Source of the DNA: Rhodospirillaceae bacterium
GTDB lineage: Bacteria > Pseudomonadota > Alphaproteobacteria > Rhodospirillales > Rhodospirillaceae
Length of the DNA stretch: 64,000 nucleotides
Direction of reading: 5' to 3'
Assembly: GCA_033764265.1 (NCBI GenBank)
Contig: JANRJB010000112.1
Location: 764 to 64,763 of the forward strand
Shown: positions 1-64,000 of the stretch, in pieces
How the letters are laid out: every line of letters begins with the position of its first letter
Position numbering within the stretch: the stretch's first letter is position 1
Translations under genes and position numbers: made by a program
Notes under the pieces: model-generated
The model's input: only the letters and a program-made list of their open reading frames with translations
Database searches by the model: none
Told to the model about the DNA's origin: nothing

Positions 1-546
1 GCGCACGCCGCGCACGCGGCCATCCGGTTCCGCGAACAGGTCGGTGACGTGAGCTTCCAGCAGAATATCGATTCCGTCGCGCGCCGCGGCGTTGTGCAGC
101 GCGCCCATCAGCTCCGATCCGGTGCGGTTGGGCGTGCCGTGCATGCGCATACGGGAATGGCCGGGATACAGAAACGAGTCCACCAGCGACAACGGCACAC
201 CGGCGTAATCGGCCAGCCACTCCACCGTCGGCGCGCCCTCGGCGGCCAGATGCAGGGCCATCGCGGCGTCGGTCTTGCCCTTGGTCTTGGCCAGAATGTC
301 GTCGCGGAACAGTTCCGGCGAATCGTCGATGCCCTTGGCCCTCTGGAACCGGCTGCCCGGCGCCGGGATCAGGCCGGTCGACATGGCCGTGGTGCCGAGC
401 GCGGAGGCGTCGCGTTCCAGGACCAAAACCTCGGCGCCGTGCTCTTTGGCCGACAGCGCGGCGCTCAGGCCGCAGCCGCCGCCGCCGACGATCACCACCG
501 GCACGGTGCCGGCGAAGCTGGCTTGCGCGGGATCGAGGATGCTCAT
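1..546 (-). CDS. FAD-dependent oxidoreductase (FAD_binding_2 / fumarate-reductase-flavoprotein-like); N-terminal part only, gene runs off the window
   Basis: Not in the ORF track because it is open at the window edge. Reverse-complement translation from ATG (CAT 544-546) gives MSILDPAQASFAGTVPVVIVGGGGCGLSAALSAKEHGAEVLVLERD...GTTAMSTGLIPA, a Rossmann GxGxxG FAD-binding N-terminus. Confidence 0.7.
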   Translation of the reverse strand, partial: MSILDPAQASFAGTVPVVIVGGGGCGLSAALSAKEHGAEVLVLERDASALGTTAMSTGLIPAPGSRFQRAKGIDDSPELFRDDILAKTKGKTDAAMALHLAAEGAPTVEWLADYAGVPLSLVDSFLYPGHSRMRMHGTPNRTGSELMGALHNAAARDGIDILLEAHVTDLFAEPDGRVRGVR

Positions 547-565
547 GACTGGAATGCTTCAAGCT

Positions 566-1645
566 TCAAGGTGTGACGATAGTAATGCGATCGGCAAAGG
601 CCGAGCCCAGGAACAGGGCGTTGCCGGCTTGCAGCGCGACCGACGCGCCCGGAATGTCGCCGCCAGATTGGGAAAACAGGGTTCGCCGGCGCGACAGTTC
701 CGGGTCGACCTCGGTCACCGCGAACGGAAATCCGCAACCGGGCTTGGCCAGTTCCGCGCAGCCCAGGGTGCCGATCAGGCGCACGGCGGTGTTGCCGGCC
801 AGCAGCAGAGCGCCGCTATCGGTCCAGGTGATGTTGTCGGGCCGGATCGGCAGGATCATGTCCTTGCGTTTGCCGGTCGCTACTTCGATCCGGCTGACGG
901 TACTGTTATAGGTCGCCGCCATGTAGACGGTGTGGCCGAACCGATCAACCGCGATCCCGTTGGGAAACGACGCATAGGAATTGCGCACGCGCTTCCAGCC
1001 GCCTTCGCCGCTCCACGAGACCACGAACCCGGTCTGCGCGCCGGCCAGGAACTTGGCCATCAGGTAGTACTGTCGCAGCCCCTCGGGCCGATAGAACATG
1101 TGGGTCGCGAACAGCTGCCCATCGGGTCCGATCGCCACATCGTTTAGGAAATACAAGTCGGGCACACGAACGCAGCCGACCCAGCTCAGCTCCACGCCGC
1201 CGGCGTCCGCCGTGCCCTCGAACAGTTCGATCCGCTGCCGGGCCGAGCCGTTGATGGCCGCGACCCGGTAACTGCCGTCATCCTCGCGCCGCACGTCGAT
1301 GCCGCGATACTGGGGTAGGGGCGGTGCCATGTCGCAGGCGGCATCGCCCCAGCGGGCGGGCGTCGGCTCGCTGGGATATGTCACGTGCGGGGCCTGCACG
1401 GCCTTGGAGCCGACGTTGAGCAGCGCGAGCGGCGCACGCGCCGCGCCGGTGCGCCCTTGCGGGAACAGAATCCACGGGGTGTCGGCGAAGCGCGCAAGGT
1501 CTTCAGGGTTGTCGACCTCGCACACCGGCGTGCCGGCCTTGGCCGACAGGCACGACACGACCGCTACGGGGCGGCAGGCGCTCAGCGCAAGGGCGAAGAC
1601 AGCCGCCGCGACAAGGCGCGCGGCGATACGGGCTGGTCCGGACAT
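566..1645 (-). CDS. Lipoprotein, beta-propeller-like (SMP-30/gluconolactonase/strictosidine-synthase-like; fold call tentative)
   Basis: ORF 566..1708. Internal start M22 (CAT 1643-1645) yields signal peptide MSGPARIAARLVAAAVFALALSAC with a lipobox Cys. Strand-like repeats (NGIAVD, PDNITW) are present. Confidence 0.6.
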   Translation of the reverse strand: MSGPARIAARLVAAAVFALALSACRPVAVVSCLSAKAGTPVCEVDNPEDLARFADTPWILFPQGRTGAARAPLALLNVGSKAVQAPHVTYPSEPTPARWGDAACDMAPPLPQYRGIDVRREDDGSYRVAAINGSARQRIELFEGTADAGGVELSWVGCVRVPDLYFLNDVAIGPDGQLFATHMFYRPEGLRQYYLMAKFLAGAQTGFVVSWSGEGGWKRVRNSYASFPNGIAVDRFGHTVYMAATYNSTVSRIEVATGKRKDMILPIRPDNITWTDSGALLLAGNTAVRLIGTLGCAELAKPGCGFPFAVTEVDPELSRRRTLFSQSGGDIPGASVALQAGNALFLGSAFADRITIVTP

Positions 1646-1664
1646 GGGCCGGACCTTGGCCGGA

Positions 1665-2627
1665 TTAGGGCGCGGCTGCAACCGGTTCCTTGAGGAAGGC
1701 GAGCACATCCGTGGCGGTCCGTTCTGGCAGTTCCAGCATCGGCATGTGGCCCGCGTCGGGGTAGCGCACTATCGTCAGCGGCGCGTTCTTAAGCAGGTCG
1801 CGCACTGCGTCGCCGACGAACGGCGGCAGCACTTTGCCGCCGTCGCCCCACTGCAACAACGTCGGCGTGCGCAATGCGCCGAACTTGGCCGTCACGTCCA
1901 GCGTGTCCCACAGGTTGTACTGGGTCTGGATGTACGCCTCGACCCAGGCCGCGGCGCCGGCGCGGTTGTTGATGTCGTGATACTGCCGCACCAGATCGTC
2001 GGTCACGCGCTCGGGTTTCGCGAACACGTCACGCAGGAAGGCGCGATAGAAATACTCGGTCTGATAGGGTGCGAGCCAGCGGTTGAGGCGCGCGCCGAAG
2101 ATCAGGTTCTCCGCCGGCTGGCGGCGTGGCGGTCGGCCGGTCGGCAGGGTCGACACCACCAGCTTGTCGACGCGGTCCGGGTTGTCGATGGCATAGAAGG
2201 TCGCGACCAGCGCGCCGTTGCTGGTGCCGCCCAGGTTGACCTTCGCAAAGCCCATCTGGTCGATGAACTTGCCCAACAGCTCCACCGACCGCTCGGTCGA
2301 GTAGTCGCCGGTCGGGTCGGGACCGGAAAGCCCGTAAGGGGGGTAATCCATCTGGATGACGCGGAAGTGCGGCGACAAGGTCGGCGCCCAGCCATCGAAC
2401 ATATGCAGGTTGCCAAGATGTCCGTTGATCAGGATCAAGGGCGGCCCATCGCCCGTCTCGCGGATATGGAACGGTACGCCGTCGACCGTCACGAATCGCG
2501 AGGGCGCCGTCGCATAGGTCACCTTGAGCGTATCCAGCGACGGATTCCACCAGCCCAGCTTCAACGACCCGTAGACCGTGCCCGCGGCGACGAGGATGGC
2601 GCCGACGATCCCGAACATCAGCTTCAT
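1665..2627 (-). CDS. Alpha/beta hydrolase, N-terminally membrane-anchored
   Basis: ORF 1665..2627. Has an N-terminal TM segment (MKLMFGIVGAILVAAGTVYG), a canonical Ser nucleophile elbow GGTSNG and a C-terminal catalytic His context DAGHMP. Confidence 0.8.
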   Translation of the reverse strand: MKLMFGIVGAILVAAGTVYGSLKLGWWNPSLDTLKVTYATAPSRFVTVDGVPFHIRETGDGPPLILINGHLGNLHMFDGWAPTLSPHFRVIQMDYPPYGLSGPDPTGDYSTERSVELLGKFIDQMGFAKVNLGGTSNGALVATFYAIDNPDRVDKLVVSTLPTGRPPRRQPAENLIFGARLNRWLAPYQTEYFYRAFLRDVFAKPERVTDDLVRQYHDINNRAGAAAWVEAYIQTQYNLWDTLDVTAKFGALRTPTLLQWGDGGKVLPPFVGDAVRDLLKNAPLTIVRYPDAGHMPMLELPERTATDVLAFLKEPVAAAP

Positions 2628-2718
2628 GATGCGTTCCCGAACAAGTCCAACGCGCCGACCTTATCGCGCCGCCGTCGCGGACGTGATTGACTTTTCTGTA
2701 TGGACCGCGTCCACGCGG

Positions 2719-3201
2719 TTATTGGTCGACCGGCGGGCGCTTGAGGATCAGCGGGGTCAGCTTGGGCTTGGCCGGCTGCGCGCTCAGCGTCACCCCGGCG
2801 ATCCGCCACGCGCCGTCGTTGCGTCGGATCATGACATAGTTGGCGTCCACCTCGGCGTCGTCCGCGCCCCGCAGCCGCACCCGCTGCACGAAGTGGTTGC
2901 GGATGCGCCGCAGCTCCAGGAACACCGCGCCCTTGGAGCGGTGAATCGCCTGGTAGTCCTTCTCCACCATGGCGGCGAAGGCATCGGCGGTCTCGAACGC
3001 GTTCTGAATCTGCGGTGCGGCATAGGAAAACGCCGCATCCAGGTCGTTGCGGTTGAAGGCCGCGAGCTGTTCCTCGATGGCGGTTCGGATGCCGACCGAT
3101 GGGTCGAGCGCGGGGTCGATGTCCGACGGCGCGGTGGCGTGCGCCGCCGCGTGTAGACCCAACGCCACCACGATCAGCCCGACAAGCCGAACCAAACTCA
3201 T
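2719..3201 (-). CDS. Secreted small protein, NTF2-like/DUF4864-like
   Basis: Only the last 160 codons of track ORF 2719..4257 are credible. Starts MSLVRLVGLIVVALGLHAAAHA (signal peptide; CAT 3199-3201). The upstream part of that ORF is antisense to the dehydrogenase gene. Confidence 0.6.
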   Translation of the reverse strand: MSLVRLVGLIVVALGLHAAAHATAPSDIDPALDPSVGIRTAIEEQLAAFNRNDLDAAFSYAAPQIQNAFETADAFAAMVEKDYQAIHRSKGAVFLELRRIRNHFVQRVRLRGADDAEVDANYVMIRRNDGAWRIAGVTLSAQPAKPKLTPLILKRPPVDQ

Positions 3202-3315
3202 GCCACGTGTCCCGCGCGCCCCGACCGACGGCCGGACGAGGCCTGTTGTATTGTTCCAAAACAACGGGCAAAGGTCACCCCCGAAGATTGCACGGTTCGG
3301 CACAGGAGCGGCGGC

Positions 3316-4182
3316 ATGGCGACGGTGGCGTTCATCGGTCTCGGCGTGATGGGCTTTCCCATGGCGGGGCACCTGGTTGCCAAGGGCCACCGCGTCACGG
3401 TCTACAATCGCACGGCCGCCCGGGCCGAGGCCTGGACGGACCAGCATGGGCAATCCCGCGCCGATACGCCGCGCCGGGCCGCGCGCGGCGCCGAGATCGT
3501 GTTCACCTGCGTCGGCGATGACCCCGACGTGCGCGCGGTGGTGACCGGCGAGGAGGGCGTGCTGGCCGGCCTGTCGCCCGGCGCCGTGATCGTCGATCAC
3601 ACCACCGCGTCGGCCGATCTGGCCCGCGCGCTCGCGGCCGAATGCAACGGCCTCGGCGTCGGTTTCATCGACGCGCCGGTCTCGGGCGGTCAGTCGGGGG
3701 CCGAAAACGGCACGCTGACGGTGATGTGCGGCGGCGCGCCGGCGGCCTACGACAAGGCCGCGCCGGTAGTCGCGGCGTATGCCCGCACCTGCCGGCTGAT
3801 GGGGCCCAGCGGCGCCGGCCAGCTGACCAAGATGGTCAACCAAATCTGCATCGCCGGGCTGGTCCAGGGCCTGGCCGAGGGGATGAACTTCGGCCTGCGT
3901 GCCGGGCTCGACATGGACGCGGTGCTCGATGTCATCGGCAAGGGCGCGGCCCAATCCTGGCAGATGGACAATCGCGGCCGCACCATGTGCGTCGACACGT
4001 TTGACTTCGGCTTCGCGGTCGACTGGATGCGCAAAGACCTGCGCATCTGCCTGGACGAGGCCCGCCGCAACGGCGCGCGCCTGCCGGTGGCTGCGCTGAT
4101 CGACCAGTTCTATGCCACAGTCCAGGCTCGGGGCCATGGCCGCTGGGACACCTCGAGTCTGATGAGCCTGCTGACCGACTAA
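3316..4182 (+). CDS. NAD(P)-dependent beta-hydroxyacid dehydrogenase (3-hydroxyisobutyrate / 2-hydroxy-3-oxopropionate reductase family)
   Basis: N-terminal MATVAFIGLGVMGFPMAGHL dinucleotide-binding motif. Length of 288 aa and the downstream GxxGxG(Q)xxK-type region (GPSGAGQLTKMVNQ) are typical of the family. Confidence 0.85.
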   Translation: MATVAFIGLGVMGFPMAGHLVAKGHRVTVYNRTAARAEAWTDQHGQSRADTPRRAARGAEIVFTCVGDDPDVRAVVTGEEGVLAGLSPGAVIVDHTTASADLARALAAECNGLGVGFIDAPVSGGQSGAENGTLTVMCGGAPAAYDKAAPVVAAYARTCRLMGPSGAGQLTKMVNQICIAGLVQGLAEGMNFGLRAGLDMDAVLDVIGKGAAQSWQMDNRGRTMCVDTFDFGFAVDWMRKDLRICLDEARRNGARLPVAALIDQFYATVQARGHGRWDTSSLMSLLTD

Positions 4183-4228
4183 GGCGCGTTCAATTTGCCG
4201 CGTGGTTCCATCCGTGGTACCATGCGGC

Positions 4229-4480
4229 ATGAAGGTCGATAAGCGTCTCGAGGCCATGCGCCTGAACCCGAGGGCCGACTGGACGCTGGCCGACCTGCAA
4301 ACCGTCGCGGCGCGTTACCGCGTGGTGTGGCGGCATGGCGGCGGCAGCCATGCGGTTTTCCGGTCGCCGACCGGCATGCAATTGGTTGTTCCGGCGCGGC
4401 GGCCCATCAAACCGGTCTACGTGTCGCGGTTCGTGGAGTTGATCGATGACGCCAAAGAAGCGCAATTCCCGTCCGGCTGA
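4229..4480 (+). CDS. hicA: Type II toxin HicA family (mRNA interferase)
   Basis: Start at M10 of ORF 4202..4480. GGSHAVFRSPTGMQLVVPARRPIKPVYVSRFVELI matches the HicA GSH...vP.h...k core. Overlaps the hicB start. Confidence 0.7.
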   Translation: MKVDKRLEAMRLNPRADWTLADLQTVAARYRVVWRHGGGSHAVFRSPTGMQLVVPARRPIKPVYVSRFVELIDDAKEAQFPSG

Positions 4481-4847
4481 TGTCTCGTACGTGGTTCGCC
4501 CGCTGACGGCGGACGAAGGCGGCGGCTACCTGTGCGAAATCGTCGAGTTTCCGGGTTGTCTGGGCGACGGCGAAACACCGGCGGCAGCCATCGCCGACGC
4601 CAAGTCCGCGCTCAAAGCCTGGACGAAAACCGCCGCCGAGTTCGGCGACGACCGTCCGGCCGGTTCGAGCGGACAATGGCGGTTGCGCGTGCCCAAATCG
4701 CTGCACCGCCGCCTCCACGAACGCGCCCGCGTCGAGGGCGTCAGCTTGAACACGCTGGCGGTCTCCATGCTGTCGGAAGGTTTGGCCGGGCGGACGATGG
4801 CCATCGATCGCAACGCACGGAAATCGGCGACTGCCGCAAGACGGTAA
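4446..4847 (+). CDS. hicB: Type II antitoxin HicB family with C-terminal ribbon-helix-helix
   Basis: GGYLCEIVEFPGCLGDGETPAAAIADAKSALKAW is the HicB N-domain. LRVPKSLHRRLHERARVEGVSLNTLAVSML is the RHH DNA-binding tail. Confidence 0.8.
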   Translation: MTPKKRNSRPADVSYVVRPLTADEGGGYLCEIVEFPGCLGDGETPAAAIADAKSALKAWTKTAAEFGDDRPAGSSGQWRLRVPKSLHRRLHERARVEGVSLNTLAVSMLSEGLAGRTMAIDRNARKSATAARR

Positions 4848-4885
4848 TCACGCGGAACCTCAGAACCGCTATCGCCGTACATCTC

Positions 4886-5488
4886 ATGCCGGATGCAACC
4901 AAGACTTACGCCGCCATCTACGCCGATCCGCCGTGGCGCTTCTTCAATTTCAGCACGAAGGGCGAGGGGCGCAACCCGATCTCGCATTACGAGTGCATGT
5001 CGTTCGAGGACATGGCGGCGGTGCCGGTGGGCGACCTCGCGGCCAAGGATTGCGTCCTGTTCCTGTGGGCCTCGGATCCGCTGTTGCCGGTGGCGTTTCG
5101 CCTGATCGAGGCGTGGGGTTTCACCTTCAAGACCGTCGGCTTCTATTGGGCCAAGCTGAACAAGAAGGTCGTGGACAAGCACATCACCGAACGCGATTTT
5201 TTCACCGGCCTCGGCTACTGGACCCGCGCCAATGCCGAACAGTGCCTGCTGGCCACCCGCGGCCGGCCCAAGCGCAAGGCCAAGAACGTCAGGCGGCTGA
5301 TCGTATCGCCGCGGCGCGAGCACAGCCGCAAGCCCGACGAAGCCTATGAACGCATCGAACGGCTGGTCGACGGGCCGTACCTGGAACTGTTCGGCCGCGC
5401 CAGCCGCCCCGGTTGGGACAGCTGGGGCGATCAGGCCGGTCTGTTCGACAACGGCGCGGTCGACACCCGTCGCCGTCCGTCCGACTGA
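4886..5488 (+). CDS. MT-A70 family N6-adenine DNA methyltransferase (orphan; no cognate nuclease seen)
   Basis: In-frame ATG at 4886 within ORF 4532..5488. Catalytic DPPW motif (YADPPWRF); FLWA and EHSRKP motifs are typical of MT-A70. Confidence 0.85.
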   Translation: MPDATKTYAAIYADPPWRFFNFSTKGEGRNPISHYECMSFEDMAAVPVGDLAAKDCVLFLWASDPLLPVAFRLIEAWGFTFKTVGFYWAKLNKKVVDKHITERDFFTGLGYWTRANAEQCLLATRGRPKRKAKNVRRLIVSPRREHSRKPDEAYERIERLVDGPYLELFGRASRPGWDSWGDQAGLFDNGAVDTRRRPSD

Positions 5489-5495
5489 CGCGCGC

Positions 5496-6947
5496 TCACG
5501 CCGCCGGCAATTCGCGGATCTGGCGCAGGTCGGTCGGCGCCTGGGTGTTGGTCATCAACGCCTTCTTGCGGAAGAAGCGCAGGATCGAGGCCGGGCCCAT
5601 GCGGCTGCCGCCGAGACCCGACAGGTTGAACGAGGTTTTTTCCGCATCGCGCAGGATGGCGCCGGTGAGCGTGGTGTCCTGCAGGCTGATACCGCCGGCG
5701 TCGATCTCGCGGCCCAGTTCCAGCGCTTCGTCCTCGCTGCCGGCGATGACCGCGCCCGACAGGCCGAACTCGGTGTCGTTGGCCAGCTTCACCGCCTCGT
5801 CCTTGGTCTTGTATTTCACCACCGGAATCACGGGGCCGAAGGTCTCGTCCTGCATGACCTTCATTTCGTGGGTCACACCGGTGAGCACGGTCGGGCGCAT
5901 GTAAAGCCCGCCGCCGAGGTTCTGGCTTTTTCCGCCGGTGCGGACTTGCGCACCGCGCGCCACCGCGTCGTCGATCTGTCCGTCGACGATGCCGGCCTGC
6001 TTGGCGAAGATGAACGGCCCGATGTGGCCCTTGTGCATGTCGGGGTAGTTGAGCTCGATCTGCTCGGCTTTCTTGACCAGCTTATCGACGAAGGCGTCGT
6101 GCACCTTTTCCTGCACGTAAACGCGCTCGATGGAAAAACAGATCTGACCGGTGGCGTAGACCGACCCGCGCAGCACCGCGTCGGTGGCGCGCTCGAGGTC
6201 GGCGTTCTCGGTGACGATCACCGGGTCCTTGCCGCCCAGCTCCAGGAACACCGGGATGAAACGGCGCGCGCACGCCTCGGCGACTTTCCGGCCGGTGGCC
6301 ACGGACCCCGTGAAACAGACGATATCGACGTTCTCGATCAGCGCTTGGCCGGTCTCGCCGTCGCCGACCACGTAGGTCAGTACCTTGGCCAGTTCGGGCA
6401 CGCTTTGGATCGTCTCCATCAGCGGCTCGACAAAGCGCGGTGTCACTTCGCTGGGCTTGATGATGGCCGCGCAGCCGGCGATCAGCGCCGGCGTGGCGTC
6501 GATGGCCGACAGCATCATCGGGAAGTTCCACGGGCTGATCACGCCAAGCAGCGGGTAGGGCTTCAACTGGCTGCGGAACTTGACGTGCGGCATGATGGTC
6601 GAGGTGCCTTCCAACAGCGCCTTCTTGACGATCTCGGGCGCGCGGTCGCACCAGCCGCGAATGCCCCAGATCACCGCGTCGGGGCTTTCGCTGGCCATGC
6701 GATAGCGACCGGTATCGGCCGCCTCGGCCAAGGCGATGGCGCGCCGGTTCCGGTCGATCGCGTCGGCCCACTGGCGCATCACGCCGACACGATGCTCGAT
6801 CGGCGCCGCCGCCCAGTCTTTCTGCGCCGCCCGCAGGCCTTTCGCCTTCTCGGCAACCTCGACCGCCGTCGGCGGGGTGATGTGGTAGTCGATCTCGCCG
6901 GTGCGCGGGTTACGCACGGGCAGGGTGTTGCGGCGCAGGGCGGTCAT
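5496..6947 (-). CDS. NAD(P)-dependent aldehyde dehydrogenase
   Basis: ORF 5496..6989. ALDH motifs FLELGGKDP and catalytic-Cys context GQICFSIERVYV. Start chosen at M15 (CAT 6945-6947, AAGG about 10 nt upstream); the ATG at 6989 is the alternative. Confidence 0.85.
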   Translation of the reverse strand: MTALRRNTLPVRNPRTGEIDYHITPPTAVEVAEKAKGLRAAQKDWAAAPIEHRVGVMRQWADAIDRNRRAIALAEAADTGRYRMASESPDAVIWGIRGWCDRAPEIVKKALLEGTSTIMPHVKFRSQLKPYPLLGVISPWNFPMMLSAIDATPALIAGCAAIIKPSEVTPRFVEPLMETIQSVPELAKVLTYVVGDGETGQALIENVDIVCFTGSVATGRKVAEACARRFIPVFLELGGKDPVIVTENADLERATDAVLRGSVYATGQICFSIERVYVQEKVHDAFVDKLVKKAEQIELNYPDMHKGHIGPFIFAKQAGIVDGQIDDAVARGAQVRTGGKSQNLGGGLYMRPTVLTGVTHEMKVMQDETFGPVIPVVKYKTKDEAVKLANDTEFGLSGAVIAGSEDEALELGREIDAGGISLQDTTLTGAILRDAEKTSFNLSGLGGSRMGPASILRFFRKKALMTNTQAPTDLRQIRELPAA

Positions 6948-7090
6948 CGCGGAAACCTTGGCTGGGAGGGGACGGCGTGGGCCGGACATTAATCAGTCTG
7001 GCCGGCTTGGCCAAGCCTCGCGGCGGCCGAATCGGCTCCATGGAAAACAATGAAAAGACAATGATATTCAATTAATTGCACAATACTGTC

Positions 7091-7111
7091 TATACGACGA
7101 TGTGGCGTATA
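7091..7111. promoter_or_regulatory. Inverted repeat TATACG-N9-CGTATA in the AT-rich vapBC leader (candidate VapB operator)
   Basis: tatacgacgatgtggcgtata lies about 25 nt upstream of the vapB ATG, flanked by the direct repeat ATACTGT. It sits in the only AT-rich stretch of the 6990-7136 intergenic region. Confidence 0.35.
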
Positions 7112-7136
7112 TACTGTGCTGAGGAGAACCGCGGCC

Positions 7137-7406
7137 ATGGCGCTTAGCATCAAAGACCCCAAAACCGACCGCCTGGCGCGCGAGGTGGCGCGCCGCACCG
7201 GCGAAACGCTGACCGCGGCGATCGCGCGCGCGCTTGAAGAAAGATTGTCGCGACTGAAGGTCCGAAACCGGCAACGCGGTCTCTATGATGAACTCGATGA
7301 GGTCGCGCGTGCATGCGCGGCTCTGCCTGACCGCCATCGGCGGACTGACGACGATATTCTCGGATATGACAGTCAGGGCATCCCCCATCAGCCGGGCGAG
7401 GGTTGA
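7137..7406 (+). CDS. vapB: Type II antitoxin VapB/FitA-like
   Basis: MALSIKDPKTDRLAREVARRTGETLTAAIARALEERL is the typical VapB/Rv0623-like antitoxin N-terminus. Its stop is 8 nt before the vapC ATG. Confidence 0.8.
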   Translation: MALSIKDPKTDRLAREVARRTGETLTAAIARALEERLSRLKVRNRQRGLYDELDEVARACAALPDRHRRTDDDILGYDSQGIPHQPGEG

Positions 7407-7414
7407 GTGAGACT

Positions 7415-7822
7415 ATGGTGATCGACTCTTCGGCGTTGGTTGCAATCCTTCAAAACGAACCCGAGAAGCCCGGATTTCTTCGTGCGATCGATCTGTCCGC
7501 CGTCAGATTGATGTCGGTCGCGAGCCTGGTGGAGGCAACCATCGTGATCGAATCGCGCAAGGGCCCGGCTGGCCGGAAAGCAATCGATACTTTTGTCGCG
7601 CGGGCCGGGTTTGACATCAGGCCAGTTGATCTCAAGCAAGGCGATATCGCCCGTGATGCGTATCAAAAATACGGCCGTGGGCAGCATCCGGCCGGCCTGA
7701 ACTTCGGCGACTGCTTTGCCTACGCGCTCTCGGTCGCCACCGGCGAACCGCTGCTGTTCAAGGGCACCGATTTCGCCAAGACCGACGCGGCGGTCGCGGA
7801 ACTGCCGTCGGCGGACGCTTAG
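7415..7822 (+). CDS. vapC: PIN-domain ribonuclease toxin VapC
   Basis: MVIDSSALVAIL (first acidic residue), later E/D positions and GDCFAYALS are typical of VapC PIN domains. Confidence 0.85.
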   Translation: MVIDSSALVAILQNEPEKPGFLRAIDLSAVRLMSVASLVEATIVIESRKGPAGRKAIDTFVARAGFDIRPVDLKQGDIARDAYQKYGRGQHPAGLNFGDCFAYALSVATGEPLLFKGTDFAKTDAAVAELPSADA

Positions 7823-8667
7823 TCGGCCTTCATGGCGTCGGCGAATGCCTCGTCGCCGGTGCGGATGCCGATGGTGGTGGGCGCGGGCGTAACGCCCATG
7901 CCGAACTTGCGCACGAATCCGCGTTCGTCGGTCCAGAAGTGGCCGTGCATTTGTCCGGTGCGGCCCGAGACGTCGTCTTTCAGGTCTTCGACGAAGTGCC
8001 AGTGACGGATGCCCAAGGGCGTGCCGTCGTTGCCGGTTGCGGCCTGCAGGCGCGGCGGATCGAGGCGTGCCTTACCTTCGGTCAGGACCGAATCCTGAAT
8101 CATCGAGATGCCGACCCAGCGGAACGCCTGCGGCCCGGCCGAAGTCGGCGGCACATGCCGCGCCATCACCGTCATGGGCAGCGCGCTGGGCGCCATGTCC
8201 ATGAAGCAGTCGCGTCCACACGGCACGGTCCAGGTGTCGGTCTTGGACGCGCCGTCCTTGGTCAGGGTTTCGCGGCGCATCGTGATGACGTCGCCTGCGC
8301 GCTCGATCAGCACTCCGCGCATAATGCCCGACTCCTTGTCGGTGCCCAGACCCACGGCGCGCGTCGCGATCCAGGCGTGGTCGAAATCCCAACGGCCCTG
8401 CGCCGTATAAGCCACGGACGCCGGCGTGATCAGGCTGATGATCGAATATCCGCCGTCGGGCCTGCGGGCGACGACGAAGTCCTCCCACCGGGTCTGGGAT
8501 GCCGCGCCGCGGACCTGCAGACTGCCGCGGTCGATCACTTTGTCACCAGCGTAATCCGGAACGAACGTACTCGGGTCGATCAGGGCCGGCCACAATACCT
8601 GCGCCTGCGCCGCCGATGCCGACGCCGCGCATAACACGACCAGCAGGAAACCCAGCGACCGATTCAT
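7819..8667 (-). CDS. Secreted protein of unknown function
   Basis: ORF 7819..8667. Signal peptide MNRSLGFLLVVLCAASASAAQAQ; GC3-rich codon usage; no motif I can name. Confidence 0.6.
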   Translation of the reverse strand: MNRSLGFLLVVLCAASASAAQAQVLWPALIDPSTFVPDYAGDKVIDRGSLQVRGAASQTRWEDFVVARRPDGGYSIISLITPASVAYTAQGRWDFDHAWIATRAVGLGTDKESGIMRGVLIERAGDVITMRRETLTKDGASKTDTWTVPCGRDCFMDMAPSALPMTVMARHVPPTSAGPQAFRWVGISMIQDSVLTEGKARLDPPRLQAATGNDGTPLGIRHWHFVEDLKDDVSGRTGQMHGHFWTDERGFVRKFGMGVTPAPTTIGIRTGDEAFADAMKAD

Positions 8668-8677
8668 GATCTCTGCC

Positions 8678-9673
8678 TCACCTGATCTTAGGCCGCGGCG
8701 GCGCGCCCGGCGGCAGGGGCGGCGGCGGGACGATCTCGTCGACCTTGGCGATGATTTCCGGCGTGGGCCGCCAGGCCGCGGCCTTGACGTTGGCGTCCAG
8801 CTGTTCGGGTCGGGTCGCGCCTGCGATCACGCTGCCGACCACCGGCGCGGCCAACAGCCAGCCGAACGCCAGGTCCAGCATGGAGGCGCCCGCCGCCTGC
8901 GCCAGCTCGGTCAGCTTGTCGACCAGCGCAAACCGGTCATCGCCGAAGAAGCGGCTGGCCATCGGCCCGCGGCTCGCCCATGCGGCGAAGCGCGTGCCCT
9001 CGGGCGGCTTGTCGCCGCGCTTGTATTTGCCGGTCAAAAGGCCGCTTTCCAGCGGGAAGAACGGCAGGATGCCGACGCCGTACTCCAGGCAAGCGGGAAT
9101 CAGCTCGGCCTCGATTCCGCGCGACAGAAGGCTGTAGTGGTTCTGGGCCGAAATGTAGGGCGCGAGGCCAGCCGTGCGCGCGATCCACGCCGCTTCGACG
9201 GTGCGCCAGCCCTCGAAATTCGAGTGGCCGACGTAGCGCACCTTGCCCTGGTGCACCAGATCGTCGAGCGCGCGCAAGGTTTCCTCGGTCGGCGTCACGC
9301 CGTCGGGTTTGTGAATCTGATAGAGGTCGATGTAGTCTGTGCCGAGCCGGCGCAAACTGGCTTCGGCCGCGGCCATGATGTAGTGCCGCGATGCGCCGCC
9401 CTGCTGCAACAGCGCCTTGCCCATCGGGTTGCCGAACTTGGTGGCGACGATGGCGTCCTTGCGCCGTGGTCCGAGCGCCTGGCCCAGGAATTCCTCCGAC
9501 AGGCCCGATGTGCCGTACACGTCGGCGGTGTCGAACAGCGTGATGCCGATATCGAGCGCCTTGTGGACGACAACTTTCGACTGGGCGGCATCGATCAGCA
9601 TGCCGAAGTTGTTGCAGCCGACGCCGACCGCGGACACTTTCAAACCCGATTTGCCCAGCAATCTGTAATCCAT
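8678..9673 (-). CDS. Aldo/keto reductase
   Basis: In-frame start MDYRLLGKSGLKVSAVGVGCNNFG (CAT 9671-9673) within ORF 8678..10000. LFDTADVYG motif present. Confidence 0.85.
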   Translation of the reverse strand: MDYRLLGKSGLKVSAVGVGCNNFGMLIDAAQSKVVVHKALDIGITLFDTADVYGTSGLSEEFLGQALGPRRKDAIVATKFGNPMGKALLQQGGASRHYIMAAAEASLRRLGTDYIDLYQIHKPDGVTPTEETLRALDDLVHQGKVRYVGHSNFEGWRTVEAAWIARTAGLAPYISAQNHYSLLSRGIEAELIPACLEYGVGILPFFPLESGLLTGKYKRGDKPPEGTRFAAWASRGPMASRFFGDDRFALVDKLTELAQAAGASMLDLAFGWLLAAPVVGSVIAGATRPEQLDANVKAAAWRPTPEIIAKVDEIVPPPPLPPGAPPRPKIR

Positions 9674-9878
9674 GACACCCCAATCCGCTATTCGCACGCA
9701 CCTGTGCGGCCAGTGTCGGGGCTGCGTCCTCCGGGCGCAAGGCCCGCGGCCTTCCGCCAAGCGAACAGAAGTGCTTTTTCGGGACGCGGCCGGGGCGTCG
9801 GGCCAACCGCAGGCTTGACGACCGTACGGCTCCGCTGGCTCGATAGCGCGTCCGCACGCCGAGACCCGGAGGAACGAG

Positions 9879-10361
9879 ATGGCGCGAGTTCGACGGATCG
9901 TCACTGTGGCCTTGCTCGTGCTGGCCGCGCAGCCCGCGCTTGCGCAAGACCCGCCCAAGCCGATCCTGCTGGCCAGCGAATTCGGCGAACTGTGCACCAT
10001 GTGCGAGGCGGCGGTGCGGTGCGAACCCGCGCAAATGTCCGAGACCGCGCGGGCGACCGTTTACGTGTTTCACAAGAAGTCGTTCATGAACCAGGTCGCG
10101 ACCATCTGGGACTACCTGCCGTTCGTGGCCAAGAGCGACTGGGAAAGCCGACCGGCGACGATCTATCAGTTCAACGGCGACAGCGTGGAACGGGGCGGCG
10201 AAACCGCGCGATTGAATTTCACCGCGGCCAAGGCCGAAGTCGGCGGTACGCTGATCAACCGGCTGAATGGCGAGTGGCAGGCCGGCGATGGTTCGGCCCT
10301 GGGGCTGTGCCGCGAGATCGACCGCACCCAGATCGCAAGTCTTGGCACGCGCAAGGAGTAA
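9879..10361 (+). CDS. Secreted protein of unknown function
   Basis: Signal peptide MARVRRIVTVALLVLAAQPALAQ. Stops 3 nt before the next gene, suggesting a two-gene operon. Confidence 0.6.
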   Translation: MARVRRIVTVALLVLAAQPALAQDPPKPILLASEFGELCTMCEAAVRCEPAQMSETARATVYVFHKKSFMNQVATIWDYLPFVAKSDWESRPATIYQFNGDSVERGGETARLNFTAAKAEVGGTLINRLNGEWQAGDGSALGLCREIDRTQIASLGTRKE

Positions 10362-10364
10362 GCC

Positions 10365-10919
10365 ATGAGCGAACAGGCATTGCCGCGGGCGGATTTTTCG
10401 TGGGGCCTGGCGTCGCTGAAGGCGCGGCCCGCGCGTTATGCCGGCGTGCTGTTCGTGATGCTGGTACGCTATTTCCTGGGCGTGTTCTACCTCAGCGCCG
10501 GCATCAACAAGCTGCGGAACCAATGGATGTGGACCGATCGGCTGAAGGTGGTGTTCGAGCAACGCCTGCAGGAGTTGATCGATACCGGCGCGCTGACTTA
10601 CGGCGAGTTCTACCTGAACTACATCGCCATTCCGTACCTGAAGTATTTCGCGATTCCGCTGCACATCCCGGTGGCGATCGTGGTCGGCGTCGGCGAACTG
10701 GCGGTGGCGGTCAGCCTGTTCCTGGGCCTGATGCCGCGCTGGGGCGGCGCGCTGGCCCTGTTCCTGATGTTCAACTTCGCGCTCGGCGGCTACTACGACG
10801 CCTCGCTGTTACCGCTCTGCGCGATGGCCGCGCTTCTGATTGTCACGCCCTCGGGCCATTGGTTCGGGCTCGACCGGCGTCTGCACGCGCGCAACCCCGC
10901 CTCGATCTGGTATCGGTGA
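10365..10919 (+). CDS. DoxX/DoxD-like integral membrane protein (tentative)
   Basis: Four hydrophobic segments. The FLGVFYLSAGINKL and ELAVAVSLFLGL pattern resembles the DoxX family. Confidence 0.55.
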   Translation: MSEQALPRADFSWGLASLKARPARYAGVLFVMLVRYFLGVFYLSAGINKLRNQWMWTDRLKVVFEQRLQELIDTGALTYGEFYLNYIAIPYLKYFAIPLHIPVAIVVGVGELAVAVSLFLGLMPRWGGALALFLMFNFALGGYYDASLLPLCAMAALLIVTPSGHWFGLDRRLHARNPASIWYR

Positions 10920-10925
10920 TCCGGG

Positions 10926-12086
10926 TCATTCGAGCCGACGGCTGAACAGCCAGGTGGCGCCCGCCGCCGCCGCCACACCGATCACGGCCATGGGCCACAT
11001 GTTATCCAGCACCACCGCGACCGGCATGTCCTGCAGGAAGATGCCGCGGTTGATCGTCAGGATATAGCGCAACGGGTTCAGGTAGGTCAGCAGCTGGATC
11101 GCCTGCGGCATGTTGTGGATCGGCGTGGTGAAGCCCGACAGGATCACCGCCGGCATGATGAAACAGAACGCCGCGATCTGCGCCTGCTGCTGGGTCGAGG
11201 TCAGCGCCGAGATCATCAGGCCGAAGCTGGTGACCGACAGCAAGAATACCGCCAGTGCCGCCACCAGCATGAACAGGTCCCCGCGCAGCGGCACGCCGAA
11301 GAACAGCACGCCGAGTGCGCCCAAGGCCAGGCCCTCCGCCATGCCCAGGATCGCGGCGGGGGCGATCTTGCCCGCGAGGATTTCGAGCGGGCGCAGCGGC
11401 GTGACCAACAGCTGCTCGAAGGTGCCGAGTTCGCGCTCGCGCGCGATCGATAGTGCGGTGATGACCGTGGCGATGATCATGGTCAGCGTCGCCACCAGCC
11501 CGGGCACGATGAACCACTTGCTGTCGAGGTTGGCGTTGAACCAGGCCCGGGTCACCACCACCGGCGGTTCGGCCGCTCCGCCCATGGTGCGCCGGCGGTC
11601 GCGCGAGAATTCGCGGGCGATCTGGTTCACGTAGCCGCTGGCGACCAGCGCCGAATTGGACTCTCGGCCGTCGACGATCAATTGGGCGCGGGCGGTGCGG
11701 CCGGCGGCGAGGTCGCGGCTGAAGGTGGGCGGAATGCGCAACACCATCATTGCCGCGCGCGCGTCGATCAGCGGCGCGATCTCCTGCGCTGACGTCAATC
11801 GCTTCACGTCGGTGAAGGCGTTCGAGCCGGTCAGGCGCGCCACGAACTCCCGCCCCGACAGGCCCATGTCCTCGTTGTAAACGGCGAGCGCCACATTGTT
11901 GACGTCGAACGTGGCGGCGTAAGTGAACAAAAACAGCTGCAGCAGCGGCGGCACGATCAGCACGGTGCGGCTGCGTTTGTCGCGCCAGATCGCCTGGAAC
12001 TCGCGCACCATCAGGAAAGCGATGCGCGCCCACGACTGGCGCAGACTGAACCGTCCGTTGCCGTTGGTCGCGGTTCGGTCACTCAT
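10926..12086 (-). CDS. ybhR: ABC-2 type exporter permease
   Basis: Polytopic ABC-2 permease (large first periplasmic loop, then 5 TM). 4-nt overlap with the upstream permease. Symbol assigned by synteny with E. coli ybiH-ybhGFSR only. Confidence 0.75.
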   Translation of the reverse strand: MSDRTATNGNGRFSLRQSWARIAFLMVREFQAIWRDKRSRTVLIVPPLLQLFLFTYAATFDVNNVALAVYNEDMGLSGREFVARLTGSNAFTDVKRLTSAQEIAPLIDARAAMMVLRIPPTFSRDLAAGRTARAQLIVDGRESNSALVASGYVNQIAREFSRDRRRTMGGAAEPPVVVTRAWFNANLDSKWFIVPGLVATLTMIIATVITALSIARERELGTFEQLLVTPLRPLEILAGKIAPAAILGMAEGLALGALGVLFFGVPLRGDLFMLVAALAVFLLSVTSFGLMISALTSTQQQAQIAAFCFIMPAVILSGFTTPIHNMPQAIQLLTYLNPLRYILTINRGIFLQDMPVAVVLDNMWPMAVIGVAAAAGATWLFSRRLE

Positions 12087-13243
12087 TCCAGCCTCCGCCG
12101 GGTTTTCACCGCGGTGACGGTCAGGAACAGCCCGGCCATGGCCAGCATGGCGAGCGTGTTGGGCACGATCACGCTCCAGATGTTGCCGGCCAGGAACAGG
12201 GTCTTCAGCGTTTCGACGAAGTGGCGGGCCGGCACGATCATGGTGATGGCCTGCAAGATCGGATGCATCGAGCGGATGTCGAAGATGAAGCCCGATAGCA
12301 GCATCGCCGGCATCATCGTGGCGGTAATGGCCAGAATGGCCGCGGCGAACTGGTTGCGCGTCAGGGTCGAGAACATCAGCCCCAGGCCCAGCACCACCAG
12401 CATGAACACTGCCGAAACCGCCGTCAGCACCAGGAACGAACCGCGGAAGCCGACTTGGAACACTACCAGGCCCACCGCCACGCTGACCGCCATGCCGGCC
12501 ATGCCGAGCACGAAATAGGGGACGAGCTTGCCGATCAGAAGTTCAGCCTTGCTGAGCGGGGTGGTCAGCAGGGCCTCCATGGTGCCGCGTTCCCATTCGC
12601 GGGCGATCACCAGCGCGGTCAACAGCGCGCCGATCAGCGTCATGATCACCGCCATCAGGCCCGGCACGATCGACTTGTGGCTGTCGAGCCCACTGTTGAA
12701 CCAGACGCGCTGCTCGATCGCCAGCACCGGAATGCGCGCGCCGGGATGGGAGAAATCACGCTGGGCCAGCCATGCGTTCAGCGCGCCCTGCACGTAGCCG
12801 TCCATGATGCGCGCGGTGTTGGCGTCGGTGCCGTTGACGATCAGTTGCACCGGGGCGGCGTCGCCGGCCGCGATCCGACGGCCGAAATCCGAGGCCAACA
12901 CGGCGATGCCGTCAACGCGGCCTTCGCGCAGCAGGGTTTCGGCGGCGGACCGGTCCGGTGCTCGCACCGGCGCAATGAAACGGGTCGCTTCCAGCGACGC
13001 GATGAAATCGCCGGCCGCCCCCGGCTCGCTTTCGACCACCACCGCCAGCGGCAGATTCTTGGCGTCGAGCGAGACGCCGTAGCCGAACACGAACAGCATC
13101 AGGAGCGGCAGCACGATGGCGACGATGATGCTGGATGGGTCGCGCAGAATTTGCAGCGTCTCCTTGCGCACGAACCCGAACAGCCGTTGGCGGTCGATGC
13201 CGCGGCCCTCGACGCGCCGGGCGTGATCATGCGCCGCGCTCAT
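12083..13243 (-). CDS. ybhS: ABC-2 type exporter permease
   Basis: Start MSAAHDH (CAT 13241-13243) overlaps the ATPase stop (ATGA). FGFVRKETLQILRDPSSI is the typical ABC-2 N-terminus. The rest of track ORF 12083..13591 is upstream read-through. Confidence 0.75.
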   Translation of the reverse strand: MSAAHDHARRVEGRGIDRQRLFGFVRKETLQILRDPSSIIVAIVLPLLMLFVFGYGVSLDAKNLPLAVVVESEPGAAGDFIASLEATRFIAPVRAPDRSAAETLLREGRVDGIAVLASDFGRRIAAGDAAPVQLIVNGTDANTARIMDGYVQGALNAWLAQRDFSHPGARIPVLAIEQRVWFNSGLDSHKSIVPGLMAVIMTLIGALLTALVIAREWERGTMEALLTTPLSKAELLIGKLVPYFVLGMAGMAVSVAVGLVVFQVGFRGSFLVLTAVSAVFMLVVLGLGLMFSTLTRNQFAAAILAITATMMPAMLLSGFIFDIRSMHPILQAITMIVPARHFVETLKTLFLAGNIWSVIVPNTLAMLAMAGLFLTVTAVKTRRRLE

Positions 13244-14979
13244 GCCGCCTCGCGGTCGTGGCGTTCGACCAGGGCGATGAACGCCTCGTTCAAAGTGGTT
13301 TGCTCGCCGCCGCCGGCGGCCTTGATCTCGTCGGGCGAGCCCGCGGCGATCAAGCGGCCGCGATAGATGATCACCATCCGGTCGCAGTATTCGGCCTCGT
13401 CCAGAAAATGGCTGGTGATCAGGATCGTGGTGCCGTCGTCGGCCAGCGCGTTCAGGCGCGTCCAAAACTCGCGCCGCGTTTCGGGATCGACGCCGGAGGT
13501 CGGCTCGTCCAGGAACAGGATCGACGGGCGGTGCAACAGCGCGCACGCCAGCGCCATGCGCTGCTTGATGCCGAGCGGCAATTGTCCGCACGGCTCGTCG
13601 AGATAGTCGCGCAGCTGGAATTCATCGGCCGCATCGGCGATGCGCGCGGCGAGCGCCTTGCCGGAAAGCCCATACACGCCGCCGGCGAACGTCATGTTCT
13701 GACGCATGCTGAGCAAGCCGTTGTAGGCGAACTTCTGCGCCATGTAGCCAATGTGCGCGCGGGCATCGGCGCGGGCGCGCCCCAGGTCGTAGCCCGCCAC
13801 CAGCGCAGTCCCGGCGGACGGCGGCAACAGGCCGCACAGCATCTTGAAGGTGGTGGATTTGCCGGCGCCGTTGGGGCCCAGCAGCCCGAAAATTTCGCCG
13901 CGATCCACTCGGAACGAGACGCGATCGACGGCGGTGAAGGGGCCGAAGCGCCGGGTCAGGTCGCGGGTTTCGATCGCCGCGCCGGCATCCTGCGGCACTT
14001 GGTGGTGCGACACGATCGCCACGCCGGCGGATCGGCTGGCAGCGGGCGCGCCGCGGCGCGCGCGCAAGGCGGCCAGGTAGGTGTCCTCGAACTGCGGTGA
14101 GGTCGGTTCGGGGCGCAGCGAACGCAACGGCGCGAACGCGGCCGCGCTGAAATCAGGCGGCCGGCCGGGGCCATCCATCACCACGCGCAGGTTGCGGCCC
14201 TGGATTTGCGCGTCGACCACGCCGGCGGCGGCCTGGGCGGCGCGCTGCAAGTCCCGCTTGGCCGCCACGGTGGAGGACCGGGGAATCACCGCCCGCCAGG
14301 CGCGGTCCGCCACCAGCCGATTCAAATGCGCGGGTGTGCCGCTGTCGAGCACCGCGCCGTCGTGCAACAGAATGACATGATCGCAGCGTTCGGCCTCGTC
14401 CAGGTAGGCGGTGCTCCACAACACGGCGATGCCGGTGCTTTGCAGCGTGCGCACCATCGCCCATAATTCGCGGCGCGACAGCGGATCGACGCCGACGCTG
14501 GGTTCGTCGAGCAGCAGAACATCCGGCGGCACCACCAGCGTGCAGGCCAGCCCCAGTTTCTGTTTCATGCCGCCCGACAGTTTGCCGGCCAGCCGGCCGG
14601 TGAAGGGGCCAAGTTCGGTGAAGCGGTGAAGTTCGGCGAAGCGCCGTTCGCGGTCGGCGCGGCCCAAGCCGTTCAAATCGGCGTACAGGTCCAAGTTCTC
14701 GCCTACCGTCAAATCTTCGTAGAGGCCGAACTTCTGAGGCATGTAAGCGATGCGCGGCGCGCGGGCATCATCGCCGGTAACCGTGATTCTGCCGGCGTCG
14801 GGGTCGAACAGTCCGGCCAGAAGTCGCACCAGTGTCGTCTTGCCCGCGCCGTCGGGCCCGACCAGGCCTGTGATCTGCCCTGGTGCGATCTCGCCCGACA
14901 CGCCCGACAAGGCCTCGACGCGCCGCGTTTCCGTCACGAACGCCTTGCTCAATTCGGCGAAGCGCAGGCCGGCGGACAT
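13240..14979 (-). CDS. ybhF: ABC transporter ATP-binding protein with two fused ATPase domains
   Basis: Two Walker A motifs (GPDGAGKTT, GPNGAGKST) and two signature motifs (LSGGMKQK, LPLGIKQR) in 579 aa. Confidence 0.9.
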   Translation of the reverse strand: MSAGLRFAELSKAFVTETRRVEALSGVSGEIAPGQITGLVGPDGAGKTTLVRLLAGLFDPDAGRITVTGDDARAPRIAYMPQKFGLYEDLTVGENLDLYADLNGLGRADRERRFAELHRFTELGPFTGRLAGKLSGGMKQKLGLACTLVVPPDVLLLDEPSVGVDPLSRRELWAMVRTLQSTGIAVLWSTAYLDEAERCDHVILLHDGAVLDSGTPAHLNRLVADRAWRAVIPRSSTVAAKRDLQRAAQAAAGVVDAQIQGRNLRVVMDGPGRPPDFSAAAFAPLRSLRPEPTSPQFEDTYLAALRARRGAPAASRSAGVAIVSHHQVPQDAGAAIETRDLTRRFGPFTAVDRVSFRVDRGEIFGLLGPNGAGKSTTFKMLCGLLPPSAGTALVAGYDLGRARADARAHIGYMAQKFAYNGLLSMRQNMTFAGGVYGLSGKALAARIADAADEFQLRDYLDEPCGQLPLGIKQRMALACALLHRPSILFLDEPTSGVDPETRREFWTRLNALADDGTTILITSHFLDEAEYCDRMVIIYRGRLIAAGSPDEIKAAGGGEQTTLNEAFIALVERHDREAA

Positions 14980-14988
14980 GGCCGTACC

Positions 14989-15969
14989 TCAGTTGTTCAG
15001 GGTCACGGTCACCGGCATGCCTTGGCGCAGGCCGGAGTCGGGATCGTCGACGATCACCCGCAGACGGTAGACGAGATCGGTGCGCAGTTCCGGCGTTTCC
15101 ACGGCCTTGGGCGTGAACTCAGCGGTTGGCGAGACGAAGCCGATGGTACCGGCATAGCTGCGCCCGGCCGGATCGTCGGTGCGCACGGTGACCTTGGTGC
15201 CGGGGGCGACGCGGCCCAGGTAAGGTTCCTCGACGTACGTGCGCACCCAGACGGGCGACGCCAAGGCCAGCGACAGAACTGGTGCGCCGGCGCCCACCAC
15301 CGCGCCGGGCTCGCGGGCACGGGTCAGGATGGTGCCGGCCGCCGGGGCGACCAGGCGCGTCTGCTCGAGCCGGTAGCGCGCTTGGTCCAGCTGAGCGGCG
15401 GCGGCCGCGGCAGCGGCGCGGGCGGCATCGATATCCTCGATTCGAAAGCCTTTTTCGGCCAGATCCAGTTCGGACTGACGCGCCGACGAGGCGGCGCGGG
15501 CCACGGTGACGTCGCGTTCGGCGTCGTCCAGGGCCTGCTTCGAGACGGCGTCCTCCCGCGCCAGCGATCTGCGCCGGTTCAGCACCGCCTCGGCGTTGAC
15601 CACGCGGGCGCGGGCCTCGGCCAAGCGCGCGCGCGCGGCGGCGATGTCCTCGGCGCGATTGCCGGCTTCGGTCTTGGCGAGCAGTGCCGCCGCCTGGGCG
15701 GCATTGGCTTCGGCTTGGGCCACGGCATGGCGATAGGGTGCGTCGTCCAGGCGGGCGAGTTCCTGTCCCGCCGCGATCGGATCGCCTTCGTCCACGGCGA
15801 CAACCGCGATTTTTCCGTCGACGGCGAACGACAAGTCGACTTGGCGGATGTCGATGTTCCCGTACAGCACCGATCCTTCGGCGCCGTTGTCGGAGTTGCT
15901 TACGTACCACCAGGCCGCGCCGCCCAGCAGCGCGACGACAAGCAACGGTGCGGCGATCTTGCGGTTCAT
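14989..15969 (-). CDS. ybhG: HlyD-family membrane fusion/periplasmic adaptor protein
   Basis: N-terminal TM, long Ala/Arg-rich coiled coil, C-terminal beta-barrel (VEFTPKAVETPELRTDLVYRLRV). 4-nt overlap with the TetR gene. Confidence 0.85.
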   Translation of the reverse strand: MNRKIAAPLLVVALLGGAAWWYVSNSDNGAEGSVLYGNIDIRQVDLSFAVDGKIAVVAVDEGDPIAAGQELARLDDAPYRHAVAQAEANAAQAAALLAKTEAGNRAEDIAAARARLAEARARVVNAEAVLNRRRSLAREDAVSKQALDDAERDVTVARAASSARQSELDLAEKGFRIEDIDAARAAAAAAAAQLDQARYRLEQTRLVAPAAGTILTRAREPGAVVGAGAPVLSLALASPVWVRTYVEEPYLGRVAPGTKVTVRTDDPAGRSYAGTIGFVSPTAEFTPKAVETPELRTDLVYRLRVIVDDPDSGLRQGMPVTVTLNN

Positions 15970-16640
15970 GCGGTCCTCCGCGACTTCGGCGTATGCGGCG
16001 ACTTCACGCCATAGGCGGCCATGAACAGCAAAACCGCCGCATCCACCTTGGCGGCGATGGCCGCATCGAACGGCGGCTGGTCGAGGCCCGTCACCGCGCG
16101 CAGGTGCAGCACCCCGCGCAGCATCATCAGGAAAAACTCCGCCGCCTGTTCTGGACGTTCGACCGACAGCTCGCCGGCGGCGGTACGGTCGCGCAGGAAT
16201 TGGGCGACCTTGCCGATCGCCACTTTTGGCCCGTTCTCGAACCAGGTCTGCGCCAGGTCGGGGAACTCGGGACCCTGCGACGTCATCACCCGGTAGAACT
16301 TGATGGCGGTCGGAGACAGCATCAGCGTCAGAAACGAGGTGCCGACCCGGCGCAGCACCTGATCGGCCGGCAGCGCCGGCAGATTTGCCGCGGCCAGCGG
16401 CGCGAAGGCGTCCTTGAGCTTGTTGCCCAGGATGGCGCGGAACAACCCGATCTTGTTGCCGAAGTGGGCATAGATGGTGGCCTTCGACGCATTGGCCCGG
16501 CGCGCCACCGCATCGACGCTGGCCGACGCAAATCCCTTATCCAGGAACACCTCCTCGGCCGCGGCGATGATGGCGTCGCGGCGGATCGCGCTGCGGCGGG
16601 CGAGCGGACTGTCGATCGAAGCAGGATGGAAGGTGCCCAT
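15966..16640 (-). CDS. TetR-family transcriptional regulator (first gene of the exporter operon)
   Basis: HTH segment FLDKGFASASVDAVARRANASKATIYAHFGNK. Confidence 0.85.
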   Translation of the reverse strand: MGTFHPASIDSPLARRSAIRRDAIIAAAEEVFLDKGFASASVDAVARRANASKATIYAHFGNKIGLFRAILGNKLKDAFAPLAAANLPALPADQVLRRVGTSFLTLMLSPTAIKFYRVMTSQGPEFPDLAQTWFENGPKVAIGKVAQFLRDRTAAGELSVERPEQAAEFFLMMLRGVLHLRAVTGLDQPPFDAAIAAKVDAAVLLFMAAYGVKSPHTPKSRRTA

Positions 16641-16741
16641 AACTGTACTGTACGGTACAGTTCTTCCTAAGTCGAGTCCCGGCGCAATAGGTTACAAGCA
16701 GGGAAACCAAACACGGGGCGCACCGCCCGCGGGGTCAACCC

Positions 16742-17494
16742 ATGGCCGACATTGAAGTCTTTCAGCTGTCCGACAGTCCGGTGCGGGTCGTGCCCGGCAC
16801 CCGGGAGCGCGGCTGGTTCGAGAACTTTCCGGACCGGTTCCCCTACCGCTGCCTGCCGCTGGTCATCGCCAATCAGGCCGGCCTGCAGCTGGCCATGGAG
16901 TTCTCGTTCACCGTGGTCTGGGACGGCACGCCCGCGACCAGCGGCATCCGCGTGGCGTCGACCGATCATCGCGCGGCCAATTACATCTCGGGCCACTTCG
17001 GGTACGGCGTGCTGACCTTCTCGATCCCGTACCTGTTCCGCACTAAGGGCGACACCGGCCTGCTGGCGATGGGCCCGGCCAATCTGCCCAAGGACGACGC
17101 CGCGCCGCTGACCGGCATCGTCGAGACGGCGTGGTCGCCCTACACCTTCACCATGAACTGGAAAATGCTGAAGCCCAATCGGGCGGTGATCTGGGACGCC
17201 GGCGAGCCGTTCTGCCAGCTGGTGCCGCTCGAGCTGTCGCTGATCCGCGAACTGAAGGTCGTGCACCGCGACATCGCCGAAGAACCCGAATTGAACAAGA
17301 GCTACGCGGCGTGGGCGGAATCGCGGCGCAAATTCAACGAAGAGCGCAAGACCGCGCCGCGCACGCCCGGGCCAAGTCCGTGGCAGAAGCACTACTTCCA
17401 GGGCAAGCTGCCCGACGGCCAGCCGGGCGTTGACGCCGACGCCCATCTGACCAAGACCGTCACCGAAATCGAGAAAAAACCGCCAACGAAGTAA
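16742..17494 (+). CDS. Conserved hypothetical protein (possibly DUF6065-type; family name uncertain)
   Basis: ORF 16742..17494 with good GC3 bias. First gene of a tightly packed plus-strand array. Confidence 0.65.
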   Translation: MADIEVFQLSDSPVRVVPGTRERGWFENFPDRFPYRCLPLVIANQAGLQLAMEFSFTVVWDGTPATSGIRVASTDHRAANYISGHFGYGVLTFSIPYLFRTKGDTGLLAMGPANLPKDDAAPLTGIVETAWSPYTFTMNWKMLKPNRAVIWDAGEPFCQLVPLELSLIRELKVVHRDIAEEPELNKSYAAWAESRRKFNEERKTAPRTPGPSPWQKHYFQGKLPDGQPGVDADAHLTKTVTEIEKKPPTK

Positions 17495-17496
17495 CC

Positions 17497-18312
17497 ATGA
17501 TCGACTTGAACGTTGCAATGGACCGGCTACGCGCCCTGGTGCGGCTGCGCGGACGCGAAGACGGCGAGGCCTGGCAGTGGTTCGAGGGCATCCTCTACGG
17601 CCGCGCCGAGGGCGACGTGCTGCGCGCCATCTGTGGGTTCACCTCGGTTCTGTGCGTGCGCTACGAAGCGGCGGACCACGGCGTCTATCGCTTTGCCCAG
17701 CGGGAATCGAACCACTATACCGATCTCGCGACCGGCCGGCCCATCGGCGATGTACGCAACCCCTACACCGGCAAGACCAACATCGCGGTCGGCTACGTCT
17801 CGCCCAAATTCAAGTTTCAGATGTCGCAGGCGGGCGTCGCGACCGCGGCCGAGCCCGAGCGGATCACCGGCCATATTCCGTCGTCGTTCAGTTCCGACGG
17901 CCGCGACATCTGGACGACCGAATCCCGCGCCAATGAGTTCGGTGCCGGCATCGCCGAGGAGGAATTCCCCGAAGCCTATGCCGGCCCGGTGCGCAAGTCC
18001 GCCGACGTGGCGACCTATCGAGCCGACCGCGCGGCCATTCTCGATCCGTCGGTGCCGTTCGTGCGCGCATCGCTACAGTTCGTGGCCGATACGCCCTGGG
18101 TGCTCTGGATGATGATGGGCCGCAGCCCCGGCCACATGATGTGGATCGGCCAGGGCACCAAGTTCGAAACACGCGCGGAATTGCCCGCGGACGTGTGCGC
18201 GCGCGTCGAACAGGTCCATCCGGGCTTCCTGGCCGACCCGTGGGGGCTGAAGGCCACCGCCTATTCGACCGTGCGACAGCTGCGCGACCTGCGCGCCGCG
18301 GGGAGAATTTGA
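17497..18312 (+). CDS. Conserved hypothetical protein (possibly DUF1838-type; family name uncertain)
   Basis: Starts 2 nt after the previous stop. Its TGA overlaps the next ATG (GATG at 18310-18314). Confidence 0.65.
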   Translation: MIDLNVAMDRLRALVRLRGREDGEAWQWFEGILYGRAEGDVLRAICGFTSVLCVRYEAADHGVYRFAQRESNHYTDLATGRPIGDVRNPYTGKTNIAVGYVSPKFKFQMSQAGVATAAEPERITGHIPSSFSSDGRDIWTTESRANEFGAGIAEEEFPEAYAGPVRKSADVATYRADRAAILDPSVPFVRASLQFVADTPWVLWMMMGRSPGHMMWIGQGTKFETRAELPADVCARVEQVHPGFLADPWGLKATAYSTVRQLRDLRAAGRI

Positions 18313-19811
18313 TGCGCGCCGAACTGGCCGCCGCCCTGACCGGCGCATCGCTGCTGGTGTGGACCGCCGCCGCGTCCGCCGCCGAACGCATCACGGTCGG
18401 GGTCAGTTCGCTGCCGGCCGGGCAGGGCAACCCGTACACCACCGGCGGCTTTCCCGGCATCGACCTGTACAGCGCCATGTTCGACGGGCTTGCCGAGTTG
18501 CACGAGGACGGCACGCTGAAACCGGCGCTGGCGGAGTCCTGGATCGCCGAGAATCCGACCACCTGGGTGTTCACGCTGCGTCCGGGCGTCACCTTCGCCA
18601 ACGGCGTGCCGTTCGATGCGGCGGCGGTCGAGGCGAACTATCGCATTCTCACGTCCGAGCAGGCCCAGGCCTGGTCGATGATCCGCGAGGTGCGCAACAT
18701 CGCCGCGGTCACCGCCCGCGACGCGCTCACGATCGAGGTGCGCACCCGCACGCCCGACCTGATGACCCCGGCGCGCTTCGCCGCGCTGAAGATGGTCGAG
18801 CCCGGCGCCTGGGCCGCGCGGGGCGCGGAAGGCTTCGCCAAACAGCCGGTCGGTACTGGGCCCTATGCCGTGACGCGCTGGGCCGCGCAGCAGGTCGAGA
18901 TGGCCGAGAGCCCCAATGCCTGGCGCAAGCCACACGTGCCGGCGCTGATGGTGCGGGCAGTGCCGGAAACCTCGGCGCGGCTCGCGGGCGTGCAGGGTGG
19001 GGCGCTCGACGTGGCCTTGAACCTGGGGCCCGAGGATATCGCCGCGCTCGAGGCCTTCGGCGGGCGCATGCACGTTTACCCGCAAAGCGGCGTGATGGGC
19101 ATGTCGTACATTCTGGTGAAGGACACGCCGTTGTCCGATCCGCGCGTGCGCCGTGCCGTCACCTACGCCGTCAACCGCCAGGCCATCGTCGACCAGGTGT
19201 TTGCCGGCCGGGCGAAAGTGGCCAGCCAGGCTGCGCCCAGCCCCGCCTTCGGTCATGACCCCGATCTCAAGCCGTTTCCCTATGACCCCGACCGCGCCCG
19301 CGCGCTCTTGGCCGAGGCCGGCTACCCGGACGGGTTTTCGTTCACCGTCGATGTGATGATCGTCAATTCCACCGACTCGCCCTTGTGGCAGCAGGTCGCC
19401 GCCGATCTGGCCAAGGTGGGCGTGCGCATGACCGTGAACGTGATGCCGTTCGCCCGTTACAACCAGGGGCTCTACCAGGGCGCCTGGACCGGCGCGGCCT
19501 TCGGCATGAATTACGGCTCGCTGCCGGCGCTCGATCCCATGGTCGGGTTTCAGTATCACTCGTGCCTGTGGCTCAAGCCGTGGATTTGCGACGCGGAGCA
19601 GGCCAATCTGATCAAGGCGATCATGGCCGAGTTCGACCGCGACCGCCGCCAGGAGATGACCCGCCGGCTGCAACGCATGACCGCCGACCCGCCGATCGGC
19701 CTGTTCCTGTACGAGGTGACGCGTTTCGATGGGCTGGGGCCGCGGGTGACGGCGTACCGATCGCCGTTCGGCTACACCTCGTACCGCGACATCGCCGTGA
19801 AGGACGACTGA
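18312..19811 (+). CDS. ABC transporter substrate-binding protein, family 5 (peptide/nickel/opine type), orphan
   Basis: In-frame ATG 18312 gives signal peptide MRAELAAALTGASLLVWTAAASAAE. LKPALAESW...TFTLRPGVTFANG is typical of SBP_bac_5. No permease or ATPase genes are adjacent. Confidence 0.8.
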   Translation: MRAELAAALTGASLLVWTAAASAAERITVGVSSLPAGQGNPYTTGGFPGIDLYSAMFDGLAELHEDGTLKPALAESWIAENPTTWVFTLRPGVTFANGVPFDAAAVEANYRILTSEQAQAWSMIREVRNIAAVTARDALTIEVRTRTPDLMTPARFAALKMVEPGAWAARGAEGFAKQPVGTGPYAVTRWAAQQVEMAESPNAWRKPHVPALMVRAVPETSARLAGVQGGALDVALNLGPEDIAALEAFGGRMHVYPQSGVMGMSYILVKDTPLSDPRVRRAVTYAVNRQAIVDQVFAGRAKVASQAAPSPAFGHDPDLKPFPYDPDRARALLAEAGYPDGFSFTVDVMIVNSTDSPLWQQVAADLAKVGVRMTVNVMPFARYNQGLYQGAWTGAAFGMNYGSLPALDPMVGFQYHSCLWLKPWICDAEQANLIKAIMAEFDRDRRQEMTRRLQRMTADPPIGLFLYEVTRFDGLGPRVTAYRSPFGYTSYRDIAVKDD

Positions 19812-19822
19812 GGAGCCACTCG

Positions 19823-20365
19823 ATGCCCGATGCCGCCGCGTTCCGCCGCGCCCTGCCGGTGATGAGCCGCAGCGAAGGCGTATGGGAGGGCACCTACCGC
19901 CGCTTTTCCGGCGATGGCCAGCCGATGGGCGTGCATCGCTCGCGCGTGGTGTTCCGGCTGCTGGAAAACGCCGCCGGCGGCGAAATCTACCACCAGACCA
20001 ATATTTATCGCTTCGCCGACGGCCGCACCCAGGTGATCGACTCCACCGGCACTTTCGACGGCGAAAAGCTGGTGTTCAACAGCGACCGCGGCATCGCCGG
20101 CTGGGCCAAGGACGATGCCAGCGACCCGCATGGCCGCGTCTGCCTGTTGTTCATGGAGGCGACCAAGGACACGCCGCAACTGAAGGTCGGCACCGTGTGC
20201 TACGAACTCGTCCAGATCAGCGATTGCGGCCGGTTCCGCATGCGCATGGCCCAGTACGTGCTGGACGGAAAGGTCTTGATGCGCACCCTGATCGACGAAA
20301 CCTTCGTCACCCGCGATTGGGCGCGCGAAGCCGACTGGTCCAAGCTGCCGCTGGACGGTCAGTAG
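19823..20365 (+). CDS. Hypothetical protein (lipocalin/calycin-like beta-barrel guess)
   Basis: In-frame ATG 19823 within ORF 19385..20365, 11 nt after the SBP stop. EGVWEGTYRRF start is typical of small beta-barrel DUFs. Confidence 0.55.
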   Translation: MPDAAAFRRALPVMSRSEGVWEGTYRRFSGDGQPMGVHRSRVVFRLLENAAGGEIYHQTNIYRFADGRTQVIDSTGTFDGEKLVFNSDRGIAGWAKDDASDPHGRVCLLFMEATKDTPQLKVGTVCYELVQISDCGRFRMRMAQYVLDGKVLMRTLIDETFVTRDWAREADWSKLPLDGQ

Positions 20366-20443
20366 CCCACTCGGTGCCGCGGCCCGCGTTCCTCCGGCGC
20401 CGCCGCCGCGCTACCATCGTGGTCTCTGATCGGGGGCATTGCC

Positions 20444-21346
20444 ATGACCGCCATTCCCGCGCCGCTGACGCGCACGCCGTTCGTCGGCCTGACCGCCCTG
20501 GCCGCCGCGCTGTTCATGCTGGCCATAGGCCATACGACCTTGGTGCTGATGCGCCACCTGCTCAACGCCGAGGTCGACATCACGGGCCCCGAAGTGGCGC
20601 TCAGTCTGGCGATGGGTGCTGCCGGCATGGCGATGGTCTGGCACGGCCGTTTGCGCGGCGAGGCGATCGGCACCTGGTTCGGCTTCATCGCCGGCACCTT
20701 GATCTGGGTCGGTTTCTTCGAATTGGGTTGGAAGACCTTCTCGCACGCCTTGAAGGTCCAGCCGGTGGAGTATCAGGGGATCCCGGTCCTCAGCGCGGAA
20801 CTGCAAGTCATCCAGGCCAGCGTCATTCCCTTCTTGATGCTGATGGTCTTCCTGACCATCAACAAGGAAACGCGCTGCAACATGATGTTGTGGGTCAGGC
20901 GTCAGTTGCGGCTGGATGCGGGACGCGCCATGACCGGCAAGGAACGCAACTTCGCCGCGATCACCGCGATGGAGAGCATCGCTGTGACTTGGGCGTGCTA
21001 CATCATCACTATCATGATCGTCGACCCGCGCATCGTCGGCAATCCGATGACCACGTCCGCGCAGCTGCCCTACCTGGGTTTCTTCGCCTGGGGCATGTAC
21101 CTGATCTGGCGGCTCGCCAAGCAGAAGCACATGGCGCCGGCGCTGCGCTACGCGATCGGCACCGCCGGCATCAACTGGATCTGGATCGAGGCCGGCAGTC
21201 GCGCCGAGATGTACCCGGAAATCTGGATCAAGCCGGTCGAGTATCCGGTGCTGATGACGCTGGTGTTCGCCGTGCTGGTCGGCACGCTGGTGCTGATGCG
21301 CTTGAACTCTGCAAGCCGCGGCGCCGAGCCCGCCCTGGCGGAGTAG
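20444..21346 (+). CDS. Polytopic membrane protein of unknown function (paralogue A)
   Basis: 300 aa with about 8 hydrophobic segments. Shares NKETRCN, ITAMESIAVTWACY, RYAIGTAGINWIWIE and EIWIKPVEY blocks with 22139..23014. Confidence 0.7.
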   Translation: MTAIPAPLTRTPFVGLTALAAALFMLAIGHTTLVLMRHLLNAEVDITGPEVALSLAMGAAGMAMVWHGRLRGEAIGTWFGFIAGTLIWVGFFELGWKTFSHALKVQPVEYQGIPVLSAELQVIQASVIPFLMLMVFLTINKETRCNMMLWVRRQLRLDAGRAMTGKERNFAAITAMESIAVTWACYIITIMIVDPRIVGNPMTTSAQLPYLGFFAWGMYLIWRLAKQKHMAPALRYAIGTAGINWIWIEAGSRAEMYPEIWIKPVEYPVLMTLVFAVLVGTLVLMRLNSASRGAEPALAE

Positions 21347-21358
21347 CGACCCTGTGAC

Positions 21359-21709
21359 CTAGGCCGCTTGCTTCCGCGACCTTTGCTGACGTCGGCTTTT
21401 CGCAGGAGCCTGCTCAATTCTGATGGCCGGCAAGTTCGGAAATCGCGCGATTAACTCCAATTCGCCGCCCAATGCCCGTACGTAACTTCTGAGCGATGAA
21501 ACACGCATGTCGGTCCGCGTTTCCAGCCGCGAAACGGCGTGTTGCCCAATCTTGAGCGTGTTCGACAGTCGCGCTTGGGTTTGACCTATCGCGCGGCGAA
21601 TATCGCGCAACGAAAGTTCCTCGGCCACAAGTTCAGCTGCCCGCGCCTTGATTCGAGCGCGCTCGGAGCGCGGCAGGGTCGCGATGAATTCGTCCACGGG
21701 TCGCGCCAT
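21359..21709 (-). CDS. XRE-family HTH antitoxin (HigA-like)
   Basis: LSLRDIRRAIGQTQARLSNTLKIGQHAVSRLE is an HTH_3 motif. Lies directly downstream of the RelE/HigB-like toxin gene. Confidence 0.75.
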   Translation of the reverse strand: MARPVDEFIATLPRSERARIKARAAELVAEELSLRDIRRAIGQTQARLSNTLKIGQHAVSRLETRTDMRVSSLRSYVRALGGELELIARFPNLPAIRIEQAPAKSRRQQRSRKQAA

Positions 21710-21724
21710 TATAAGTGACCTTTG

Positions 21725-22081
21725 CTAAGAATTGAGTCGAATGCGGCTGAGGTGAGCGCCGAATCGTTTGTCCGCCAGGGCGATCAAACGCCGGTAGAAA
21801 CGTTTCTCGCTCACACCGCTCTTGTCGCCGGCCGCCAGAATTATTGCGCGACGTTGCGGATCGAATGCAAACGCCGCTCGCCAAACTCCGTCGCCGGCAT
21901 CGAACCTGAGTTCTTTCATGTTGGCATGCTTCGAGCCCTTCAGTGTGTCGACGCGCGGTCGGCCGAGCGACGGGCCAAACTCGGCAAGCAATTCGGCCTG
22001 TGCAAGCAGCTCGATTCGGACACGACGATCCATTGCATTGATCTCGGGCTCGAATTCGGGCGCGATCGCGACGGACCACAT
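21725..22081 (-). CDS. RelE/ParE-superfamily toxin, HigB/Gp49 (DUF891)-like
   Basis: TLKGSKHANMKELRFDAGDGVWRAAFAFDPQRRAIILAAGDKSGVSEKRFYRRLIALADKRF matches the Gp49-type toxin pattern. Start taken at MWSVAI (CAT 22079-22081); the alternative ATG at 22096 lies inside the palindrome. Confidence 0.7.
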   Translation of the reverse strand: MWSVAIAPEFEPEINAMDRRVRIELLAQAELLAEFGPSLGRPRVDTLKGSKHANMKELRFDAGDGVWRAAFAFDPQRRAIILAAGDKSGVSEKRFYRRLIALADKRFGAHLSRIRLNS

Positions 22082-22088
22082 CTCCAAA

Positions 22089-22108
22089 ATATGCATAAAT
22101 ATGCATAT
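22089..22108. promoter_or_regulatory. Palindromic operator candidate ATATGCAT-N4-ATGCATAT upstream of the toxin-antitoxin pair
   Basis: atatgcataaatatgcatat lies immediately upstream of the toxin start, in the low-GC 22082-22138 spacer. Confidence 0.4.
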
Positions 22109-22138
22109 TTACGCAAGTGCAAGACAGGGGCCGCGCTC

Positions 22139-23014
22139 CTACGCCGCTTGTCGCCGCTGTGGCAGAAAGCCCGAGGCGATCAGAAGCGCGAGAAACACAC
22201 CCAGCGCCACCCACATGGTGGTGGAGTATTCGGCGGGTTTCAGCCAGATCTCGTCGTAGAAGCCGTAGCGGGGCGCGAACTCGCCGAACGGAATCCAGAA
22301 GATCGATTTGGTCGGAATGGCGTAGCGCATCGCCGCCATGACGCGGGTGTATTTCATCAACCGATAGAGCAGGTACACGCCCCACACCGCCAGCCCGGCG
22401 ACGATGGCGTAGGTGACCGGATGGTGGTAGCCCAGGAATCGTTCGTCGCCCAGGAACAGCGAGGCGGAATAGCAGAACCAGGTGACGGTGATCGTCTCCA
22501 GAAAGGTGATCCGGCAATAGTTGCGGCCCTGGCCGGAATCGGGCTCGCCAACGTTGAGGCGGAACACCTTTTGAATCCAGCGGAAAGCGTTGCAGCGGGT
22601 GTCCTTGTTCAACACGGAGAACAGCAGAACCGCGACGCAAATGCCGAACGAGCCCTGGATGAACAGCAAGTGGAACGGCAGCTTGCCGCCGCTGCCGTCG
22701 CGGTCGACCATGCCGAGCCCCAACGAGTATTCGTTGAATTTGAACGAATAGGACGCCCAGCCGATCCACATCAGGATGCCGGCGGCATAACCAAGGATGG
22801 TGCCCGAGACTTCCTCGTTGCGCCGCGTGCCGTAGACCAGCATCGCCAGCGCCACCGCGCCCATGACGAAGAACACCGCGAACTGATTGCGGCCGACCAC
22901 GTCGCGCACCAGGACGCTGATGGTGTGGGCGAGCGGCGTGCCCAGCATGATCGCGACGAAGGCGATGATGCCGATGAACGGCGGGCGGTAGTAGCGGGTG
23001 AGCAAGGCAGGCAT
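22139..23014 (-). CDS. Polytopic membrane protein of unknown function (paralogue B)
   Basis: 291 aa. Shares NKDTRCN, ITFLETITVTWFCY, RYAIPTKSIFWIPFGE and EIWLKPAEY blocks with 20444..21346. Confidence 0.7.
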   Translation of the reverse strand: MPALLTRYYRPPFIGIIAFVAIMLGTPLAHTISVLVRDVVGRNQFAVFFVMGAVALAMLVYGTRRNEEVSGTILGYAAGILMWIGWASYSFKFNEYSLGLGMVDRDGSGGKLPFHLLFIQGSFGICVAVLLFSVLNKDTRCNAFRWIQKVFRLNVGEPDSGQGRNYCRITFLETITVTWFCYSASLFLGDERFLGYHHPVTYAIVAGLAVWGVYLLYRLMKYTRVMAAMRYAIPTKSIFWIPFGEFAPRYGFYDEIWLKPAEYSTTMWVALGVFLALLIASGFLPQRRQAA

Positions 23015-23085
23015 GGCGGGGCGTCCTCCAGCCGCGTCAGCCTACGCAAACAAGACCCCGCCGAAAAGCAGGTTATCGATCGCGG

Positions 23086-23898
23086 TCACGCGTCGAGATG
23101 GGAACGGATCTTGGCGTTGATGCGGGTAGCCGCCACGTCGAAGATGCCGAAGCCATGGTCGGGCCAGCGCTCGAACCGGCCGTTCTTCATCAGACCTTCG
23201 CAGCGCGGCGAAATCTCCCACAAATCGTCCTTGGGACCGATCGCCAGGATCGGCTGGGTCACCTGCGGCAGCTTTTTCTCGAAGCCGTAGCGCATGGCCG
23301 CGCGGCCGCCCCAGAACGCCTTGTCGCCGGCCTTCAGCTTGTCGACGAAGCCGCGCATGATCATCGGCAACGTCATGCCCGGCCCGGCCCAATGCATCGA
23401 GCGGTTCCATTCGCCGGTCACGAACGACGCGTCCTCGGTGAAGGGCAGGGGCCACGGCGTCTTGTTGAAGGCATCGATGAAAGCCTGGTCCACCAGCGGC
23501 ATGCCGATCAGCACCAGCCGGCGGACCTGGTGGGGCCGGGTCAGCGCCAGCTCGGTCGCGGTCAGCGCGCCGGTGTGATAGCCGAGCAGGTCGACGGGCA
23601 CGTGGCCGAGCTGATCGAGCAGGTCGCCCATTGCCGCCGCGTAGTCGGCGATGTCCGGCGGCGACGGCGGCGGGTCGGACTCGCCGAAGCCCGGCGTGTC
23701 GGGCGCGTAAACGAAGCGGTCGCGACCCAGGTCTTTCAGCACCTCGGTGAAAATGCGGCCCGACTGCGGGCTTTGGTGAAAGCACACCAGCGGCGTGTGG
23801 TGCGCCACGGTGCCCGGCGTCGGCCGCGCGCTACGCAGGTGCAGCTGGCCGAATCTGGCGTCGACGTAACTGCGGCGGATGGCCGCGGGTGCGGACAT
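23086..23898 (-). CDS. Alpha/beta-hydrolase-fold protein, non-canonical elbow G-Y-H-T-G (cytoplasmic paralogue)
   Basis: Start MSAPAAIRRSYVD (CAT 23896-23898), 2 nt after the upstream gene's stop. VCFHQSPQSG and LLGYHTGALTA are shared with 55041..55943 and 55946..56872. Confidence 0.75.
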   Translation of the reverse strand: MSAPAAIRRSYVDARFGQLHLRSARPTPGTVAHHTPLVCFHQSPQSGRIFTEVLKDLGRDRFVYAPDTPGFGESDPPPSPPDIADYAAAMGDLLDQLGHVPVDLLGYHTGALTATELALTRPHQVRRLVLIGMPLVDQAFIDAFNKTPWPLPFTEDASFVTGEWNRSMHWAGPGMTLPMIMRGFVDKLKAGDKAFWGGRAAMRYGFEKKLPQVTQPILAIGPKDDLWEISPRCEGLMKNGRFERWPDHGFGIFDVAATRINAKIRSHLDA

Positions 23899-23900
23899 GC

Positions 23901-24734
23901 TCACTTCACCGGCTTCTGGTACAGGTGGGTGAAGCGGTCGCTCTCGCCGATGGCGGCATACTTGGCGCGGTCGACGTCGCCTTCGCGGTAGCTGGGCGGC
24001 AGGGTCCACACGCCCTTGGGATAGTCCTTGGTGTCTTTTGGGTTGGCGTTGATTTCCGACGTCGCCACCAGCCTAAATCCGGCCTTCTCCGCCAAGGCGA
24101 TCGCGTAGTCTTCGCGCACATAGCCCGAAACGGCCTTCGGGTCCTGCGGCTGGTCGGCGCGGCCGCGATGCTCGACCACGCCGAGGTAGCCGCCCGGCTT
24201 CAATGCCGCGAAAAAGCTGGCGTACATCGCCTCGGCGTAGCCGCGGGTCATCCAGTTATGGATGTTGCGAAAGGTCAGCACCATGTCGAGCGTGCCGGGC
24301 GGCACCGGCGCGAGCTTCTCGGTCATCGGGAACAGGATGGCGGTTTCGACCTTGCCATAGTTGGTGGGGTCGGCGGCCAGCTTGGCGGCGAGCGCCTCGA
24401 CCATGCGCTTGGCCCCGGCCGTTGCGGCGGGATCGAAATCGCCGGCGATGTAGCGGCCGTGGTCCTTCAGCACCGGCGCGAGGATTTCGGTGTACCAGCC
24501 CGCTTCGGGCCACACCTCCATCACCGACATGGTGTCCTTCAGACCGAAGAATTTCAGGGTCTCAAGCGGATGGCGGTACGCATCGCGGGCTTTGTTCTCG
24601 GGGCTGCGATGGTCGCCGGCCAGCGCCTGCTTCAGATTGGCTTCCGTGCGTGCATCCGTTTCGGCCCAAGCAACCAGAGGCGTCGACATTGTGGCCGCAG
24701 CCAGCACGGCGGTGATGATTCTGACGAACGACAT
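23901..24734 (-). CDS. Class I SAM-methyltransferase-fold protein with Sec signal peptide (tandem copy 1)
   Basis: Start MSFVRIITAVLAAATMSTPLVAWAE (CAT 24732-24734). Motifs VMEVWPEAGWYTE, VLTFRNIHNW, LKPGGYLGVVEH; C-terminus AIGESDRFTHLYQKP. Confidence 0.8.
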   Translation of the reverse strand: MSFVRIITAVLAAATMSTPLVAWAETDARTEANLKQALAGDHRSPENKARDAYRHPLETLKFFGLKDTMSVMEVWPEAGWYTEILAPVLKDHGRYIAGDFDPAATAGAKRMVEALAAKLAADPTNYGKVETAILFPMTEKLAPVPPGTLDMVLTFRNIHNWMTRGYAEAMYASFFAALKPGGYLGVVEHRGRADQPQDPKAVSGYVREDYAIALAEKAGFRLVATSEINANPKDTKDYPKGVWTLPPSYREGDVDRAKYAAIGESDRFTHLYQKPVK

Positions 24735-24754
24735 GTCGAAACCCCGCAAGAGAA

Positions 24755-24784
24755 AACCGGCGACAGGGTGGCCCGTCGCCGGTT
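24755..24784 (-). terminator. Rho-independent terminator candidate after tandem copy 2
   Basis: 10-bp perfect stem AACCGGCGAC / GTCGCCGGTT. On the minus strand it is followed by TTCTCTT. Located 32 nt downstream of the 24816 stop. Confidence 0.5.
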
Positions 24785-24815
24785 TCAATTCAACTCTCAA
24801 CGCGAACGCGCTGCA

Positions 24816-25652
24816 TCAGTTCGCGGGCTTCTGATACAGGTGGGTGAAGCGGTCGCTTTCACCGATGGCCGCGTACTTTTCACGGTTGACGTCCTTCTCG
24901 CGGAAGTTCGGCGGCAGGGTCCACACGCCGCCCGGATAGTCCTTGGTGTCTTTCGGATTGGCGTTGATCTCGGATTTGGCGACCAGCTTGAAACCGGCCT
25001 TTTCGGCCAAAGCCTGGGCGTAGTCCTCGCGCACGTAGCCGCTCGCGGCCTTGGGATCCTGCTCCTTGTCGGTGTTGGCGCGATGCTCGACCACGCCCAA
25101 GTAGCCGCCCGGCTTCAGACTGTCGTAGAACACCTTGAACATTTGGTCTTGGGTGCCCTGCGCCATCCAGTTGTGGATGTTGCGGAAGGTCAGCACCATG
25201 TCGGCGGTGCCGGGGGCGATCGGAGTGAGCTTGCCGGTGCGCGCCGAAAGTTCGCCCACCACCGCGTTGCCATAGATCTCAGGTCGCTCGGCCAGCTTGG
25301 CCTTAAACCCATCGACCTGTTTCTTGGCGCCTTCCGAGGCGGCCGGATCCAGATGGCCGGCGACGTACTTGCCGTTCTGGTTGAGCAGCGGCGCCAGGAT
25401 TTCGGTGTACCAGCCGCCCGACGGGCCGATCTCCAGCACCGTCATGTCGTGGCGCACGCCGAAGAATTTCAAGGTCTCGAGCGGGTTGCGGTATTTGTCG
25501 CGGGCCTTGTTCTCGGGGCTACGATGGTCGCCGTCCAGGATGACCTTCAGCTTGGCTTCGGTGCCGGCATCCATCTCGGCCATGGCCGCCATCGGCCAAG
25601 CCACCAGGGCGGCCAGTGCGCAGGCTTTTACCGCCGTCAGTACGGTCGTCAT
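24816..25652 (-). CDS. Class I SAM-methyltransferase-fold protein with Sec signal peptide (tandem copy 2)
   Basis: MTTVLTAVKACALAALVAWPMAAMAE signal. Motifs VLEIGPSGGWYTE, VLTFRNIHNW, LKPGGYLGVVEH. Confidence 0.8.
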   Translation of the reverse strand: MTTVLTAVKACALAALVAWPMAAMAEMDAGTEAKLKVILDGDHRSPENKARDKYRNPLETLKFFGVRHDMTVLEIGPSGGWYTEILAPLLNQNGKYVAGHLDPAASEGAKKQVDGFKAKLAERPEIYGNAVVGELSARTGKLTPIAPGTADMVLTFRNIHNWMAQGTQDQMFKVFYDSLKPGGYLGVVEHRANTDKEQDPKAASGYVREDYAQALAEKAGFKLVAKSEINANPKDTKDYPGGVWTLPPNFREKDVNREKYAAIGESDRFTHLYQKPAN

Positions 25653-25730
25653 GTGTCAGTCTCCTTTGCATGGGTCAGTTGCGGGCCAACGACGGCGTCT
25701 TGCGTCGCCGGTCCGTCGTCGTCGCGTCGG

Positions 25731-26567
25731 TCAGTTGGCCGGCTTCTGATACAGGTGCGTGAAGCGGTCGCTCTCCCCGATGGCAGTGTATTTGGCCTTG
25801 TCGACCTCGCCCTCGCGGTATGTGGGCGGCAAGGTCCACACGCCCTTCGGATAGTCCTTGGTGTCCTTCGGATTGGCGTTGACCTCGGACTTGGCCACCA
25901 GTACGAAGCCGGCTTTCTTCGCCAGTTCCTCGGCGAAATCCTCGCGGACGTAGCCGTTCGCGGCCTTGGGGTCCTGCGGCTGGTCGGTCTTGGCGCGGTG
26001 CTCCACCACGCCCAGGTAACCGCCCGGCTTCAGGCTGTCGTAAAACACTTTGTACAAAGCGTCCTGGGTGTTTTGACTCATCCAGTTATGGATGTTGCGG
26101 AAAGTCAGCACCATGTCGACCGACCCCGGCGGCACCGGCTGCATCTTGTTGGTGCCGGGGAACAGCACGGCCACCTCGACCTTCGCGAGGTCGGGGTGCT
26201 TGCCCAGCATCTCCTTGTAGCCGGCGACGGCCTTTTTCATGAACTCGCTGGGCGCCTCGGGGTCCCAGTGGGCGGCGATGTACTTGCCCTTGTCCTTGAG
26301 CACCGGGGCCAGCACTTCAGTGTACCAGCCGCCGCTCGGCCAGATTTCCATGACCGCCATGGTGTCCTTCAGGCCGAAGAACTTCAGCGTTTCCATCGGA
26401 TGGCGGTGTGCGTCGCGGGCCTTGTTGGCCTCGGAGCGGATCGGGCTGGCAAGCGCAGCCTTCAGCTTGGCCTCGGTGCCGGCGTCCATCTCGGCCTTGG
26501 CCGGCATCGCAATCGCCATGGTGACCGCAAGGGCCCCGACGACGGTTCGTCCCAAACGCATGTGCAT
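25731..26567 (-). CDS. Class I SAM-methyltransferase-fold protein with Sec signal peptide (tandem copy 3)
   Basis: Start MHMRLGRTVVGALAVTMAIAMPAKAE (CAT 26565-26567) preceded by GGGAGG. Same motif set as copies 1 and 2. The rest of track ORF 25731..26861 is leader. Confidence 0.8.
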   Translation of the reverse strand: MHMRLGRTVVGALAVTMAIAMPAKAEMDAGTEAKLKAALASPIRSEANKARDAHRHPMETLKFFGLKDTMAVMEIWPSGGWYTEVLAPVLKDKGKYIAAHWDPEAPSEFMKKAVAGYKEMLGKHPDLAKVEVAVLFPGTNKMQPVPPGSVDMVLTFRNIHNWMSQNTQDALYKVFYDSLKPGGYLGVVEHRAKTDQPQDPKAANGYVREDFAEELAKKAGFVLVAKSEVNANPKDTKDYPKGVWTLPPTYREGEVDKAKYTAIGESDRFTHLYQKPAN

Positions 26568-26881
26568 GGTGGTGTGTCCTCCCTGAGTGGCGACGCGCGC
26601 CCGAACTTCCGGCGGCTTCGCGTCGCGGCATGGTGGCGCCCCGTCGCGCCGCGCCGAGTCGTACAACGAAATAGGGACTTCACAAAGCGGAACAACCCGA
26701 AACACCCGCAATCTCACGGGTTCGTCATTTTGGCTTGAGTGGGCGGATTGGCCCGCAAAGTCGCGCTGTAGCCATGTGGCCGGCGCATGGCCGGCCGCTT
26801 GATCTTGTCCCCCGCCGCCATACATGGCGCACACTGCACGTTCGATGCTCGAACGCCCCACACCCGTTGAAGGGACCCGCC

Positions 26882-27592
26882 ATGATCAGCGTCCGAAAAA
26901 GCGAAGACCGCGGCCAGTACCGCAACTATTGGCTCGACAGCCGCCACAGCTTTTCTTTCGGCGAGTACTACGACCCCCAGCATCTGGGGTTCTCGGCGTT
27001 GCGCGTCATCAACGAGGACTGGGTCAAGGCCGGCGCGGGCTTTCCCACCCACGGCCACCGCGACATGGAGATCATCACCTACATCCTCGAGGGCGCGCTG
27101 GAGCATAAGGATTCGCTCGGCACCGGCTCGATCATCCGCCCCGGCGAAGTGCAGCGCATGAGCGCCGGCACCGGCGTGTCGCACAGCGAGTTCAACCCGC
27201 AGGCCGACACCGACACCCGCCTGTTGCAGATCTGGCTGCTGCCCGAGAAGCGCGGCATCGAACCCAGCTACGAGCAGATCACGGTGCCGCCCGAGGCCCG
27301 CCGCGGCAAGCTTAAGCTGATCGGCGCGCGCGATGGCCGCGACGGCGCTGTCACCATCCACCAGGACGCCTCGCTCTACGCAAGCCTGCTGGGTGCGGGC
27401 GAGACGGCCGAGCTGGCGCTCGCCGACCGCCGCACCGCCTGGGTGCAGGTCGCCAACGGCGCCATCACCGTTAACGGCATTGCGCTCAAGGCCGGCGACG
27501 GCGCGGCGATCAAGCACGAGGCGGCGCTGAAATTCGCGGGGGTCGAGGATTCCGAGTTCCTGGTGTTCGACCTGCCGCCGCTGCAGAACTGA
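26882..27592 (+). CDS. Pirin-family bicupin (YhhW/quercetinase-like)
   Basis: In-frame ATG 26882. [18 protein letters not shown] is the pirin metal-binding motif; 236 aa. Confidence 0.85.
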
Positions 27593-27639
27593 GGTCGGCG
27601 TGACATTCCGGCGCATCGGCGGGTAGGATCGCGGGTCGA

Positions 27640-27712
27640 GTGGAGCGGATTTGACATTCGCGACCTGTGTCGCAGCGAGACCGAGAAGCGAATGTCAAAT
27701 CCAAAGCTCCAC
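27640..27712. repeat. Long imperfect inverted repeat / stem-loop (15-bp perfect core arms)
   Basis: GTGGAGC-GGATTTGACATTCGC (27640-27661) pairs with GCGAATGTCAAATCC-AAA-GCTCCAC (27688-27712) around a 26-nt loop. Lies 48 nt after the pirin stop. No T-tract follows it. Confidence 0.45.
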
Positions 27713-27799
27713 TAGAATCCAGTGGTCCGTTGATTCCAACATTCGCAAGATTGCGCCCTGAGCCGGGATGCGATTGGTGGAATCGGACCACGAGCGACC

Positions 27800-29044
27800 G
27801 TGGTGCACCCGCCGATGGCCGATATTCTGTTCTGGCCGCCGTTTCCGACCCGCGACCGGCTGTTCGACCAGTTGTTCCGCAGCGTCTGGCATTTCCTGCC
27901 GGCACTGGCGAAGTTCGACCGGCTGGTGTTCCCGTACGCCGGCGACGACGTGCGACTGCTGGATGCCGAACAAAACCTCGGCATGGCGAAGGCGTACCTG
28001 GGCCGCGATTTCGACCCGGACATCGCCGACTACGCCGCGCGGTTCGCCGGCAAGGTCGCGATTTCGGCGGACCCCAACGGCGACCCGGCGATCTATGCCG
28101 GACCTTACGCCGGTCTGGTGGTCTGGTACGCCGCCGATGCCACCTTGAACGCCGCGGCGCGCGCCATCGCCGAGCGGGCCGGCTGCGAGATCGTCTGGGC
28201 CGATCCCGAACTGGTGCAGCAGGAGACGCTGTCGCTGATCCGCTTCGTGTTCACGTTGTTCCCGAAGCCGGAGATCGACGCGCTTCTGTCCAACTCGGTG
28301 CATCTGTTTTTCCTGCACCTGAAACGCTGGCATGGCCGACCCATCAGCGCCTTCGGCAACGGGCCCAGCCTGCAGCGGGTCGTGGAAAACCGCATCGACC
28401 CGGGCCCGACGCTGCGCCTGATCTGCAATTCCACAGTTGGCGATACGGCAGCGCTGGCGCACCTGAAGCCCGAGATCATGTTCTGCGGCGATCCGGTGCA
28501 GCATTGCGGCGCCTCGCGATATGCCGGGCAGTTCCGCGCCGACCTGGCCGCGGCGCTGGACGCCGATCCCAACCGCGTACTCGTCACCCAGCTCGGGTTC
28601 ATTCCGTACCTCAAAGCCGCGTTGCCCGCCGACACGCACACCCGCCTGGTTGGTGTCGGCAATGACCGGCGCAGCGATTTTAATGTCGACCTGACGGCGT
28701 CATTTTTCACCGCCGCCACCGCCAACATCTTCACCATGCTGGTGCTGCCGGTGGCGTTCACGATCTCCAGGCAGGTCGACATCTACGGCTGCGACGGCCA
28801 GCCCTTCGCCGCCGCCACCAAGCCCTGGGGCCACGCCGGTGAGACCGACTACATGAGCCGCATGGCCGTCACCCACCGCGTCCATCCCGGATTCTGGCGG
28901 CGCAACTACGCCGAGGAGCTGACCAGCTACTACGACGACATGGAGGACCTGCTCGCAACCGCCGAGAAGGCGGGCGCGACGGTGCGCAACCGGACACCGT
29001 CATACGTGCCGGCGCTGGCCAAGCGATTTGTGGCGCCGGATTAG
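27800..29044 (+). CDS. Hypothetical protein with GT42-sialyltransferase/DUF115-like motifs in the C-terminal half
   Basis: ORF 27800..29044 (GTG start; ATG alternative at 27815). AFGNGPSLQRV...LRLICNST...VDIYGCDG resembles the GNGPSL / xCN / IYLxGxD pattern of CstII-type and MAF/DUF115 proteins. Confidence 0.6.
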   Translation: MVHPPMADILFWPPFPTRDRLFDQLFRSVWHFLPALAKFDRLVFPYAGDDVRLLDAEQNLGMAKAYLGRDFDPDIADYAARFAGKVAISADPNGDPAIYAGPYAGLVVWYAADATLNAAARAIAERAGCEIVWADPELVQQETLSLIRFVFTLFPKPEIDALLSNSVHLFFLHLKRWHGRPISAFGNGPSLQRVVENRIDPGPTLRLICNSTVGDTAALAHLKPEIMFCGDPVQHCGASRYAGQFRADLAAALDADPNRVLVTQLGFIPYLKAALPADTHTRLVGVGNDRRSDFNVDLTASFFTAATANIFTMLVLPVAFTISRQVDIYGCDGQPFAAATKPWGHAGETDYMSRMAVTHRVHPGFWRRNYAEELTSYYDDMEDLLATAEKAGATVRNRTPSYVPALAKRFVAPD

Positions 29045-31749
29045 CCCGCCAAGCTTTTGCTCGCCAGTTCGAACACGTCGCGCGATAGGCCGGGGTGCTG
29101 GGCAATGCGCTCCAGCGCGCCCTTCATCTTGGCCTGGCGGGGGGCATCGAAGCGCCGCCAGCGCCCCAGCGGCGCCACCAGCCGCGCCGCGGTCTGCGGG
29201 TTGAAAGCGTCGATGGCCACGATCTGCTCGGACAGGAAGTCGTAACCCGAGCCATCCGCGGCGTGGAAGTGCACCGGGTTGCGCAGCGAAAAGGTTCCGA
29301 TCAGCGCGCGGATGCGGTTCGGGTTCTTGGCGTCGTAGGTGCGGTGGCCCATCAGCGCGCGCACCGCGGCCAGGGTGCCGGGCAGAGTGCTGGCCGCCTG
29401 CACCGATAGCCATTTGTCGAGCACGACCGCGTCACCGTCGTAGCGCCGGGCGAATGTCGCCAGCGCCTCGGTGCGTTCCAGCCCGGCGCTGTCGGCCAGG
29501 ATCGACAGCGCGGCCATGCGGTCGGTCATGTTGTCGGCGCCGTCGAACTGCGCTTTGACCGGTGCGAGCGTTTCGGGCGTTTCGACCTGGGCCAGGTAAT
29601 CGAGCGCGGCATTCTTGAGGGCGCGGCGGCCGGCGCCTTCGGCATCGGGCGCGAACGGGGCGTTGGCGCGCCGCGAGTCATACAACCGCTTCAATGCGTC
29701 AAAATGTTTCTCGGCGATGGCGCGCTTGACCGCCTCGCGCGCGGCATGCAGGCGTAGCGGGTCCTCCACGGTCATGCGGTTGGCGAGGTCGTCGAAGCCG
29801 GGCAGGGTCATCAACAGGCCGCGGGTGGCGTCGTTCAGGCGGTCGTCGCCGATCACCGCGCCCACGGCGTTCAGAAATTCCGCCTCGATCACGAACGAGC
29901 GGCCGATCTGGAGCGCCGCCACACCGCGCAAGATGACGGCCGCAGCGTAATCCTGCTTGGCCTGCCAGCGATTGAAACTGTCGAAATCGTGCGCCATCAG
30001 GAACGCGCGGTCGGCGTCGCTCATGGCGATATTTACATTCACCGGCGCGGAAAAGCCGCGATTGAGCGACGGCAGCGGCGCGGCAGGCACGTTCTCGAAT
30101 ACGAATGTCTCCGTGGCCGCGCGCAGTTCGAGCACCAAGGTCGTCGCAGCCCCCCTCACCCCAACCCTCTCCCGCTCGGGGAGAGGGAGCCGAGCGGAGC
30201 GAGGGGGTGAGGGGGCGTTTTTCAAGTCAAGAGCAATGTCTCGCCCATCCGGACCCACCAGCCCGACCGCGAAGGGAATATGCATCGGCAGCTTGGTGGG
30301 CTGGCCGGGCGTCGGTGCGAGCGATTGTTTCAGGGTCAGCGCATAGGTTTGCGCCGCGGCGTCGTAGGCGCCCGACGCTTCGATCACCGGCGTGCCGGCC
30401 TGGCGATACCAAAGCTTGAACTGGTCGAGGTCGCGGCCCGAGGCGTCCTCCATGGCGGCGACGAAGTCGTCGCACGTCACCGCCTGGCCGTCGTGGCGGG
30501 CAAAGTAGAGGTCCATGCCTTTGCGGAAATTCTCCGGCCCCAGCAGCGTGTGTTGCATGCGGATGACTTCCGCGCCCTTCTCGTAAACCGTCGCGGTGTA
30601 GAAGTTGTTGATCTCGATATAGCTGTCGGGCCGCACCGGATGGGCCAGCGGGCTCGCGTCCTCGGTGAACTGGCGCGCACGCAGGGTATCGGCGTCCTCG
30701 ATGCGCTTGACCGCGGCGTCGCGCATGTCCTCGGAGAACTGCTGGTCGCGGAACACGGTCAGGCCTTCCTTCAGGCTCAACTGGAACCAGTCGCGGCAGG
30801 TGACGCGGTCGCCGGTCCAGTTGTGGAAGTACTCGTGCGCGACAACGGCCTCGATGAATTCGTAGTCGCCGTCGGTGGCGGTGTCCGGATCGGCCAGGAT
30901 GTACTTGTCGTTGAAGATGTTGAGGCCCTTGTTCTCCATCGCGCCCATGTTGAAGTCGCTGACGGCGACGATGTTGAACACATCGAGGTCGTATTCGCGG
31001 CCGTACCTGTCTTCGTCCCACTTCATCGCGCGTTTCAGGGCGTCCATGGCGTAAAGGGCGCGCGGCTCCTTGCCGTGCTCGACATAGATGCGCAGCCTGA
31101 CGTTTCGGCCGCTGCGGGTCGTGAAACGGTCCTCGATGTGGCCCAGGTCGCCGGCTACCAGCGCGAACAGATAGCAGGGCTTGGGGAACGGATCGTGCCA
31201 GACGGCGGAGTGCCGCCCGTTGGGCAGATCGCCGTGCTCGATCGGGTTGCCATTGGATAGCAGCACTGGGCACTGGGCCTTGTCGGCGCGCACAGTCACG
31301 CGGAAGCTGCTCATCACGTCGGGGCGGTCCTGGAAATAAGTGATGCGGCGGAAGCCTTCGGCCTCGCACTGGGTGGTGAACTTGCCGCGCGACAGGTACA
31401 GGCCTTCCAGGGCCGTGTTGGACTGCGGGTCGACCTCGGTCTCGATGCGCAAGGCGAAGCGCGCCGGCGGGGCGGGCAGGGTGAGCGTGGCGTCGGTGAG
31501 TACGTAGTCGCGGCCCTCGGACAGCGGCCGGCCGTCGAGTGCGGCCGACACCAGCCTCATCTTCTCGCCGTCCAGTACAAGCGGCTGCACGCCTTTGGCG
31601 CGGTCGTGGTCGGCCACGTACACGGTCTCGGCGACGACCCGCGTCGCGGTCGGGTGCAGGTCGAACGCTAGAGTGATTTCGGGCGCGCGGTAGGGCGGCG
31701 GCGCATAGTCGGCCAGGCGGATGGTGCGGGGCGGGGTTTCGGTTTTCAC
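29041..31749 (-). CDS. pepN: Aminopeptidase N (M1 family)
   Basis: HEYFHNWTGDRVT with downstream LSLKEGLTVF is the gluzincin HExxH-E signature. Start chosen at GTG (CAC 31747-31749) because VKTETPPRTIRLADYAPPPY then aligns with the E. coli PepN N-terminus. The track start at 31809 is a TTG. Confidence 0.9.
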   Translation of the reverse strand: MKTETPPRTIRLADYAPPPYRAPEITLAFDLHPTATRVVAETVYVADHDRAKGVQPLVLDGEKMRLVSAALDGRPLSEGRDYVLTDATLTLPAPPARFALRIETEVDPQSNTALEGLYLSRGKFTTQCEAEGFRRITYFQDRPDVMSSFRVTVRADKAQCPVLLSNGNPIEHGDLPNGRHSAVWHDPFPKPCYLFALVAGDLGHIEDRFTTRSGRNVRLRIYVEHGKEPRALYAMDALKRAMKWDEDRYGREYDLDVFNIVAVSDFNMGAMENKGLNIFNDKYILADPDTATDGDYEFIEAVVAHEYFHNWTGDRVTCRDWFQLSLKEGLTVFRDQQFSEDMRDAAVKRIEDADTLRARQFTEDASPLAHPVRPDSYIEINNFYTATVYEKGAEVIRMQHTLLGPENFRKGMDLYFARHDGQAVTCDDFVAAMEDASGRDLDQFKLWYRQAGTPVIEASGAYDAAAQTYALTLKQSLAPTPGQPTKLPMHIPFAVGLVGPDGRDIALDLKNAPSPPRSARLPLPERERVGVRGAATTLVLELRAATETFVFENVPAAPLPSLNRGFSAPVNVNIAMSDADRAFLMAHDFDSFNRWQAKQDYAAAVILRGVAALQIGRSFVIEAEFLNAVGAVIGDDRLNDATRGLLMTLPGFDDLANRMTVEDPLRLHAAREAVKRAIAEKHFDALKRLYDSRRANAPFAPDAEGAGRRALKNAALDYLAQVETPETLAPVKAQFDGADNMTDRMAALSILADSAGLERTEALATFARRYDGDAVVLDKWLSVQAASTLPGTLAAVRALMGHRTYDAKNPNRIRALIGTFSLRNPVHFHAADGSGYDFLSEQIVAIDAFNPQTAARLVAPLGRWRRFDAPRQAKMKGALERIAQHPGLSRDVFELASKSLAG
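30151..30215. repeat. GC-rich nested palindromic (REP-like) element inside the pepN coding sequence
   Basis: Outer arms CCCCCTCACCCC / GGGGTGAGGGGG; inner hairpin CCCTCTCCC-gctcg-GGGAGAGGG. On the pepN strand it translates as PSPPRSARLPLPERERVGVRG. Confidence 0.75.
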
Positions 31750-31899
31750 GGGCAGGGCTCGGGCGGGGGTGGTTTCAGCCCAACCTAGCGCCCGGTGATC
31801 GGCGTGCAAGCCTTTGGGTGCCGCTCACAATTTCTTAATCCGGCGCCCCTAGCCTAGCCTGGACATTCGTGTCTCAGCGATTTGCAACGGATAAGCGTC

Positions 31900-33198
31900 A
31901 TGCGCGTCGTCGCGTTCGTGCCGGCCAAGGGCGAAAGCAGCCGGATCGCCAACAAGAACACCGTTGTGCTCGACGGCGAGCACCTGTTCAAGCGCAAGCT
32001 GCGCCAGCTGCTGGAATGCCCTGAGATCGACGAGGTCTACCTCGACACCGAAAGCGAGCGGATGATCGAGCTGGCCGCCGACCTGCCGGTCAAAGTGCTG
32101 AAGCGCGACCCCAAGCTGGCGTCCAACCGCACCGACGGCCACGAGCTGTTCGCCAACCAGGCCCGCCAGGTCAAGGCCGACATCTACATCCAAAGCCTGT
32201 GTACCAGCCCGTTCATCACCGCCGACACAATTAGCCGCGCGATGAAAGCGTTGATGAAGAAGCCGGGCGCGGACTCGCTGGTCGCGGTGCAGCGGAGAAA
32301 GCTCTACACCTGGAGCAGGGGCCGGCCCGACTACGGCCAGGGCCGCATTCCCAATTCGGTCGACCTGCCGCACACCATCATCGAGTCCATGGGGCTTTAC
32401 ATGGTGCGCCGGCAAAAAGGCGAAGGCGCGCCGACGCACCGGTTCGGGGCCAAGCCGATCCTGTTCGAGATCACCGACGAGGAAGCCGTCGACGTCAACT
32501 GGCCCGAGGACCTGGCGCTGGCCGAGCGCATCTGCGCCGGCCACCGCGCCGTGCACAACGCCGCGCTCGACGCCATCCGCCCGCACCTGTGCGCTTCTCT
32601 GCTCGCCGACATCTGCAAGGAACGCGGGCTAAAAGCCGTGCTGCCGCCAGGGTTCGTGCGGGTCAGCGGGCGCAGCGTGCTGGGCGTGGCCAAGACGCTG
32701 GAGCTGCGCCGGCTGAAGAAGGGCGACGACTGGAAGGGCATCTACACCGCGCTGGGCAGCTACAACTTCATCCGCCCGGGCGACGTGATCGTGGTTCAGA
32801 ACCACGTCAAGGACAAAGCCTACTTCGGCGATCTGAACGCCAACATCGCCGTGCGTTCGGGCGCGGTCGGCGCGGTGGTCGATAGTTACACCCGCGATTC
32901 CGCCGAGCTGAACGGGCTGGAGTTTTCTGTCTTCGCCCGCGGCATCAACTGCGACGACATTAAGTACGAAGGAACCGTTCACGCCATGAACAAGCCGGTC
33001 ACCATTGGCGAAGTGGTGGTCAACAACGGCGACTACATCTACGCCGACGACGACGGCGTGCTGGCGATCCCCAAGGCGCTGTGGCCGTCGATCCGTGACG
33101 AGGCTCTGGCCACCCTCAAGAAGGAATTCGACATCCGCTACGCCATCATGCGCGGCGAGGACGTAGCGAAAGTCCTCAATCTCCATGGGGCGTTTTAG
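31900..33198 (+). CDS. Fusion protein: N-terminal acylneuraminate/CMP-sugar cytidylyltransferase domain + C-terminal RraA / class II (HMG/CHA-type) aldolase domain
   Basis: MRVVAFVPAKGESSRIANKN (CTP_transf_3 P-loop-like motif) at the N-terminus. PGDVIVVQNH...GDLNANIAVRSGAVGAVVDSYTRDSAEL...VFARG...DYIYADDDGVLAIP is the RraA-family pattern. Single uninterrupted ORF. Confidence 0.8.
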   Translation: MRVVAFVPAKGESSRIANKNTVVLDGEHLFKRKLRQLLECPEIDEVYLDTESERMIELAADLPVKVLKRDPKLASNRTDGHELFANQARQVKADIYIQSLCTSPFITADTISRAMKALMKKPGADSLVAVQRRKLYTWSRGRPDYGQGRIPNSVDLPHTIIESMGLYMVRRQKGEGAPTHRFGAKPILFEITDEEAVDVNWPEDLALAERICAGHRAVHNAALDAIRPHLCASLLADICKERGLKAVLPPGFVRVSGRSVLGVAKTLELRRLKKGDDWKGIYTALGSYNFIRPGDVIVVQNHVKDKAYFGDLNANIAVRSGAVGAVVDSYTRDSAELNGLEFSVFARGINCDDIKYEGTVHAMNKPVTIGEVVVNNGDYIYADDDGVLAIPKALWPSIRDEALATLKKEFDIRYAIMRGEDVAKVLNLHGAF

Positions 33199-33320
33199 GT
33201 TTCAAGCTCCCCCGAGACACCCTGTTTCATACCTCTACAAGCCAGTTGCGCCCGCCTTTGCATTCTTTGTGTGCACTGCACTAAACTGCCTGTCGGGCGT
33301 GCAGCGGCGGCGGGGCGGGG

Positions 33321-34730
33321 ATGGCGTTCGACGAGATGTACAGCGCCGACGGCGGCATCCGCCCGCCGTACCAGGGCATCGCCCGTTGGCTGGCCGGCAC
33401 CTCGCCCGACACGCTGCAGGCGCGCACCACGGAAGCAGAGCTGCTCTATCGCCGCGGCGGGATCACCTTCGCAGTGTACGGCGACGCCGAGGGCGAGGAA
33501 CGCATCATTCCGCACGACATCGTCCCCCGCGTGCTGGCGCGTGCGGAGTGGGACCTGCTGGCCCGGGGGCTGGAACAGCGCGTGCGCACGCTGAACCGTT
33601 ACCTGAACGACATTTACGGCCCCGGCGAGTGCCTGAAGGCGGGCGTCGTGCCCGAGGAACTGGTCTGGCAGAATCCGGCCTTTCGACCCGAAATGGTCGG
33701 CGTGCCGGTGCCGCACGGCATCTACGTGCACATCGCCGGCATCGACGTGGTGCGCATCGACCCCGAGACCTTCTACGTGCTCGAGGACAACGCGCGCACG
33801 CCGTCGGGCGTATCGTACATGTTGCACAGCCGCGAGGTGTCGATGCGGCTGGTGCCCGAACTGGTGGCCGATCATCGCATCGCCCCGATCGAGAACTATC
33901 CCGAACAGCTGCTGGCGGCTTTGAAGTCGGTCGCCCCGCGCCGCGCCGCACAGGACCCCACCGTGGTGCTGCTGACGCCCGGCCAGTTCAACTCGGCCTA
34001 CTACGAGCATTCGTTCCTGGCCGACAAGATGGGCGTGGAGCTGGTCGAGGGCCGCGATCTGTTCGTGCGCGACGCCAACGTCTACATGCGCACCACGCTG
34101 GGGCCCAAGCGCGTTGACGTGATCTACCGGCGAATCGACGACGACTTCATCGACCCGCTCACCTTCCGCCCGGATTCCATCCTCGGGCTGCCGGGCCTGT
34201 TCGCCTGCGCGGCGGCCGGCAACGTCGCACTCGCCAACGCCGTCGGCACCGGCGCGGCCGACGACAAGGTGATCTACTCCTACATCCCCGAACTGATGAA
34301 GTTCTATTTCGGCGAGACGCCGATCCTGCACAACGTGCCGACCTGGCGCTGCCGGTACGCCGACGACCTGGCCTACGTGCTCGACCACCTGCACAAGCTG
34401 GTGGTGAAGGAGGTTCACGGTTCCGGCGGCTACGGAATGTTGGTCGGCCCACACGCCTCGTCGCACCAGATCGAGGAATTCCGCGCCCGGCTGATCGCCC
34501 ACCCGGACAATTACATTGCCCAGCCCACGCTATCGTTGTCGACCTGCCCGACGTTCGTCGACAGCGGCGTGGCGCCGCGCCACGTCGACCTGCGACCGTT
34601 CGTGCTGTCGGGCGCCGACGGCGTGCGGGTGGTGCCCGGCGGCCTGACGCGGGTGGCCCTGCGCGAAGGCTCGCTGGTGGTGAATTCGAGCCAGGGCGGC
34701 GGCACCAAAGATACTTGGGTGATCGAGTGA
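33321..34730 (+). CDS. Circularly permuted ATP-grasp type 2 protein (DUF404/DUF407)
   Basis: 469 aa. PSGVSYMLHSR, VLLTPG..NSAYYEHSFLA and VVKEVHGSGGYGM blocks are typical of the family. First gene of the Anbu operon. Confidence 0.8.
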   Translation: MAFDEMYSADGGIRPPYQGIARWLAGTSPDTLQARTTEAELLYRRGGITFAVYGDAEGEERIIPHDIVPRVLARAEWDLLARGLEQRVRTLNRYLNDIYGPGECLKAGVVPEELVWQNPAFRPEMVGVPVPHGIYVHIAGIDVVRIDPETFYVLEDNARTPSGVSYMLHSREVSMRLVPELVADHRIAPIENYPEQLLAALKSVAPRRAAQDPTVVLLTPGQFNSAYYEHSFLADKMGVELVEGRDLFVRDANVYMRTTLGPKRVDVIYRRIDDDFIDPLTFRPDSILGLPGLFACAAAGNVALANAVGTGAADDKVIYSYIPELMKFYFGETPILHNVPTWRCRYADDLAYVLDHLHKLVVKEVHGSGGYGMLVGPHASSHQIEEFRARLIAHPDNYIAQPTLSLSTCPTFVDSGVAPRHVDLRPFVLSGADGVRVVPGGLTRVALREGSLVVNSSQGGGTKDTWVIE

Positions 34731-34749
34731 CGGATGATCGCGTGACGAG

Positions 34750-35691
34750 ATGCTGAGCCGCACCGCCGACAGCCTGTACTGGCTTGCGCGTTACATCGAG
34801 CGCGCCGACTACCTCGCCCGCATCCTCGACGCGGCGACGCGGCTGGCGGCGCTGCCGGGCGCCAGCGCACACGGCGTCAACGAGTGGGAGAGCGCGCTGG
34901 CCTCGGCCGGCTGCCTGGCGGCGTTCCGCAGCCGCTACGCCGAGGCCAACGCCGCCACTGCCACCGCGTTTGTGGCCTTCGCAGAGGACAACCCATCGTC
35001 GATCCGCCAGTGCCTCGAAACCGCGCGTTTTAATGCCCGCGCCGTGCGCACCGCCATTACCTCGCAGATGTGGGAGACCATCAACGGCGCGTGGCTCGAC
35101 CTGCATGCCACCGACGTCGGCGCGCTTGCGCCCAGCGACCACACCCAGTTTCTCGACTGGGTCAAGGATGTCTCGCTGCGCTTTGACGGTTCGGCCTATC
35201 GCACCATGTTGCGCGAGGAGAGCTATTGGTTCTACCGCCTGGGGACCTTCATCGAGCGCGCCGACAACACCGCGCGCATCCTCGACGTGAAGTACCACGT
35301 GCTGTTGCCGCAAACCTCGACCGTCGGCGGCGGGCTGGACTATTCCCAGTGGGCGGCGATCCTGCGCTCGGTCAACGCGCTGACCGCCTATCACTGGGTC
35401 TATCGCGACAGTCTGAAGCCGTGGCTGATCGCCGAGTTTCTGCTGCTGAAGCCCGAGATGCCGCGCTCGCTGCGCTCGTGCTATCTCAATCTGGTCGAGG
35501 CGCTCGACCTGTTGGCCCAGCACTCGGGCCGGCAGGGCCCGGCGCAGCGCCGCGCCCGCGCCATCGCGCTCAAGCTGGAGCAGGGGCGCATCGACGATAT
35601 CTTCGCCAGCGGACTGCACGAGTTCGTCCAGACCTTTCTGTCCGACAACAACAGCCTTGGCGCGGCGATCTCCGAGCAATACCTGATCTGA
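34750..35691 (+). CDS. Alpha-E domain protein (DUF403)
   Basis: MLSRTADSLYWLARYIERADYLARILD is the hallmark N-terminus of alpha-E proteins; the repeat FYRLGTFIERADNTARILD occurs mid-protein. Confidence 0.85.
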   Translation: MLSRTADSLYWLARYIERADYLARILDAATRLAALPGASAHGVNEWESALASAGCLAAFRSRYAEANAATATAFVAFAEDNPSSIRQCLETARFNARAVRTAITSQMWETINGAWLDLHATDVGALAPSDHTQFLDWVKDVSLRFDGSAYRTMLREESYWFYRLGTFIERADNTARILDVKYHVLLPQTSTVGGGLDYSQWAAILRSVNALTAYHWVYRDSLKPWLIAEFLLLKPEMPRSLRSCYLNLVEALDLLAQHSGRQGPAQRRARAIALKLEQGRIDDIFASGLHEFVQTFLSDNNSLGAAISEQYLI

Positions 35692-35695
35692 TTCA

Positions 35696-36526
35696 ATGCG
35701 CATCCACATCCGTCACGCCACCACCTACACTTACGACCAGCCGGCCAAGGCGGTGATCCAGCTGTTGCGCCTCACCCCGCGCGCCTGCGAGGGCCAGTCG
35801 GTCCGGCGCTGGCGCATCGATCTCGACGTCGACGGTTCGCTGCGGCAGTCCGAGGACGCCTTCGGCAACGTCACGCACATGTTGTCGCTGGCTGGGCCGA
35901 TCGCCCGGCTGACGGTGGCGGCCGACGGCGAAGTGGAGACGATGGAGACCGACGGTGTCGTACGCGGGGCGGTCGAACGCTTCCCGACCGGGCTGTACTT
36001 GCGTGAGACCGCACTGACGCGGCCGTCGGCGGAGCTGGCCGCGTTCGCGCGCGACGCGACGGCCGGGCGCGGCGACCCCTTGACCGTGTTGCATGCGCTG
36101 ATGCTGGCCGTGCACCGCGCCATCGCCTTCGATACGCGCCCGACCCAAGCAACCACCACGGCCGCCGAGGCCTTCAGGATCGGGTCGGGCGTGTGTCAGG
36201 ACCTGACGCACGTCTTCATCGCCGCGGCGCGCGTGCTCGGCATTCCTGCGCGCTATGTCGGCGGCTACCTGTGGCGCGCCGACGGCGCGCTGCGCCAGGT
36301 GCAGGATGCCGGCCATGCCTGGGCCGAGGCCCATACGCCCAACCTGGGCTGGGTCGGCTTCGATCCGGCCAACGCCATCTGCTCGACCGCCGCGCACGTG
36401 CGCGTTGCGGTCGGGCTGGATTACCTGGGGGCCGCACCGGTCCGCGGCTCGCGCACCGGCGGCCCGGACGAGCGCCTGGACGTGGCGCTGTCGGTGACCC
36501 AGGCCGCCGCCGCGCGTCAGGACTGA
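35696..36526 (+). CDS. Transglutaminase-family protein (Bact_transglu_N + transglutaminase core)
   Basis: GSGVCQDLTHVFIAAARVLGIPARYVGGY (catalytic Cys), HAWAEA (His) and GFDPAN (Asp). Confidence 0.85.
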   Translation: MRIHIRHATTYTYDQPAKAVIQLLRLTPRACEGQSVRRWRIDLDVDGSLRQSEDAFGNVTHMLSLAGPIARLTVAADGEVETMETDGVVRGAVERFPTGLYLRETALTRPSAELAAFARDATAGRGDPLTVLHALMLAVHRAIAFDTRPTQATTTAAEAFRIGSGVCQDLTHVFIAAARVLGIPARYVGGYLWRADGALRQVQDAGHAWAEAHTPNLGWVGFDPANAICSTAAHVRVAVGLDYLGAAPVRGSRTGGPDERLDVALSVTQAAAARQD

Positions 36527-36611
36527 GAATGACCGCCGATGCGCCGGCGCGTGAATTGTGGGTTGCGCGCGCCTCGTCTATAAGCCTGCGGCGGACGCGC
36601 GGAGGGGCCCC

Positions 36612-37358
36612 ATGACCTATTGCGTCGGATTGTTGCTCAAGGACGGCCTGGTGATGATCGCCGACACGCGCACCAACGCGGGCGTCGACAACATCGCTGT
36701 GTTTCGCAAGCTGCACTTGTTCGAAACACCCGGCCAACGCACGTTAGCCCTGTGCAGCGCAGGCAACTTGTCGCACGCGCAGACCGTCGTCAGCCTGTTG
36801 AACGAGGGCATGGAGAATCCCGCCACCGGCAAGGCGCAAACCCTGGCGGGCGCGGCGACCATGCTGGAGGCCGCGCAACTGGTCGGCCGCGCCGTGCGGC
36901 ACGTGTACCAGATCGACGGCGAAGCGCTGGAAAAGCAGAACGGCCGATTCGACGTGTCGTTTCTTCTCGGCGGCCAGATCAAGGACCGTCGCCTTCGCCT
37001 GTTCCTGATTTATGCCGCCGGCAACTTCATCGAGGCCAGCCTGGAAACCCCGTTCCTCCAGATCGGCGAACACAAGTACGGCAAGCCGATCCTTGATCGC
37101 GCCGTCACCTACGACATGGACCTGTACGACGCCCTGAAAATCGGCTTGATCTCGGTGGACTCCACGCTGCGCTCCAACCTCGCGGTCGGGTTGCCGCTCG
37201 ACATCGCGGTTATCCGCCGCGACGCCTTGAAGGCCGAGCTGACCTATCGCGTCGAGGCCGAAGACGCGTATTTCGCCGACCTGCGCCGGCGCTGGTCCGA
37301 GGCATTGCGCGCGACCCACCAAGCGATTCCGCGCCCCCCTTACAAGCCGGCTGGCTGA
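36612..37358 (+). CDS. Anbu (ancestral beta-subunit) proteasome-type peptidase
   Basis: In-frame ATG 36612 gives MTYCVGLLLKDGLVMIADTRTNAG, with Thr2 as the Ntn nucleophile. About 248 aa. Sits in the canonical operon position after the transglutaminase. Confidence 0.85.
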   Translation: MTYCVGLLLKDGLVMIADTRTNAGVDNIAVFRKLHLFETPGQRTLALCSAGNLSHAQTVVSLLNEGMENPATGKAQTLAGAATMLEAAQLVGRAVRHVYQIDGEALEKQNGRFDVSFLLGGQIKDRRLRLFLIYAAGNFIEASLETPFLQIGEHKYGKPILDRAVTYDMDLYDALKIGLISVDSTLRSNLAVGLPLDIAVIRRDALKAELTYRVEAEDAYFADLRRRWSEALRATHQAIPRPPYKPAG

Positions 37359-37374
37359 GGCCGGCGGCGACGCG

Positions 37375-38610
37375 GTGACCGACGCGCCCACCTTGCCGCC
37401 GGACCAACCCGCGCGTGCGCTCACGCCGCCGGTGGCCGCGACCTTGTTCGCGGCCATCGCCCTGATGGTTGTGGGCCAGTCGTTCCTGTTCACCATTCTG
37501 CCGCCGATCGGTCGGCAGATCGGGCTGGCCGAATACCAGATCGGTCTGGTGATGTCGGTGCACGGCCTGTTCATGCTGTTCACCGGGCCCACCGCCGGTG
37601 CGCTGTCGGAAACCTGGGGCCGTCGGCGCGTGTTGGTGATCGGCTCGGCGCTGTATGCGGTCTCGATCCTGATGTTCGGCCTGGTGATCGAAGCGGCGTT
37701 GCAGGGCCTGTTCGCGGCCGTCACGGTGATGGTGCTGCTGGTCGCCAGCCGCGCCGTGTTCGCCATGGGCGCGGGCGCGGTGATGCCGGGGGCGATGGCG
37801 CTGGCCGCCGACCTGTCCGCGCGCGAGAATCGGCTGAAGGCGATGTCGTTGTTGGCCGCGGCCACCAGCTTCGGGTCGATCATCGGGCCGGCGACGGCGG
37901 CGGTGTTCACCGGCATCGGGCTAGCCGCGCCGTTCTACGTGATCGCCGCGGTGGCGCTGGCGGGCGCGGTGCTCTCGCGCCTGGTGCTGCCGGAAACCCG
38001 CATCGGCCGCCCGACCGTGGCACGGCCCAAGTGGCGGCGACTGTTAGCCGGCGGACCGGGGCTGATCGCGATCGGCTCGCTGCTTTACATGTGCGGCTGC
38101 TTCGGGATTTTCTCCATCATCGGGTTCCATGTGCAGGACAAATTCCAGCTCGCCTCGGCGCCGGCGGCGCAGTGGATGGGGCTGGGCCTGATGATGGCCG
38201 CCCTCAGCAACGTCGCCGCGCAAGGCTTCATCATCCGGCAGATCAAGACCTCGCCGATGCGGCTTCTGATCGTCGGCGTGCCGATCACCATCCTGGCCAT
38301 GGCCGTGGTCGCGCAAAGCTCGACGCTGCCGATGTTTGTGCTGGGCATGGCGCTCAACGGCCTGGGCCAGGGGTTCGCCAACCCGGCGTTTGCCACCGCC
38401 CTTAGCCTGTCGGTGGGCGCGGGCGAGCAGGGGCGCATCGCCGGCGTCTCGGCATCGATGCAGGCCCTCGCCTTTCTGTTCGCGCCGGTCTCCTCGGCAG
38501 CCTTGTATCAAACCCATTCCCAGGCGGTATTCGTGGTGGGGTCGCTGTTGGTGTTCGCGGCATTGGGGCCGTTCGTGCTGTCGCGGCGCAAGTCGCCGCC
38601 CGCCAACTGA
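37375..38610 (+). CDS. MFS transporter (drug/H+ antiporter-like, 12 TM)
   Basis: GTG start. GALSETWGRRRVL is the MFS motif A between TM2 and TM3. Confidence 0.8.
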   Translation: MTDAPTLPPDQPARALTPPVAATLFAAIALMVVGQSFLFTILPPIGRQIGLAEYQIGLVMSVHGLFMLFTGPTAGALSETWGRRRVLVIGSALYAVSILMFGLVIEAALQGLFAAVTVMVLLVASRAVFAMGAGAVMPGAMALAADLSARENRLKAMSLLAAATSFGSIIGPATAAVFTGIGLAAPFYVIAAVALAGAVLSRLVLPETRIGRPTVARPKWRRLLAGGPGLIAIGSLLYMCGCFGIFSIIGFHVQDKFQLASAPAAQWMGLGLMMAALSNVAAQGFIIRQIKTSPMRLLIVGVPITILAMAVVAQSSTLPMFVLGMALNGLGQGFANPAFATALSLSVGAGEQGRIAGVSASMQALAFLFAPVSSAALYQTHSQAVFVVGSLLVFAALGPFVLSRRKSPPAN

Positions 38611-40239
38611 TCAATCCACCAGCGTCTTGCGGTGCGTTTCGGGCAGCGCCAGTGCGCCGATGATGAATGTCGCGGCCGCGATGATCACCGGATACCACAG
38701 GCCGTAGTAGATATCCCCGCTCATCGCCACCAGCGCGAAGCTGACTGACGGCAGGAAGCCCCCGAACCAGCCGTTGCCGATGTGGTAGGGCAGCGACATC
38801 GAGGTGTAGCGGATGCGCGCCGGGAACATTTCCACCAGCAGGGCCGCGATCGGCCCATAGACCATGGTGACGTAAATTACCAGCAAGGTCAGCAACGCCA
38901 GCACGAGCGGGATGTTGATGGCGTCGGGGTCGGCGGCGGCCGGATAACCCGCCGCGGCGATGGCCGCGTTCAGCGACGCGGCGTCGAAGCCCGCCAGCTC
39001 GGTGGCGCCGATGCGGATCACGGTGGCGCTGCCCGTGGGCGCGGCCTGGTTGCGGTACGACACCGAGGCGCGGCTGAGCGCGGCGCGCGCCTTGTCGCAA
39101 TCGGTGGTGAAGGCCGCGGTGCCCACCGGATTGAATTGGAACGAGCAGGTGGCGGGGTCGGCCACGATCACCGCCTCGGATGCCGCCTGCGCGCGCGCCA
39201 GCGCGGGGTTGGCCGCGGCGGTCAGCGCGTTGAAAATCGGGAAATAGGTCAGGCAGGCCAGCGCCAGGCCGCCCAGCACGATCGGCTTGCGACCGATGCG
39301 GTCCGAAACCGCGCCGAACACCAGGAAGAACGGCGTGCCCAGGATCAACGATCCCGCGATCAGCAGGTTGGCCAGCGTCGCGTCGACCTTCAAAGTCTGG
39401 GTCAGGAAAAACAGCGCGTAGAACTGGCCCGTGTACCAGACCACCGCCTGGCCGGCGACCGCGCCGAACAGCGCGATCAGCACAAGTTTGAGATTTCCCC
39501 AACGCGCGAACGAGTCCGACAGCGGCGACCGGCTCTGCTTACCTTCGGCCTTGAGGCGCTGGAACACCGGGGATTCCTCCAGCTTCAGGCGGATCCACAC
39601 CGACACGCCGAGCAGGACCGCGGACAGCAGGAATGGGATGCGCCAGCCCCAGTCGTTGAACGCTTCACCGGTGATCCAGCGCGCGGCCAGAATCACCACC
39701 AGCGACAGGAACAGTCCGACGGTTGCGGTGGTCTGAATCCAGGCCGTGTGCCGGCCACGCCGCCCGGGTGGCGCGTGCTCGGCCACGTAGATCGCCGCCC
39801 CGCCGTATTCGCCGCCCAGGGCCAGTCCCTGCAAGAGGCGCAGCGCGATCAGGATGATCGGCGCGGCCACGCCGATGGCGGCGTAGTTCGGCAACAGGCC
39901 GACCGCGAAGGTCGCCCCGCCCATGATGACGATGGTGACCAGGAAGGTGTATTTGCGCCCGACCATGTCGCCGATGCGCCCGAACACCAGCGCGCCGAAC
40001 GGCCGCACGGCGAAACCGGCGGCGAACGCGAGCAGCGCGAACACGAACGCCGCGGTTTCGTTGACACCGGCGAAGAACTGGGTGGAGATCACCGCCGCCA
40101 GCGAGCCGTATAGGTAGAAGTCGTACCACTCGAACACGGTGCCGAGCGAGGAAGCGACGATCACGCGCCGTTCCTCGCGGGTCATGCGCGCGGACCCGAC
40201 AGGCCCGACGGGCGCGGCGCGCGAAACGGTTTCAGTCAT
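38611..40239 (-). CDS. MFS metabolite:H+ symporter (MHS, ProP/KgtP-like) with a ~100-aa insertion in the TM9-TM10 loop
   Basis: FEWYDFYLYG and GRIGDMVGRKYTF are MHS signatures. 542 aa against the usual ~430-450 aa. Confidence 0.85.
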   Translation of the reverse strand: MTETVSRAAPVGPVGSARMTREERRVIVASSLGTVFEWYDFYLYGSLAAVISTQFFAGVNETAAFVFALLAFAAGFAVRPFGALVFGRIGDMVGRKYTFLVTIVIMGGATFAVGLLPNYAAIGVAAPIILIALRLLQGLALGGEYGGAAIYVAEHAPPGRRGRHTAWIQTTATVGLFLSLVVILAARWITGEAFNDWGWRIPFLLSAVLLGVSVWIRLKLEESPVFQRLKAEGKQSRSPLSDSFARWGNLKLVLIALFGAVAGQAVVWYTGQFYALFFLTQTLKVDATLANLLIAGSLILGTPFFLVFGAVSDRIGRKPIVLGGLALACLTYFPIFNALTAAANPALARAQAASEAVIVADPATCSFQFNPVGTAAFTTDCDKARAALSRASVSYRNQAAPTGSATVIRIGATELAGFDAASLNAAIAAAGYPAAADPDAINIPLVLALLTLLVIYVTMVYGPIAALLVEMFPARIRYTSMSLPYHIGNGWFGGFLPSVSFALVAMSGDIYYGLWYPVIIAAATFIIGALALPETHRKTLVD

Positions 40240-40340
40240 GCGGATGGCCCCCCACTTGCGCCTCCCAGGCGCAATGGCCGGGCAGCTTACGGAAATTCTG
40301 GAGCGTTGGCCAAGGCCGCGCGGTAGGTCTTATCTCCTCC

Positions 40341-41153
40341 CTAAGCCAACTCGTCCAGCACCTCCGACAGTTCGTTCGGATGCGTCACCATGGCGTCGCG
40401 GGCCCAGGGCATCGCGCGGTAGTCCCAGCCGGGGTCGTCCCTGGCCGGACCGACCATCGCCGGAGACGTGGGGCTGTAAACCTGGGCGACACAGTGCAGG
40501 AAGGTGCGCGGCACGCCCTCCCATCCGCCGTTACGCAGTTCCAGCATGTCCGACCAGCCGCGCGCCGGGTGCGGCGTCAGTCGGCGTTTCAACCAGGCGA
40601 TGTTGGCGGCGTCGTCGGCGGGCACCAGCATCTCCATCGGGTACTCGGCGAAAAAATCCATCTGGTAACCGTCGATGAACTTGGCTTCGCGCTTCTTCCA
40701 GTACTCGGGCAGGGCGCCGTCGGGTCCGCGCGACACGCCGCTCATGCGGTCGGTGCGCGGCACCAGGGCGTCCAGAAACACCAGGCGGCGGATGCGGTCC
40801 TTCATCCGGTCGGCGACGCCGGTGATGGTCAGGCCCGCGAACGAATGGCCGACCAGGATGACGTTCGACAGTTCCTCGTATTCGATCAAGTTGGTGATGT
40901 CGGTCACGTGGGTCTCCAGGCCGACGTCTGGGCTCATCAGGTGCTTGCGGTCGCCGCAGCCGGTGCACGATGGTGCAAACACCTCATGCCCGCGCGCTGT
41001 CAGGTTCCGGCGAACGTGCTTCCATACCCAGCCGCCGTGCCAGGTGCCGTGGACCAGCACATAGGTCTTGGAGTCCGCGGCAATGGCCGGCGCGATGCCG
41101 ATCGTAGGAACGGCGGCGGCCGCGGCTGCAGTCAGGACAGTTCTGCGTTCCAT
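40341..41153 (-). CDS. Secreted alpha/beta hydrolase (esterase, SABP2/MES-like AB_hydrolase_6)
   Basis: Tat/Sec-like leader MERRTVLTAAAAAAVPTIGIAPAIAA. VLVHGTWHGGWVW oxyanion region; canonical elbow GHSFAG. Confidence 0.8.
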   Translation of the reverse strand: MERRTVLTAAAAAAVPTIGIAPAIAADSKTYVLVHGTWHGGWVWKHVRRNLTARGHEVFAPSCTGCGDRKHLMSPDVGLETHVTDITNLIEYEELSNVILVGHSFAGLTITGVADRMKDRIRRLVFLDALVPRTDRMSGVSRGPDGALPEYWKKREAKFIDGYQMDFFAEYPMEMLVPADDAANIAWLKRRLTPHPARGWSDMLELRNGGWEGVPRTFLHCVAQVYSPTSPAMVGPARDDPGWDYRAMPWARDAMVTHPNELSEVLDELA

Positions 41154-41301
41154 CTTCGCTCCTTAACTCGGGTTGGCGGCGGCCCGGGGCCTGGGCACGA
41201 TCCACGTTAGCGGCGCATCAAGCGGATTTGAACCGCGCCGAATCGATCCCATTTAGGGCAAATACTTCGCCACAAATCCTTTGCCGAATGGGGGCTATTC
41301 G

Positions 41302-42498
41302 ATGTTCACCGCAGCGATGATTGGCCTTGTCCTCGCGTTGTCCAGCGCGGCCCAAGCCGCCCAGCCCGTCATCTCCGACCGTAACGTGCCGATCGAGGCC
41401 GGGTCGCAGCGCGAGGTGCTGATCGAGGGCCTGGAGCGGCCCTGGGGCATGGCCTGGCTGCCCGATGGGACGCTGCTGATCACCGAACGCACCGGCCGCC
41501 TGCGCGTGGTGCGCGACGGCAAGCTCGATCCTGCGCCGGTGGCCGGCGTGCCCGAGGTGTTCGCGGGCGGGCAGGGCGGCCTGATGGATGTGTCGGTGCA
41601 TCCGCGGTTCGCCGAGACCAAGTTCATCTATCTCACCACTAGCGTCGGCACGATGGAGGCCAATCGCACCCGTGTCGTGCGCGCCACCTGGGCCGACGGC
41701 CGGCTCGAGAACGTCACCACCTTGTTCGAAAACGCCAGCGCCAAGCCGTCGGGCCAGCACTTCGGCGCGCGCATCGCGTGGCTGCCGGATGGGACGATGC
41801 TGGTGCCGATCGGCGACGGCGGCAATCCGCCGGTGTCGCTGAACGGCGAATTCATCCGACTCAACGCCCAGAAAACCGATATGCACTTCGGCAAGGTGGT
41901 GCGCCTTCGGGACGACGGCCAGGTGCCGGCGGACAATCCGTTCAGGAGTCAGGCGGGCGCGCGGCCCGAGCTGTGGACCATCGGCCACCGCAACATTCAG
42001 GGCCTGGCTTATGACCCGTTGCGCAACGCCGTGTGGGCGACCGAGCATGGCGCGCTGGGTGGCGACGAGTTCAACCGGCTGACGGCCGGCGGCAATTTCG
42101 GCTGGCCGGCGGCCTGCCGTACCCGCGAGTACGCCTCGGGCCGCGATGTCTGCGGCTCGCCGGCCAAGCCCGGGACCACCGAACCGGTTCTGCTGTGGCA
42201 GGTGTCGACCGCGCCTTCGGGCTTGATGGTCTACACCGGCGATGCGTTCCCGCAATGGCGGGGCGACGTGTTCGCGGGCGGGCTGGCCTCCAACGACATC
42301 CGGCGCATCGACCTCGACGACGCCGGCGCGGTGATCGGCGAGACCGCGATCCGCATGGGTGCGCGGGTGCGCGACGTGCGCCAGGGCCCCGACGGCCTGG
42401 TGTACGTGCTGACCGACGAGCCGGCGGGCCGCCTCTTTCGGCTGTCGCCGGCCGCGGCCGGGGCGACGCCGGCGCCAATCGCCCCGCCGCCACGTTAG
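41302..42498 (+). CDS. PQQ-dependent soluble sugar (aldose/sorbosone) dehydrogenase, YliI-like
   Basis: Start MFTAAMIGLVLALSSAAQA (signal). GQGGLMDVSVHPRF, HFGARIAWLPDG and GHRNIQGLAYDP are beta-propeller motifs. Confidence 0.8.
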   Translation: MFTAAMIGLVLALSSAAQAAQPVISDRNVPIEAGSQREVLIEGLERPWGMAWLPDGTLLITERTGRLRVVRDGKLDPAPVAGVPEVFAGGQGGLMDVSVHPRFAETKFIYLTTSVGTMEANRTRVVRATWADGRLENVTTLFENASAKPSGQHFGARIAWLPDGTMLVPIGDGGNPPVSLNGEFIRLNAQKTDMHFGKVVRLRDDGQVPADNPFRSQAGARPELWTIGHRNIQGLAYDPLRNAVWATEHGALGGDEFNRLTAGGNFGWPAACRTREYASGRDVCGSPAKPGTTEPVLLWQVSTAPSGLMVYTGDAFPQWRGDVFAGGLASNDIRRIDLDDAGAVIGETAIRMGARVRDVRQGPDGLVYVLTDEPAGRLFRLSPAAAGATPAPIAPPPR

Positions 42499-42499
42499 T

Positions 42500-43855
42500 T
42501 TAGGGCGCCGTCAGCTTTTCGCGCGGCAGCACGATCACCCGTTCCGGCAGGTGGCGGTGATCGTCGGCGAGGCCGATGCCGCTGACCTCGTCCAAGCCCA
42601 CCTCGACCGCCAGGGCCGCGTGGCTGCGACTGCGTAGGCCCATGACGTAAGCCCGCCGCGTGCCGGCGGCGCGGCGGAAGTCGGCGAGCGCCGCTTTCAG
42701 TTCGGCCTCGGCGGCGAACCGGCCGGGTGGAATCTCGGCGCCGATCAGAATGTGGTCCGGCAGGAACGCGGCGCGCTGCGGCTGTGCCAGATCGGTCAGC
42801 AGCGCGACCTCGCGCACGCGCCCGCGGAACATCTCCCGTGCGGCGATCAGCGCGTCCACGTCGGCGTCGGCCGGCAGGCCAACGATCTCGATGCGCAGGT
42901 GCAACAGCCGTTCTTTCTGCGGCAGCGCCGAGACCGCACGCAGGAACGCCGCGCCCAACTTGCGGTGCAGCAGTGCGAACGGCAGCGGCATGACGAATTT
43001 GGCGCGCAGGGCCGACGCGGCCAGCCGGGTGAAATCGGCGAAGGCCGACTTGGCGATATCGACCATGGTCGCGACGTTGACCGCGGTTTGCGAGTCCGTC
43101 GGCCCGAATACTGCCTCACCGGTGGCGTCGAAGGCACGCAGGCTGAAGGTGTCGAACGATTCGGTATCGGCCGACCATGACGGCCGATAGACCAGCGTCA
43201 GCTCGTTGAACCGCGATCGGCTGGCCGCCACGCTGTCGAGCGCCGAGACCGGCGACTTGGCGGCGGCTGGCGCCGCGTCGCCGATCAACTTCACGGGCCG
43301 TCGCGCGTCGCGCGCGGCCAGCAGCAGGCGGGAGCGTTTCACCGCCGCTTTCATCGCCTCGCGGTTCAGTGAACCGTCGGCATTCAGCGCACCGCCCAGG
43401 TCGATCTTGGCCGACTGCGGCAACGGTGGCTCGGCTTCGCTGAAGCGCTCGCCCACCAGCTTCTCGCCGATCAGTGCCGCGATCTCGTCGGCGCGCCGCG
43501 CCGCGTCGGCTTCGGACAAGGCGGGCATCAACAGCAGCCACGAGTCCTCGTCCTGCGGAATGAAGGTGTTCCCCTTGCCGATCATCCGGCCGATGGTGCT
43601 TTCGGCGATCAGCAGCACTCGATCGCGATACCGCGTCCAGTCGTCCCCCAGCTGGTGGCGCAGGTGGGCGATGGTCATCACCTGCACCCGGCCGCTGGCG
43701 CGCGTTTCGGAGTCTTTCACGAGCTGCGACAACGTCAGCTCGATGCCGTCGTCCCAGGTCGCCGGGGCGACGCGGTCCGGGTCCTCGACCAGCGGTTCAG
43801 CAGTGGCTGCGTCCGCGCCGAGCAAGCGGCGAAGCCAGTTCCTTACACCTGACAT
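42500..43855 (-). CDS. Hypothetical protein; C-terminal half resembles a degenerate (non-catalytic) EAL-type TIM barrel
   Basis: ORF 42500..43855, 451 aa. LVYRPSW..., LHLRIEIVG, REVALLTDL and YVMGLRS...VEVGLDEVSG are spaced like the EAL blocks (YQP / EITE / DDFG / AEGVE..QG), but the catalytic residues are replaced. Confidence 0.55.
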   Translation of the reverse strand: MSGVRNWLRRLLGADAATAEPLVEDPDRVAPATWDDGIELTLSQLVKDSETRASGRVQVMTIAHLRHQLGDDWTRYRDRVLLIAESTIGRMIGKGNTFIPQDEDSWLLLMPALSEADAARRADEIAALIGEKLVGERFSEAEPPLPQSAKIDLGGALNADGSLNREAMKAAVKRSRLLLAARDARRPVKLIGDAAPAAAKSPVSALDSVAASRSRFNELTLVYRPSWSADTESFDTFSLRAFDATGEAVFGPTDSQTAVNVATMVDIAKSAFADFTRLAASALRAKFVMPLPFALLHRKLGAAFLRAVSALPQKERLLHLRIEIVGLPADADVDALIAAREMFRGRVREVALLTDLAQPQRAAFLPDHILIGAEIPPGRFAAEAELKAALADFRRAAGTRRAYVMGLRSRSHAALAVEVGLDEVSGIGLADDHRHLPERVIVLPREKLTAP

Positions 43856-43897
43856 GCCGGACCCGAAGGCGAGGTGCGGCCTGACGCGGGCGGCCGC

Positions 43898-44596
43898 TCA
43901 GGCGCTGCGGCCAAAGGGAATGCGTTCGATGATGGACATCGGATCGTCGCGCTCGGTCTGGCCGAACAGTGCGATGTCGCGCACGATGATCGGACGGCCG
44001 ACCACCGATTTGGCCATCTCGGTGACCACCTGCATGACTGCGCGGCGTTCGGCGATGTCGTCGATGCGTTCCGTCAGCGAGATGTGGAAGCGGAATTCCT
44101 CCATCACGTACGGATAGCCCCAGTGCTCCAGCATCGAATCCTGGTGCACGGTCAGCTTGTTGTTGCGGTAGTGGGCGGCCTGTTCCTCGGTCAGGGCCAT
44201 GCGATAGCCCTCGAACGCTCGTACGCATTTGGCCGACAGCCGTTCCAGCGCGGCGGAGGACGTTGATGGCGTCAGCGCGACGAACTTGCCGATCACCGCC
44301 AGCTCCAACGCCGGAATTTCAACCGGGGCCAGGCTGCGAGCGAAAATACGCGCCGCGGCGATCAGGCTTTTCAGTGTGGCCGACGGATGCAATTCGAACG
44401 GCGGCTTGAGCGTACCGTGAAAGCCGTAGCGGCGCGGTCCTTCGGTCAGTTCCTGAAGTCGATCGGGCGAAATGCCGGGCACGTCGGGCAGCGGTCCGGC
44501 CGCGGCCGAGCCATTGCGGCCCAACCAGTGCGTGCCGAACTCGGCGAGCGGGCTGCCGGGTTCAGGCGAATAATAAATTGCGTAGCGGGCTGCCAC
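43898..44596 (-). CDS. 2H phosphoesterase superfamily protein (DUF1045, 'phosphonate metabolism'-type)
   Basis: Two HxT/S motifs (GFHGTLKPPF, FRFHISLTE). Start chosen at GTG (CAC 44594-44596) giving VAARYAIYYSP, the usual N-terminus of the family. Track ORF extends to 44692. Confidence 0.7.
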   Translation of the reverse strand: MAARYAIYYSPEPGSPLAEFGTHWLGRNGSAAAGPLPDVPGISPDRLQELTEGPRRYGFHGTLKPPFELHPSATLKSLIAAARIFARSLAPVEIPALELAVIGKFVALTPSTSSAALERLSAKCVRAFEGYRMALTEEQAAHYRNNKLTVHQDSMLEHWGYPYVMEEFRFHISLTERIDDIAERRAVMQVVTEMAKSVVGRPIIVRDIALFGQTERDDPMSIIERIPFGRSA

Positions 44597-44698
44597 CCCA
44601 ACCCCTCCCGATGAGAGCCCCAACCCTTCAACCCGGGGCGCGCCGACAGCGTTTGGTCCAGCGCACCGGTGCCGGGCTCCGATGTCGCACAAAAATCC

Positions 44699-45712
44699 TT
44701 ATGCCGCAAGGGGTTCGGCGCAACCGATGTGCTCGGCGGTTGAATGGACCGCGCGCCAAGAGAAGTCGGAACGATTGGCGGCCGACAGAACCTGCCGCCA
44801 GGCTCGCGCGCCGGGCCGGCCGCGGAATAGCCCGACCATGTGGCGCAAGACCGCCGAACGTCGCACGCCGGCCGCGCACATGGCTTGGGCATAGTCCAAG
44901 TAAGCGCACACGACGTCAGTTTCCGACGGCGGCGCCGTCTCGGCCCCGAACAATCGCGTGTCCACTTGGCTGAGGACCTCGTAGGGGCGTTCGTACGCCG
45001 CCCGGCCCAGCATGACGCCGTCCACCTCACCCAAGTGCCGTTCGCAGGCATCGAGCGAGGTCAGGCCGCCGTTCAGCACGATCGTCAGGTCCGGACGGCG
45101 TAGCTTCAAGCGCGCGACGCGATCGTACTTGAGCGGTGGGATTTCGCGGTTTTCCTTGGGCGACAGGCCGCTCAAGATGGCGCGCCGGGCGTGAACGATC
45201 ACCGTCCGGCAGCCGGCCGCCGCGACCACATCGACCAGCGTGTCAAGAATGGCATCGTCCTCGCGGTCGTCGATGCCGATCCGAGTCTTGACCGTAACTG
45301 GAATATCGACGGCATCGGCCATGGCCGCTACGCAAACGCGGACCAGATCGGGCTCTGCCATCAGGCAGGCGCCGAACCGCCCCGATGTGACGCGGTCGCT
45401 GGGGCAGCCGACGTTCAGATTGATCTCCTGAAACCCCGCGGCTGCGGCCATGCGGGCGGCGTTGGCCAACAGGCCGGGGTCAGATCCGCCCACCTGTAGC
45501 GCCAATGGATACTCGGCCGGATCGTGCGCCAGAAAGCGCTGCGGATCGCGGGCATGGGCCAGCGCCTGGGCGGTGACCATCTCTGTGTAAAGTCGAGCTT
45601 TCGCGCTGATGAAGCGCATCAATCGCCGGCAATGGCGATCGGTGCAGTCCATCATCGGGGCGACTGAAAATCGATGCGTCGCTGCTTGCGGGTCAGGAAA
45701 GTAAGACGTCAT
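44699..45712 (-). CDS. dusA: tRNA-dihydrouridine(20/20a) synthase
   Basis: FSVAPMMDCTDRHCR, EINLNVGCPSDRV (catalytic Cys) and VKTRIGIDD. Start at M11 of ORF 44699..45742. Confidence 0.85.
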   Translation of the reverse strand: MTSYFPDPQAATHRFSVAPMMDCTDRHCRRLMRFISAKARLYTEMVTAQALAHARDPQRFLAHDPAEYPLALQVGGSDPGLLANAARMAAAAGFQEINLNVGCPSDRVTSGRFGACLMAEPDLVRVCVAAMADAVDIPVTVKTRIGIDDREDDAILDTLVDVVAAAGCRTVIVHARRAILSGLSPKENREIPPLKYDRVARLKLRRPDLTIVLNGGLTSLDACERHLGEVDGVMLGRAAYERPYEVLSQVDTRLFGAETAPPSETDVVCAYLDYAQAMCAAGVRRSAVLRHMVGLFRGRPGARAWRQVLSAANRSDFSWRAVHSTAEHIGCAEPLAA

Positions 45713-45866
45713 GAGCCGGGGTGTGCCGCACTGGCACCCCATTGGGCAATCCCAAACGTCGCCGAGGCACTTGGATCGGCTCCAAAAATCCAGGGCTTGA
45801 CATCGTGTTCCTGTAATGTTCTAAAATCGGGAAATCGGAACATAATAGGAACAAATGGAGGATCCC

Positions 45867-45965
45867 ATGGATGCACGCACGTTTCTGACCGAGGCTTCAG
45901 CGCTGTTCGGCTTGATGGTGCTGGTTTACCTGTGGTCATTGTTGGCGCTGGCGCTGCAGGCCTGA
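45867..45965 (+). CDS. Candidate 32-aa hydrophobic micro-protein
   Basis: Below the track's size cut-off. ATG 45867 is preceded by GGAGGA and encodes MDARTFLTEASALFGLMVLVYLWSLLALALQA (one TM). An in-frame ATG at 45855 is the alternative. Confidence 0.35.
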   Translation: MDARTFLTEASALFGLMVLVYLWSLLALALQA

Positions 45966-46101
45966 GGCCCCAATCGCAAGACGGCCAATTTGACTTCACC
46001 CGCAGGCGCACCTACCATTTGAGTTGTGGTCGTCCGCCTTGGTTCCACCAGTGGTGGGCCCGGCCGACCGAATTGGGAGCCCCGAAGCGGGGCGTAGGAC
46101 G

Positions 46102-46509
46102 ATGAGCACCGCGCAGGTCGTCAATGTGACGATGGCGAGCACGGTCGCGCGCATGAGTTCGGCGCGCGCCGCGGTGGCATCCACGTTCCAAACGGTTGAG
46201 GGCATCGACACTAATTCGCTGTCGGCTCGCGGCCGGGACCAAGCGCGTGCCCGCGACGACAACGATCAATACGATGCCGGCCGGTTGCGCCGGCGCAGCC
46301 CGCAGGTCATCGATCGGGTGATCAGCTTCGGCGGCGTGTTGGTGTCGCAGGAAGTGGGATCGGCCATCGTCCAGGCCCAGGCAGCGGCCGGCAAGATCGC
46401 CCCGACGCTTCATCCTGCCGACGCCGAGCGCGGCGTTTCAATCTACGAATTCAATCAGTCGCTGATGGGTGCGCCGCAGGTTACCACCGACGTGGGCGTG
46501 GTCCACTGA
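46102..46509 (+). CDS. Hypothetical protein (135 aa), no recognisable domain
   Basis: In-frame ATG 46102 within ORF 46024..46509. Strong GC3 bias in this frame. Confidence 0.5.
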   Translation: MSTAQVVNVTMASTVARMSSARAAVASTFQTVEGIDTNSLSARGRDQARARDDNDQYDAGRLRRRSPQVIDRVISFGGVLVSQEVGSAIVQAQAAAGKIAPTLHPADAERGVSIYEFNQSLMGAPQVTTDVGVVH

Positions 46510-46522
46510 CCCGACACGGGCG

Positions 46523-46855
46523 CTACTTCCGCCACGCGCCGCTCGGCTCCATGTAGTACCATTTGTTTTCCTTGGCCCGCTGCACCTGCTTTTCGCCGGC
46601 GATGGCCTGGACCGCTTCGATCGGGGTCTGGTTCTTCTGTGCCACCTCGCGATAACTCTCCAAGCGGGCCTTATTGACGCTGTCGGCCAGGGCCACCACG
46701 TCGGCCGGCGCGCCGGTGGCGACCACGCCCACCAGGCCGTCGGGCCGTTCGCCGATCAGCCCCTGCGCGCGCGCCTGATCGAGATCGATGGCGGCGGCCG
46801 GCGCGGCGCCCAGCGCCAGCATGGCGGCGATGGTCAGAGTTTTTAGCACGTTCAT
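46523..46855 (-). CDS. ydbL: YdbL (DUF1318) periplasmic protein
   Basis: Start MNVLKTLTIAAMLALGAAPAAA (CAT 46853-46855). QARAQGLIGERPDGLVG...NKARLESYREVA is the typical DUF1318 pattern. Third gene of the ydbH operon. Confidence 0.8.
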   Translation of the reverse strand: MNVLKTLTIAAMLALGAAPAAAIDLDQARAQGLIGERPDGLVGVVATGAPADVVALADSVNKARLESYREVAQKNQTPIEAVQAIAGEKQVQRAKENKWYYMEPSGAWRK

Positions 46856-46872
46856 GTTTGCGCTCCGTTCGC

Positions 46873-47064
46873 TCAGAAGATGCTCGGGTTGCCTTGGATC
46901 ACGCTGTCGACGTCGCGGTCGACCTTGATCCGCACTTCCTGTTCGATCTTGACGTTGAGATTGATGACAATCGGCTTGTCGGGGGCTTCCACTTTCACCG
47001 TCGGCGAGCATGCCGCCACCGTCCCGGCAAGCACGAACATCAATACGGCCGCGCGTCGCGACAT
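46873..47064 (-). CDS. ynbE: YnbE-family small lipoprotein
   Basis: Start M16 gives MSRRAAVLMFVLAGTVAACSP (lipobox), followed by DKPIVINLNVKIEQEV. Confidence 0.8.
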   Translation of the reverse strand: MSRRAAVLMFVLAGTVAACSPTVKVEAPDKPIVINLNVKIEQEVRIKVDRDVDSVIQGNPSIF

Positions 47065-47199
47065 CCACTCTGAAGTCGTTGGTTTCAGATCAGCCAGCTG
47101 ACGCAGCATGTCGCGCTCCTTGGTGAATGCCGGATTTCGACCCTACGGGTGTCGGCGACATCGGGTCAATGCCGGCCGTGTCCTTAGTTGAGGCGGGAA

Positions 47200-50016
47200 T
47201 TAAGGCGGTGGTGCGGCGGCGCCGGCGCCGTTCACGCCGTTTTGTTCGATCGCGGACTGTTCCATGCGTCGCTTGATTTCGTCGGGTATCCGATAACCAG
47301 CGAGGCTATCGGTTGCGATACGCGCCAGCGGGCCGTCAAGATTGAGGTTGAATTCGATCGGATACCCGCCATAGAGGCTTGGGTTGCGGCCTTTCAGTTT
47401 CACCGCCACGTTCAAGTCTTCAAGCGCGTTGCCATCGATGTTGGCGCGAAGCTCTTCGAACCGGAAGTCGGTCAGCGCCTGTAGCACCAGATCTCCGCCA
47501 CCTGCCAGCGCCGCCGGCGCCACCACCGGGCGATAGGCGACCGTACCCTCGCGGCCCGTCAGCTCGGCTTGAGTGATGAACAGGCCGCCGTCGCGCACCT
47601 CAAGCGGGATTTCGCCCGAGATCGTTCCTGTGCCGGTCAGCCCGTCGGTCGACGCCGCCGCAAGCAGTCGGTCGATGCGCGCACCGTTCAACGTCAACAC
47701 CAAGTTCGACGGCCGCCCGTCGAGGTGGATCACCGCCGGTTCGCCGGTGATGGTTCCGCCGGCGAAGTCAGCCGCAAAGCTATCGATCGACATGGTGCCG
47801 TCACCCGGCAGACCCACCACGATCCGGCCGTCGGTCACCGGCGGGGTGATATCGACCGACTGAAACGTCAGCGTTTGCGATGCGGCGGCGCGCGGCGGCC
47901 AGGGTTGATCCAGCGCCACGGCGCCCGCCACGCCGCGCACGCGCACCGTACCGAGGTCGAAGTCGAGATCGTCGAGCGACAGTTGCATTGTGCCGGCGAA
48001 GCCCTGTGCGGTCGACCGCGCGCGCGCCGAGACGGCCACGCGTCCCTCGACCCGGTCGATCGGCAGCAACGATCCGGCCACGTCATTCCACGCGGTCGCG
48101 CCGGGGCCGAACCTCGTTTCGGGAACATCGAGGGCAACATCAAGCGGCTCATTGGCTGGTTGTGAAACCGAGAACGTGCCCAGCAGTGCACCGGTGGCGG
48201 TGAGAAGTTCGCCAGCAAGTTCGCTCTTTTCGGGCGTTGCGTTCAGCGTGGCGCGGAATGCCAGCGATGTGTCGGGCAAGGCGGCCAGCGCGCCGGTGGC
48301 CGATGCCGCGCCGGCGGCGACCAGCCGGCCGTCGATGCGTCCGGCTAGCCCGCCGGGCGTCGCCGTGACCGCGAAATCCGGCACCACCGCGATGGCCGGA
48401 CCGATACCGATCTTGCCGCCCTCGGCCGTGACCGCGAAACGATATCCGTCCCCGGGCGTCGCATAGCCGCTGACGCCGACGCGCGGCAGGGCAACCGTGA
48501 TGGGCATGGCCATAGCGTCGGCCCGTATCGACAGCGGCACCGACACGTCGAGGTCTGCGGCGATCGACACCGCGTTGCCAAAGACCACGTTGAGCTGACG
48601 GCGCGGATTGTCGGCGGCAAGATGGACGGTCTGCGCGCCCGGAAGCGCCGCGACGCCCGGTACGACAAGGTCGGTTGCCGCAGCGGTCAAATCCGCGAAG
48701 TCGAACGACAGCGACAAGCCGTCGAGCCGCCAGTCGCCACGGCCGGTCAGTCGGGCTTCGGGCACCGATAACGAAATGTCAGCGATGTCCTGGGCGTCCG
48801 CCGCGAGCGTGAACTCCCCGCTCGCAATAACCGCTGGCCCGGTAATCTCGGTTAGCGCGACTGACGCGGACAGGCGACCGTCGCCGTAGGGCACCTTGGA
48901 TACCGCGAGGGACAGTTCGGGGAACGCAAGATCCTGCCCATGGATCCAGCCGTCGATCACGGTGCGCAGGCGGGCCTGGTCAAGCGTTGCATCCGCCACC
49001 GCATCGATGGTCCATCGCGAGCCATCGCCGGACGCCGCACGCTCGGCCGAGAAAGCACTGCCGTTCCGCCCTGACAGCACAAACGAGGCGTGCGCTGCGC
49101 CCTCAAAGCCCGGCCAAATCGACGCCAGCGATTCGACGGCCGCCGGGCCGAGCGCGGCGACAAGCGGCCGGGCGAAGCGGCCGTTGATCGTGGTTTGGGC
49201 TTCTGTCGCCGTCAGTTGAACCGACAGGGCGACGTCGAGGTTTGTTAGGGCGTTGCCGACCGGAAGGCGCGCGACATCGGCGCTCACGCTGCCGGTCCCG
49301 CGCCAAGCCGCGAGATCGGAACCCGCGGCCAAGCCCGACCACGACAACGCGCCCGACACACCCTCGCCGGATATCGCGGCTTGCAATGTGCCCTGCCAAC
49401 TGCCCGGACCGACCGCGGCCAGATCGGCACCCAGCACCGTATCGATCGCCCGGTCTTGCAAGGTGAGCCGCAGTTTCGCCGCGTCGACGACGAGCGCATC
49501 AAGCGGCGGTCGGTTCTTGGATTCGGATTCCGCGGTACCTGGCGCGCCCGGTTCTCCCGGAGAAGACGGGCCCAAAACCGTTTCGCCGAGCCGCCAGTTC
49601 GATCCGTCCCAGGCGAGTGCGATCTCGGCATTGTGCACCGTCAGCCGTGCCACCCGCCGCTGCAACAGATCGCCGGGGGCATAATCGGCCCGCAGCAGGC
49701 CGATCCGCGCTGCGCCGCCAGCCAGCGAGATCGCACGCGCCTCGACCCCCCAAAGCGAAGCCTGGACCACGTCTATCGATGCGGGCCCGAGTCCCCGGGC
49801 ATTGAGGGCGCGCACTGCGCCCCATTGCACCAGCGCCGGGGCTGCCACTGCCGCCGCCGCCACGGCGGTAAGTCCGCCCAAGGACCAGATTGCAACGCGC
49901 AGCGCGGCGCGTCCGGCGCGGGAAGCGGGCGGCGAGGGCTCTGTCGTCACGGACGATGACCTGGAGTTGAAGACAGGGATTGGTATTTTCTTAACCTGGG
50001 CGACCAACAGTACCAT
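47200..50016 (-). CDS. ydbH: YdbH-like AsmA-family intermembrane (phospholipid) transport protein
   Basis: 938 aa with an N-terminal TM anchor, then a long Ala/Gly/Leu-rich beta-rich region. The C-terminal GYRIPDEIKRRM tail and the ydbH-ynbE-ydbL gene order support the call. Confidence 0.75.
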   Translation of the reverse strand: MVLLVAQVKKIPIPVFNSRSSSVTTEPSPPASRAGRAALRVAIWSLGGLTAVAAAAVAAPALVQWGAVRALNARGLGPASIDVVQASLWGVEARAISLAGGAARIGLLRADYAPGDLLQRRVARLTVHNAEIALAWDGSNWRLGETVLGPSSPGEPGAPGTAESESKNRPPLDALVVDAAKLRLTLQDRAIDTVLGADLAAVGPGSWQGTLQAAISGEGVSGALSWSGLAAGSDLAAWRGTGSVSADVARLPVGNALTNLDVALSVQLTATEAQTTINGRFARPLVAALGPAAVESLASIWPGFEGAAHASFVLSGRNGSAFSAERAASGDGSRWTIDAVADATLDQARLRTVIDGWIHGQDLAFPELSLAVSKVPYGDGRLSASVALTEITGPAVIASGEFTLAADAQDIADISLSVPEARLTGRGDWRLDGLSLSFDFADLTAAATDLVVPGVAALPGAQTVHLAADNPRRQLNVVFGNAVSIAADLDVSVPLSIRADAMAMPITVALPRVGVSGYATPGDGYRFAVTAEGGKIGIGPAIAVVPDFAVTATPGGLAGRIDGRLVAAGAASATGALAALPDTSLAFRATLNATPEKSELAGELLTATGALLGTFSVSQPANEPLDVALDVPETRFGPGATAWNDVAGSLLPIDRVEGRVAVSARARSTAQGFAGTMQLSLDDLDFDLGTVRVRGVAGAVALDQPWPPRAAASQTLTFQSVDITPPVTDGRIVVGLPGDGTMSIDSFAADFAGGTITGEPAVIHLDGRPSNLVLTLNGARIDRLLAAASTDGLTGTGTISGEIPLEVRDGGLFITQAELTGREGTVAYRPVVAPAALAGGGDLVLQALTDFRFEELRANIDGNALEDLNVAVKLKGRNPSLYGGYPIEFNLNLDGPLARIATDSLAGYRIPDEIKRRMEQSAIEQNGVNGAGAAAPPP

Positions 50017-50066
50017 TACCCGCGGACAGAGGCCAAAGTGGCCGCGTCCGCGCGCCGCCTTGAACC

Positions 50067-50648
50067 ATGCCCGACGACCGCCGCGCCATGCAGCCGACCG
50101 CCGTTGAATCCGGTTTCGAAGTGGTGATCTGGTTCCTCGATCGGGCCATCGCCGACGGGGAATACCTGCAGCCGCAAAAGCTGCAGCGATTGCTGTACCT
50201 TGCCCAGGCTTACTATGGCGTGGCCAAGCACGGCCAGAAACTGATGCCGGCGACCTTCATCGCCGCCGACGACGGTCCGCTTGAACCGACGCTGTTCCGC
50301 GCTTTCGAGCGCGGCCGGCCGGCGGTCGACGTGCGCCCGATCGAGGCGGACGTCCAGCACGTGCTCGACAGCATCTGGCGCCAGTTCGGCGCCCATTCCA
50401 CCGACCGTCTGACCAAGCTCGTGCAACGCCATCCGCCCTATGTCGAAGCCTACGACGCCGCGCCGCTCAGCGAGATTCCATTCGAGAACATGATCAAGTT
50501 TTATGGCACGCAAGGGCTGAAACGGCGGCAGAACAAAGGCAACATCGACGTCACGCCGGTCGACAAGGTGCTGCGGCCGAAGGTCTTGCGCAATCACGAC
50601 GGCAAACCGGTCAACGTGCGCCGCTGGGCCCCGCGCCGGGTGGATTGA
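50067..50648 (+). CDS. Panacea (DUF4065, SocA/GepA-like) domain protein
   Basis: LQPQKLQRLLYLAQAYYGV...FIAADDGPLEPTLFRAF...STDRLTKLVQRHPPY matches the DUF4065 pattern. Alternative start M8 at 50088. Confidence 0.7.
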   Translation: MPDDRRAMQPTAVESGFEVVIWFLDRAIADGEYLQPQKLQRLLYLAQAYYGVAKHGQKLMPATFIAADDGPLEPTLFRAFERGRPAVDVRPIEADVQHVLDSIWRQFGAHSTDRLTKLVQRHPPYVEAYDAAPLSEIPFENMIKFYGTQGLKRRQNKGNIDVTPVDKVLRPKVLRNHDGKPVNVRRWAPRRVD

Positions 50649-50701
50649 GGCGGGCCCCTTCGTCTACACTGCGCCGATCGCGCGTTACCGTGGAGTTCGT
50701 G

Positions 50702-51241
50702 ATGTTTCGTCGGCGCGTCCTGGCGTGGTTGATCGCCGCTCTGGTGTCGGTCCCGGTCGGCGCGCAGGCGCAGGCGCTGAAACCGCACGAACCGCTCAAC
50801 CCGGCCAAGGCGCAATCGTTGCCGCTGACGCCGCTGGTGATCGAGATCGACGGCGCGCGCCACGCGTTTCAGGTCGAACTCGCCGACACCGACGCCACGC
50901 GCACCATCGGCCTGATGCATCGCACCTATCTCGCGCCCGACCGCGGCATGCTGTTCGACTTCAAGCGGACGCGCGACGTGGGCATGTGGATGCGCAACAC
51001 CTTCATCTCGCTCGACATGCTGTTCATCGACCGCGACGGCCGCGTGATCGCGGTCGCCGAGCGCACCAAACCGCACTCGGAACAAAGCATCGGCCCCAAT
51101 CGTCCGGTGTTGGCGGTGCTGGAACTTGCGGCCGGCACCGCGGCCCGCATCGGCCTGAAGCCCGGCGCGATGGTGCGCCATGCGATGTTCGGAACCGACC
51201 CGGGCGCGCCGCTGCCCCCTGCGACGGCCAAACAACCTTAA
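50702..51241 (+). CDS. Secreted DUF192 (COG1430) protein
   Basis: In-frame ATG 50702 gives signal peptide MFRRRVLAWLIAALVSVPVGAQA. GLMHRTYLAPDRGMLFDF...MWMRNTFISLDMLFID is the DUF192 core. Confidence 0.8.
   Translation: MFRRRVLAWLIAALVSVPVGAQAQALKPHEPLNPAKAQSLPLTPLVIEIDGARHAFQVELADTDATRTIGLMHRTYLAPDRGMLFDFKRTRDVGMWMRNTFISLDMLFIDRDGRVIAVAERTKPHSEQSIGPNRPVLAVLELAAGTAARIGLKPGAMVRHAMFGTDPGAPLPPATAKQP
51129..51241 (+). repeat. Direct repeat copy 1 (3' end of the DUF192 gene)
   Basis: 113 nt that recur at 54250-54362. The first 83 nt have 1 mismatch; the last 30 nt have 9 mismatches; no indels. Confidence 0.9.
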
Positions 51242-51623
51242 GGGCTGCGTCGCCAGCGTGCCCGGATGGCCCGCTGCAGTCAGTGGTTTTGAATCTCTGG
51301 CTGTTGCTGATCGTCCCGGTCGGGCGGTCTTGGGGGCTTCCCACACCACCGCCGGGGCCACGATCCACAGTCATCGCCAAGCGAGGGAATTGGCGGTTCC
51401 GGCCCAAGGATAACATTGGCGGCAGCGGGGACTAACCAACCGGTGAAGCGGACCTAGGCTATTGAAAACGTGGCTGCAAACGAGGTGAGAAGCCTTCATT
51501 CAGCAGGGTTTAACAGTCGATTACTGGGCATTTTACCCAAGATTGTTGTCAGACGGACACAGAGTTATGCTGGTGTTCGCGTCCGGGAATCATCCGGGGG
51601 TCGTGGCGCAATGGGGAACATCG

Positions 51624-54104
51624 ATGACGCTTTTGTGCAAGAAACCAGCGCTGATGGTCGCAACCGCGCTGTCAACCGTCCTGATGATGTCCTCCGCGCC
51701 AGTGCTGGCGCAGGAGTCTCAGCAGAAGGCGACGGCTGATCTTCTGGAAGAAATTGTTGTGACTGGCACGCGCCGGATCGACCGGACAGTCGCCGACTCG
51801 CCAGTGCCGATCGATGTTGTCTCAAATGTCGAGCTGCTGAAGTCGGGCTCCGGTGAGGTCAACCGGATCCTCAATCAGCTGGTCCCGTCTTATAATTTCC
51901 CGCAGCCGACGATCACCGACGGCACCGACCACATACGGCCTGCAACGTTGCGTGGTCTCTCGCCCGACCAGACCTTGGTGCTGATCAACGGCAAGCGCCG
52001 CCACCACACTTCGCTCCTCAATCTGAACGGCTCTGTCGGGCGAGGCTCGACCGCAGCTGATTTGAACACAATTCCTGCCGCCTCCATTCAGCGCGTCGAA
52101 ATCCTGCGCGATGGAGCTGCTGCGCAATACGGCTCCGATGCGATTGCCGGCGTCATCAACATCATCCTGAAAAACGCACCCGAAGGCGGTTCGGTCACAG
52201 TTAACTTGGGTACCCATTACGAGGGTGACGGCGATCTTTATCAGGTCGTCGGCAACGCGGGTGTCGGCCTTGGCGACGACGGCTATCTCAATATGTCCGC
52301 CGAATACCGCCATCGTGGGTTCACCAACCGCCAGGGTGCCGACGCCCGGCAGCAATACAACAACTTACCCGGGGGCGTTCCCGATCCCCGCGAGGCGACA
52401 ATCAACCGCACCAGCAACTTCAAGTACGGCGACAGCAAAGTCGAGGACGCCAACATCGTCTATAATCTTGGCATTCCGCTCAGTGGCGAGATCGAACTCT
52501 ATTCCTTCGGCAACTACGGCAAGCGCGAGGGCAAGAGCGGTGCCACCTGGCGCCGCCCGCGCGATATCAACAATGTCCGCGCCATCTACCCCAATGGATT
52601 CCTTCCATTTATCACGTCTGACATCGACGACGCGTCGGTGGCCGTTGGCGTGAAAGGTGGCGATGACTTCCGTTGGGATGTAAGCGCCGTTTACGGCAAC
52701 AACGACTTCCCCTTCGGTGTCGAGAATACGCTCAACGCCACCTATGGTGCGCAAAGCCAGACGTCTTTCGACGCCGGCGACCTGGGTTATGAGCAGTTCG
52801 TCGCCAACGCTGATTTCGGCACCGAGGCCGAGATCGGCTTGCCCGAGCCAGTCAGCATCGCCTTCGGCGCTGAGTGGCGTCATGAGAACTATACAATGGG
52901 CGCCGGCGAGCTGGCGTCATATGCCGACGGCGGGCGCACTTTGCTGACCGAACCCGGTCGCCAAGACGCGACTACGCCGAGCGCGCCGGGCGCTCAGGGT
53001 TTCCCCGGCTTTCGCCCGAGTGATGAGGTTGATGCGAACCGCCACTCGATGTCGGCTTACATCGACCTTGAAACCAATCTGACCGATGCATTCCTGCTGT
53101 CCGTCGCCGGCCGCTTCGAGGATTACTCGGACTTCGGCTCGACCGTATCGGGAAAGGTAGCCGGCAAGCTCGACGTCACCGATAGCTTCGCAATCCGCGG
53201 CGCTCTTTCCAACGGTTTCCGTGCCCCGTCTTTGCAGCAAAGTTTCTTTTCGTCGACAGCGACGAATTTCATCGGGGGCATCCCCTTCGAAGTCCGCACG
53301 TTCCGCGTCAACGACCCAATCGCCAAGCTCCTCGGCGCCGAGGAGCTCGACGCCGAGAAGTCGATCAATATGAGCTTTGGTTTCACGACCCAGCCGATCG
53401 ACGGCCTCAACATCACGGTCGATGCCTATCGAATCGACATCGACGATCGCATCGTCCTTTCGGAAAACTTGACCGGAACGGCAGTGCAGAATTTCCTGAC
53501 CTCGCGCGGGTTTCCGGGTGTGACGGGAGGGCGCTTCTTCACCAACGCGATCGACACCCGCACCGAGGGGATCGACATCGTCGCCAACTACCGCACCGAC
53601 GTGGGCGACGGTAACCTCGGCCTAACATTGGGAGCGAACTTTAACGACAGCGACGTCAAATCGGTGAAGGGCAACCCCTCAACGCTGACGGCGCTTGGCC
53701 TGCAACTCAACCGCTTCGCGCGCGTCGAGGAAGGCCGTTTCACTGTCGCCCAGCCCAAGAACAAGATCAACCTTGGCGTCAATTATGCCATCAGCGCGGT
53801 CGACATCAACTTGCGCGCCAATCGCTATGGCAAGTTCACCTCGCGGAACGCCAATCCGTTGGCCGACCAGACCTTCGGCGCCGAATGGGTTGCCGACATC
53901 GAGGTGGGCTACGACGTCACCGACAACTTCAACCTCGCGGTTGGCGCGAACAACGTGCTTGACCAGTATCCCGATCGAGTTCCGCTGGTGCCGACACCTC
54001 CAGCGGTGACCGCCAACGCCAATGGGTTCGCGCAGTATTCCAACTTCTCGCCATTCGGCTTCAACGGCGGCTTCTACTACGCGCGCGCGACCTACAGCTG
54101 GTAA
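51624..54104 (+). CDS. TonB-dependent outer-membrane receptor
   Basis: In-frame ATG 51624 gives signal MTLLCKKPALMVATALSTVLMMSSAPVLAQE. TonB box/plug region (EEIVVTGTR; LRGLSPDQTLVLINGKRR; RVEILRDGAAAQYGSDAIAGVINIILK) and a terminal aromatic ...YARATYSW. Visibly lower GC than its neighbours. Confidence 0.9.
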   Translation: MTLLCKKPALMVATALSTVLMMSSAPVLAQESQQKATADLLEEIVVTGTRRIDRTVADSPVPIDVVSNVELLKSGSGEVNRILNQLVPSYNFPQPTITDGTDHIRPATLRGLSPDQTLVLINGKRRHHTSLLNLNGSVGRGSTAADLNTIPAASIQRVEILRDGAAAQYGSDAIAGVINIILKNAPEGGSVTVNLGTHYEGDGDLYQVVGNAGVGLGDDGYLNMSAEYRHRGFTNRQGADARQQYNNLPGGVPDPREATINRTSNFKYGDSKVEDANIVYNLGIPLSGEIELYSFGNYGKREGKSGATWRRPRDINNVRAIYPNGFLPFITSDIDDASVAVGVKGGDDFRWDVSAVYGNNDFPFGVENTLNATYGAQSQTSFDAGDLGYEQFVANADFGTEAEIGLPEPVSIAFGAEWRHENYTMGAGELASYADGGRTLLTEPGRQDATTPSAPGAQGFPGFRPSDEVDANRHSMSAYIDLETNLTDAFLLSVAGRFEDYSDFGSTVSGKVAGKLDVTDSFAIRGALSNGFRAPSLQQSFFSSTATNFIGGIPFEVRTFRVNDPIAKLLGAEELDAEKSINMSFGFTTQPIDGLNITVDAYRIDIDDRIVLSENLTGTAVQNFLTSRGFPGVTGGRFFTNAIDTRTEGIDIVANYRTDVGDGNLGLTLGANFNDSDVKSVKGNPSTLTALGLQLNRFARVEEGRFTVAQPKNKINLGVNYAISAVDINLRANRYGKFTSRNANPLADQTFGAEWVADIEVGYDVTDNFNLAVGANNVLDQYPDRVPLVPTPPAVTANANGFAQYSNFSPFGFNGGFYYARATYSW

Positions 54105-54249
54105 TCGATGGCGGGCGCGAACCCTTGATGACGATGGCAAATGCAATGTTCAGCGGAGTTACCGTACTGGACCATAACTTCGGATGTCCCTCGCTGAAGG
54201 GCACATCTTCAATGTCGTTTTGATCGGAGAGTTTGAGCCGGCGTCGGAC

Positions 54250-54362
54250 CGGCCGGCACCGCGGCCCGCATCGGCCTGAAGCCCGGCGCGATGGTGCGCC
54301 ATGCGATGTTCGGGACCGACCCGGGCGCGCCGCCGCCCGCCACGCCTCCGAAACAACCTTAG
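54250..54362 (+). pseudogene. Direct repeat copy 2: orphaned 3' fragment of a DUF192 gene
   Basis: Reads ...AGTAARIGLKPGAMVRHAMFGTDPGAPPPATPPKQP-stop in the same frame as copy 1, but has no upstream coding sequence. Its TAG (54360-54362) overlaps the convergent O-methyltransferase stop. Confidence 0.8.
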
Positions 54363-55021
54363 CGTTTGCGCGCCAGCGTCAGTCCGTCGCCGATCGGCAC
54401 CAGGCTGACGGTCACGCGCTCGTCCTTGGCGATTTTCTCGTTCAGCGCGCGAATGGCTTTGGTGTCTTCTGTTTGATTGGTCGGATCGATCACGCTGCCC
54501 GACCACAGCACGTTGTCGATGGCGATCAGGCCGCCGCGGCGCACCAGGTTCAATGCGCCCTCGTAATAAGCACCGTAATCGTTCTTGTTGGCATCGATGA
54601 AAGCGAAATCGAACGTGCCGGACTGGCCTTCGGCGATCAGCTGTTCGATGGTCGCGGTGGCGGGCGCGAGCCGCAGGTCAATGCGGTCGGCCACGCCCGC
54701 CTTGGCCCAATGCCGCCGGGCGACGGCGGTGAACTCCTCGCTCACGTCCAATGCGATCACGCGGCCCTTTGGCCCCATCGCCTTGGCCGCGCACATCGCC
54801 GAGTAGCCGGTGAACACGCCCACTTCCAGGGTCTTCTGCGCCCCGATCAGTTCCAACAGCAGGATCAGGAACTGGCCCTGCTCGGAGGAAATCTGCATCA
54901 TCGCGCGCGGATGCTTGGCCGTTTCCTCGCGCAAGGCCCGCAAGTCGGCGTCCTCGCGCCCGCCGACACGACGCACGTAGTCGAGCAATTCGGCGCTCAG
55001 GCCCAGCGTTTCACGCGACAT
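54359..55021 (-). CDS. Cation-dependent class I O-methyltransferase (caffeoyl-CoA OMT / Methyltransf_3 family)
   Basis: LEVGVFTGYSA (motif I), FDFAFIDANK and GGLIAIDNVLWSG are typical of family-3 OMTs. Confidence 0.85.
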   Translation of the reverse strand: MSRETLGLSAELLDYVRRVGGREDADLRALREETAKHPRAMMQISSEQGQFLILLLELIGAQKTLEVGVFTGYSAMCAAKAMGPKGRVIALDVSEEFTAVARRHWAKAGVADRIDLRLAPATATIEQLIAEGQSGTFDFAFIDANKNDYGAYYEGALNLVRRGGLIAIDNVLWSGSVIDPTNQTEDTKAIRALNEKIAKDERVTVSLVPIGDGLTLARKR

Positions 55022-55040
55022 TTCAAACCTTTTGACCTAA

Positions 55041-55943
55041 TCAAGCATCCAGGAACGCGCGGATTTCGACGGCCACCCGGTCGGGCGCGACGATGAAACC
55101 GAACATCGGCAGATCGAGCATTTCCACCAGCGATGCGCCGGGGATGACCTTGGCCGCGTCGCGCGTCGGCTGTGTCATCATCTCGTTGAATGCGATCAGC
55201 CGCACCGGCATGGTCAGCTTGGGCAAGGCCGCGCCGGTGTCGTACGTGAACACCGCGTCCGCGCCCCAGGCGCCGTCGGGCCCGGCGCGCATACGGTCGG
55301 CGAAACGCGCCAGCCGGCGTTCGATCGGGCCGGCGTCCTGGCCGTCAAGCACCAGGCGCCTGTACAGGCTGGGCACGTACTCGCGCTCCTCGAAGAACGG
55401 ATAGCCCTTGACGTTCTGAGCGCGCTGCTTGGCGCGTTCCTCGGGTGTGTAATGCGGCACGCCCGACAGCACGATTCGGCGAATCAACGGCGGGCGGCTG
55501 AGGGCTGTCGCCACCGCGACCAACGATCCGGTGTGGAAGCCGAACAGGTCGAGGGTGCCTTTGCCGCCAAGGCCATAACCCAGGTCGGAAAGCGCGTCGG
55601 CAACAGCGCCGCCGTAGTCGTCCATGGTCGGCTTGGCGGGCGGCGCGTCGGAGCCGCCGAAGCCCGGCGTGTCGACGCAATGCACGACGCGATCTGTGGC
55701 CAAGTACGGCACCATCTCGCGGTAGATGTCGCCCGAGGTCGGCGACGGATGAAAGCAGACCAACGGCGGGTGCTTGATCGCGGCGTCGTCCGCAGGGCCG
55801 GCCGAGAAAAAGTGCACCTGCCCGAAGCGGCCGTTGGCATAGTGCCGCCAGTGCTTGATCGGTGCCGGGTCGGCCGCGCGCGCTGCGGCCGGGGCCAGCA
55901 GCGCTGCGGCGAGGATCGTGCGGCGCTCGATCTCGGCGGTCAT
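55041..55943 (-). CDS. Exported alpha/beta-hydrolase-fold protein, non-canonical elbow G-F-H-T-G
   Basis: Tat-like leader MTAEIERRTILAAALLAPAAARAA. VCFHPSPTSG and LFGFHTGSLVA. Paralogue of 55946..56872 and 23086..23898. Confidence 0.75.
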   Translation of the reverse strand: MTAEIERRTILAAALLAPAAARAADPAPIKHWRHYANGRFGQVHFFSAGPADDAAIKHPPLVCFHPSPTSGDIYREMVPYLATDRVVHCVDTPGFGGSDAPPAKPTMDDYGGAVADALSDLGYGLGGKGTLDLFGFHTGSLVAVATALSRPPLIRRIVLSGVPHYTPEERAKQRAQNVKGYPFFEEREYVPSLYRRLVLDGQDAGPIERRLARFADRMRAGPDGAWGADAVFTYDTGAALPKLTMPVRLIAFNEMMTQPTRDAAKVIPGASLVEMLDLPMFGFIVAPDRVAVEIRAFLDA

Positions 55944-55945
55944 GA

Positions 55946-56872
55946 TCAGCCCTGGTCCAGGAACGGCCGCACTACCGCGGCGATGCGCTCGGGGGCGTTA
56001 TGCCAGGCCGCGCCGGTCAGGTCGGTCAGGTCCGCCGTGCCGGCATTGGGCATCAGCTTGGCGGCCTGGCGGGTCGGCTCGGCCAGGGTTTCATTGAGGA
56101 TCGGGCACAACACCGGCTGGTTGACTTTGGGCAAGGCGGCGTCGGCGTCGTAGCGGAACACCGCGTCAAAGCCCCACCACGAATTCGGGCCGGCGCGCAT
56201 GCGCTCGACAAACAGGTCGAATAGGCGCTGCTTGGTTTCGCCGTCGTTTCGATTGAACACTGTGTCCTTGTACAGTTGGCCGACATAGTCGGCGTCGGTG
56301 AAATAAGGCCGCGGCTGGGCGAACTGCTTGCGTTTGGCTTCGCGCTCGCCGGCCGGGTAGTAGGGGATGCCCGGCATCACCAGCCGGCGCACCAGATCGG
56401 GCCGACGGATGGCCAGCTCGACGATGACGTAATTGCCGGTGTGAAAACCCAACCAATCGACCGGACCGAGCCCGTCCGTGCCGTAACCCAGATTGTCCAT
56501 GGCGTCGGCCATCGCATCGGCCAGATCGGCGACATTCGGCTGTTTTTCGGGCGCGTCGGAGCCGCCATAGCCGGGCGTATCGGGGCACATCACCAGCCGA
56601 TCGGCAGCCATCACCATCTGAAATTCGCGGTAGTAATCGCCCGATGCGGGGCTTTGATGCAGGCAAACGAGCGGGATTTTCTCGCTGCCTTCGGGCGCGG
56701 CCGAGACCACGTGGATCTGGCCGTAGCGGCAGTCGGCGTAGTGCCGCCAGCGGGCGATCGCCGGCCTGTCTTGCGCCGTTGCGGCTCGCGTCGCGGCGAA
56801 TGTCGCGGCAACGCCGGTGATGAAAACCGATCGTCGATTCAGTCTTGCGTCGAGAAACATGACCCTCTCCAC
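55946..56872 (-). CDS. Exported alpha/beta-hydrolase-fold protein, non-canonical elbow G-F-H-T-G
   Basis: Tat-like leader ...LNRRSVFITGVAATFAATRAATAQ. VCLHQSPASG and WLGFHTGNYVI. Separated by 2 nt from the next paralogue. Confidence 0.75.
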   Translation of the reverse strand: MERVMFLDARLNRRSVFITGVAATFAATRAATAQDRPAIARWRHYADCRYGQIHVVSAAPEGSEKIPLVCLHQSPASGDYYREFQMVMAADRLVMCPDTPGYGGSDAPEKQPNVADLADAMADAMDNLGYGTDGLGPVDWLGFHTGNYVIVELAIRRPDLVRRLVMPGIPYYPAGEREAKRKQFAQPRPYFTDADYVGQLYKDTVFNRNDGETKQRLFDLFVERMRAGPNSWWGFDAVFRYDADAALPKVNQPVLCPILNETLAEPTRQAAKLMPNAGTADLTDLTGAAWHNAPERIAAVVRPFLDQG

Positions 56873-56928
56873 CGCCGTTGAGTCTGTGGCGACGAACGCG
56901 GCCGGTCAACGGACCTTGGGCGGATATG

Positions 56929-57696
56929 TCACGCCGCGCCCTTGGAAATGGACTCGGGCCGGCCCAGTCGGCCGGCGGCGATCCAGCCTTCGTAGAGGTT
57001 TAGATCGCTTTCCTGGTCCACTTCGCCCCAGGGCTCGCGATTGGGCACCGCGGTGATGGTCTCGCCGGCCGCCAGCAGCCGCCGCAACAGGCCGGTCATG
57101 TCGAGCCGGTCGAGTTCCGCCTCGGGCACCGTGGCCAGCAGGCGCTCGATGGCGCGCCAACCGTCGGGCGTGAATTTCAACAGCCCCATGTACTGCCCGC
57201 GCACCTGGTCGAGCGACTGGGGCCGCCCGCCGATGTCGCCCAGCCGGCCATCGGGATGGGCGGCGAAGGTCTCGGCGTCGGACAGCGGTTCTGCGAACCG
57301 CGCGCGCCAAAGGTCGAGCCAGCCGGCATCATAGGCCACGGCGATGTCGACGTCGGTCCGCATCAGGCTGACCACGATTTCCGGCCCGTAGAAGATGTCG
57401 CTGTAACTCACCAGTACCGGCCCCGCCTTGAGCCAGCGCGCGGCACGGGCCAGCGACCGCACCATGTTGGTCTCGGACCAGCGCGGGTTGTCGAAATAAG
57501 TCAAGCCGTGCCGCCGCAGCATGTCGCCGCGATAGCCGCCGACCACGCCGATCTCGTCGATCCCGGCCCGGTGCAGCGCGCCCAATTGCCAGGCGAGCAA
57601 TGGCTGGCCGCCGAGTTCGACCAGGCATTTGGGGCGGTCCTCGGTCAGCTGCTTGAGGCGGCTGCCGCGACCGGCGGCGAGGATGACGGCTTTCAC
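56929..57696 (-). CDS. LicC-like nucleotidyltransferase (NTP_transf_3; cytidylyltransferase-type)
   Basis: MKAVILAAGRGSRLKQLTEDRPKCLVELGGQPLL is the G-x-G-[ST]-R nucleotide-binding N-terminus of LicC/sugar-phosphate nucleotidyltransferases. Confidence 0.8.
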   Translation of the reverse strand: MKAVILAAGRGSRLKQLTEDRPKCLVELGGQPLLAWQLGALHRAGIDEIGVVGGYRGDMLRRHGLTYFDNPRWSETNMVRSLARAARWLKAGPVLVSYSDIFYGPEIVVSLMRTDVDIAVAYDAGWLDLWRARFAEPLSDAETFAAHPDGRLGDIGGRPQSLDQVRGQYMGLLKFTPDGWRAIERLLATVPEAELDRLDMTGLLRRLLAAGETITAVPNREPWGEVDQESDLNLYEGWIAAGRLGRPESISKGAA

Positions 57697-57706
57697 GCGA
57701 GAGGAC

Positions 57707-58312
57707 TCATGGATGAGGCACGAACAGATCGCGGATCACAGCAAGGTCGGACTCAGCGTACGACGGTTCACGCTCGGGATGCCACATGAGCCCGGTTAAA
57801 TTTTCGCGGTCGTGCTGAAAGCCCTCGACCGACCCATCCTCGGCCACAGCCCGGGGCAAGCAGCCCGGCGGCAATCGATCGACAGCCCAGTCATGATAGC
57901 TGTTGACCTCGGCCGTGCCGCCCGCGAGCTGCACCCGGTGCCGGGTGCCGGCATGGCCTCCGATGCGCCGCAGCGTGCCGCCCAGCAGATGAACCAGCAT
58001 TTGCATCCCCCGGCAAACCCCCAGCACGGGCACGCGATGGGTTCGCGCCCAGGCGACTATCGCCGCTTCCGCGGCATCGCGCTCCGGCGCATTGCCGCCA
58101 TAGGCGGCCAGATCGTTGCCGCCGGTCAGGATCAGTGCATCCGGGCGGCCGTGCGCCAGCAGCGCCACCGCGGACTCGGCGCAATTGGGCACGGGCAGGG
58201 GCAGGGCACCGCAAGCGGCCAGCAGCCCGATCCAACGCTGGTCGAGCGCGTCGCGGCGTTCGCCACGACGTTCGTCGATGTCCACCCGCTGGCTGAGCGC
58301 GACGAGATGCAT
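57707..58312 (-). CDS. Class I glutamine amidotransferase-like / peptidase C26 gamma-glutamyl hydrolase
   Basis: VLGVCRGMQML (nucleophile Cys) and GLMWHPE (His-Glu of the triad); 201 aa. Confidence 0.8.
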   Translation of the reverse strand: MHLVALSQRVDIDERRGERRDALDQRWIGLLAACGALPLPVPNCAESAVALLAHGRPDALILTGGNDLAAYGGNAPERDAAEAAIVAWARTHRVPVLGVCRGMQMLVHLLGGTLRRIGGHAGTRHRVQLAGGTAEVNSYHDWAVDRLPPGCLPRAVAEDGSVEGFQHDRENLTGLMWHPEREPSYAESDLAVIRDLFVPHP

Positions 58313-58339
58313 GACCGCCCGAGCGCGCCCAACCCGCCG

Positions 58340-59128
58340 TCAGCCGGGTTTGCGCGCGCACCACGCCCGGGTGCGATAGGTGACCGACAGCATGTCCAGG
58401 TCCTGGGTCTTGAAATCGACGTAGTCCATGAACGCGGCCCACTTTTCGGGGCCCAGTTGGGTGCGCACGTCGCTGACCGAACGCCACAGGCCCAGGTAAC
58501 GGGCGCGGCTTTGCTCCTCGGTGTGTTGGCCGTCCAGCGTGACGACCTCACCGAAGCCACCGTGGCGGCGCAGCCGGTCGGCCAGGGTCTGGGTGAACGG
58601 CGCATTGCCCGATGAGACCCGCACGAAGCCGGGCTTGAGCTGCGCGATGTGATCCTCGATGTCGCGGAACAGGCCGGTCTCGCCGATCACGCGGGGGTTC
58701 CACAGGGCGGCGAACCAACCGCCGGGCTTCAGCACGCGCAGGAATTCCGCGGTCGCGCGGTCGAAATCGGCCCAGTGGAACGACGAAGCCATGGTGACCA
58801 GATCGACGGACTGATCGGGCAGGCCGGTGTCCTCGGCGCTGCCGTCTCGGATGTCGATGCCGAGGCCGTGGCAGTCCATCACCGCGCAGCGCCGCATGGC
58901 GGCGTTGGGCTCCACGGCGATGACGCGGCCGACGCGGCCGGCCAGCATGCGGGTCCAGATGCCGGTTCCGGCGCCGACGTCGGCGGCGGTCAGCGACCCG
59001 GCCGGCCGGCCGAACAACGCGAGCAGGCTGTCGCGCACGTCGGGGGCGTAGCCCGGGCGATTGGCCGAATACGCCTCGGCCAGCGGCGTAAAATCGCCGG
59101 GGCGGAGTACGGCGGCGGCTTCGGTCAT
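58340..59128 (-). CDS. Class I SAM-dependent methyltransferase (Methyltransf_11-like)
   Basis: ADVGAGTGIWTRMLA (motif I), VIAVEPNAAM and LKPGGWFAAL. Confidence 0.8.
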   Translation of the reverse strand: MTEAAAVLRPGDFTPLAEAYSANRPGYAPDVRDSLLALFGRPAGSLTAADVGAGTGIWTRMLAGRVGRVIAVEPNAAMRRCAVMDCHGLGIDIRDGSAEDTGLPDQSVDLVTMASSFHWADFDRATAEFLRVLKPGGWFAALWNPRVIGETGLFRDIEDHIAQLKPGFVRVSSGNAPFTQTLADRLRRHGGFGEVVTLDGQHTEEQSRARYLGLWRSVSDVRTQLGPEKWAAFMDYVDFKTQDLDMLSVTYRTRAWCARKPG

Positions 59129-59195
59129 GAACGTCCCCTGTCGCGGTCGGCGTCGAGTATAGGAACCCCGGATTGCTTCGCGAAGCCGGAACAGT

Positions 59196-59765
59196 TCAGG
59201 CGAAGAACTTCTCCACGATCAACCGCGCGGCGGCCTCGGGCTTGATGTCGCCATGGTGATCGATGATCAGGTCGGGCTGGATCGGCTCCTCGGCGGCGAA
59301 ATCCAGGCCCGCGACCGGCCCGTCCTTGGCCTCGCCCGGGCCGTAGAGTCCCTTCTGGTTGCGCTGTTTCAGCACCGCCAGCGGCACCCGCAGGTAGATT
59401 TCGACATAGCCCGGGATGTGCGTGCGGTTCCACGCCTGCACCTCGTGAAACATCGAGATGGTGGCGCAGATGACCACGCAGCCCTGTTCGGCCAGTTCGC
59501 GGCACAGCCGGGCGTACCGGTAGGCAAGCTGCCTGCGGCTGTCGGGATCGTAGCGGGCCGGGCCGCCGAAAATGGCCCGCAGACGGTCGCCGTCGAGCAG
59601 GATCGCGGCCATGCCAAGGTCCGCCAGCCGCGTCCGCAGGGCTCCGGCCACGCTCGACTTGCCGGCGCCGGCCAGGCCCGTAATCCAGAAGACCCGCCCG
59701 GCCAACGCCGAATTCACGATTGCCGGTGGCAGCGCTTGCTCCCGTTTGGCCAAGACCGTAAACAC
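59196..59765 (-). CDS. APS-kinase-fold (CysC-like) nucleotide 3'-kinase, divergent
   Basis: P-loop WITGLAGAGKSS and LDGD are present. The canonical CysC segment after LDGD (N.R.GL..DLGFS..DR) is replaced by RLRAIFGGPARYDPDSR. Confidence 0.75.
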   Translation of the reverse strand: MFTVLAKREQALPPAIVNSALAGRVFWITGLAGAGKSSVAGALRTRLADLGMAAILLDGDRLRAIFGGPARYDPDSRRQLAYRYARLCRELAEQGCVVICATISMFHEVQAWNRTHIPGYVEIYLRVPLAVLKQRNQKGLYGPGEAKDGPVAGLDFAAEEPIQPDLIIDHHGDIKPEAAARLIVEKFFA

Positions 59766-59790
59766 CTTATCCTGAAGCGGGGTGCCGCGT

Positions 59791-59867
<77 letters not shown>

Positions 59868-59949
59868 ATCATTCATATTTCTTATCAATCGATTGCGCTA
59901 TCATCAAGAGAGTTCACTGGAACCGCGGAGGCAACCCTTGGGCAACAGT

Positions 59950-60237
59950 GTGCGGATTCTGCGGCCGGCCAAAACGGCGATGCAGTCAGGCCTGCGCAAC
60001 ACCCGGCGCTGGCTGCTCGAGCACGACCCCGGCGACCGTGTCCAGGCCGATGGGCTGATGGGCTGGGCCGGCTCGCACGATACCGAGCGCCAGTTGCGCC
60101 TTTGGTTCGACACCAAGGACGAAGCGATCGCCTTCGCTGAACGCAAAGGACTTACGTACCGGGTGATCGAGCCGCACGCCAAGGCCATTCGCCCGAAAGC
60201 CTACGCCGATAACTTCGCTTTCAGACGGGTGAGCTAG
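59950..60237 (+). CDS. ETC complex I subunit conserved-region protein (NDUFS4-like)
   Basis: VRILRPAKTAMQSG...W.LEH......DGLMGWAGSHDTERQLRLWFDTKDEAIAFAERKGLTYRV...KAYADNF matches the bacterial NDUFS4-like family. GTG start at 59950 (TTG 59938 is the alternative) within ORF 59782..60237. Confidence 0.75.
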   Translation: MRILRPAKTAMQSGLRNTRRWLLEHDPGDRVQADGLMGWAGSHDTERQLRLWFDTKDEAIAFAERKGLTYRVIEPHAKAIRPKAYADNFAFRRVS

Positions 60238-60253
60238 ACGTCGTCCCGGATTG

Positions 60254-60331
60254 GCGCCCGTAGCTCAGCTGGATTAGAGCAGCCGCCTTCTAAGCGGCAG
60301 GTCGCAGGTTCGAGTCCTGCCGGGCGCGCCA
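60254..60331 (+). tRNA. tRNA-Arg (anticodon UCU), CCA encoded
   Basis: Hand-folded: acceptor GCGCCCG/CGGGCGC, D stem GCTC/GAGC (10-nt loop), anticodon stem GCCGC/GCGGC with loop CTTCTAA, T arm GCAGG-TTCGAGT-CCTGC; 78 nt. Confidence 0.9.
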
Positions 60332-60342
60332 TCCGCCACATG

Positions 60343-61137
60343 CTAGAAACTGAGTCCGACACCAAGTCCGACTGAAAATTGGTCGGCGTCGCCGCCCTTT
60401 TTGACGATTGGACTTTTCGCGGCATCGCCAAGAAGCCGTCGATAATCGGAGAAGCCGTTGACCGACCAGTTCGCGCCGATCGCGTAAGTCCATCCAAAGG
60501 TAAAGCCCGCATCCTTTACGCCGCCTGCGGCGGTGAACGAGCTGAGGCCGCTTTTTGCCGCATCGTTCTGCGACACCGAGAAATAGGTTTGGGCATACTT
60601 GTCCGACACGATCCCGAAAGAGACCTTATAGCTGACAGTTATGCGGTCGCTCATCTCGTGGCTGTAGCTCATGGACGGTATGAGCATCCAGCCGTCGTAG
60701 ACATCGCTGACGTCCTTTGTGAGTTGAACCGCCGCGCTGATGGTGTCGTTGGCCGCTGCAATTCCACTCCAGTTGCGGGCGACGAAAAAGCCGGCATGCA
60801 CGGCATCATCAATTTCCGGCAGGAGCGCGACGGCTGAATTCTTGACACTCCCGTTTCGTCCGAAGATGAAGGCAACAGCCGGTCCAGCCTCCCAGGTGCG
60901 GGACGCGATCAGGTTTGCCTGCGCCGTCAAACCATCAAGCGCCAGATATCGCTTGCCGAAGCTGACTCGCGCCGCAATAAATGGGATCGTCTGTCGGTCG
61001 GTTGCGCCTTCGTATTCCGGCGTCGCGCCCAGCCCGGCGATAAAGTAGCTCTGCGCACGCGCATCCCCGCCATGGGTGAACGCAAGAGCCAAGGTGGCGA
61101 TGGCCGGCAAGTACACATGATGTGTCGCGATTTTCAA
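60343..61137 (-). CDS. MipA/OmpV-family outer-membrane beta-barrel protein
   Basis: Signal peptide with ...GGDARAQ cleavage region, alternating-hydrophobic beta strands and a terminal ...VGLGVGLSF aromatic residue. PEYEGA near the N-terminus is typical of MipA. Confidence 0.7.
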   Translation of the reverse strand: MKIATHHVYLPAIATLALAFTHGGDARAQSYFIAGLGATPEYEGATDRQTIPFIAARVSFGKRYLALDGLTAQANLIASRTWEAGPAVAFIFGRNGSVKNSAVALLPEIDDAVHAGFFVARNWSGIAAANDTISAAVQLTKDVSDVYDGWMLIPSMSYSHEMSDRITVSYKVSFGIVSDKYAQTYFSVSQNDAAKSGLSSFTAAGGVKDAGFTFGWTYAIGANWSVNGFSDYRRLLGDAAKSPIVKKGGDADQFSVGLGVGLSF

Positions 61138-61148
61138 GATTGACTCTC

Positions 61149-61283
61149 CTAGACGATGCGGAAAAGCGGTAGCGCGAGGCCGACAACTGCGAACACGACC
61201 AAGAGCTCTGAGAACAGCGGAAGAAAACTGGCGATGACAGCCGCGGCCATGCAGACGCCCGGCTTAGGCGGTATGCTTCTCAT
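61149..61283 (-). CDS. Candidate 44-aa hydrophobic micro-protein, translationally coupled (ATGA) to the upstream lipoprotein gene
   Basis: Below the track's size cut-off. Encodes MRSIPPKPGVCMAAAVIASFLPLFSELLVVFAVVGLALPLFRIV. Its ATG (CAT 61281-61283) overlaps the TGA of 61280..61684. Confidence 0.4.
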   Translation of the reverse strand: MRSIPPKPGVCMAAAVIASFLPLFSELLVVFAVVGLALPLFRIV

Positions 61284-61684
61284 GGACTGTCAGCGCAATT
61301 CAGCAGCGGCTGGAGGCGTCCAAGTTCCAAATCACGGCGCCAACGAGCGTTCACGCCGGGCGCGAGCAGCAACTCGGCTGTCGAGCCGCCGTCAGCGGCC
61401 GGCCGGAACATAATTTCTTCAAACGTAAAGCCGAACGGCCGCAGGCGATAAAGCGTGCTGTCGACATCATCGCCAGGAATGAATTCCGTAGTAGGCAGGA
61501 GAATTGCGTTCTCGCGAAAACAGGCGATGAGATTTTCCGTCGACCGAACGCTCATTATCACCGTCCGTTCGGCAACCTCCCGAAATCGAATCGGATCACG
61601 AATTCCGCTTTCTTTCGCGGCGCAAGCCGTCAGAAAGAGCGCGGTCATCAACAGCATCGGTGGCATGAGGCGCATGCGAGCAGC
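61280..61684 (-). CDS. Lipoprotein of unknown function
   Basis: Start MRLMPPMLLMTALFLTACAAKE (lipobox; CAT 61682-61684) within ORF 61280..61759. Confidence 0.6.
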   Translation of the reverse strand, partial: AARMRLMPPMLLMTALFLTACAAKESGIRDPIRFREVAERTVIMSVRSTENLIACFRENAILLPTTEFIPGDDVDSTLYRLRPFGFTFEEIMFRPAADGGSTAELLLAPGVNARWRRDLELGRLQPLLNCADSP

Positions 61685-61707
61685 CTTTGTCCTGTGAGCG
61701 ATGGGAA

Positions 61708-62418
61708 CTACTGCTGAAGGGGTTGGCGCATGAGGGCGACGCCGGTGGCGATCAGCCAAATCGTCAGGCCACCAAAACCCGCAATTGTGAAGAATGAGAA
61801 AGGCTCGCCCGAAGTTCCGACCGCGAGCGCCAATCCCTCACCAGTGCCAATGGTGATCGCGAAAGCGGTCAACATGCCCGTGGCGCCGATGATTGGCTTT
61901 CGCTCGCCGATTTGCAGTGCCGCGACAAGTGCGACAAAGCCCGCGGTCAACAACTGGCCAAGGTGCTCTCCGATCGCGACGCCGCCATAGGCGTTGAGAA
62001 TGCTGAATGCGCGGTCGGCGGCTTCACGCAACTCGCTCGGATCGGCCGACCCGGCGTAGGCTTCGGCAATCGACGGAACAACGAACACCCATCGAAATAG
62101 CCCGATCGCTTGAGTCAAGCCGGCCAGACTGCCAAGGACTGCCGCGCCGATCGCCATGGCTGGGCGCGAGGCCAGGCGCTCGGTCGAGATCGAAAGGGCG
62201 ATTGAAAGCGGAACCAACGCGAGCGCCGCGATTCCGAATCCGTACCAAGTCCAAATCAATCCTGCGCCACCAGAATAAAACGCCGCGAGTGCCTCTCCGG
62301 CCGGTTTTCTCAATATGTCAGGATAGTCATATGTGGCCGCCAGAATGGCGTAGGGAACATTGAAGGCAATTGCCAAGATGACGGCGCCGGCACCGGCGAT
62401 CGGACGTGAGTCAGACAT
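61708..62418 (-). CDS. DUF4386-like integral membrane protein
   Basis: 236 aa with 6 hydrophobic segments. 8-nt overlap with the upstream cupin gene. Confidence 0.65.
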   Translation of the reverse strand: MSDSRPIAGAGAVILAIAFNVPYAILAATYDYPDILRKPAGEALAAFYSGGAGLIWTWYGFGIAALALVPLSIALSISTERLASRPAMAIGAAVLGSLAGLTQAIGLFRWVFVVPSIAEAYAGSADPSELREAADRAFSILNAYGGVAIGEHLGQLLTAGFVALVAALQIGERKPIIGATGMLTAFAITIGTGEGLALAVGTSGEPFSFFTIAGFGGLTIWLIATGVALMRQPLQQ

Positions 62419-62983
62419 GAGTGCCGCGCCAATGCTTGGTCACGACACTATCGACACCCGTTAGCTTCGCGAGACCGATGAGGGAACGGCGCACAAGCTT
62501 CTGGAGACCAACTGGCACCCCCGCCAAGTTGATGTCCCCTGCGTCGAGCGCCAAAGCCAGGTGAAGCGGGTTGCGGGGCCGATCGCCGGCGAACAGGCCC
62601 GAACGACCGAGCCCGTACCATGCACGGACAAATTGTTCGAAACCGGCTCCCTCAGCGACGGATACCCTGAAGACGACAGCGGCATGATCTGAAGCATTGC
62701 GGAAGGCATGAATTTCGCCGCAGCCGATCGTGATCTGCGCGCCGGGCGTAAGCGTCACCGGCTCAAGTTTTGGGCCGCGCCGGACCTCAAGGGCGCCGGC
62801 GATTACGCTGAACGTTTCGCAATAGGATCCATGATGGTGGGGCGGGGCGCCTATCGCTTGGGCCGGCAAGGTAAACACGATTGAGGTGTCGGGTTCGCCA
62901 AACAGTGCCGATCGCTCGATGGTTGCTGAATCGCCCGTCGCCGGGTTGTCCAGTTTCTCGGGAATGTATGGGCCTCTAGTCAT
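62411..62983 (-). CDS. Cupin-domain protein
   Basis: GAPPHHHGSYCETFSVIAGALEV ... GEIHAFRN are cupin motifs 1 and 2. Confidence 0.75.
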   Translation of the reverse strand: MTRGPYIPEKLDNPATGDSATIERSALFGEPDTSIVFTLPAQAIGAPPHHHGSYCETFSVIAGALEVRRGPKLEPVTLTPGAQITIGCGEIHAFRNASDHAAVVFRVSVAEGAGFEQFVRAWYGLGRSGLFAGDRPRNPLHLALALDAGDINLAGVPVGLQKLVRRSLIGLAKLTGVDSVVTKHWRGTHV

Positions 62984-63018
62984 GCTTCAGGCGCTCGGCG
63001 ATTGAGAAGTCGACATTC

Positions 63019-63077
63019 GTAGACTTATGTCTACAGATGTAGAATATGGATTGCAAGACGAAATCTACGGGTGTAGA
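63019..63077. promoter_or_regulatory. Three TCTAC/GTAGA-core palindromes in the divergent cupin/TetR promoter region (candidate TetR operators)
   Basis: GTAGAC-ttat-GTCTAC (63019-63034), TCTACA-ga-TGTAGA (63030-63043) and TCTAC-gggt-GTAGA (63064-63077). Confidence 0.55.
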
Positions 63078-63102
63078 AAAATACTTGAGAAAGGAACGTT
63101 GG

Positions 63103-63774
63103 ATGCCTGGAAATCCTAGGAAAAAGGCCGCACCGCGTCACCGACAGGCGACCGAAGAACGGATCAGGGCTGCGGTCGGGAGCTTGTTGGCGCGCGAAGG
63201 GTTTTCGGCCCTTGGAGTCCGGGCGGTGGCGCGTGAGGCTGGCGTCGATCCGATGCTGATCGGCCGGTATTTCGGTGGGCTATCCGGTTTGCTGGAAAGT
63301 TATGCCGACAGCGCCGACCACTGGCCGCAGGTCGAAGAGGTGACCGAGGGCGGCAAGATTTCTGGGCTGCCACTGGGCGAGCGGCTTTCGCGAATATTGA
63401 CAAACTTTGCCGAGTCGCTCGCCCGCCGTCCGGTGACGTGCGAGATTCTCGCCTGGGAGTCCGCGCAACGATCTGAATTGACCGACGCGCTTGATCGAGC
63501 ACGCCTGTCCTCGGTCAAGACGATTATCCAGCAATACTTGCCAGAACTTGCCCTTGGAAACGAAACCGCTGACAAAGCCAACGCCCTCATCTCGATCCTT
63601 GGCGCAGCGATCTACTATGTCGCGATCCGTAATCGGAATGCCGAGAAGGATTGGGGCGGTCTTGGCGTGCGGAACAAAGAAGGTCGCGCGCGACTCGCCA
63701 AAGCCATAAAAATGATCTGTGGTTCGATCTTGAGTGAACACGATGGCCCGGTTGGGGCAGGGCACAAGAAGTGA
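63103..63774 (+). CDS. TetR-family transcriptional regulator
   Basis: In-frame ATG 63103. HTH segment LLAREGFSALGVRAVAREAGVDPMLIGRYFGG. Confidence 0.8.
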   Translation: MPGNPRKKAAPRHRQATEERIRAAVGSLLAREGFSALGVRAVAREAGVDPMLIGRYFGGLSGLLESYADSADHWPQVEEVTEGGKISGLPLGERLSRILTNFAESLARRPVTCEILAWESAQRSELTDALDRARLSSVKTIIQQYLPELALGNETADKANALISILGAAIYYVAIRNRNAEKDWGGLGVRNKEGRARLAKAIKMICGSILSEHDGPVGAGHKK

Positions 63775-64000
63775 ACGAATGAACGGCGCTCGACGTGGGT
63801 TCGGTACCCAAGTTTCGATCCAATCACCTCGGAATCGCGTCAGAATCGCATCGGGGTCCGGCAAGTTCTCGGTGGATCGCTATCGCCCTGGTGCCCGACT
63901 GGTCATACTTTCAGGTTCGGTCACGCACCATAACTCGGTCAGCGGCCAATCCGGCGCTGGCATCATCGCGTCCGGCGGGGCACCGTAGCTTGACAGGCAA

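Follow-up and report, generated by a model that had tools for sequence, protein, structure and literature searches.

CMP-ulosonic-acid synthetases are recognised by a CTP loop of the form P-A-R/K-x-x-S-x-R/G-x-x-x-K-N/P, a D-T-D/E motif, a Q-x-x-x-T/D-S/E-P motif and acidic Mg2+ motifs, and a C-terminal accessory domain is also present in NeuA proteins other than the one described here. The gene we describe lies in a 64,000-nucleotide stretch of Rhodospirillaceae DNA (the window) and joins a domain of this kind (the N-domain) to an RraA-like domain (the C-domain). KpsU/KdsB (CMP-Kdo synthetase, EC 2.7.7.38) shares the nucleotidyltransferase superfamily and P-loop logic of the fusion. Its genomic role also resembles that of the fusion's relatives, i.e., it sits beside KpsF, KpsC/S-like glycosyltransferases and ABC capsule exporters and supplements the housekeeping KdsB as an additional copy. 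However, it has no aldolase-type domain, and the fold of the fusion is nearer the NeuA/CMP-Kdn type. The CMP-Kdn and CMP-Neu5Ac synthetases (PpNeuA 9t4z; 6ifd, 1eyr and 1qwj) are the N-domain's nearest neighbours in sequence and structure, but their first basic P-loop residue is Arg where the fusion has Lys, and the context of the fusion is Kdo-type, with no NeuB-type synthase accompanying it at the loci examined outside the window clade.

For the C-domain, the relevant enzyme is HMG/CHA aldolase, in which Arg123 is catalytic, Asp124 and Glu199' are metal ligands and Gly101 belongs to the pocket (PMC5065237). That enzyme has an aromatic-catabolism context, which the fusion lacks. FlDet from Flavobacterium sp. 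UMI-01 is an RraA-family 2-keto-3-deoxy-hexarate dehydratase/decarboxylase, i.e., an enzyme of this fold whose substrate is a 2-keto-3-deoxy sugar acid, as we propose for the C-domain (PMC8563752). FlDet differs from the fusion in being catabolic and stand-alone, and it is likened here by description, not sequence, but it is a precedent for non-aldolase chemistry of the RraA fold on such a substrate.

The two-domain architecture itself was already noted for the giant virus CroV, where crov265–267 form a putative Kdo cassette and crov266 was tentatively assigned to CMP-Kdo formation, its N-domain being described as CMP-NeuAc-synthetase-like and its C-domain as a "demethylmenaquinone methyltransferase", i.e., RraA-like (PMC9614988). 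The architecture of crov266 is identical to that of the window gene, a typical family member, but crov266 is viral, very AT-rich, highly diverged and adjoined by Kdo genes. Literature searches on the GNGPS motif, and on RraA together with cytidylyltransferase, found nothing useful.

A single gene with two domains

The initial annotation had read the fusion gene as one uninterrupted frame, and so it is: an ATG start followed by 432 codons and a stop, without a break, while the matching frame on the opposite strand contains a stop. The motifs which that annotation had quoted for both halves are present in the protein, and the domain HMM scan it had proposed placed both domains well above their cut-offs: residues 5–122 match Pfam CTP_transf_3 (PF02348) at 55.7 bits (cut-off 22.6) and residues 236–388 match RraA-like (PF03737) at 97.5 bits (cut-off 24.5). 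An AlphaFold model (pLDDT 91.8, pTM 0.84) resolves the two domains at about residues 1–215 and 222–432, packed tightly against each other and connected by a long helix rather than a loose linker. Table 1 gives the coordinates of this gene and its neighbours.

Table 1. Features of the window considered in this analysis
Feature	Position	Strand	Evidence
Three tandem SAM-methyltransferase-like paralogues	23901..26861	-	Methyltransf_12 E 3e-6, CheR SAM-binding E 2.6e-4
unk414, orphan 414-aa protein, candidate CMP-sugar-acid transferase	27800..29044	+	Homologues, synteny, Foldseek
pepN, aminopeptidase N	29041..31809	-	Peptidase_M1, DUF3458_C
Fusion gene, 432 aa: NeuA-type cytidylyltransferase plus long-form RraA/HMG-CHA-aldolase-type domain	31900..33198	+	Pfam, profile, model and homologue searches
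N-domain, residues 1–215, CMP-ulosonic-acid synthetase fold	31900..32544	+	PF02348, Foldseek, motifs
C-domain, residues 222–432, class II pyruvate-aldolase (HMG/CHA) type RraA-like fold	32563..33195	+	PF03737, PDB alignments to 3noj and 3k4i, Foldseek

Judged by profile, motifs and fold, the dimerisation hairpin of solved members included, the N-domain belongs to the CTP_transf_3/CMP-ulosonic-acid synthetase superfamily (NeuA, KdsB, PseF). Its motifs (P-loop PAKGxSxRIxNKN, LDTES, QxLCTSPF, IPNS and D198/D204) are at least 90% conserved in the family alignment down to 29% identity, and K replaces the R of the usual motif at P-loop position 10. P8, A9, K10, S13, R15, K19, N20, D49, T50, Q98, T102, P104, D198 and D204 are all invariant in one homologue alignment (A1) and mostly at least 90% conserved in a wider one (A5). 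The top Foldseek match is the CMP-Kdn synthetase 9t4z (TMt 0.83, rmsd 2.6), followed by the CMP-NeuAc synthetases 6ifd, 1eyr and 1qwj (TMt 0.76–0.80), while KdsB/KpsU reach only 0.63–0.68. The fusion also stays below every NCBIfam equivalog or subfamily cut-off for KdsB (best 41.6 bits vs 193; NF003948 18.7 vs 281), whereas the true KdsB of the same genome scores 334 bits. Since the N-domain fails these cut-offs and is nearer NeuA/CMP-Kdn, a nine-carbon substrate is possible.

In the C-domain, G310, D311, R332, D333 and E409 correspond to Gly101, Asp102, Arg123, Asp124 and Glu199' of 3NOJ. The match is exact for R332, D333 and G310, while E409 pairs with Glu199 in a gapless alignment and with Glu201 in an HMM alignment. 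Even in homologues at 29% identity, G310, R332 and E409 do not vary; D333 is kept in at least 90% of the family, and the further pocket residues D353, D383 and Y282 are conserved along with this catalytic set. The aldolase-type metal and pyruvate site that the initial annotation expected in the RraA half is therefore present as residues, and its activity is a prediction from them. Both catalytic sites of the fusion look intact at this level. Foldseek places the C-domain near 3k4i (TMt 0.83) and 3noj (TMt 0.71), and, at about 210 aa and with a helix at its C-terminus, it is the long form, as opposed to the short RraA form of about 160 aa. It reaches the equivalog level neither of LigK/PcmE, the CHA aldolase (TIGR02798 72.8 vs 304.5; NF006731 78.4 vs 179), nor of RraA, the RNase E regulator (NF006875 43.3 bits vs a cut-off of 136). 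With the invariant Y282 in place of His75 and D277 in place of Asn71, its distal substrate pocket is unlike that of HMG/CHA aldolase.

Conservation and distribution

The initial annotation had also proposed looking for the same fusion, and for adjacent split genes, in other genomes. Hundreds of full-length two-domain homologues were found, forming about 45 clusters at 50% identity, and more than 120 of the full-length homologues come from independent assemblies, complete chromosomes included. The fusion is further represented by 40 syntenic loci in the close clade and by homologues on 38 viral contigs. No genuine split version turned up: the stand-alone halves considered as candidates were rejected as contig-end fragments or a decayed, transposon-ridden remnant. 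With this many independent occurrences, the chance that an assembly or frameshift artefact joined two genes is negligible. As far as sequence comparison can establish it, the cytidylyltransferase–RraA fusion is a real, conserved and obligately fused family.

The family is rare but widely scattered, occurring in bacteria of several phyla, uncultured T4-like marine phages and CroV, whose crov266 is homologous over residues 1–432 (33% identity, E 9e-83). A homologue of the phage-type fusion was not found in the GenBank phage collection. Among relatives, 12 of 61 carry the fusion, falling to 1–2 of 400 at class or phylum level, and this patchy spread is what would be expected of an accessory gene for a glycan. 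Within the family, the Kps/KdsA-associated group contains the window clade, which is sister to the fusion at locus L052 and shares 55–62% identity and the same conserved pocket residues with the Kdo/Kps-associated fusions.

Kdo and Kps-like genes around the fusion

An association with glycan genes, on which the fusion reading had been made to depend, was borne out beyond the window clade. We examined 12 such loci, and 11 of them have a gene like Capsule_synth (KpsC/KpsS, beta-Kdo-transferase) within 10 kb of the fusion, the label "Kps-like" coming from weak Pfam matches (E 4e-5 to 6e-3, around the 20-bit cut-off) and custom HMMs. For example, PF05159 (Capsule_synth) gives 23.7 bits for L044_516 and 24.5 bits for L045_471 (cut-off 20), and 19.1 and 16.6 for two others; Capsule_synth annotation is also present in L052 and L069, and BLAST and hhalign links join the partner proteins as one family. 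The Kps-like glycosyltransferase abuts the fusion in seven loci (L044, L045, L046, L054, L055, L069 and G497/L073), the last being an independent validation (E 6.5e-15), and in L052 it lies within 10 kb. ABC-transporter capsule export genes are also present at L055.

Kdo synthesis genes occur in the same setting. L053, L070 and L071 share the operon order Kps-like glycosyltransferase, KpsF, fusion, KdsA, so that in relatives at 56–58% identity a KpsF-type arabinose-5-phosphate isomerase precedes the fusion and an equivalog-level KdsA follows it. CroV crov266 is likewise flanked by KdsA-type and KpsF-type genes, in agreement with the putative Kdo cassette of the literature. At the phage and G091 loci, Kdo genes are absent from the vicinity. 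A 554-aa protein abutting the G091 fusion was rejected as a partner: its GT29 match is weak (E 0.028), and profile comparison links it neither to unk414 nor to the Kps-like family. The unknown proteins next to the fusion in phage locus L093 have no relation to either. Methyltransferases recur in distant fusion loci and as CroV crov267.

The window locus differs from these. Custom KdsA, KpsF and Kps-like HMMs had no match in the whole 64 kb and the only NeuB of the genome is on another contig, so the earlier statement that neuB and kdsA are not nearby holds. Capsule_synth is missing from the genome altogether. This genome also encodes a Leg-type cluster, which has its own PseF-like cytidylyltransferase. 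We rejected the absence of KdsA from the window genome as a sign of a KdsA-independent route, because 58 of 61 relatives carry KdsA, including the other fusion carriers (11 of 11); in a genome of 466 contigs, the absence is an assembly gap. Canonical KdsB is present in all nine fusion genomes tested, and replacement of KdsB by the fusion was rejected for that reason. Since KdsA is operonic in relatives and CroV, and KdsA and KdsB are present in fusion genomes, the family operates in addition to the classical PEP-dependent Kdo pathway and is not a substitute for it.

An orphan candidate transferase in the window clade

On the far side of pepN, which is transcribed divergently from the fusion and which we do not consider part of the module, lies unk414, whose true start is likely near M6. 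The initial annotation had named this ORF as a candidate partner and called it GT42/DUF115-like. The ORF is real and conserved, with 131 homologues, all labelled hypothetical and none with a Pfam match, but the family label did not hold at the sequence level: unk414 matches no Pfam family, and in particular had no match at E<=5 to PF06002, PF01973 or PF00777, the profiles for GT42, DUF115 (MptE-like, Maf) and GT29. PF01973 matches 3 of 34 homologues (best E 0.051), and a six-frame search of the window genome with it found nothing at E<=10. What remains is a weak fold likeness. In a model with pLDDT 89, the highest-probability Foldseek matches (0.8–0.9) are the sialyltransferases 6apj, 5bo8 and 1ro8 (ST6GALNAC2, ST8SiaIII and CstII), at E 0.01–0.06 and TM 0.2–0.45.

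The gene for unk414 is syntenic with the fusion in the close clade and present in 12 of 12 fusion genomes vs 2 of 49 others, a co-occurrence confounded by physical linkage and shared ancestry. We regard it as the best candidate transferase in the window clade, replacing the absent Kps-like partner. Distant loci also have a gene without a Pfam match downstream of the fusion, but its product is a different protein, BLASTP and hhalign showing no similarity to unk414. The context of a distant unk414 homologue in G004 is uninformative.

The trio of methyltransferase-like genes is kept next to unk414 in most of the window clade and is possibly tied to the fusion module; a "949-aa ORF" at 23889–26738 (+) proved to be an antisense artefact over these three genes and was rejected as a partner. 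The downstream CP_ATPgrasp/Alpha-E/transglutaminase/Anbu operon was also rejected as linked, because downstream synteny is not conserved. No compositional island was seen, GC being 0.61–0.70 throughout.

Interpretation

On balance, we think it somewhat probable that the fusion is a dedicated accessory CMP-ulosonic-acid synthetase, with the N-domain activating a Kdo-type sugar for a surface glycan and a catalytically competent C-domain. The N-domain would most likely convert Kdo, or a Kdo-derived 3-deoxy-2-ulosonic acid, and CTP into a CMP-sugar donor for a dedicated glycosyltransferase building a non-essential surface glycan (capsule-like or other), in parallel to the housekeeping KdsB, much like the pairing of KpsU with KdsB in E. 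coli. For most family members this donor would pass to the neighbouring KpsC/KpsS-like beta-Kdo transferase, and in the window clade to unk414 instead. The ulosonic acid evidently comes from the classical PEP-dependent synthase, so the aldolase-fold domain does something else or additional. Its most likely target is the open-chain 2-keto-3-deoxy end of that sugar, on which it would act through an enolate: a divalent metal held by D333 and E409, with R332 stabilising the 2-keto-acid enolate, could support retro-aldol/aldol reactions (C4 epimerisation or Kdo-aldolase-type salvage) or an enolate-driven dehydration. What is activated may thus be a modified Kdo.

Some observations run contrary to the Kdo reading: the N-domain is nearer NeuA/CMP-Kdn than KdsB/KpsU, the window locus is without Kdo/Kps genes, and the phage and G091 loci have no Kdo genes close by. 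The window clade could accordingly use a nine-carbon nonulosonic acid (Kdn, Leg or Pse type), transferred by unk414 acting as a sialyltransferase-like enzyme, which would suit the top fold probabilities of unk414 (GT29 and GT42 sialyltransferases) and a genome with both NeuB and a Leg-type cluster. However, that cluster is already served by its PseF-like enzyme, the window clade falls among fusions associated with Kdo/Kps genes, whose conserved pocket residues it shares, and a NeuB-type gene was found at none of the loci outside the window clade (Pfam-annotated genes, about 10 kb; the 40 close-clade loci were screened for KdsA, KpsF and Kps-like genes only). We consider this substrate unlikely.

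The initial annotation had suggested a compact NeuB-independent route, or a coupling of activation to turnover. The coupling gained neither support nor contradiction. In the route, read here as independent of KdsA too, the C-domain would join pyruvate and an aldose into the ulosonic acid (e.g., D-arabinose into Kdo, the reaction of the orphan Kdo-aldolase, EC 4.1.2.23) and the N-domain would then activate it. The aldolase catalytic residues are intact, kdsA and neuB are not near the window locus or many others (Kps-type, phage, G091), and other NeuA proteins carry phosphatase-like and esterase domains, a precedent for fusing consecutive pathway steps. Nevertheless, the aldol equilibrium of free sugars favours cleavage, and the operonic KdsA of L053, L070, L071 and CroV, together with its retention in all 11 other carriers among the relatives, speaks against such a two-step route, which we judge improbable. 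The C-domain could instead be non-catalytic, serving as an oligomerisation platform or a ligand-sensing/regulatory module like the C-terminal domain of animal CMP-sialic acid synthetase or the protein-binding E. coli RraA. Proteins of the RraA fold assemble into trimers or hexamers, some of them working by protein binding (2yjv, 5x15 and 1q5x are among the Foldseek matches), and the two domains of the model pack tightly. A non-catalytic role is quite unlikely, however, given that the equivalents of Gly101, Arg123, Asp124 and Glu199 stay invariant or nearly so at 29% identity, that D353, D383 and Y282 are kept too, and that the domain has the long HMG/CHA form and falls far short of the RraA equivalog.

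Significance

Gram-negative envelopes and capsules depend centrally on Kdo-type sugar acids, and the enzymes of their synthesis, activation and transfer are regarded as well mapped. The accessory CMP-ulosonic-acid synthetase that we favour adds an extra predicted catalytic module to the activating step. A bolder version is doubtful: the RraA-like domain would be a true ulosonic-acid enzyme, either the product of the orphan Kdo-aldolase (EC 4.1.2.23) gene or a retro-aldol C4-epimerase or dehydratase converting Kdo into another 3-deoxy-2-ulosonic acid immediately ahead of CMP activation, so that the family would make an undescribed CMP-sugar donor and unk414 would found a new sequence-orphan glycosyltransferase family using it. 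The special interest of the window lies in the partner gene, unusual in that an orphan candidate transferase stands where a Kps-like one is the rule. Once defined, the reaction of the C-domain could point to a sugar acid in a new activated form or tie the orphan Kdo aldolase to a gene, and it would also explain what viral glycan islands build.

Conservation of the fusion

The fusion of a NeuA-type cytidylyltransferase to an RraA-like, HMG/CHA-aldolase-type domain occupies a single open frame, on which Pfam places CTP_transf_3 at residues 5-122 (55.7 bits) and RraA-like at residues 236-388 (97.5 bits), both well over the curated cut-offs. An AlphaFold model made from an input alignment of 38 homologues is confident (pLDDT 91.8, pTM 0.84), with domains at about 1-215 and 222-432 packed tightly and a long helix as the bridge. 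The initial annotation's single-ORF fusion is therefore borne out.

A word-indexed search with the fusion returned 962 matches, of which the best 120 are almost all two-domain (55-97% identity), mostly full-length with a few truncated on short contigs, and come from many independently made assemblies, some of them complete chromosomes. When 1.84 billion cluster representatives were searched exhaustively, about 45 clusters of full-length fusions emerged, at identities as low as 29%, and with two-domain homologues so widely assembled, an assembly artefact is ruled out. The same annotation had suggested looking for split versions as adjacent genes. In a search with the C-domain only, close "stand-alone" relatives were confined to 1-3 kb contigs (i.e., truncated genes), apart from one decayed remnant amid transposase fragments, so no split adjacent versions were found; true stand-alone RraA proteins have at most 41% identity. 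Within a fusion family that is already documented, this gene is typical.

Features of the window and of other fusion-bearing or related contigs
Feature	Sequence	Position	Strand	Remarks
SAM-methyltransferase-like paralogues (three, tandem)	window	23901-24800, 24816-25652, 25731-26861	-	real genes beneath antisense ORF
949-aa ORF	window	23889-26738	+	antisense artefact
unk414	window	27800-29044	+	414 aa
Fusion	window	31900-33198	+	432 codons plus stop
Operon: circularly permuted ATP-grasp, Alpha-E, transglutaminase, Anbu (proteasome-like)	window	33321-37358	+	complete; 123-bp gap after fusion
Inositol-monophosphatase-family gene	L053	12141-12938	-	convergent, directly after KdsA
Inositol-monophosphatase-family gene	L070	6762-7649	-	convergent, directly after KdsA
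Legionaminic/pseudaminic-acid-type cluster	L066 (G000:C45)	69-4221		also on L060 (G000:C15)
Glycan island round fusion	L093	2650-14324		viral contig

Active sites

In the P. putida HMG/CHA aldolase (3NOJ), Arg123 is an essential enolate stabiliser, Asp124 and Glu199 are metal ligands, and Gly101 lines the pyruvate pocket (PMC5065237). Fusion residues R332-D333 align with Arg123-Asp124 and G310-D311 with Gly101-Asp102, and E409, in the C-terminal helix, pairs with Glu199 (ungapped) or Glu201 (HMM alignment). Representatives with 29-53% identity all keep G310, R332 and E409, and at least 90% of them keep D333; D353, D383 and Y282 are further conserved pocket positions. In the N-domain, the CTP loop (P8, K10, S13, R15, K19, N20) and D49, T102-P104-F105, P151-N152-S153, D198 and D204 are all at least 90% conserved. 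Because active-site residues are conserved in each, both halves appear to be under selection as catalysts.

All NCBIfam matches to the fusion were below threshold: the C-half matched HMG/CHA-aldolase types (PRK06201, ligK), and the N-half scored weakly and about equally against PseF and KdsB models. Foldseek found CMP-Kdn synthetase 9t4z to be the structure nearest the N-domain (TMt 0.83, rmsd 2.6), along with CMP-NeuAc synthetases, with KdsB and KpsU clearly more distant (TMt 0.63-0.68, rmsd about 7). Judged by its predicted fold, the N-half is NeuA-type, not KdsB-type.

Relation to the Kdo pathway

The initial annotation proposed a compact, NeuB-independent route to a CMP-ulosonic acid. KdsA (PF00793) has no match in the window's genome, G000 (rated 98% complete, 466 contigs), which might suggest a real loss. 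That reading is rejected: KdsA is present in 58 of 61 relatives, including all 11 other fusion carriers and every close relative, so its absence from G000 is an assembly gap, a caution against relying on absence calls in an assembly of 466 contigs. Canonical KdsB was found in 9/9 fusion genomes tested (in G000, 334 bits vs a cut-off of 281), and the fusion itself is patchy (12/61 relatives, 2/400 genomes at class level, 1/400 at phylum level). These findings make the fusion an accessory enzyme that accompanies the PEP-dependent Kdo pathway and takes the place of neither KdsA nor KdsB. As a general explanation, the NeuB-independent route is contradicted by them, and the synthase bypass it entailed is not supported.

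On contigs other than the fusion's, G000 also has a separate legionaminic/pseudaminic-acid-type cluster, with genes for a PseF-like cytidylyltransferase, a CBS-NTP_transferase, a Polysacc_synt_2 dehydratase and NeuB. With KdsB and the fusion, this PseF-like gene brings the CMP-ulosonate synthetase-type genes of G000 to at least three.

Neighbourhood in the window clade

Forty close-clade loci from freshwater and marine "Rhodospirillaceae"-type MAGs (73-90% identity) have a common upstream order: methyltransferase-like genes (-), unk414 (+), pepN (-), fusion (+). The three methyltransferase-like paralogues are kept beside unk414 in most of the clade, and the long ORF opposite them (R/G/H/V-rich, three internal repeats) is rejected as a gene. 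The downstream side differs among the loci, so the ATP-grasp/Alpha-E/transglutaminase/Anbu operon was rejected as a partner and judged unrelated to the fusion. KdsA, KpsF (arabinose-5-phosphate isomerase) and Kps-like genes are absent from all 40 loci, and Capsule_synth has zero matches across the window's genome. GC content is uniform in the window.

The unk414 family is orphan and clade-restricted (131 proteins, all labelled hypothetical, with zero Pfam matches). Among the 61 relatives, it occurs in 12/12 fusion genomes and 2/49 others (one of them having a distant homologue of just the C-terminal domain), a co-occurrence that is confounded by shared ancestry as well as physical linkage. The predicted structure of unk414 is confident (pLDDT 89) but has no strong PDB neighbour, and the top-probability Foldseek matches (0.8-0.9; E 0.01-0.06, low TM-scores) are all CMP-sialic-acid-dependent transferases: ST6GALNAC2, ST8SiaIII (GT29) and CstII (GT42). 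Its invariant motifs (GNGPSL, CN, GCDG, THRxH) resemble those of CstII, a lead rather than a test. Sequence profiles do not support membership in DUF115, GT42 or GT29. Kdo transferase families GT99, GT107 and GT140 have negligible mutual sequence similarity (PMC12887879), so another orphan family would be unsurprising. We put the chance that unk414 is a CMP-sugar-acid transferase at slightly better than even.

Loci outside the clade and in viruses

In 7 of 12 intact outside-clade loci, the fusion's stop codon is abutted or overlapped by a gene from a single connected family, which matches Pfam Capsule_synth (KpsC/KpsS beta-Kdo transferases) and NCBIfam glycosyltransferase model BFO_1060 weakly but consistently; BLAST also ties this family to a bona fide Capsule_synth protein. 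The abutting gene in genome G497, left out when our custom Kps-like HMM was built, matched it at E 6.5e-15. Loci L053, L070 and L071 share an operon of a ~390-aa protein, SIS+CBS, fusion and DAHP_synth_1: the first is a remote Kps-like relative (hhalign E 4e-5, 270 columns), and NCBIfam identifies the others flanking the fusion as a KpsF/GutQ-family arabinose-5-phosphate isomerase and, at equivalog level, KdsA (about 430 bits vs a cut-off of 242). In L052, Capsule_synth and KpsF lie no more than 10 kb from the fusion, and L055 has ABC-2/ABC capsule export genes and Poly_export. A Kps-like gene is missing from just one of the 12 loci, G091, whose abutting protein has a weak GT29 match. In an ML tree, the window clade (support 100/99) is sister to L052, within a 100/100 group holding Kps-associated and KdsA-associated members. 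As the main line of evidence, these Kps-like, KpsF and KdsA neighbours uphold the glycan link first proposed for the fusion.

The operons that combine KpsF, fusion and KdsA are without a KdsC-type phosphatase; in two of the three, an inositol-monophosphatase-family gene (HisN/CysQ-like) could be the Kdo-8-P phosphatase. An ATP-grasp gene (ATPgrasp_Ter/ATP-grasp_3 type) recurs in distant loci L045, L052 and L068, often beside methyltransferases and DegT aminotransferases, company that hints at amide-linked or methylated sugar-acid decoration.

The giant virus CroV has a full-length homologue (33% identity across residues 1-432) flanked by genes of KdsA and KpsF type, in agreement with the published putative Kdo cassette crov265-267, in which crov266 was given a CMP-NeuAc-synthetase-like part and a "demethylmenaquinone methyltransferase" part (PMC9614988). 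Another 37 uncultured viral contigs (IMG/VR: L074-L108, L110, L111; GC 0.34-0.44, up to 256 kb) carry full-length fusions at 45-50% identity, with no homologue in the GenBank phage collection. L093 looks like a T4-like phage because it has gp32 and a UvsX/RecA-like gene; its glycan island holds a GDP-mannose dehydratase, a methyltransferase-like gene, a sulfotransferase and GT8.

Possible chemistry

Open-chain Kdo is a 4-hydroxy-2-keto acid. The C-domain's catalytic set, as read from alignment, would imply that a 2-keto acid undergoes metal-assisted enolate chemistry. Plausible outcomes are a retro-aldol/aldol reaction, giving C4 epimerisation or Kdo-aldolase-type cleavage/salvage, and enolate-driven dehydration, for which the RraA-family 2-keto-3-deoxy-hexarate dehydratase/decarboxylase FlDet is a precedent (PMC8563752). 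A purely structural or regulatory C-domain is less likely, as its high residue conservation argues otherwise. The interest of the fusion lies in the aldolase-type module, which is conserved, and in the donor sugar that this module may create.

Follow-up and report, generated by a model that had tools for sequence, protein, structure and literature searches.

Four adjacent genes in the 64-kb stretch of DNA analysed here (the window), a contig of a Rhodospirillaceae metagenome-assembled genome (MAG; proteins MDX2222362 and MDX2222365), have probably descended vertically from a widely distributed five-gene cassette (kinase, methyltransferase, glutamine kinase, hydrolase, nucleotidyltransferase), from which the glutamine kinase ORF would have been cleanly excised in the ancestor of a small Rhodospirillaceae clade. 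We consider it fairly probable, too, that the remaining four enzymes go on producing 3'-phospho-CDP-amidate, with phosphoglutamine coming from a kinase whose gene lies elsewhere. In Campylobacter jejuni, the donor for O-methyl phosphoramidate (MeOPN) is made by the L-glutamine kinase Cj1418, the phosphoglutamine cytidylyltransferase Cj1416, the gamma-glutamyl-CDP-amidate hydrolase Cj1417 and the cytidine diphosphoramidate kinase Cj1415 (PMC11800397; PMC6429109).

Families and linkage of the four genes

The four ORFs (Table 1) are co-directional, with spacings of 67, 27 and 10 nt, as a reading of the sequence alone had described them (gaps of 10-67 nt on the minus strand). All motifs named in that sequence-only reading, WITGLAGAGKSS, LDGD...RLRAIFGGPARYDPDSR, GVCRGMQ, WHPE and ILAAGRGSRL, were found in the translations, and its fold assignments agree with the Pfam matches. 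A consensus scan for promoters and terminators was uninformative, returning 0 promoters and fewer terminators than the shuffle expectation. The host is a free-living alphaproteobacterium of soil or water.

Table 1. Features of the cassette and its flanks (positions in the window)
Feature	Positions	Strand	Evidence	Remark
P-loop kinase, APS-kinase fold, PRK05541 subfamily	59196..59765	-	Pfam APS_kinase 4e-27	First cassette gene
Class I SAM-dependent methyltransferase, cassette-specific family	58340..59128	-	Pfam Methyltransf_11 2.9e-20	
Spacer of 27 nt between methyltransferase and hydrolase	58313..58339			Putative scar; glutamine kinase gene of ~2.3 kb in relatives
Class I amidotransferase-fold hydrolase, putative gamma-glutamyl-CDP-amidate hydrolase, Cj1417-like	57707..58312	-	Pfam Peptidase_C26 1.4e-24, GATase 2.8e-16	
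Nucleotidyltransferase, putative CTP:phosphoglutamine cytidylyltransferase, Cj1416-like	56929..57696	-	Pfam NTP_transf_3 5.6e-20	
tRNA-Pro(TGG)	59791..59867	+	ARAGORN	Divergent from cassette; conserved boundary marker
Two Tat-signal alpha/beta-fold paralogues and an O-methyltransferase	54359..56872	-	Pfam Abhydrolase_1 (55946-56872 and 55041-55943), Methyltransf_3 2.4e-72 (54359-55021)	Judged outside the cassette

The kinase scores 158.8 bits against NCBIfam NF004041 (PRK05541 subfamily), above the cutoff of 127, and 98.6 bits against TIGR00455 (CysC, apsK), below the cutoff of 138.7. The altered stretch after LDGD, to which attention had been drawn from the sequence alone, is a signature of the PRK05541 subfamily, of which we take Cj1415 itself to be a member, and two of its residues, Arg63 and Arg77, are conserved. 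A bona fide CysC would be expected to exceed the TIGR00455 cutoff and to have CysD or CysN nearby, neither of which appeared in the Pfam survey (1-50.6 kb). The subfamily scores, together with the fusion of homologues to glutamine kinase in 49-58 of 135 loci, mark the protein as distinct from CysC, as a 3'-kinase of the Cj1415 type is. Generic APS kinases were the nearest entries in a PDB search. We regard this protein as a putative, Cj1415-like cytidine diphosphoramidate 3'-kinase.

For the hydrolase, the best NCBIfam family is NF045546, the Cj1417 equivalog (112.5 bits over the full length, E 2.6e-32). This score lies below the curated cutoff of 250, as do those of 27 out of 27 relatives, glutamine-kinase-linked ones included (best E 7.7e-36). 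PuuD is a distant second family, and the PDB search returned just PuuD-like proteins as nearest entries; NCBI labels the protein 'gamma-glutamyl-gamma-aminobutyrate hydrolase family'. Its Cys100, His178 and Glu180 are invariant. The closest PDB entry to the nucleotidyltransferase is LicC, aligned over the N-terminal third only.

Orthologues of the nucleotidyltransferase come after the hydrolase in 162 loci, and those of the methyltransferase occur in 98. In 143 of about 146 informative related loci (166 first examined), the same hydrolase and nucleotidyltransferase lie beside a 770-aa PPDK_N/PEP-utilizer protein, which carries the JGI name 'glutamine kinase' and is often fused to the cassette kinase. 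Its gene is directly upstream of the hydrolase in 130 loci and elsewhere in the locus in 13 more, and related glutamine kinases reach 930-960 bits on NF004508. The gene-neighbourhood comparison across relatives that had been proposed with the sequence-only reading thus shows the four families to be co-conserved in more than 140 related loci, across phyla, and their adjacency is therefore beyond chance. The core of that reading, a cassette mirroring the Campylobacter phosphoramidate-donor set, is upheld by NF045546 as best family, by the non-CysC kinase and by the glutamine-kinase linkage. Family membership and gene linkage both place the cassette among the genuine relatives of the Cj1415-Cj1418-type phosphoramidate-donor genes.

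The missing glutamine kinase

A Cj1418-type gene could not be detected anywhere in the 64 kb by tblastn with the glutamine kinases of two related loci (L001 and L003) and 12 further ones, nor was PF01326 or PF00391 found among the other predicted genes at 1-50.6 kb in the Pfam survey, which agrees with the earlier statement that the window holds no such kinase. For the short genes at 60-64 kb, tblastn was the sole check. Exactly where the window has its spacer, L001, L167, L173 and many other loci carry the PPDK_N/PEP-utilizers gene. A short spacer (21-28 nt), starting with TGACGGCGG, is common to the window and two other loci, L002 (SRR24236065) and L172 (JGI 3300037465). These come from three independent assemblies, and an assembly artefact was rejected on that ground. 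Since all three share the scar, the loss of the glutamine kinase would be one ancestral deletion, older than the split of the three lineages.

L167 is a syntenic relative, with the complete cassette at the chromosomal site of the window's quartet. It reads tRNA-Pro, kinase, methyltransferase, glutamine kinase, hydrolase, nucleotidyltransferase, two alpha/beta-hydrolase genes (ABH), O-methyltransferase (OMT), DUF192, YdbH, Dus and DUF1045, with the flanks of the window and the same tRNA-Pro between NDUS4 and the kinase. Nearest-neighbour identities form a plateau at 53-60% that does not single out L167 as sister of the kinase-less clade, so it is synteny that carries the argument for a deletion. 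A metagenome scan for further kinase-less relatives gave none above 60% nucleotidyltransferase identity.

The four genes have remained under purifying selection in the three kinase-less lineages, with dN/dS of 0.07-0.27 at dS 0.4-0.8, similar to flanking genes. Values are lowest for the nucleotidyltransferase (0.07-0.09), followed by the kinase (0.10-0.16) and the methyltransferase (0.12-0.16), and the hydrolase has the highest of the seven genes compared (0.20-0.27). Family-conserved columns are retained throughout in the nucleotidyltransferase (63/63), the hydrolase (42/42) and the kinase (32/32). The exception is the methyltransferase, in which G82A, P152G and N219S are specific to the clade at positions invariant in 71 glutamine-kinase-linked homologues. 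It is also the faster gene in a relative-rate comparison in which the other cassette genes are without acceleration. The three replacements hint at some functional shift of this enzyme.

Possible chemistry and rival readings

By homology, the nucleotidyltransferase would join CTP and N5-phospho-L-glutamine into CDP-L-glutamine, the Cys-His-Glu hydrolase would release glutamate to give cytidine diphosphoramidate, and the kinase would put a 3'-phosphate on the latter, yielding a PAPS-like donor; the methyltransferase would provide the O-methyl group at some stage. Phosphoglutamine would most likely come from a glutamine kinase elsewhere in the genome, and the transferase and acceptor would be encoded outside the window. 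Two cassette loci within one Magnetospirillum MAG (L064 and L080) are a precedent for a second locus. Against supply in trans, however, all other informative loci have their glutamine kinase in cis, so that such an arrangement would be unusual. The best 120 of at least 6447 clusters homologous to the L167 kinase include none from the accession block of the window (MDX222xxxx). Should the small clade have no glutamine kinase in its genomes at all, it would have a second, unknown way of making either N-phospho-glutamine or some related P-N or P-O precursor, or else a new activated phospho-donor, an outcome that we regard as quite unlikely.

How far the unit extends, and whether it is a unit at all, can be weighed from the same loci. 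The NCBI label of the hydrolase and the LicC match of the nucleotidyltransferase would suit an ordinary CysC, a generic methyltransferase, a PuuD-type amidohydrolase and a sugar-1-phosphate nucleotidyltransferase that became neighbours by accident. This reading is effectively refuted by the recurrence of the four families with glutamine kinase in over 140 loci across phyla, and the kinase score under the CysC cutoff and the distant second place of PuuD speak against it as well, leaving it a negligible probability. At the other extreme, it had been suggested from the sequence alone that the downstream exported hydrolase-fold pair and O-methyltransferase belong to the same unit, which would make seven genes whose products work together. 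These genes are co-directional with short gaps, L002 and L167 keep their order, and in L007 the stop of the nucleotidyltransferase gene and the start of the hydrolase-fold gene overlap as ATGA. The suggestion was nevertheless not borne out, for the ABH-ABH-OMT trio adjoins DUF192 at the same site in L169 and L171, where there is no cassette, as it does with a complete cassette in L167. No other cassette locus has the trio, and the twin-arginine export signals of the ABH proteins sit poorly with a cytoplasmic cassette chemistry. We find a seven-gene unit improbable and judge the trio, from its distribution among the genomes, to be lineage synteny outside the unit.

With the unit taken as four genes, the loss of the committed first enzyme might mean that the pathway stopped at the deletion and that the genes are decaying, for which the hydrolase dN/dS, at the top of the seven, could also be cited. 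Decay is, however, hard to reconcile with ORFs intact in all three lineages, dN/dS far under 1 and near that of neighbouring housekeeping-type genes, full retention of catalytic and conserved residues and a scar that places the deletion before the three-lineage split, and we hold a dead remnant to be very improbable. The persistence of purifying selection over dS 0.4-0.8 with no kinase in cis also fits a quartet that was re-purposed after the loss. Its four enzymes would now act on another entry substrate, perhaps a different phospho-amide or phospho-ester from an unrelated enzyme, and would yield either a phosphoramidate donor along a new route or some other activated phospho-compound. The altered and faster-evolving methyltransferase and the cis kinase of all other informative loci count in favour of this, and Cj1416 is reportedly promiscuous with Mn2+ (as attributed to Taylor and Raushel in 2019). 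Against it, no family-conserved residue has been lost from the nucleotidyltransferase, hydrolase or kinase and none of them shows rate acceleration, which argues that their substrates are unchanged; in particular, the retained hydrolase, which releases glutamate, implies continued formation of a glutamine adduct. Re-purposing seems unlikely beside the preferred reading, in which the quartet would continue the original chemistry on phosphoglutamine made in trans.

Comparison with the Campylobacter, environmental and PAPS systems

Three of the four enzymes of the C. jejuni MeOPN route have counterparts of the same fold in the window, which also encodes a SAM methyltransferase. Family models give the Cj1417 equivalog as the best curated family of the hydrolase and set the kinase apart from CysC, and orthologous cassettes elsewhere include the PPDK_N/PEP-utilizers 'glutamine kinase'. 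Unlike that route, the window has no glutamine kinase in 64 kb, its hydrolase reaches 112 bits against a cutoff of 250, and its host is a free-living alphaproteobacterium. The Pfam survey (1-50.6 kb) found no capsule or polysaccharide locus and no glycan-synthesis genes, and no recognisable transferase lies nearby. O-methyl phosphoramidate has been described as Campylobacter-only and the glutamine kinase called Campylobacter-specific (PMC6429109, PMC9561416). The 80 best GTDB matches include 0 Campylobacter loci, and the gene set occurs in hundreds of environmental species. Given this spread, P-N modifications may far exceed what the chemistry literature suggests.

The second comparison is with the PAPS system (CysC, sulfotransferases and the CysQ 3'-phosphatase), with which the cassette shares the kinase fold and the logic of a 3'-phosphorylated nucleotide donor. 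Elsewhere, 25 cassette loci have a Sulfotransfer_3-like protein as a neighbour and 14 have a CysQ-like phosphatase, and the frequency of such sulfotransferase-fold and CysQ-like neighbours fits a PAPS-like donor. The window differs from the PAPS system in that its kinase is under the CysC cutoff and there is no sulfate-activation gene; a sulfotransferase-like protein, a CysQ-like gene and other cassette-associated accessory families are likewise absent from the window.

Closest to the window are the environmental five-gene cassettes, such as those of Magnetospirillum sp. XM-1 (L001) and L167, which have the same gene order and orientation and 47-60% identity across all four shared proteins. 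Besides Magnetospirillum sp. XM-1, Pseudomonas sediminis is a cultured carrier. The synteny comparison corrected the unit boundary first proposed, which had tentatively taken in the ABH and OMT genes. The window departs from them in having a 27-nt spacer instead of the 2.3-kb glutamine kinase ORF, and three methyltransferase changes at invariant sites. Set beside the complete cassettes, it would amount to a natural experiment, in which the committed first enzyme was deleted and the downstream enzymes have long been conserved.

Gene content and families of the cassette

The four minus-strand ORFs reported by the sequence-only reading, with their coordinates, spacing and quoted motifs, are all present in the window. 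The contig it comes from, part of a Rhodospirillaceae MAG, is 67 kb long and lies mostly within the window. The gaps along the quartet are 67, 27 and 10 nt. Past the kinase gene, tRNA-Pro and tRNA-Arg genes lie on the opposite strand; beyond the other end, on the same strand, Pfam identifies two Abhydrolase_1 paralogues and then a Methyltransf_3 O-methyltransferase.

Features of the cassette and of the rest of the window
Feature	Position	Strand	Family or remark
Kinase	59196-59765	-	Pfam APS_kinase
Methyltransferase	58340-59128	-	Pfam Methyltransf_11
Hydrolase	57707-58312	-	Pfam Peptidase_C26 with GATase
Nucleotidyltransferase	56929-57696	-	Pfam NTP_transf_3
Alpha/beta-fold paralogues	55041-55943, 55946-56872	-	small family, 74 proteins at E<=1e-10
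121-nt direct repeat, 89% identical	51129-51249 and 54250-54370		bracketing 51543-54104
CP_ATPgrasp_2 / Alpha-E / transglutaminase-like / proteasome-like gene set	33321-37358	+	3' of CTP_transf_3 gene
CTP_transf_3 cytidylyltransferase fused to RraA-like domain	31882-33198	+
Run of genes whose Pfam signal is weak or absent	22139-26861	-	291 aa, alpha/beta hydrolase 307 aa, 299 aa, weak Methyltransf_12 278 aa, 376 aa

The top curated family for the hydrolase is NF045546, "gamma-glutamyl-CDP-amidate hydrolase" (the function of Cj1417), with a full-length match (E 2.6e-32) far better than that of the GuaA or PuuD models. Its score of 112.5 bits is under the equivalog cutoff of 250, but so are the scores of all 27 relatives tested, including ones encoded beside a glutamine kinase, and the cutoff is therefore simply narrow. 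The kinase is indeed non-canonical with respect to CysC, as had been proposed, since its score is above the cutoff of the PRK05541 subfamily model (158.8 bits, cutoff 127) and below that of the CysC model TIGR00455 (98.6 bits, cutoff 138.7). No specific curated model matches the nucleotidyltransferase; its closest solved structure is LicC, the alignment being confined to the N-terminal nucleotide-binding part.

Related loci and the link to glutamine kinase

In Magnetospirillum sp. XM-1 the gene order is kinase, methyltransferase, a 774-aa PPDK_N/PEP-utilizers protein, hydrolase and nucleotidyltransferase. The 774-aa protein scores 930 bits on NF004508/PRK05849, and "glutamine kinase" is the JGI name for many proteins of its family. 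A scan of one genome per GTDB species, run with a hydrolase alignment, confirmed at least 538 loci, from Alpha- and Gammaproteobacteria, Acidobacteriota, Planctomycetota, spirochaetes and Firmicutes, and a metagenome scan with the nucleotidyltransferase gave at least 571. Conservation of the gene neighbourhood across relatives, which the sequence-only reading had proposed to check, was found: the cassette families co-occur with glutamine kinase in 143 of the 166 loci first examined (directly upstream of the hydrolase in 130, one or two genes off in 13), and the remaining loci, bar one, are contig-edge cases. Moreover, the APS-kinase-fold protein and glutamine kinase form a single ORF in 49-58 of 135 loci, which ties this kinase family to the pathway and, in Rosetta-stone fashion, connects the first step of donor synthesis with the last. 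The fused ORF is ~970 aa long (PF01583+PF01326+PF00391) and occurs in roughly 40% of loci (L008, L011, L022 and about 50 others; proteins P0200-P0311).

Other families recur beside the cassette. A 460-aa Sulfotransfer_3-like protein (25 loci: L003-L006, L077 and 20 others) is a candidate phosphoramidate transferase, and a CysQ-like 3'-phosphatase (14 loci) a candidate by-product recycler, in a PAPS-like scheme. These two and two further, uncharacterised recurrent families are absent from the window. In Pseudomonas spp. (L021, L029, L035, L037, L050) a glutamine kinase-hydrolase-nucleotidyltransferase triad lies within a flagellar region, among genes for FlgK, flagellin, a DegT-type aminotransferase and formyltransferase-like and glycerophosphotransferase-like proteins, a setting that suggests phosphoramidate-type decoration of flagellin glycan.

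Loss of the glutamine kinase; a probable entry step in trans

The absence of a glutamine kinase, already remarked on from the sequence, was confirmed by tblastn with many glutamine kinases, which found no Cj1418-type gene in the 64-kb window, and by a Pfam survey of predicted genes in 1-50.6 kb, which found no PPDK_N/PEP-utilizers protein, sulfotransferase or glycan locus. Two further assemblies, L002 (Logan SRR24236065) and L172 (JGI 3300037465), carry the same four genes in the order kinase, methyltransferase, hydrolase, nucleotidyltransferase, without glutamine kinase and with the same short spacer, starting TGACGGCGG. The decisive comparison is with locus L167, which has all five genes, with glutamine kinase between methyltransferase and hydrolase, and which matches the gene order of the window on either flank (NDUS4 and tRNA-Pro on one; the two Abhydrolase_1 paralogues and O-methyltransferase, DUF192, a 193-aa protein, YdbH-like, Dus and DUF1045 on the other). 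By this synteny, the glutamine kinase ORF alone was cleanly deleted in an ancestor, leaving a 21-28-nt scar. The L167 synteny and the spacer shared with L002 and L172 led us to reject an assembly artefact.

Across the three lineages lacking glutamine kinase, all four genes have dN/dS of 0.07-0.27 at dS of 0.4-0.8, no different from flanking genes; as the scar is common to these lineages, the measured selection acted after the deletion. Every column at least 95% conserved in homologues linked to glutamine kinase is kept in the window by the nucleotidyltransferase (63/63), the hydrolase (42/42, Cys100, His178 and Glu180 being among the invariant residues) and the kinase (32/32), and a relative-rate comparison detected no acceleration in these three. 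The quartet has been useful without a glutamine kinase in cis since the deletion. Only the methyltransferase stands out: it is ~0.05-0.10 farther from outgroups in the same comparison and carries G82A, P152G and N219S in all three lineages, to which the window copy adds Y197T and E199D, all at positions where 71 homologues linked to glutamine kinase, that of L167 among them, show no variation.

Going by homology, the nucleotidyltransferase would convert CTP and N5-phospho-L-glutamine to CDP-L-glutamine, the hydrolase would release glutamate to form cytidine diphosphoramidate, and the kinase would produce a 3'-phosphorylated, PAPS-like donor; the methyltransferase would contribute an O-methyl group at some step. 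The phosphoglutamine would most likely come from a glutamine kinase acting in trans: a glutamate-releasing hydrolase is retained unchanged, which speaks for continued formation of a glutamine adduct and hence for such an enzyme. The main rival, a changed entry substrate after loss of the glutamine kinase, is favoured by the changes in the methyltransferase and by the cis linkage that is otherwise universal, and disfavoured by the unchanged nucleotidyltransferase, hydrolase and kinase. A precedent for multiple cassette copies in a genome is Magnetospirillum MAG VK2_bin-0414, which has two separate loci (L064 and L080), one with the methyltransferase and one without.

Unit boundary and comparison with Campylobacter

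The suggestion that the downstream paralogues and O-methyltransferase belong to the same unit did not hold. In L169 and L171, which have the same site without the cassette, this trio adjoins DUF192 with no cassette within 10 kb, and it is in no other cassette locus; the three genes are not part of the cassette. Both paralogues have twin-arginine signal peptides. In 70 of the 74 family members the nucleophile elbow is G-x-H-T-G, where His takes the place of the expected Ser, Asp or Cys; in the fluoroacetate-dehalogenase-like protein 7clz the aligned residue is an Asp.

The 121-nt repeat duplicates the DUF192 gene's 3' end and flanks a TonB-dependent receptor gene of lower GC (0.60). This gene looks like an insertion, because the O-methyltransferase and DUF192 genes are directly convergent in L167. 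The CTP_transf_3 fusion and CP_ATPgrasp_2 set have no evident link to the cassette.

While its boundary was drawn too widely, the core of the earlier reading stood: the quartet mirrors the fold set of the C. jejuni phosphoramidate-donor pathway, in which Cj1415-Cj1418 convert glutamine, ATP and CTP to CDP-phosphoramidate 3'-phosphate (PMC11800397, PMC6429109). The hydrolase family, the PRK05541-type kinase, the glutamine kinase linkage and the fusions all agree with this, so that the quartet's kinship with the Campylobacter gene set is well supported. Cassettes of this kind have been characterised in C. jejuni only, yet database annotation recognises many environmental bacterial copies; what is new here is a form of this known cassette from which glutamine kinase has been deleted.
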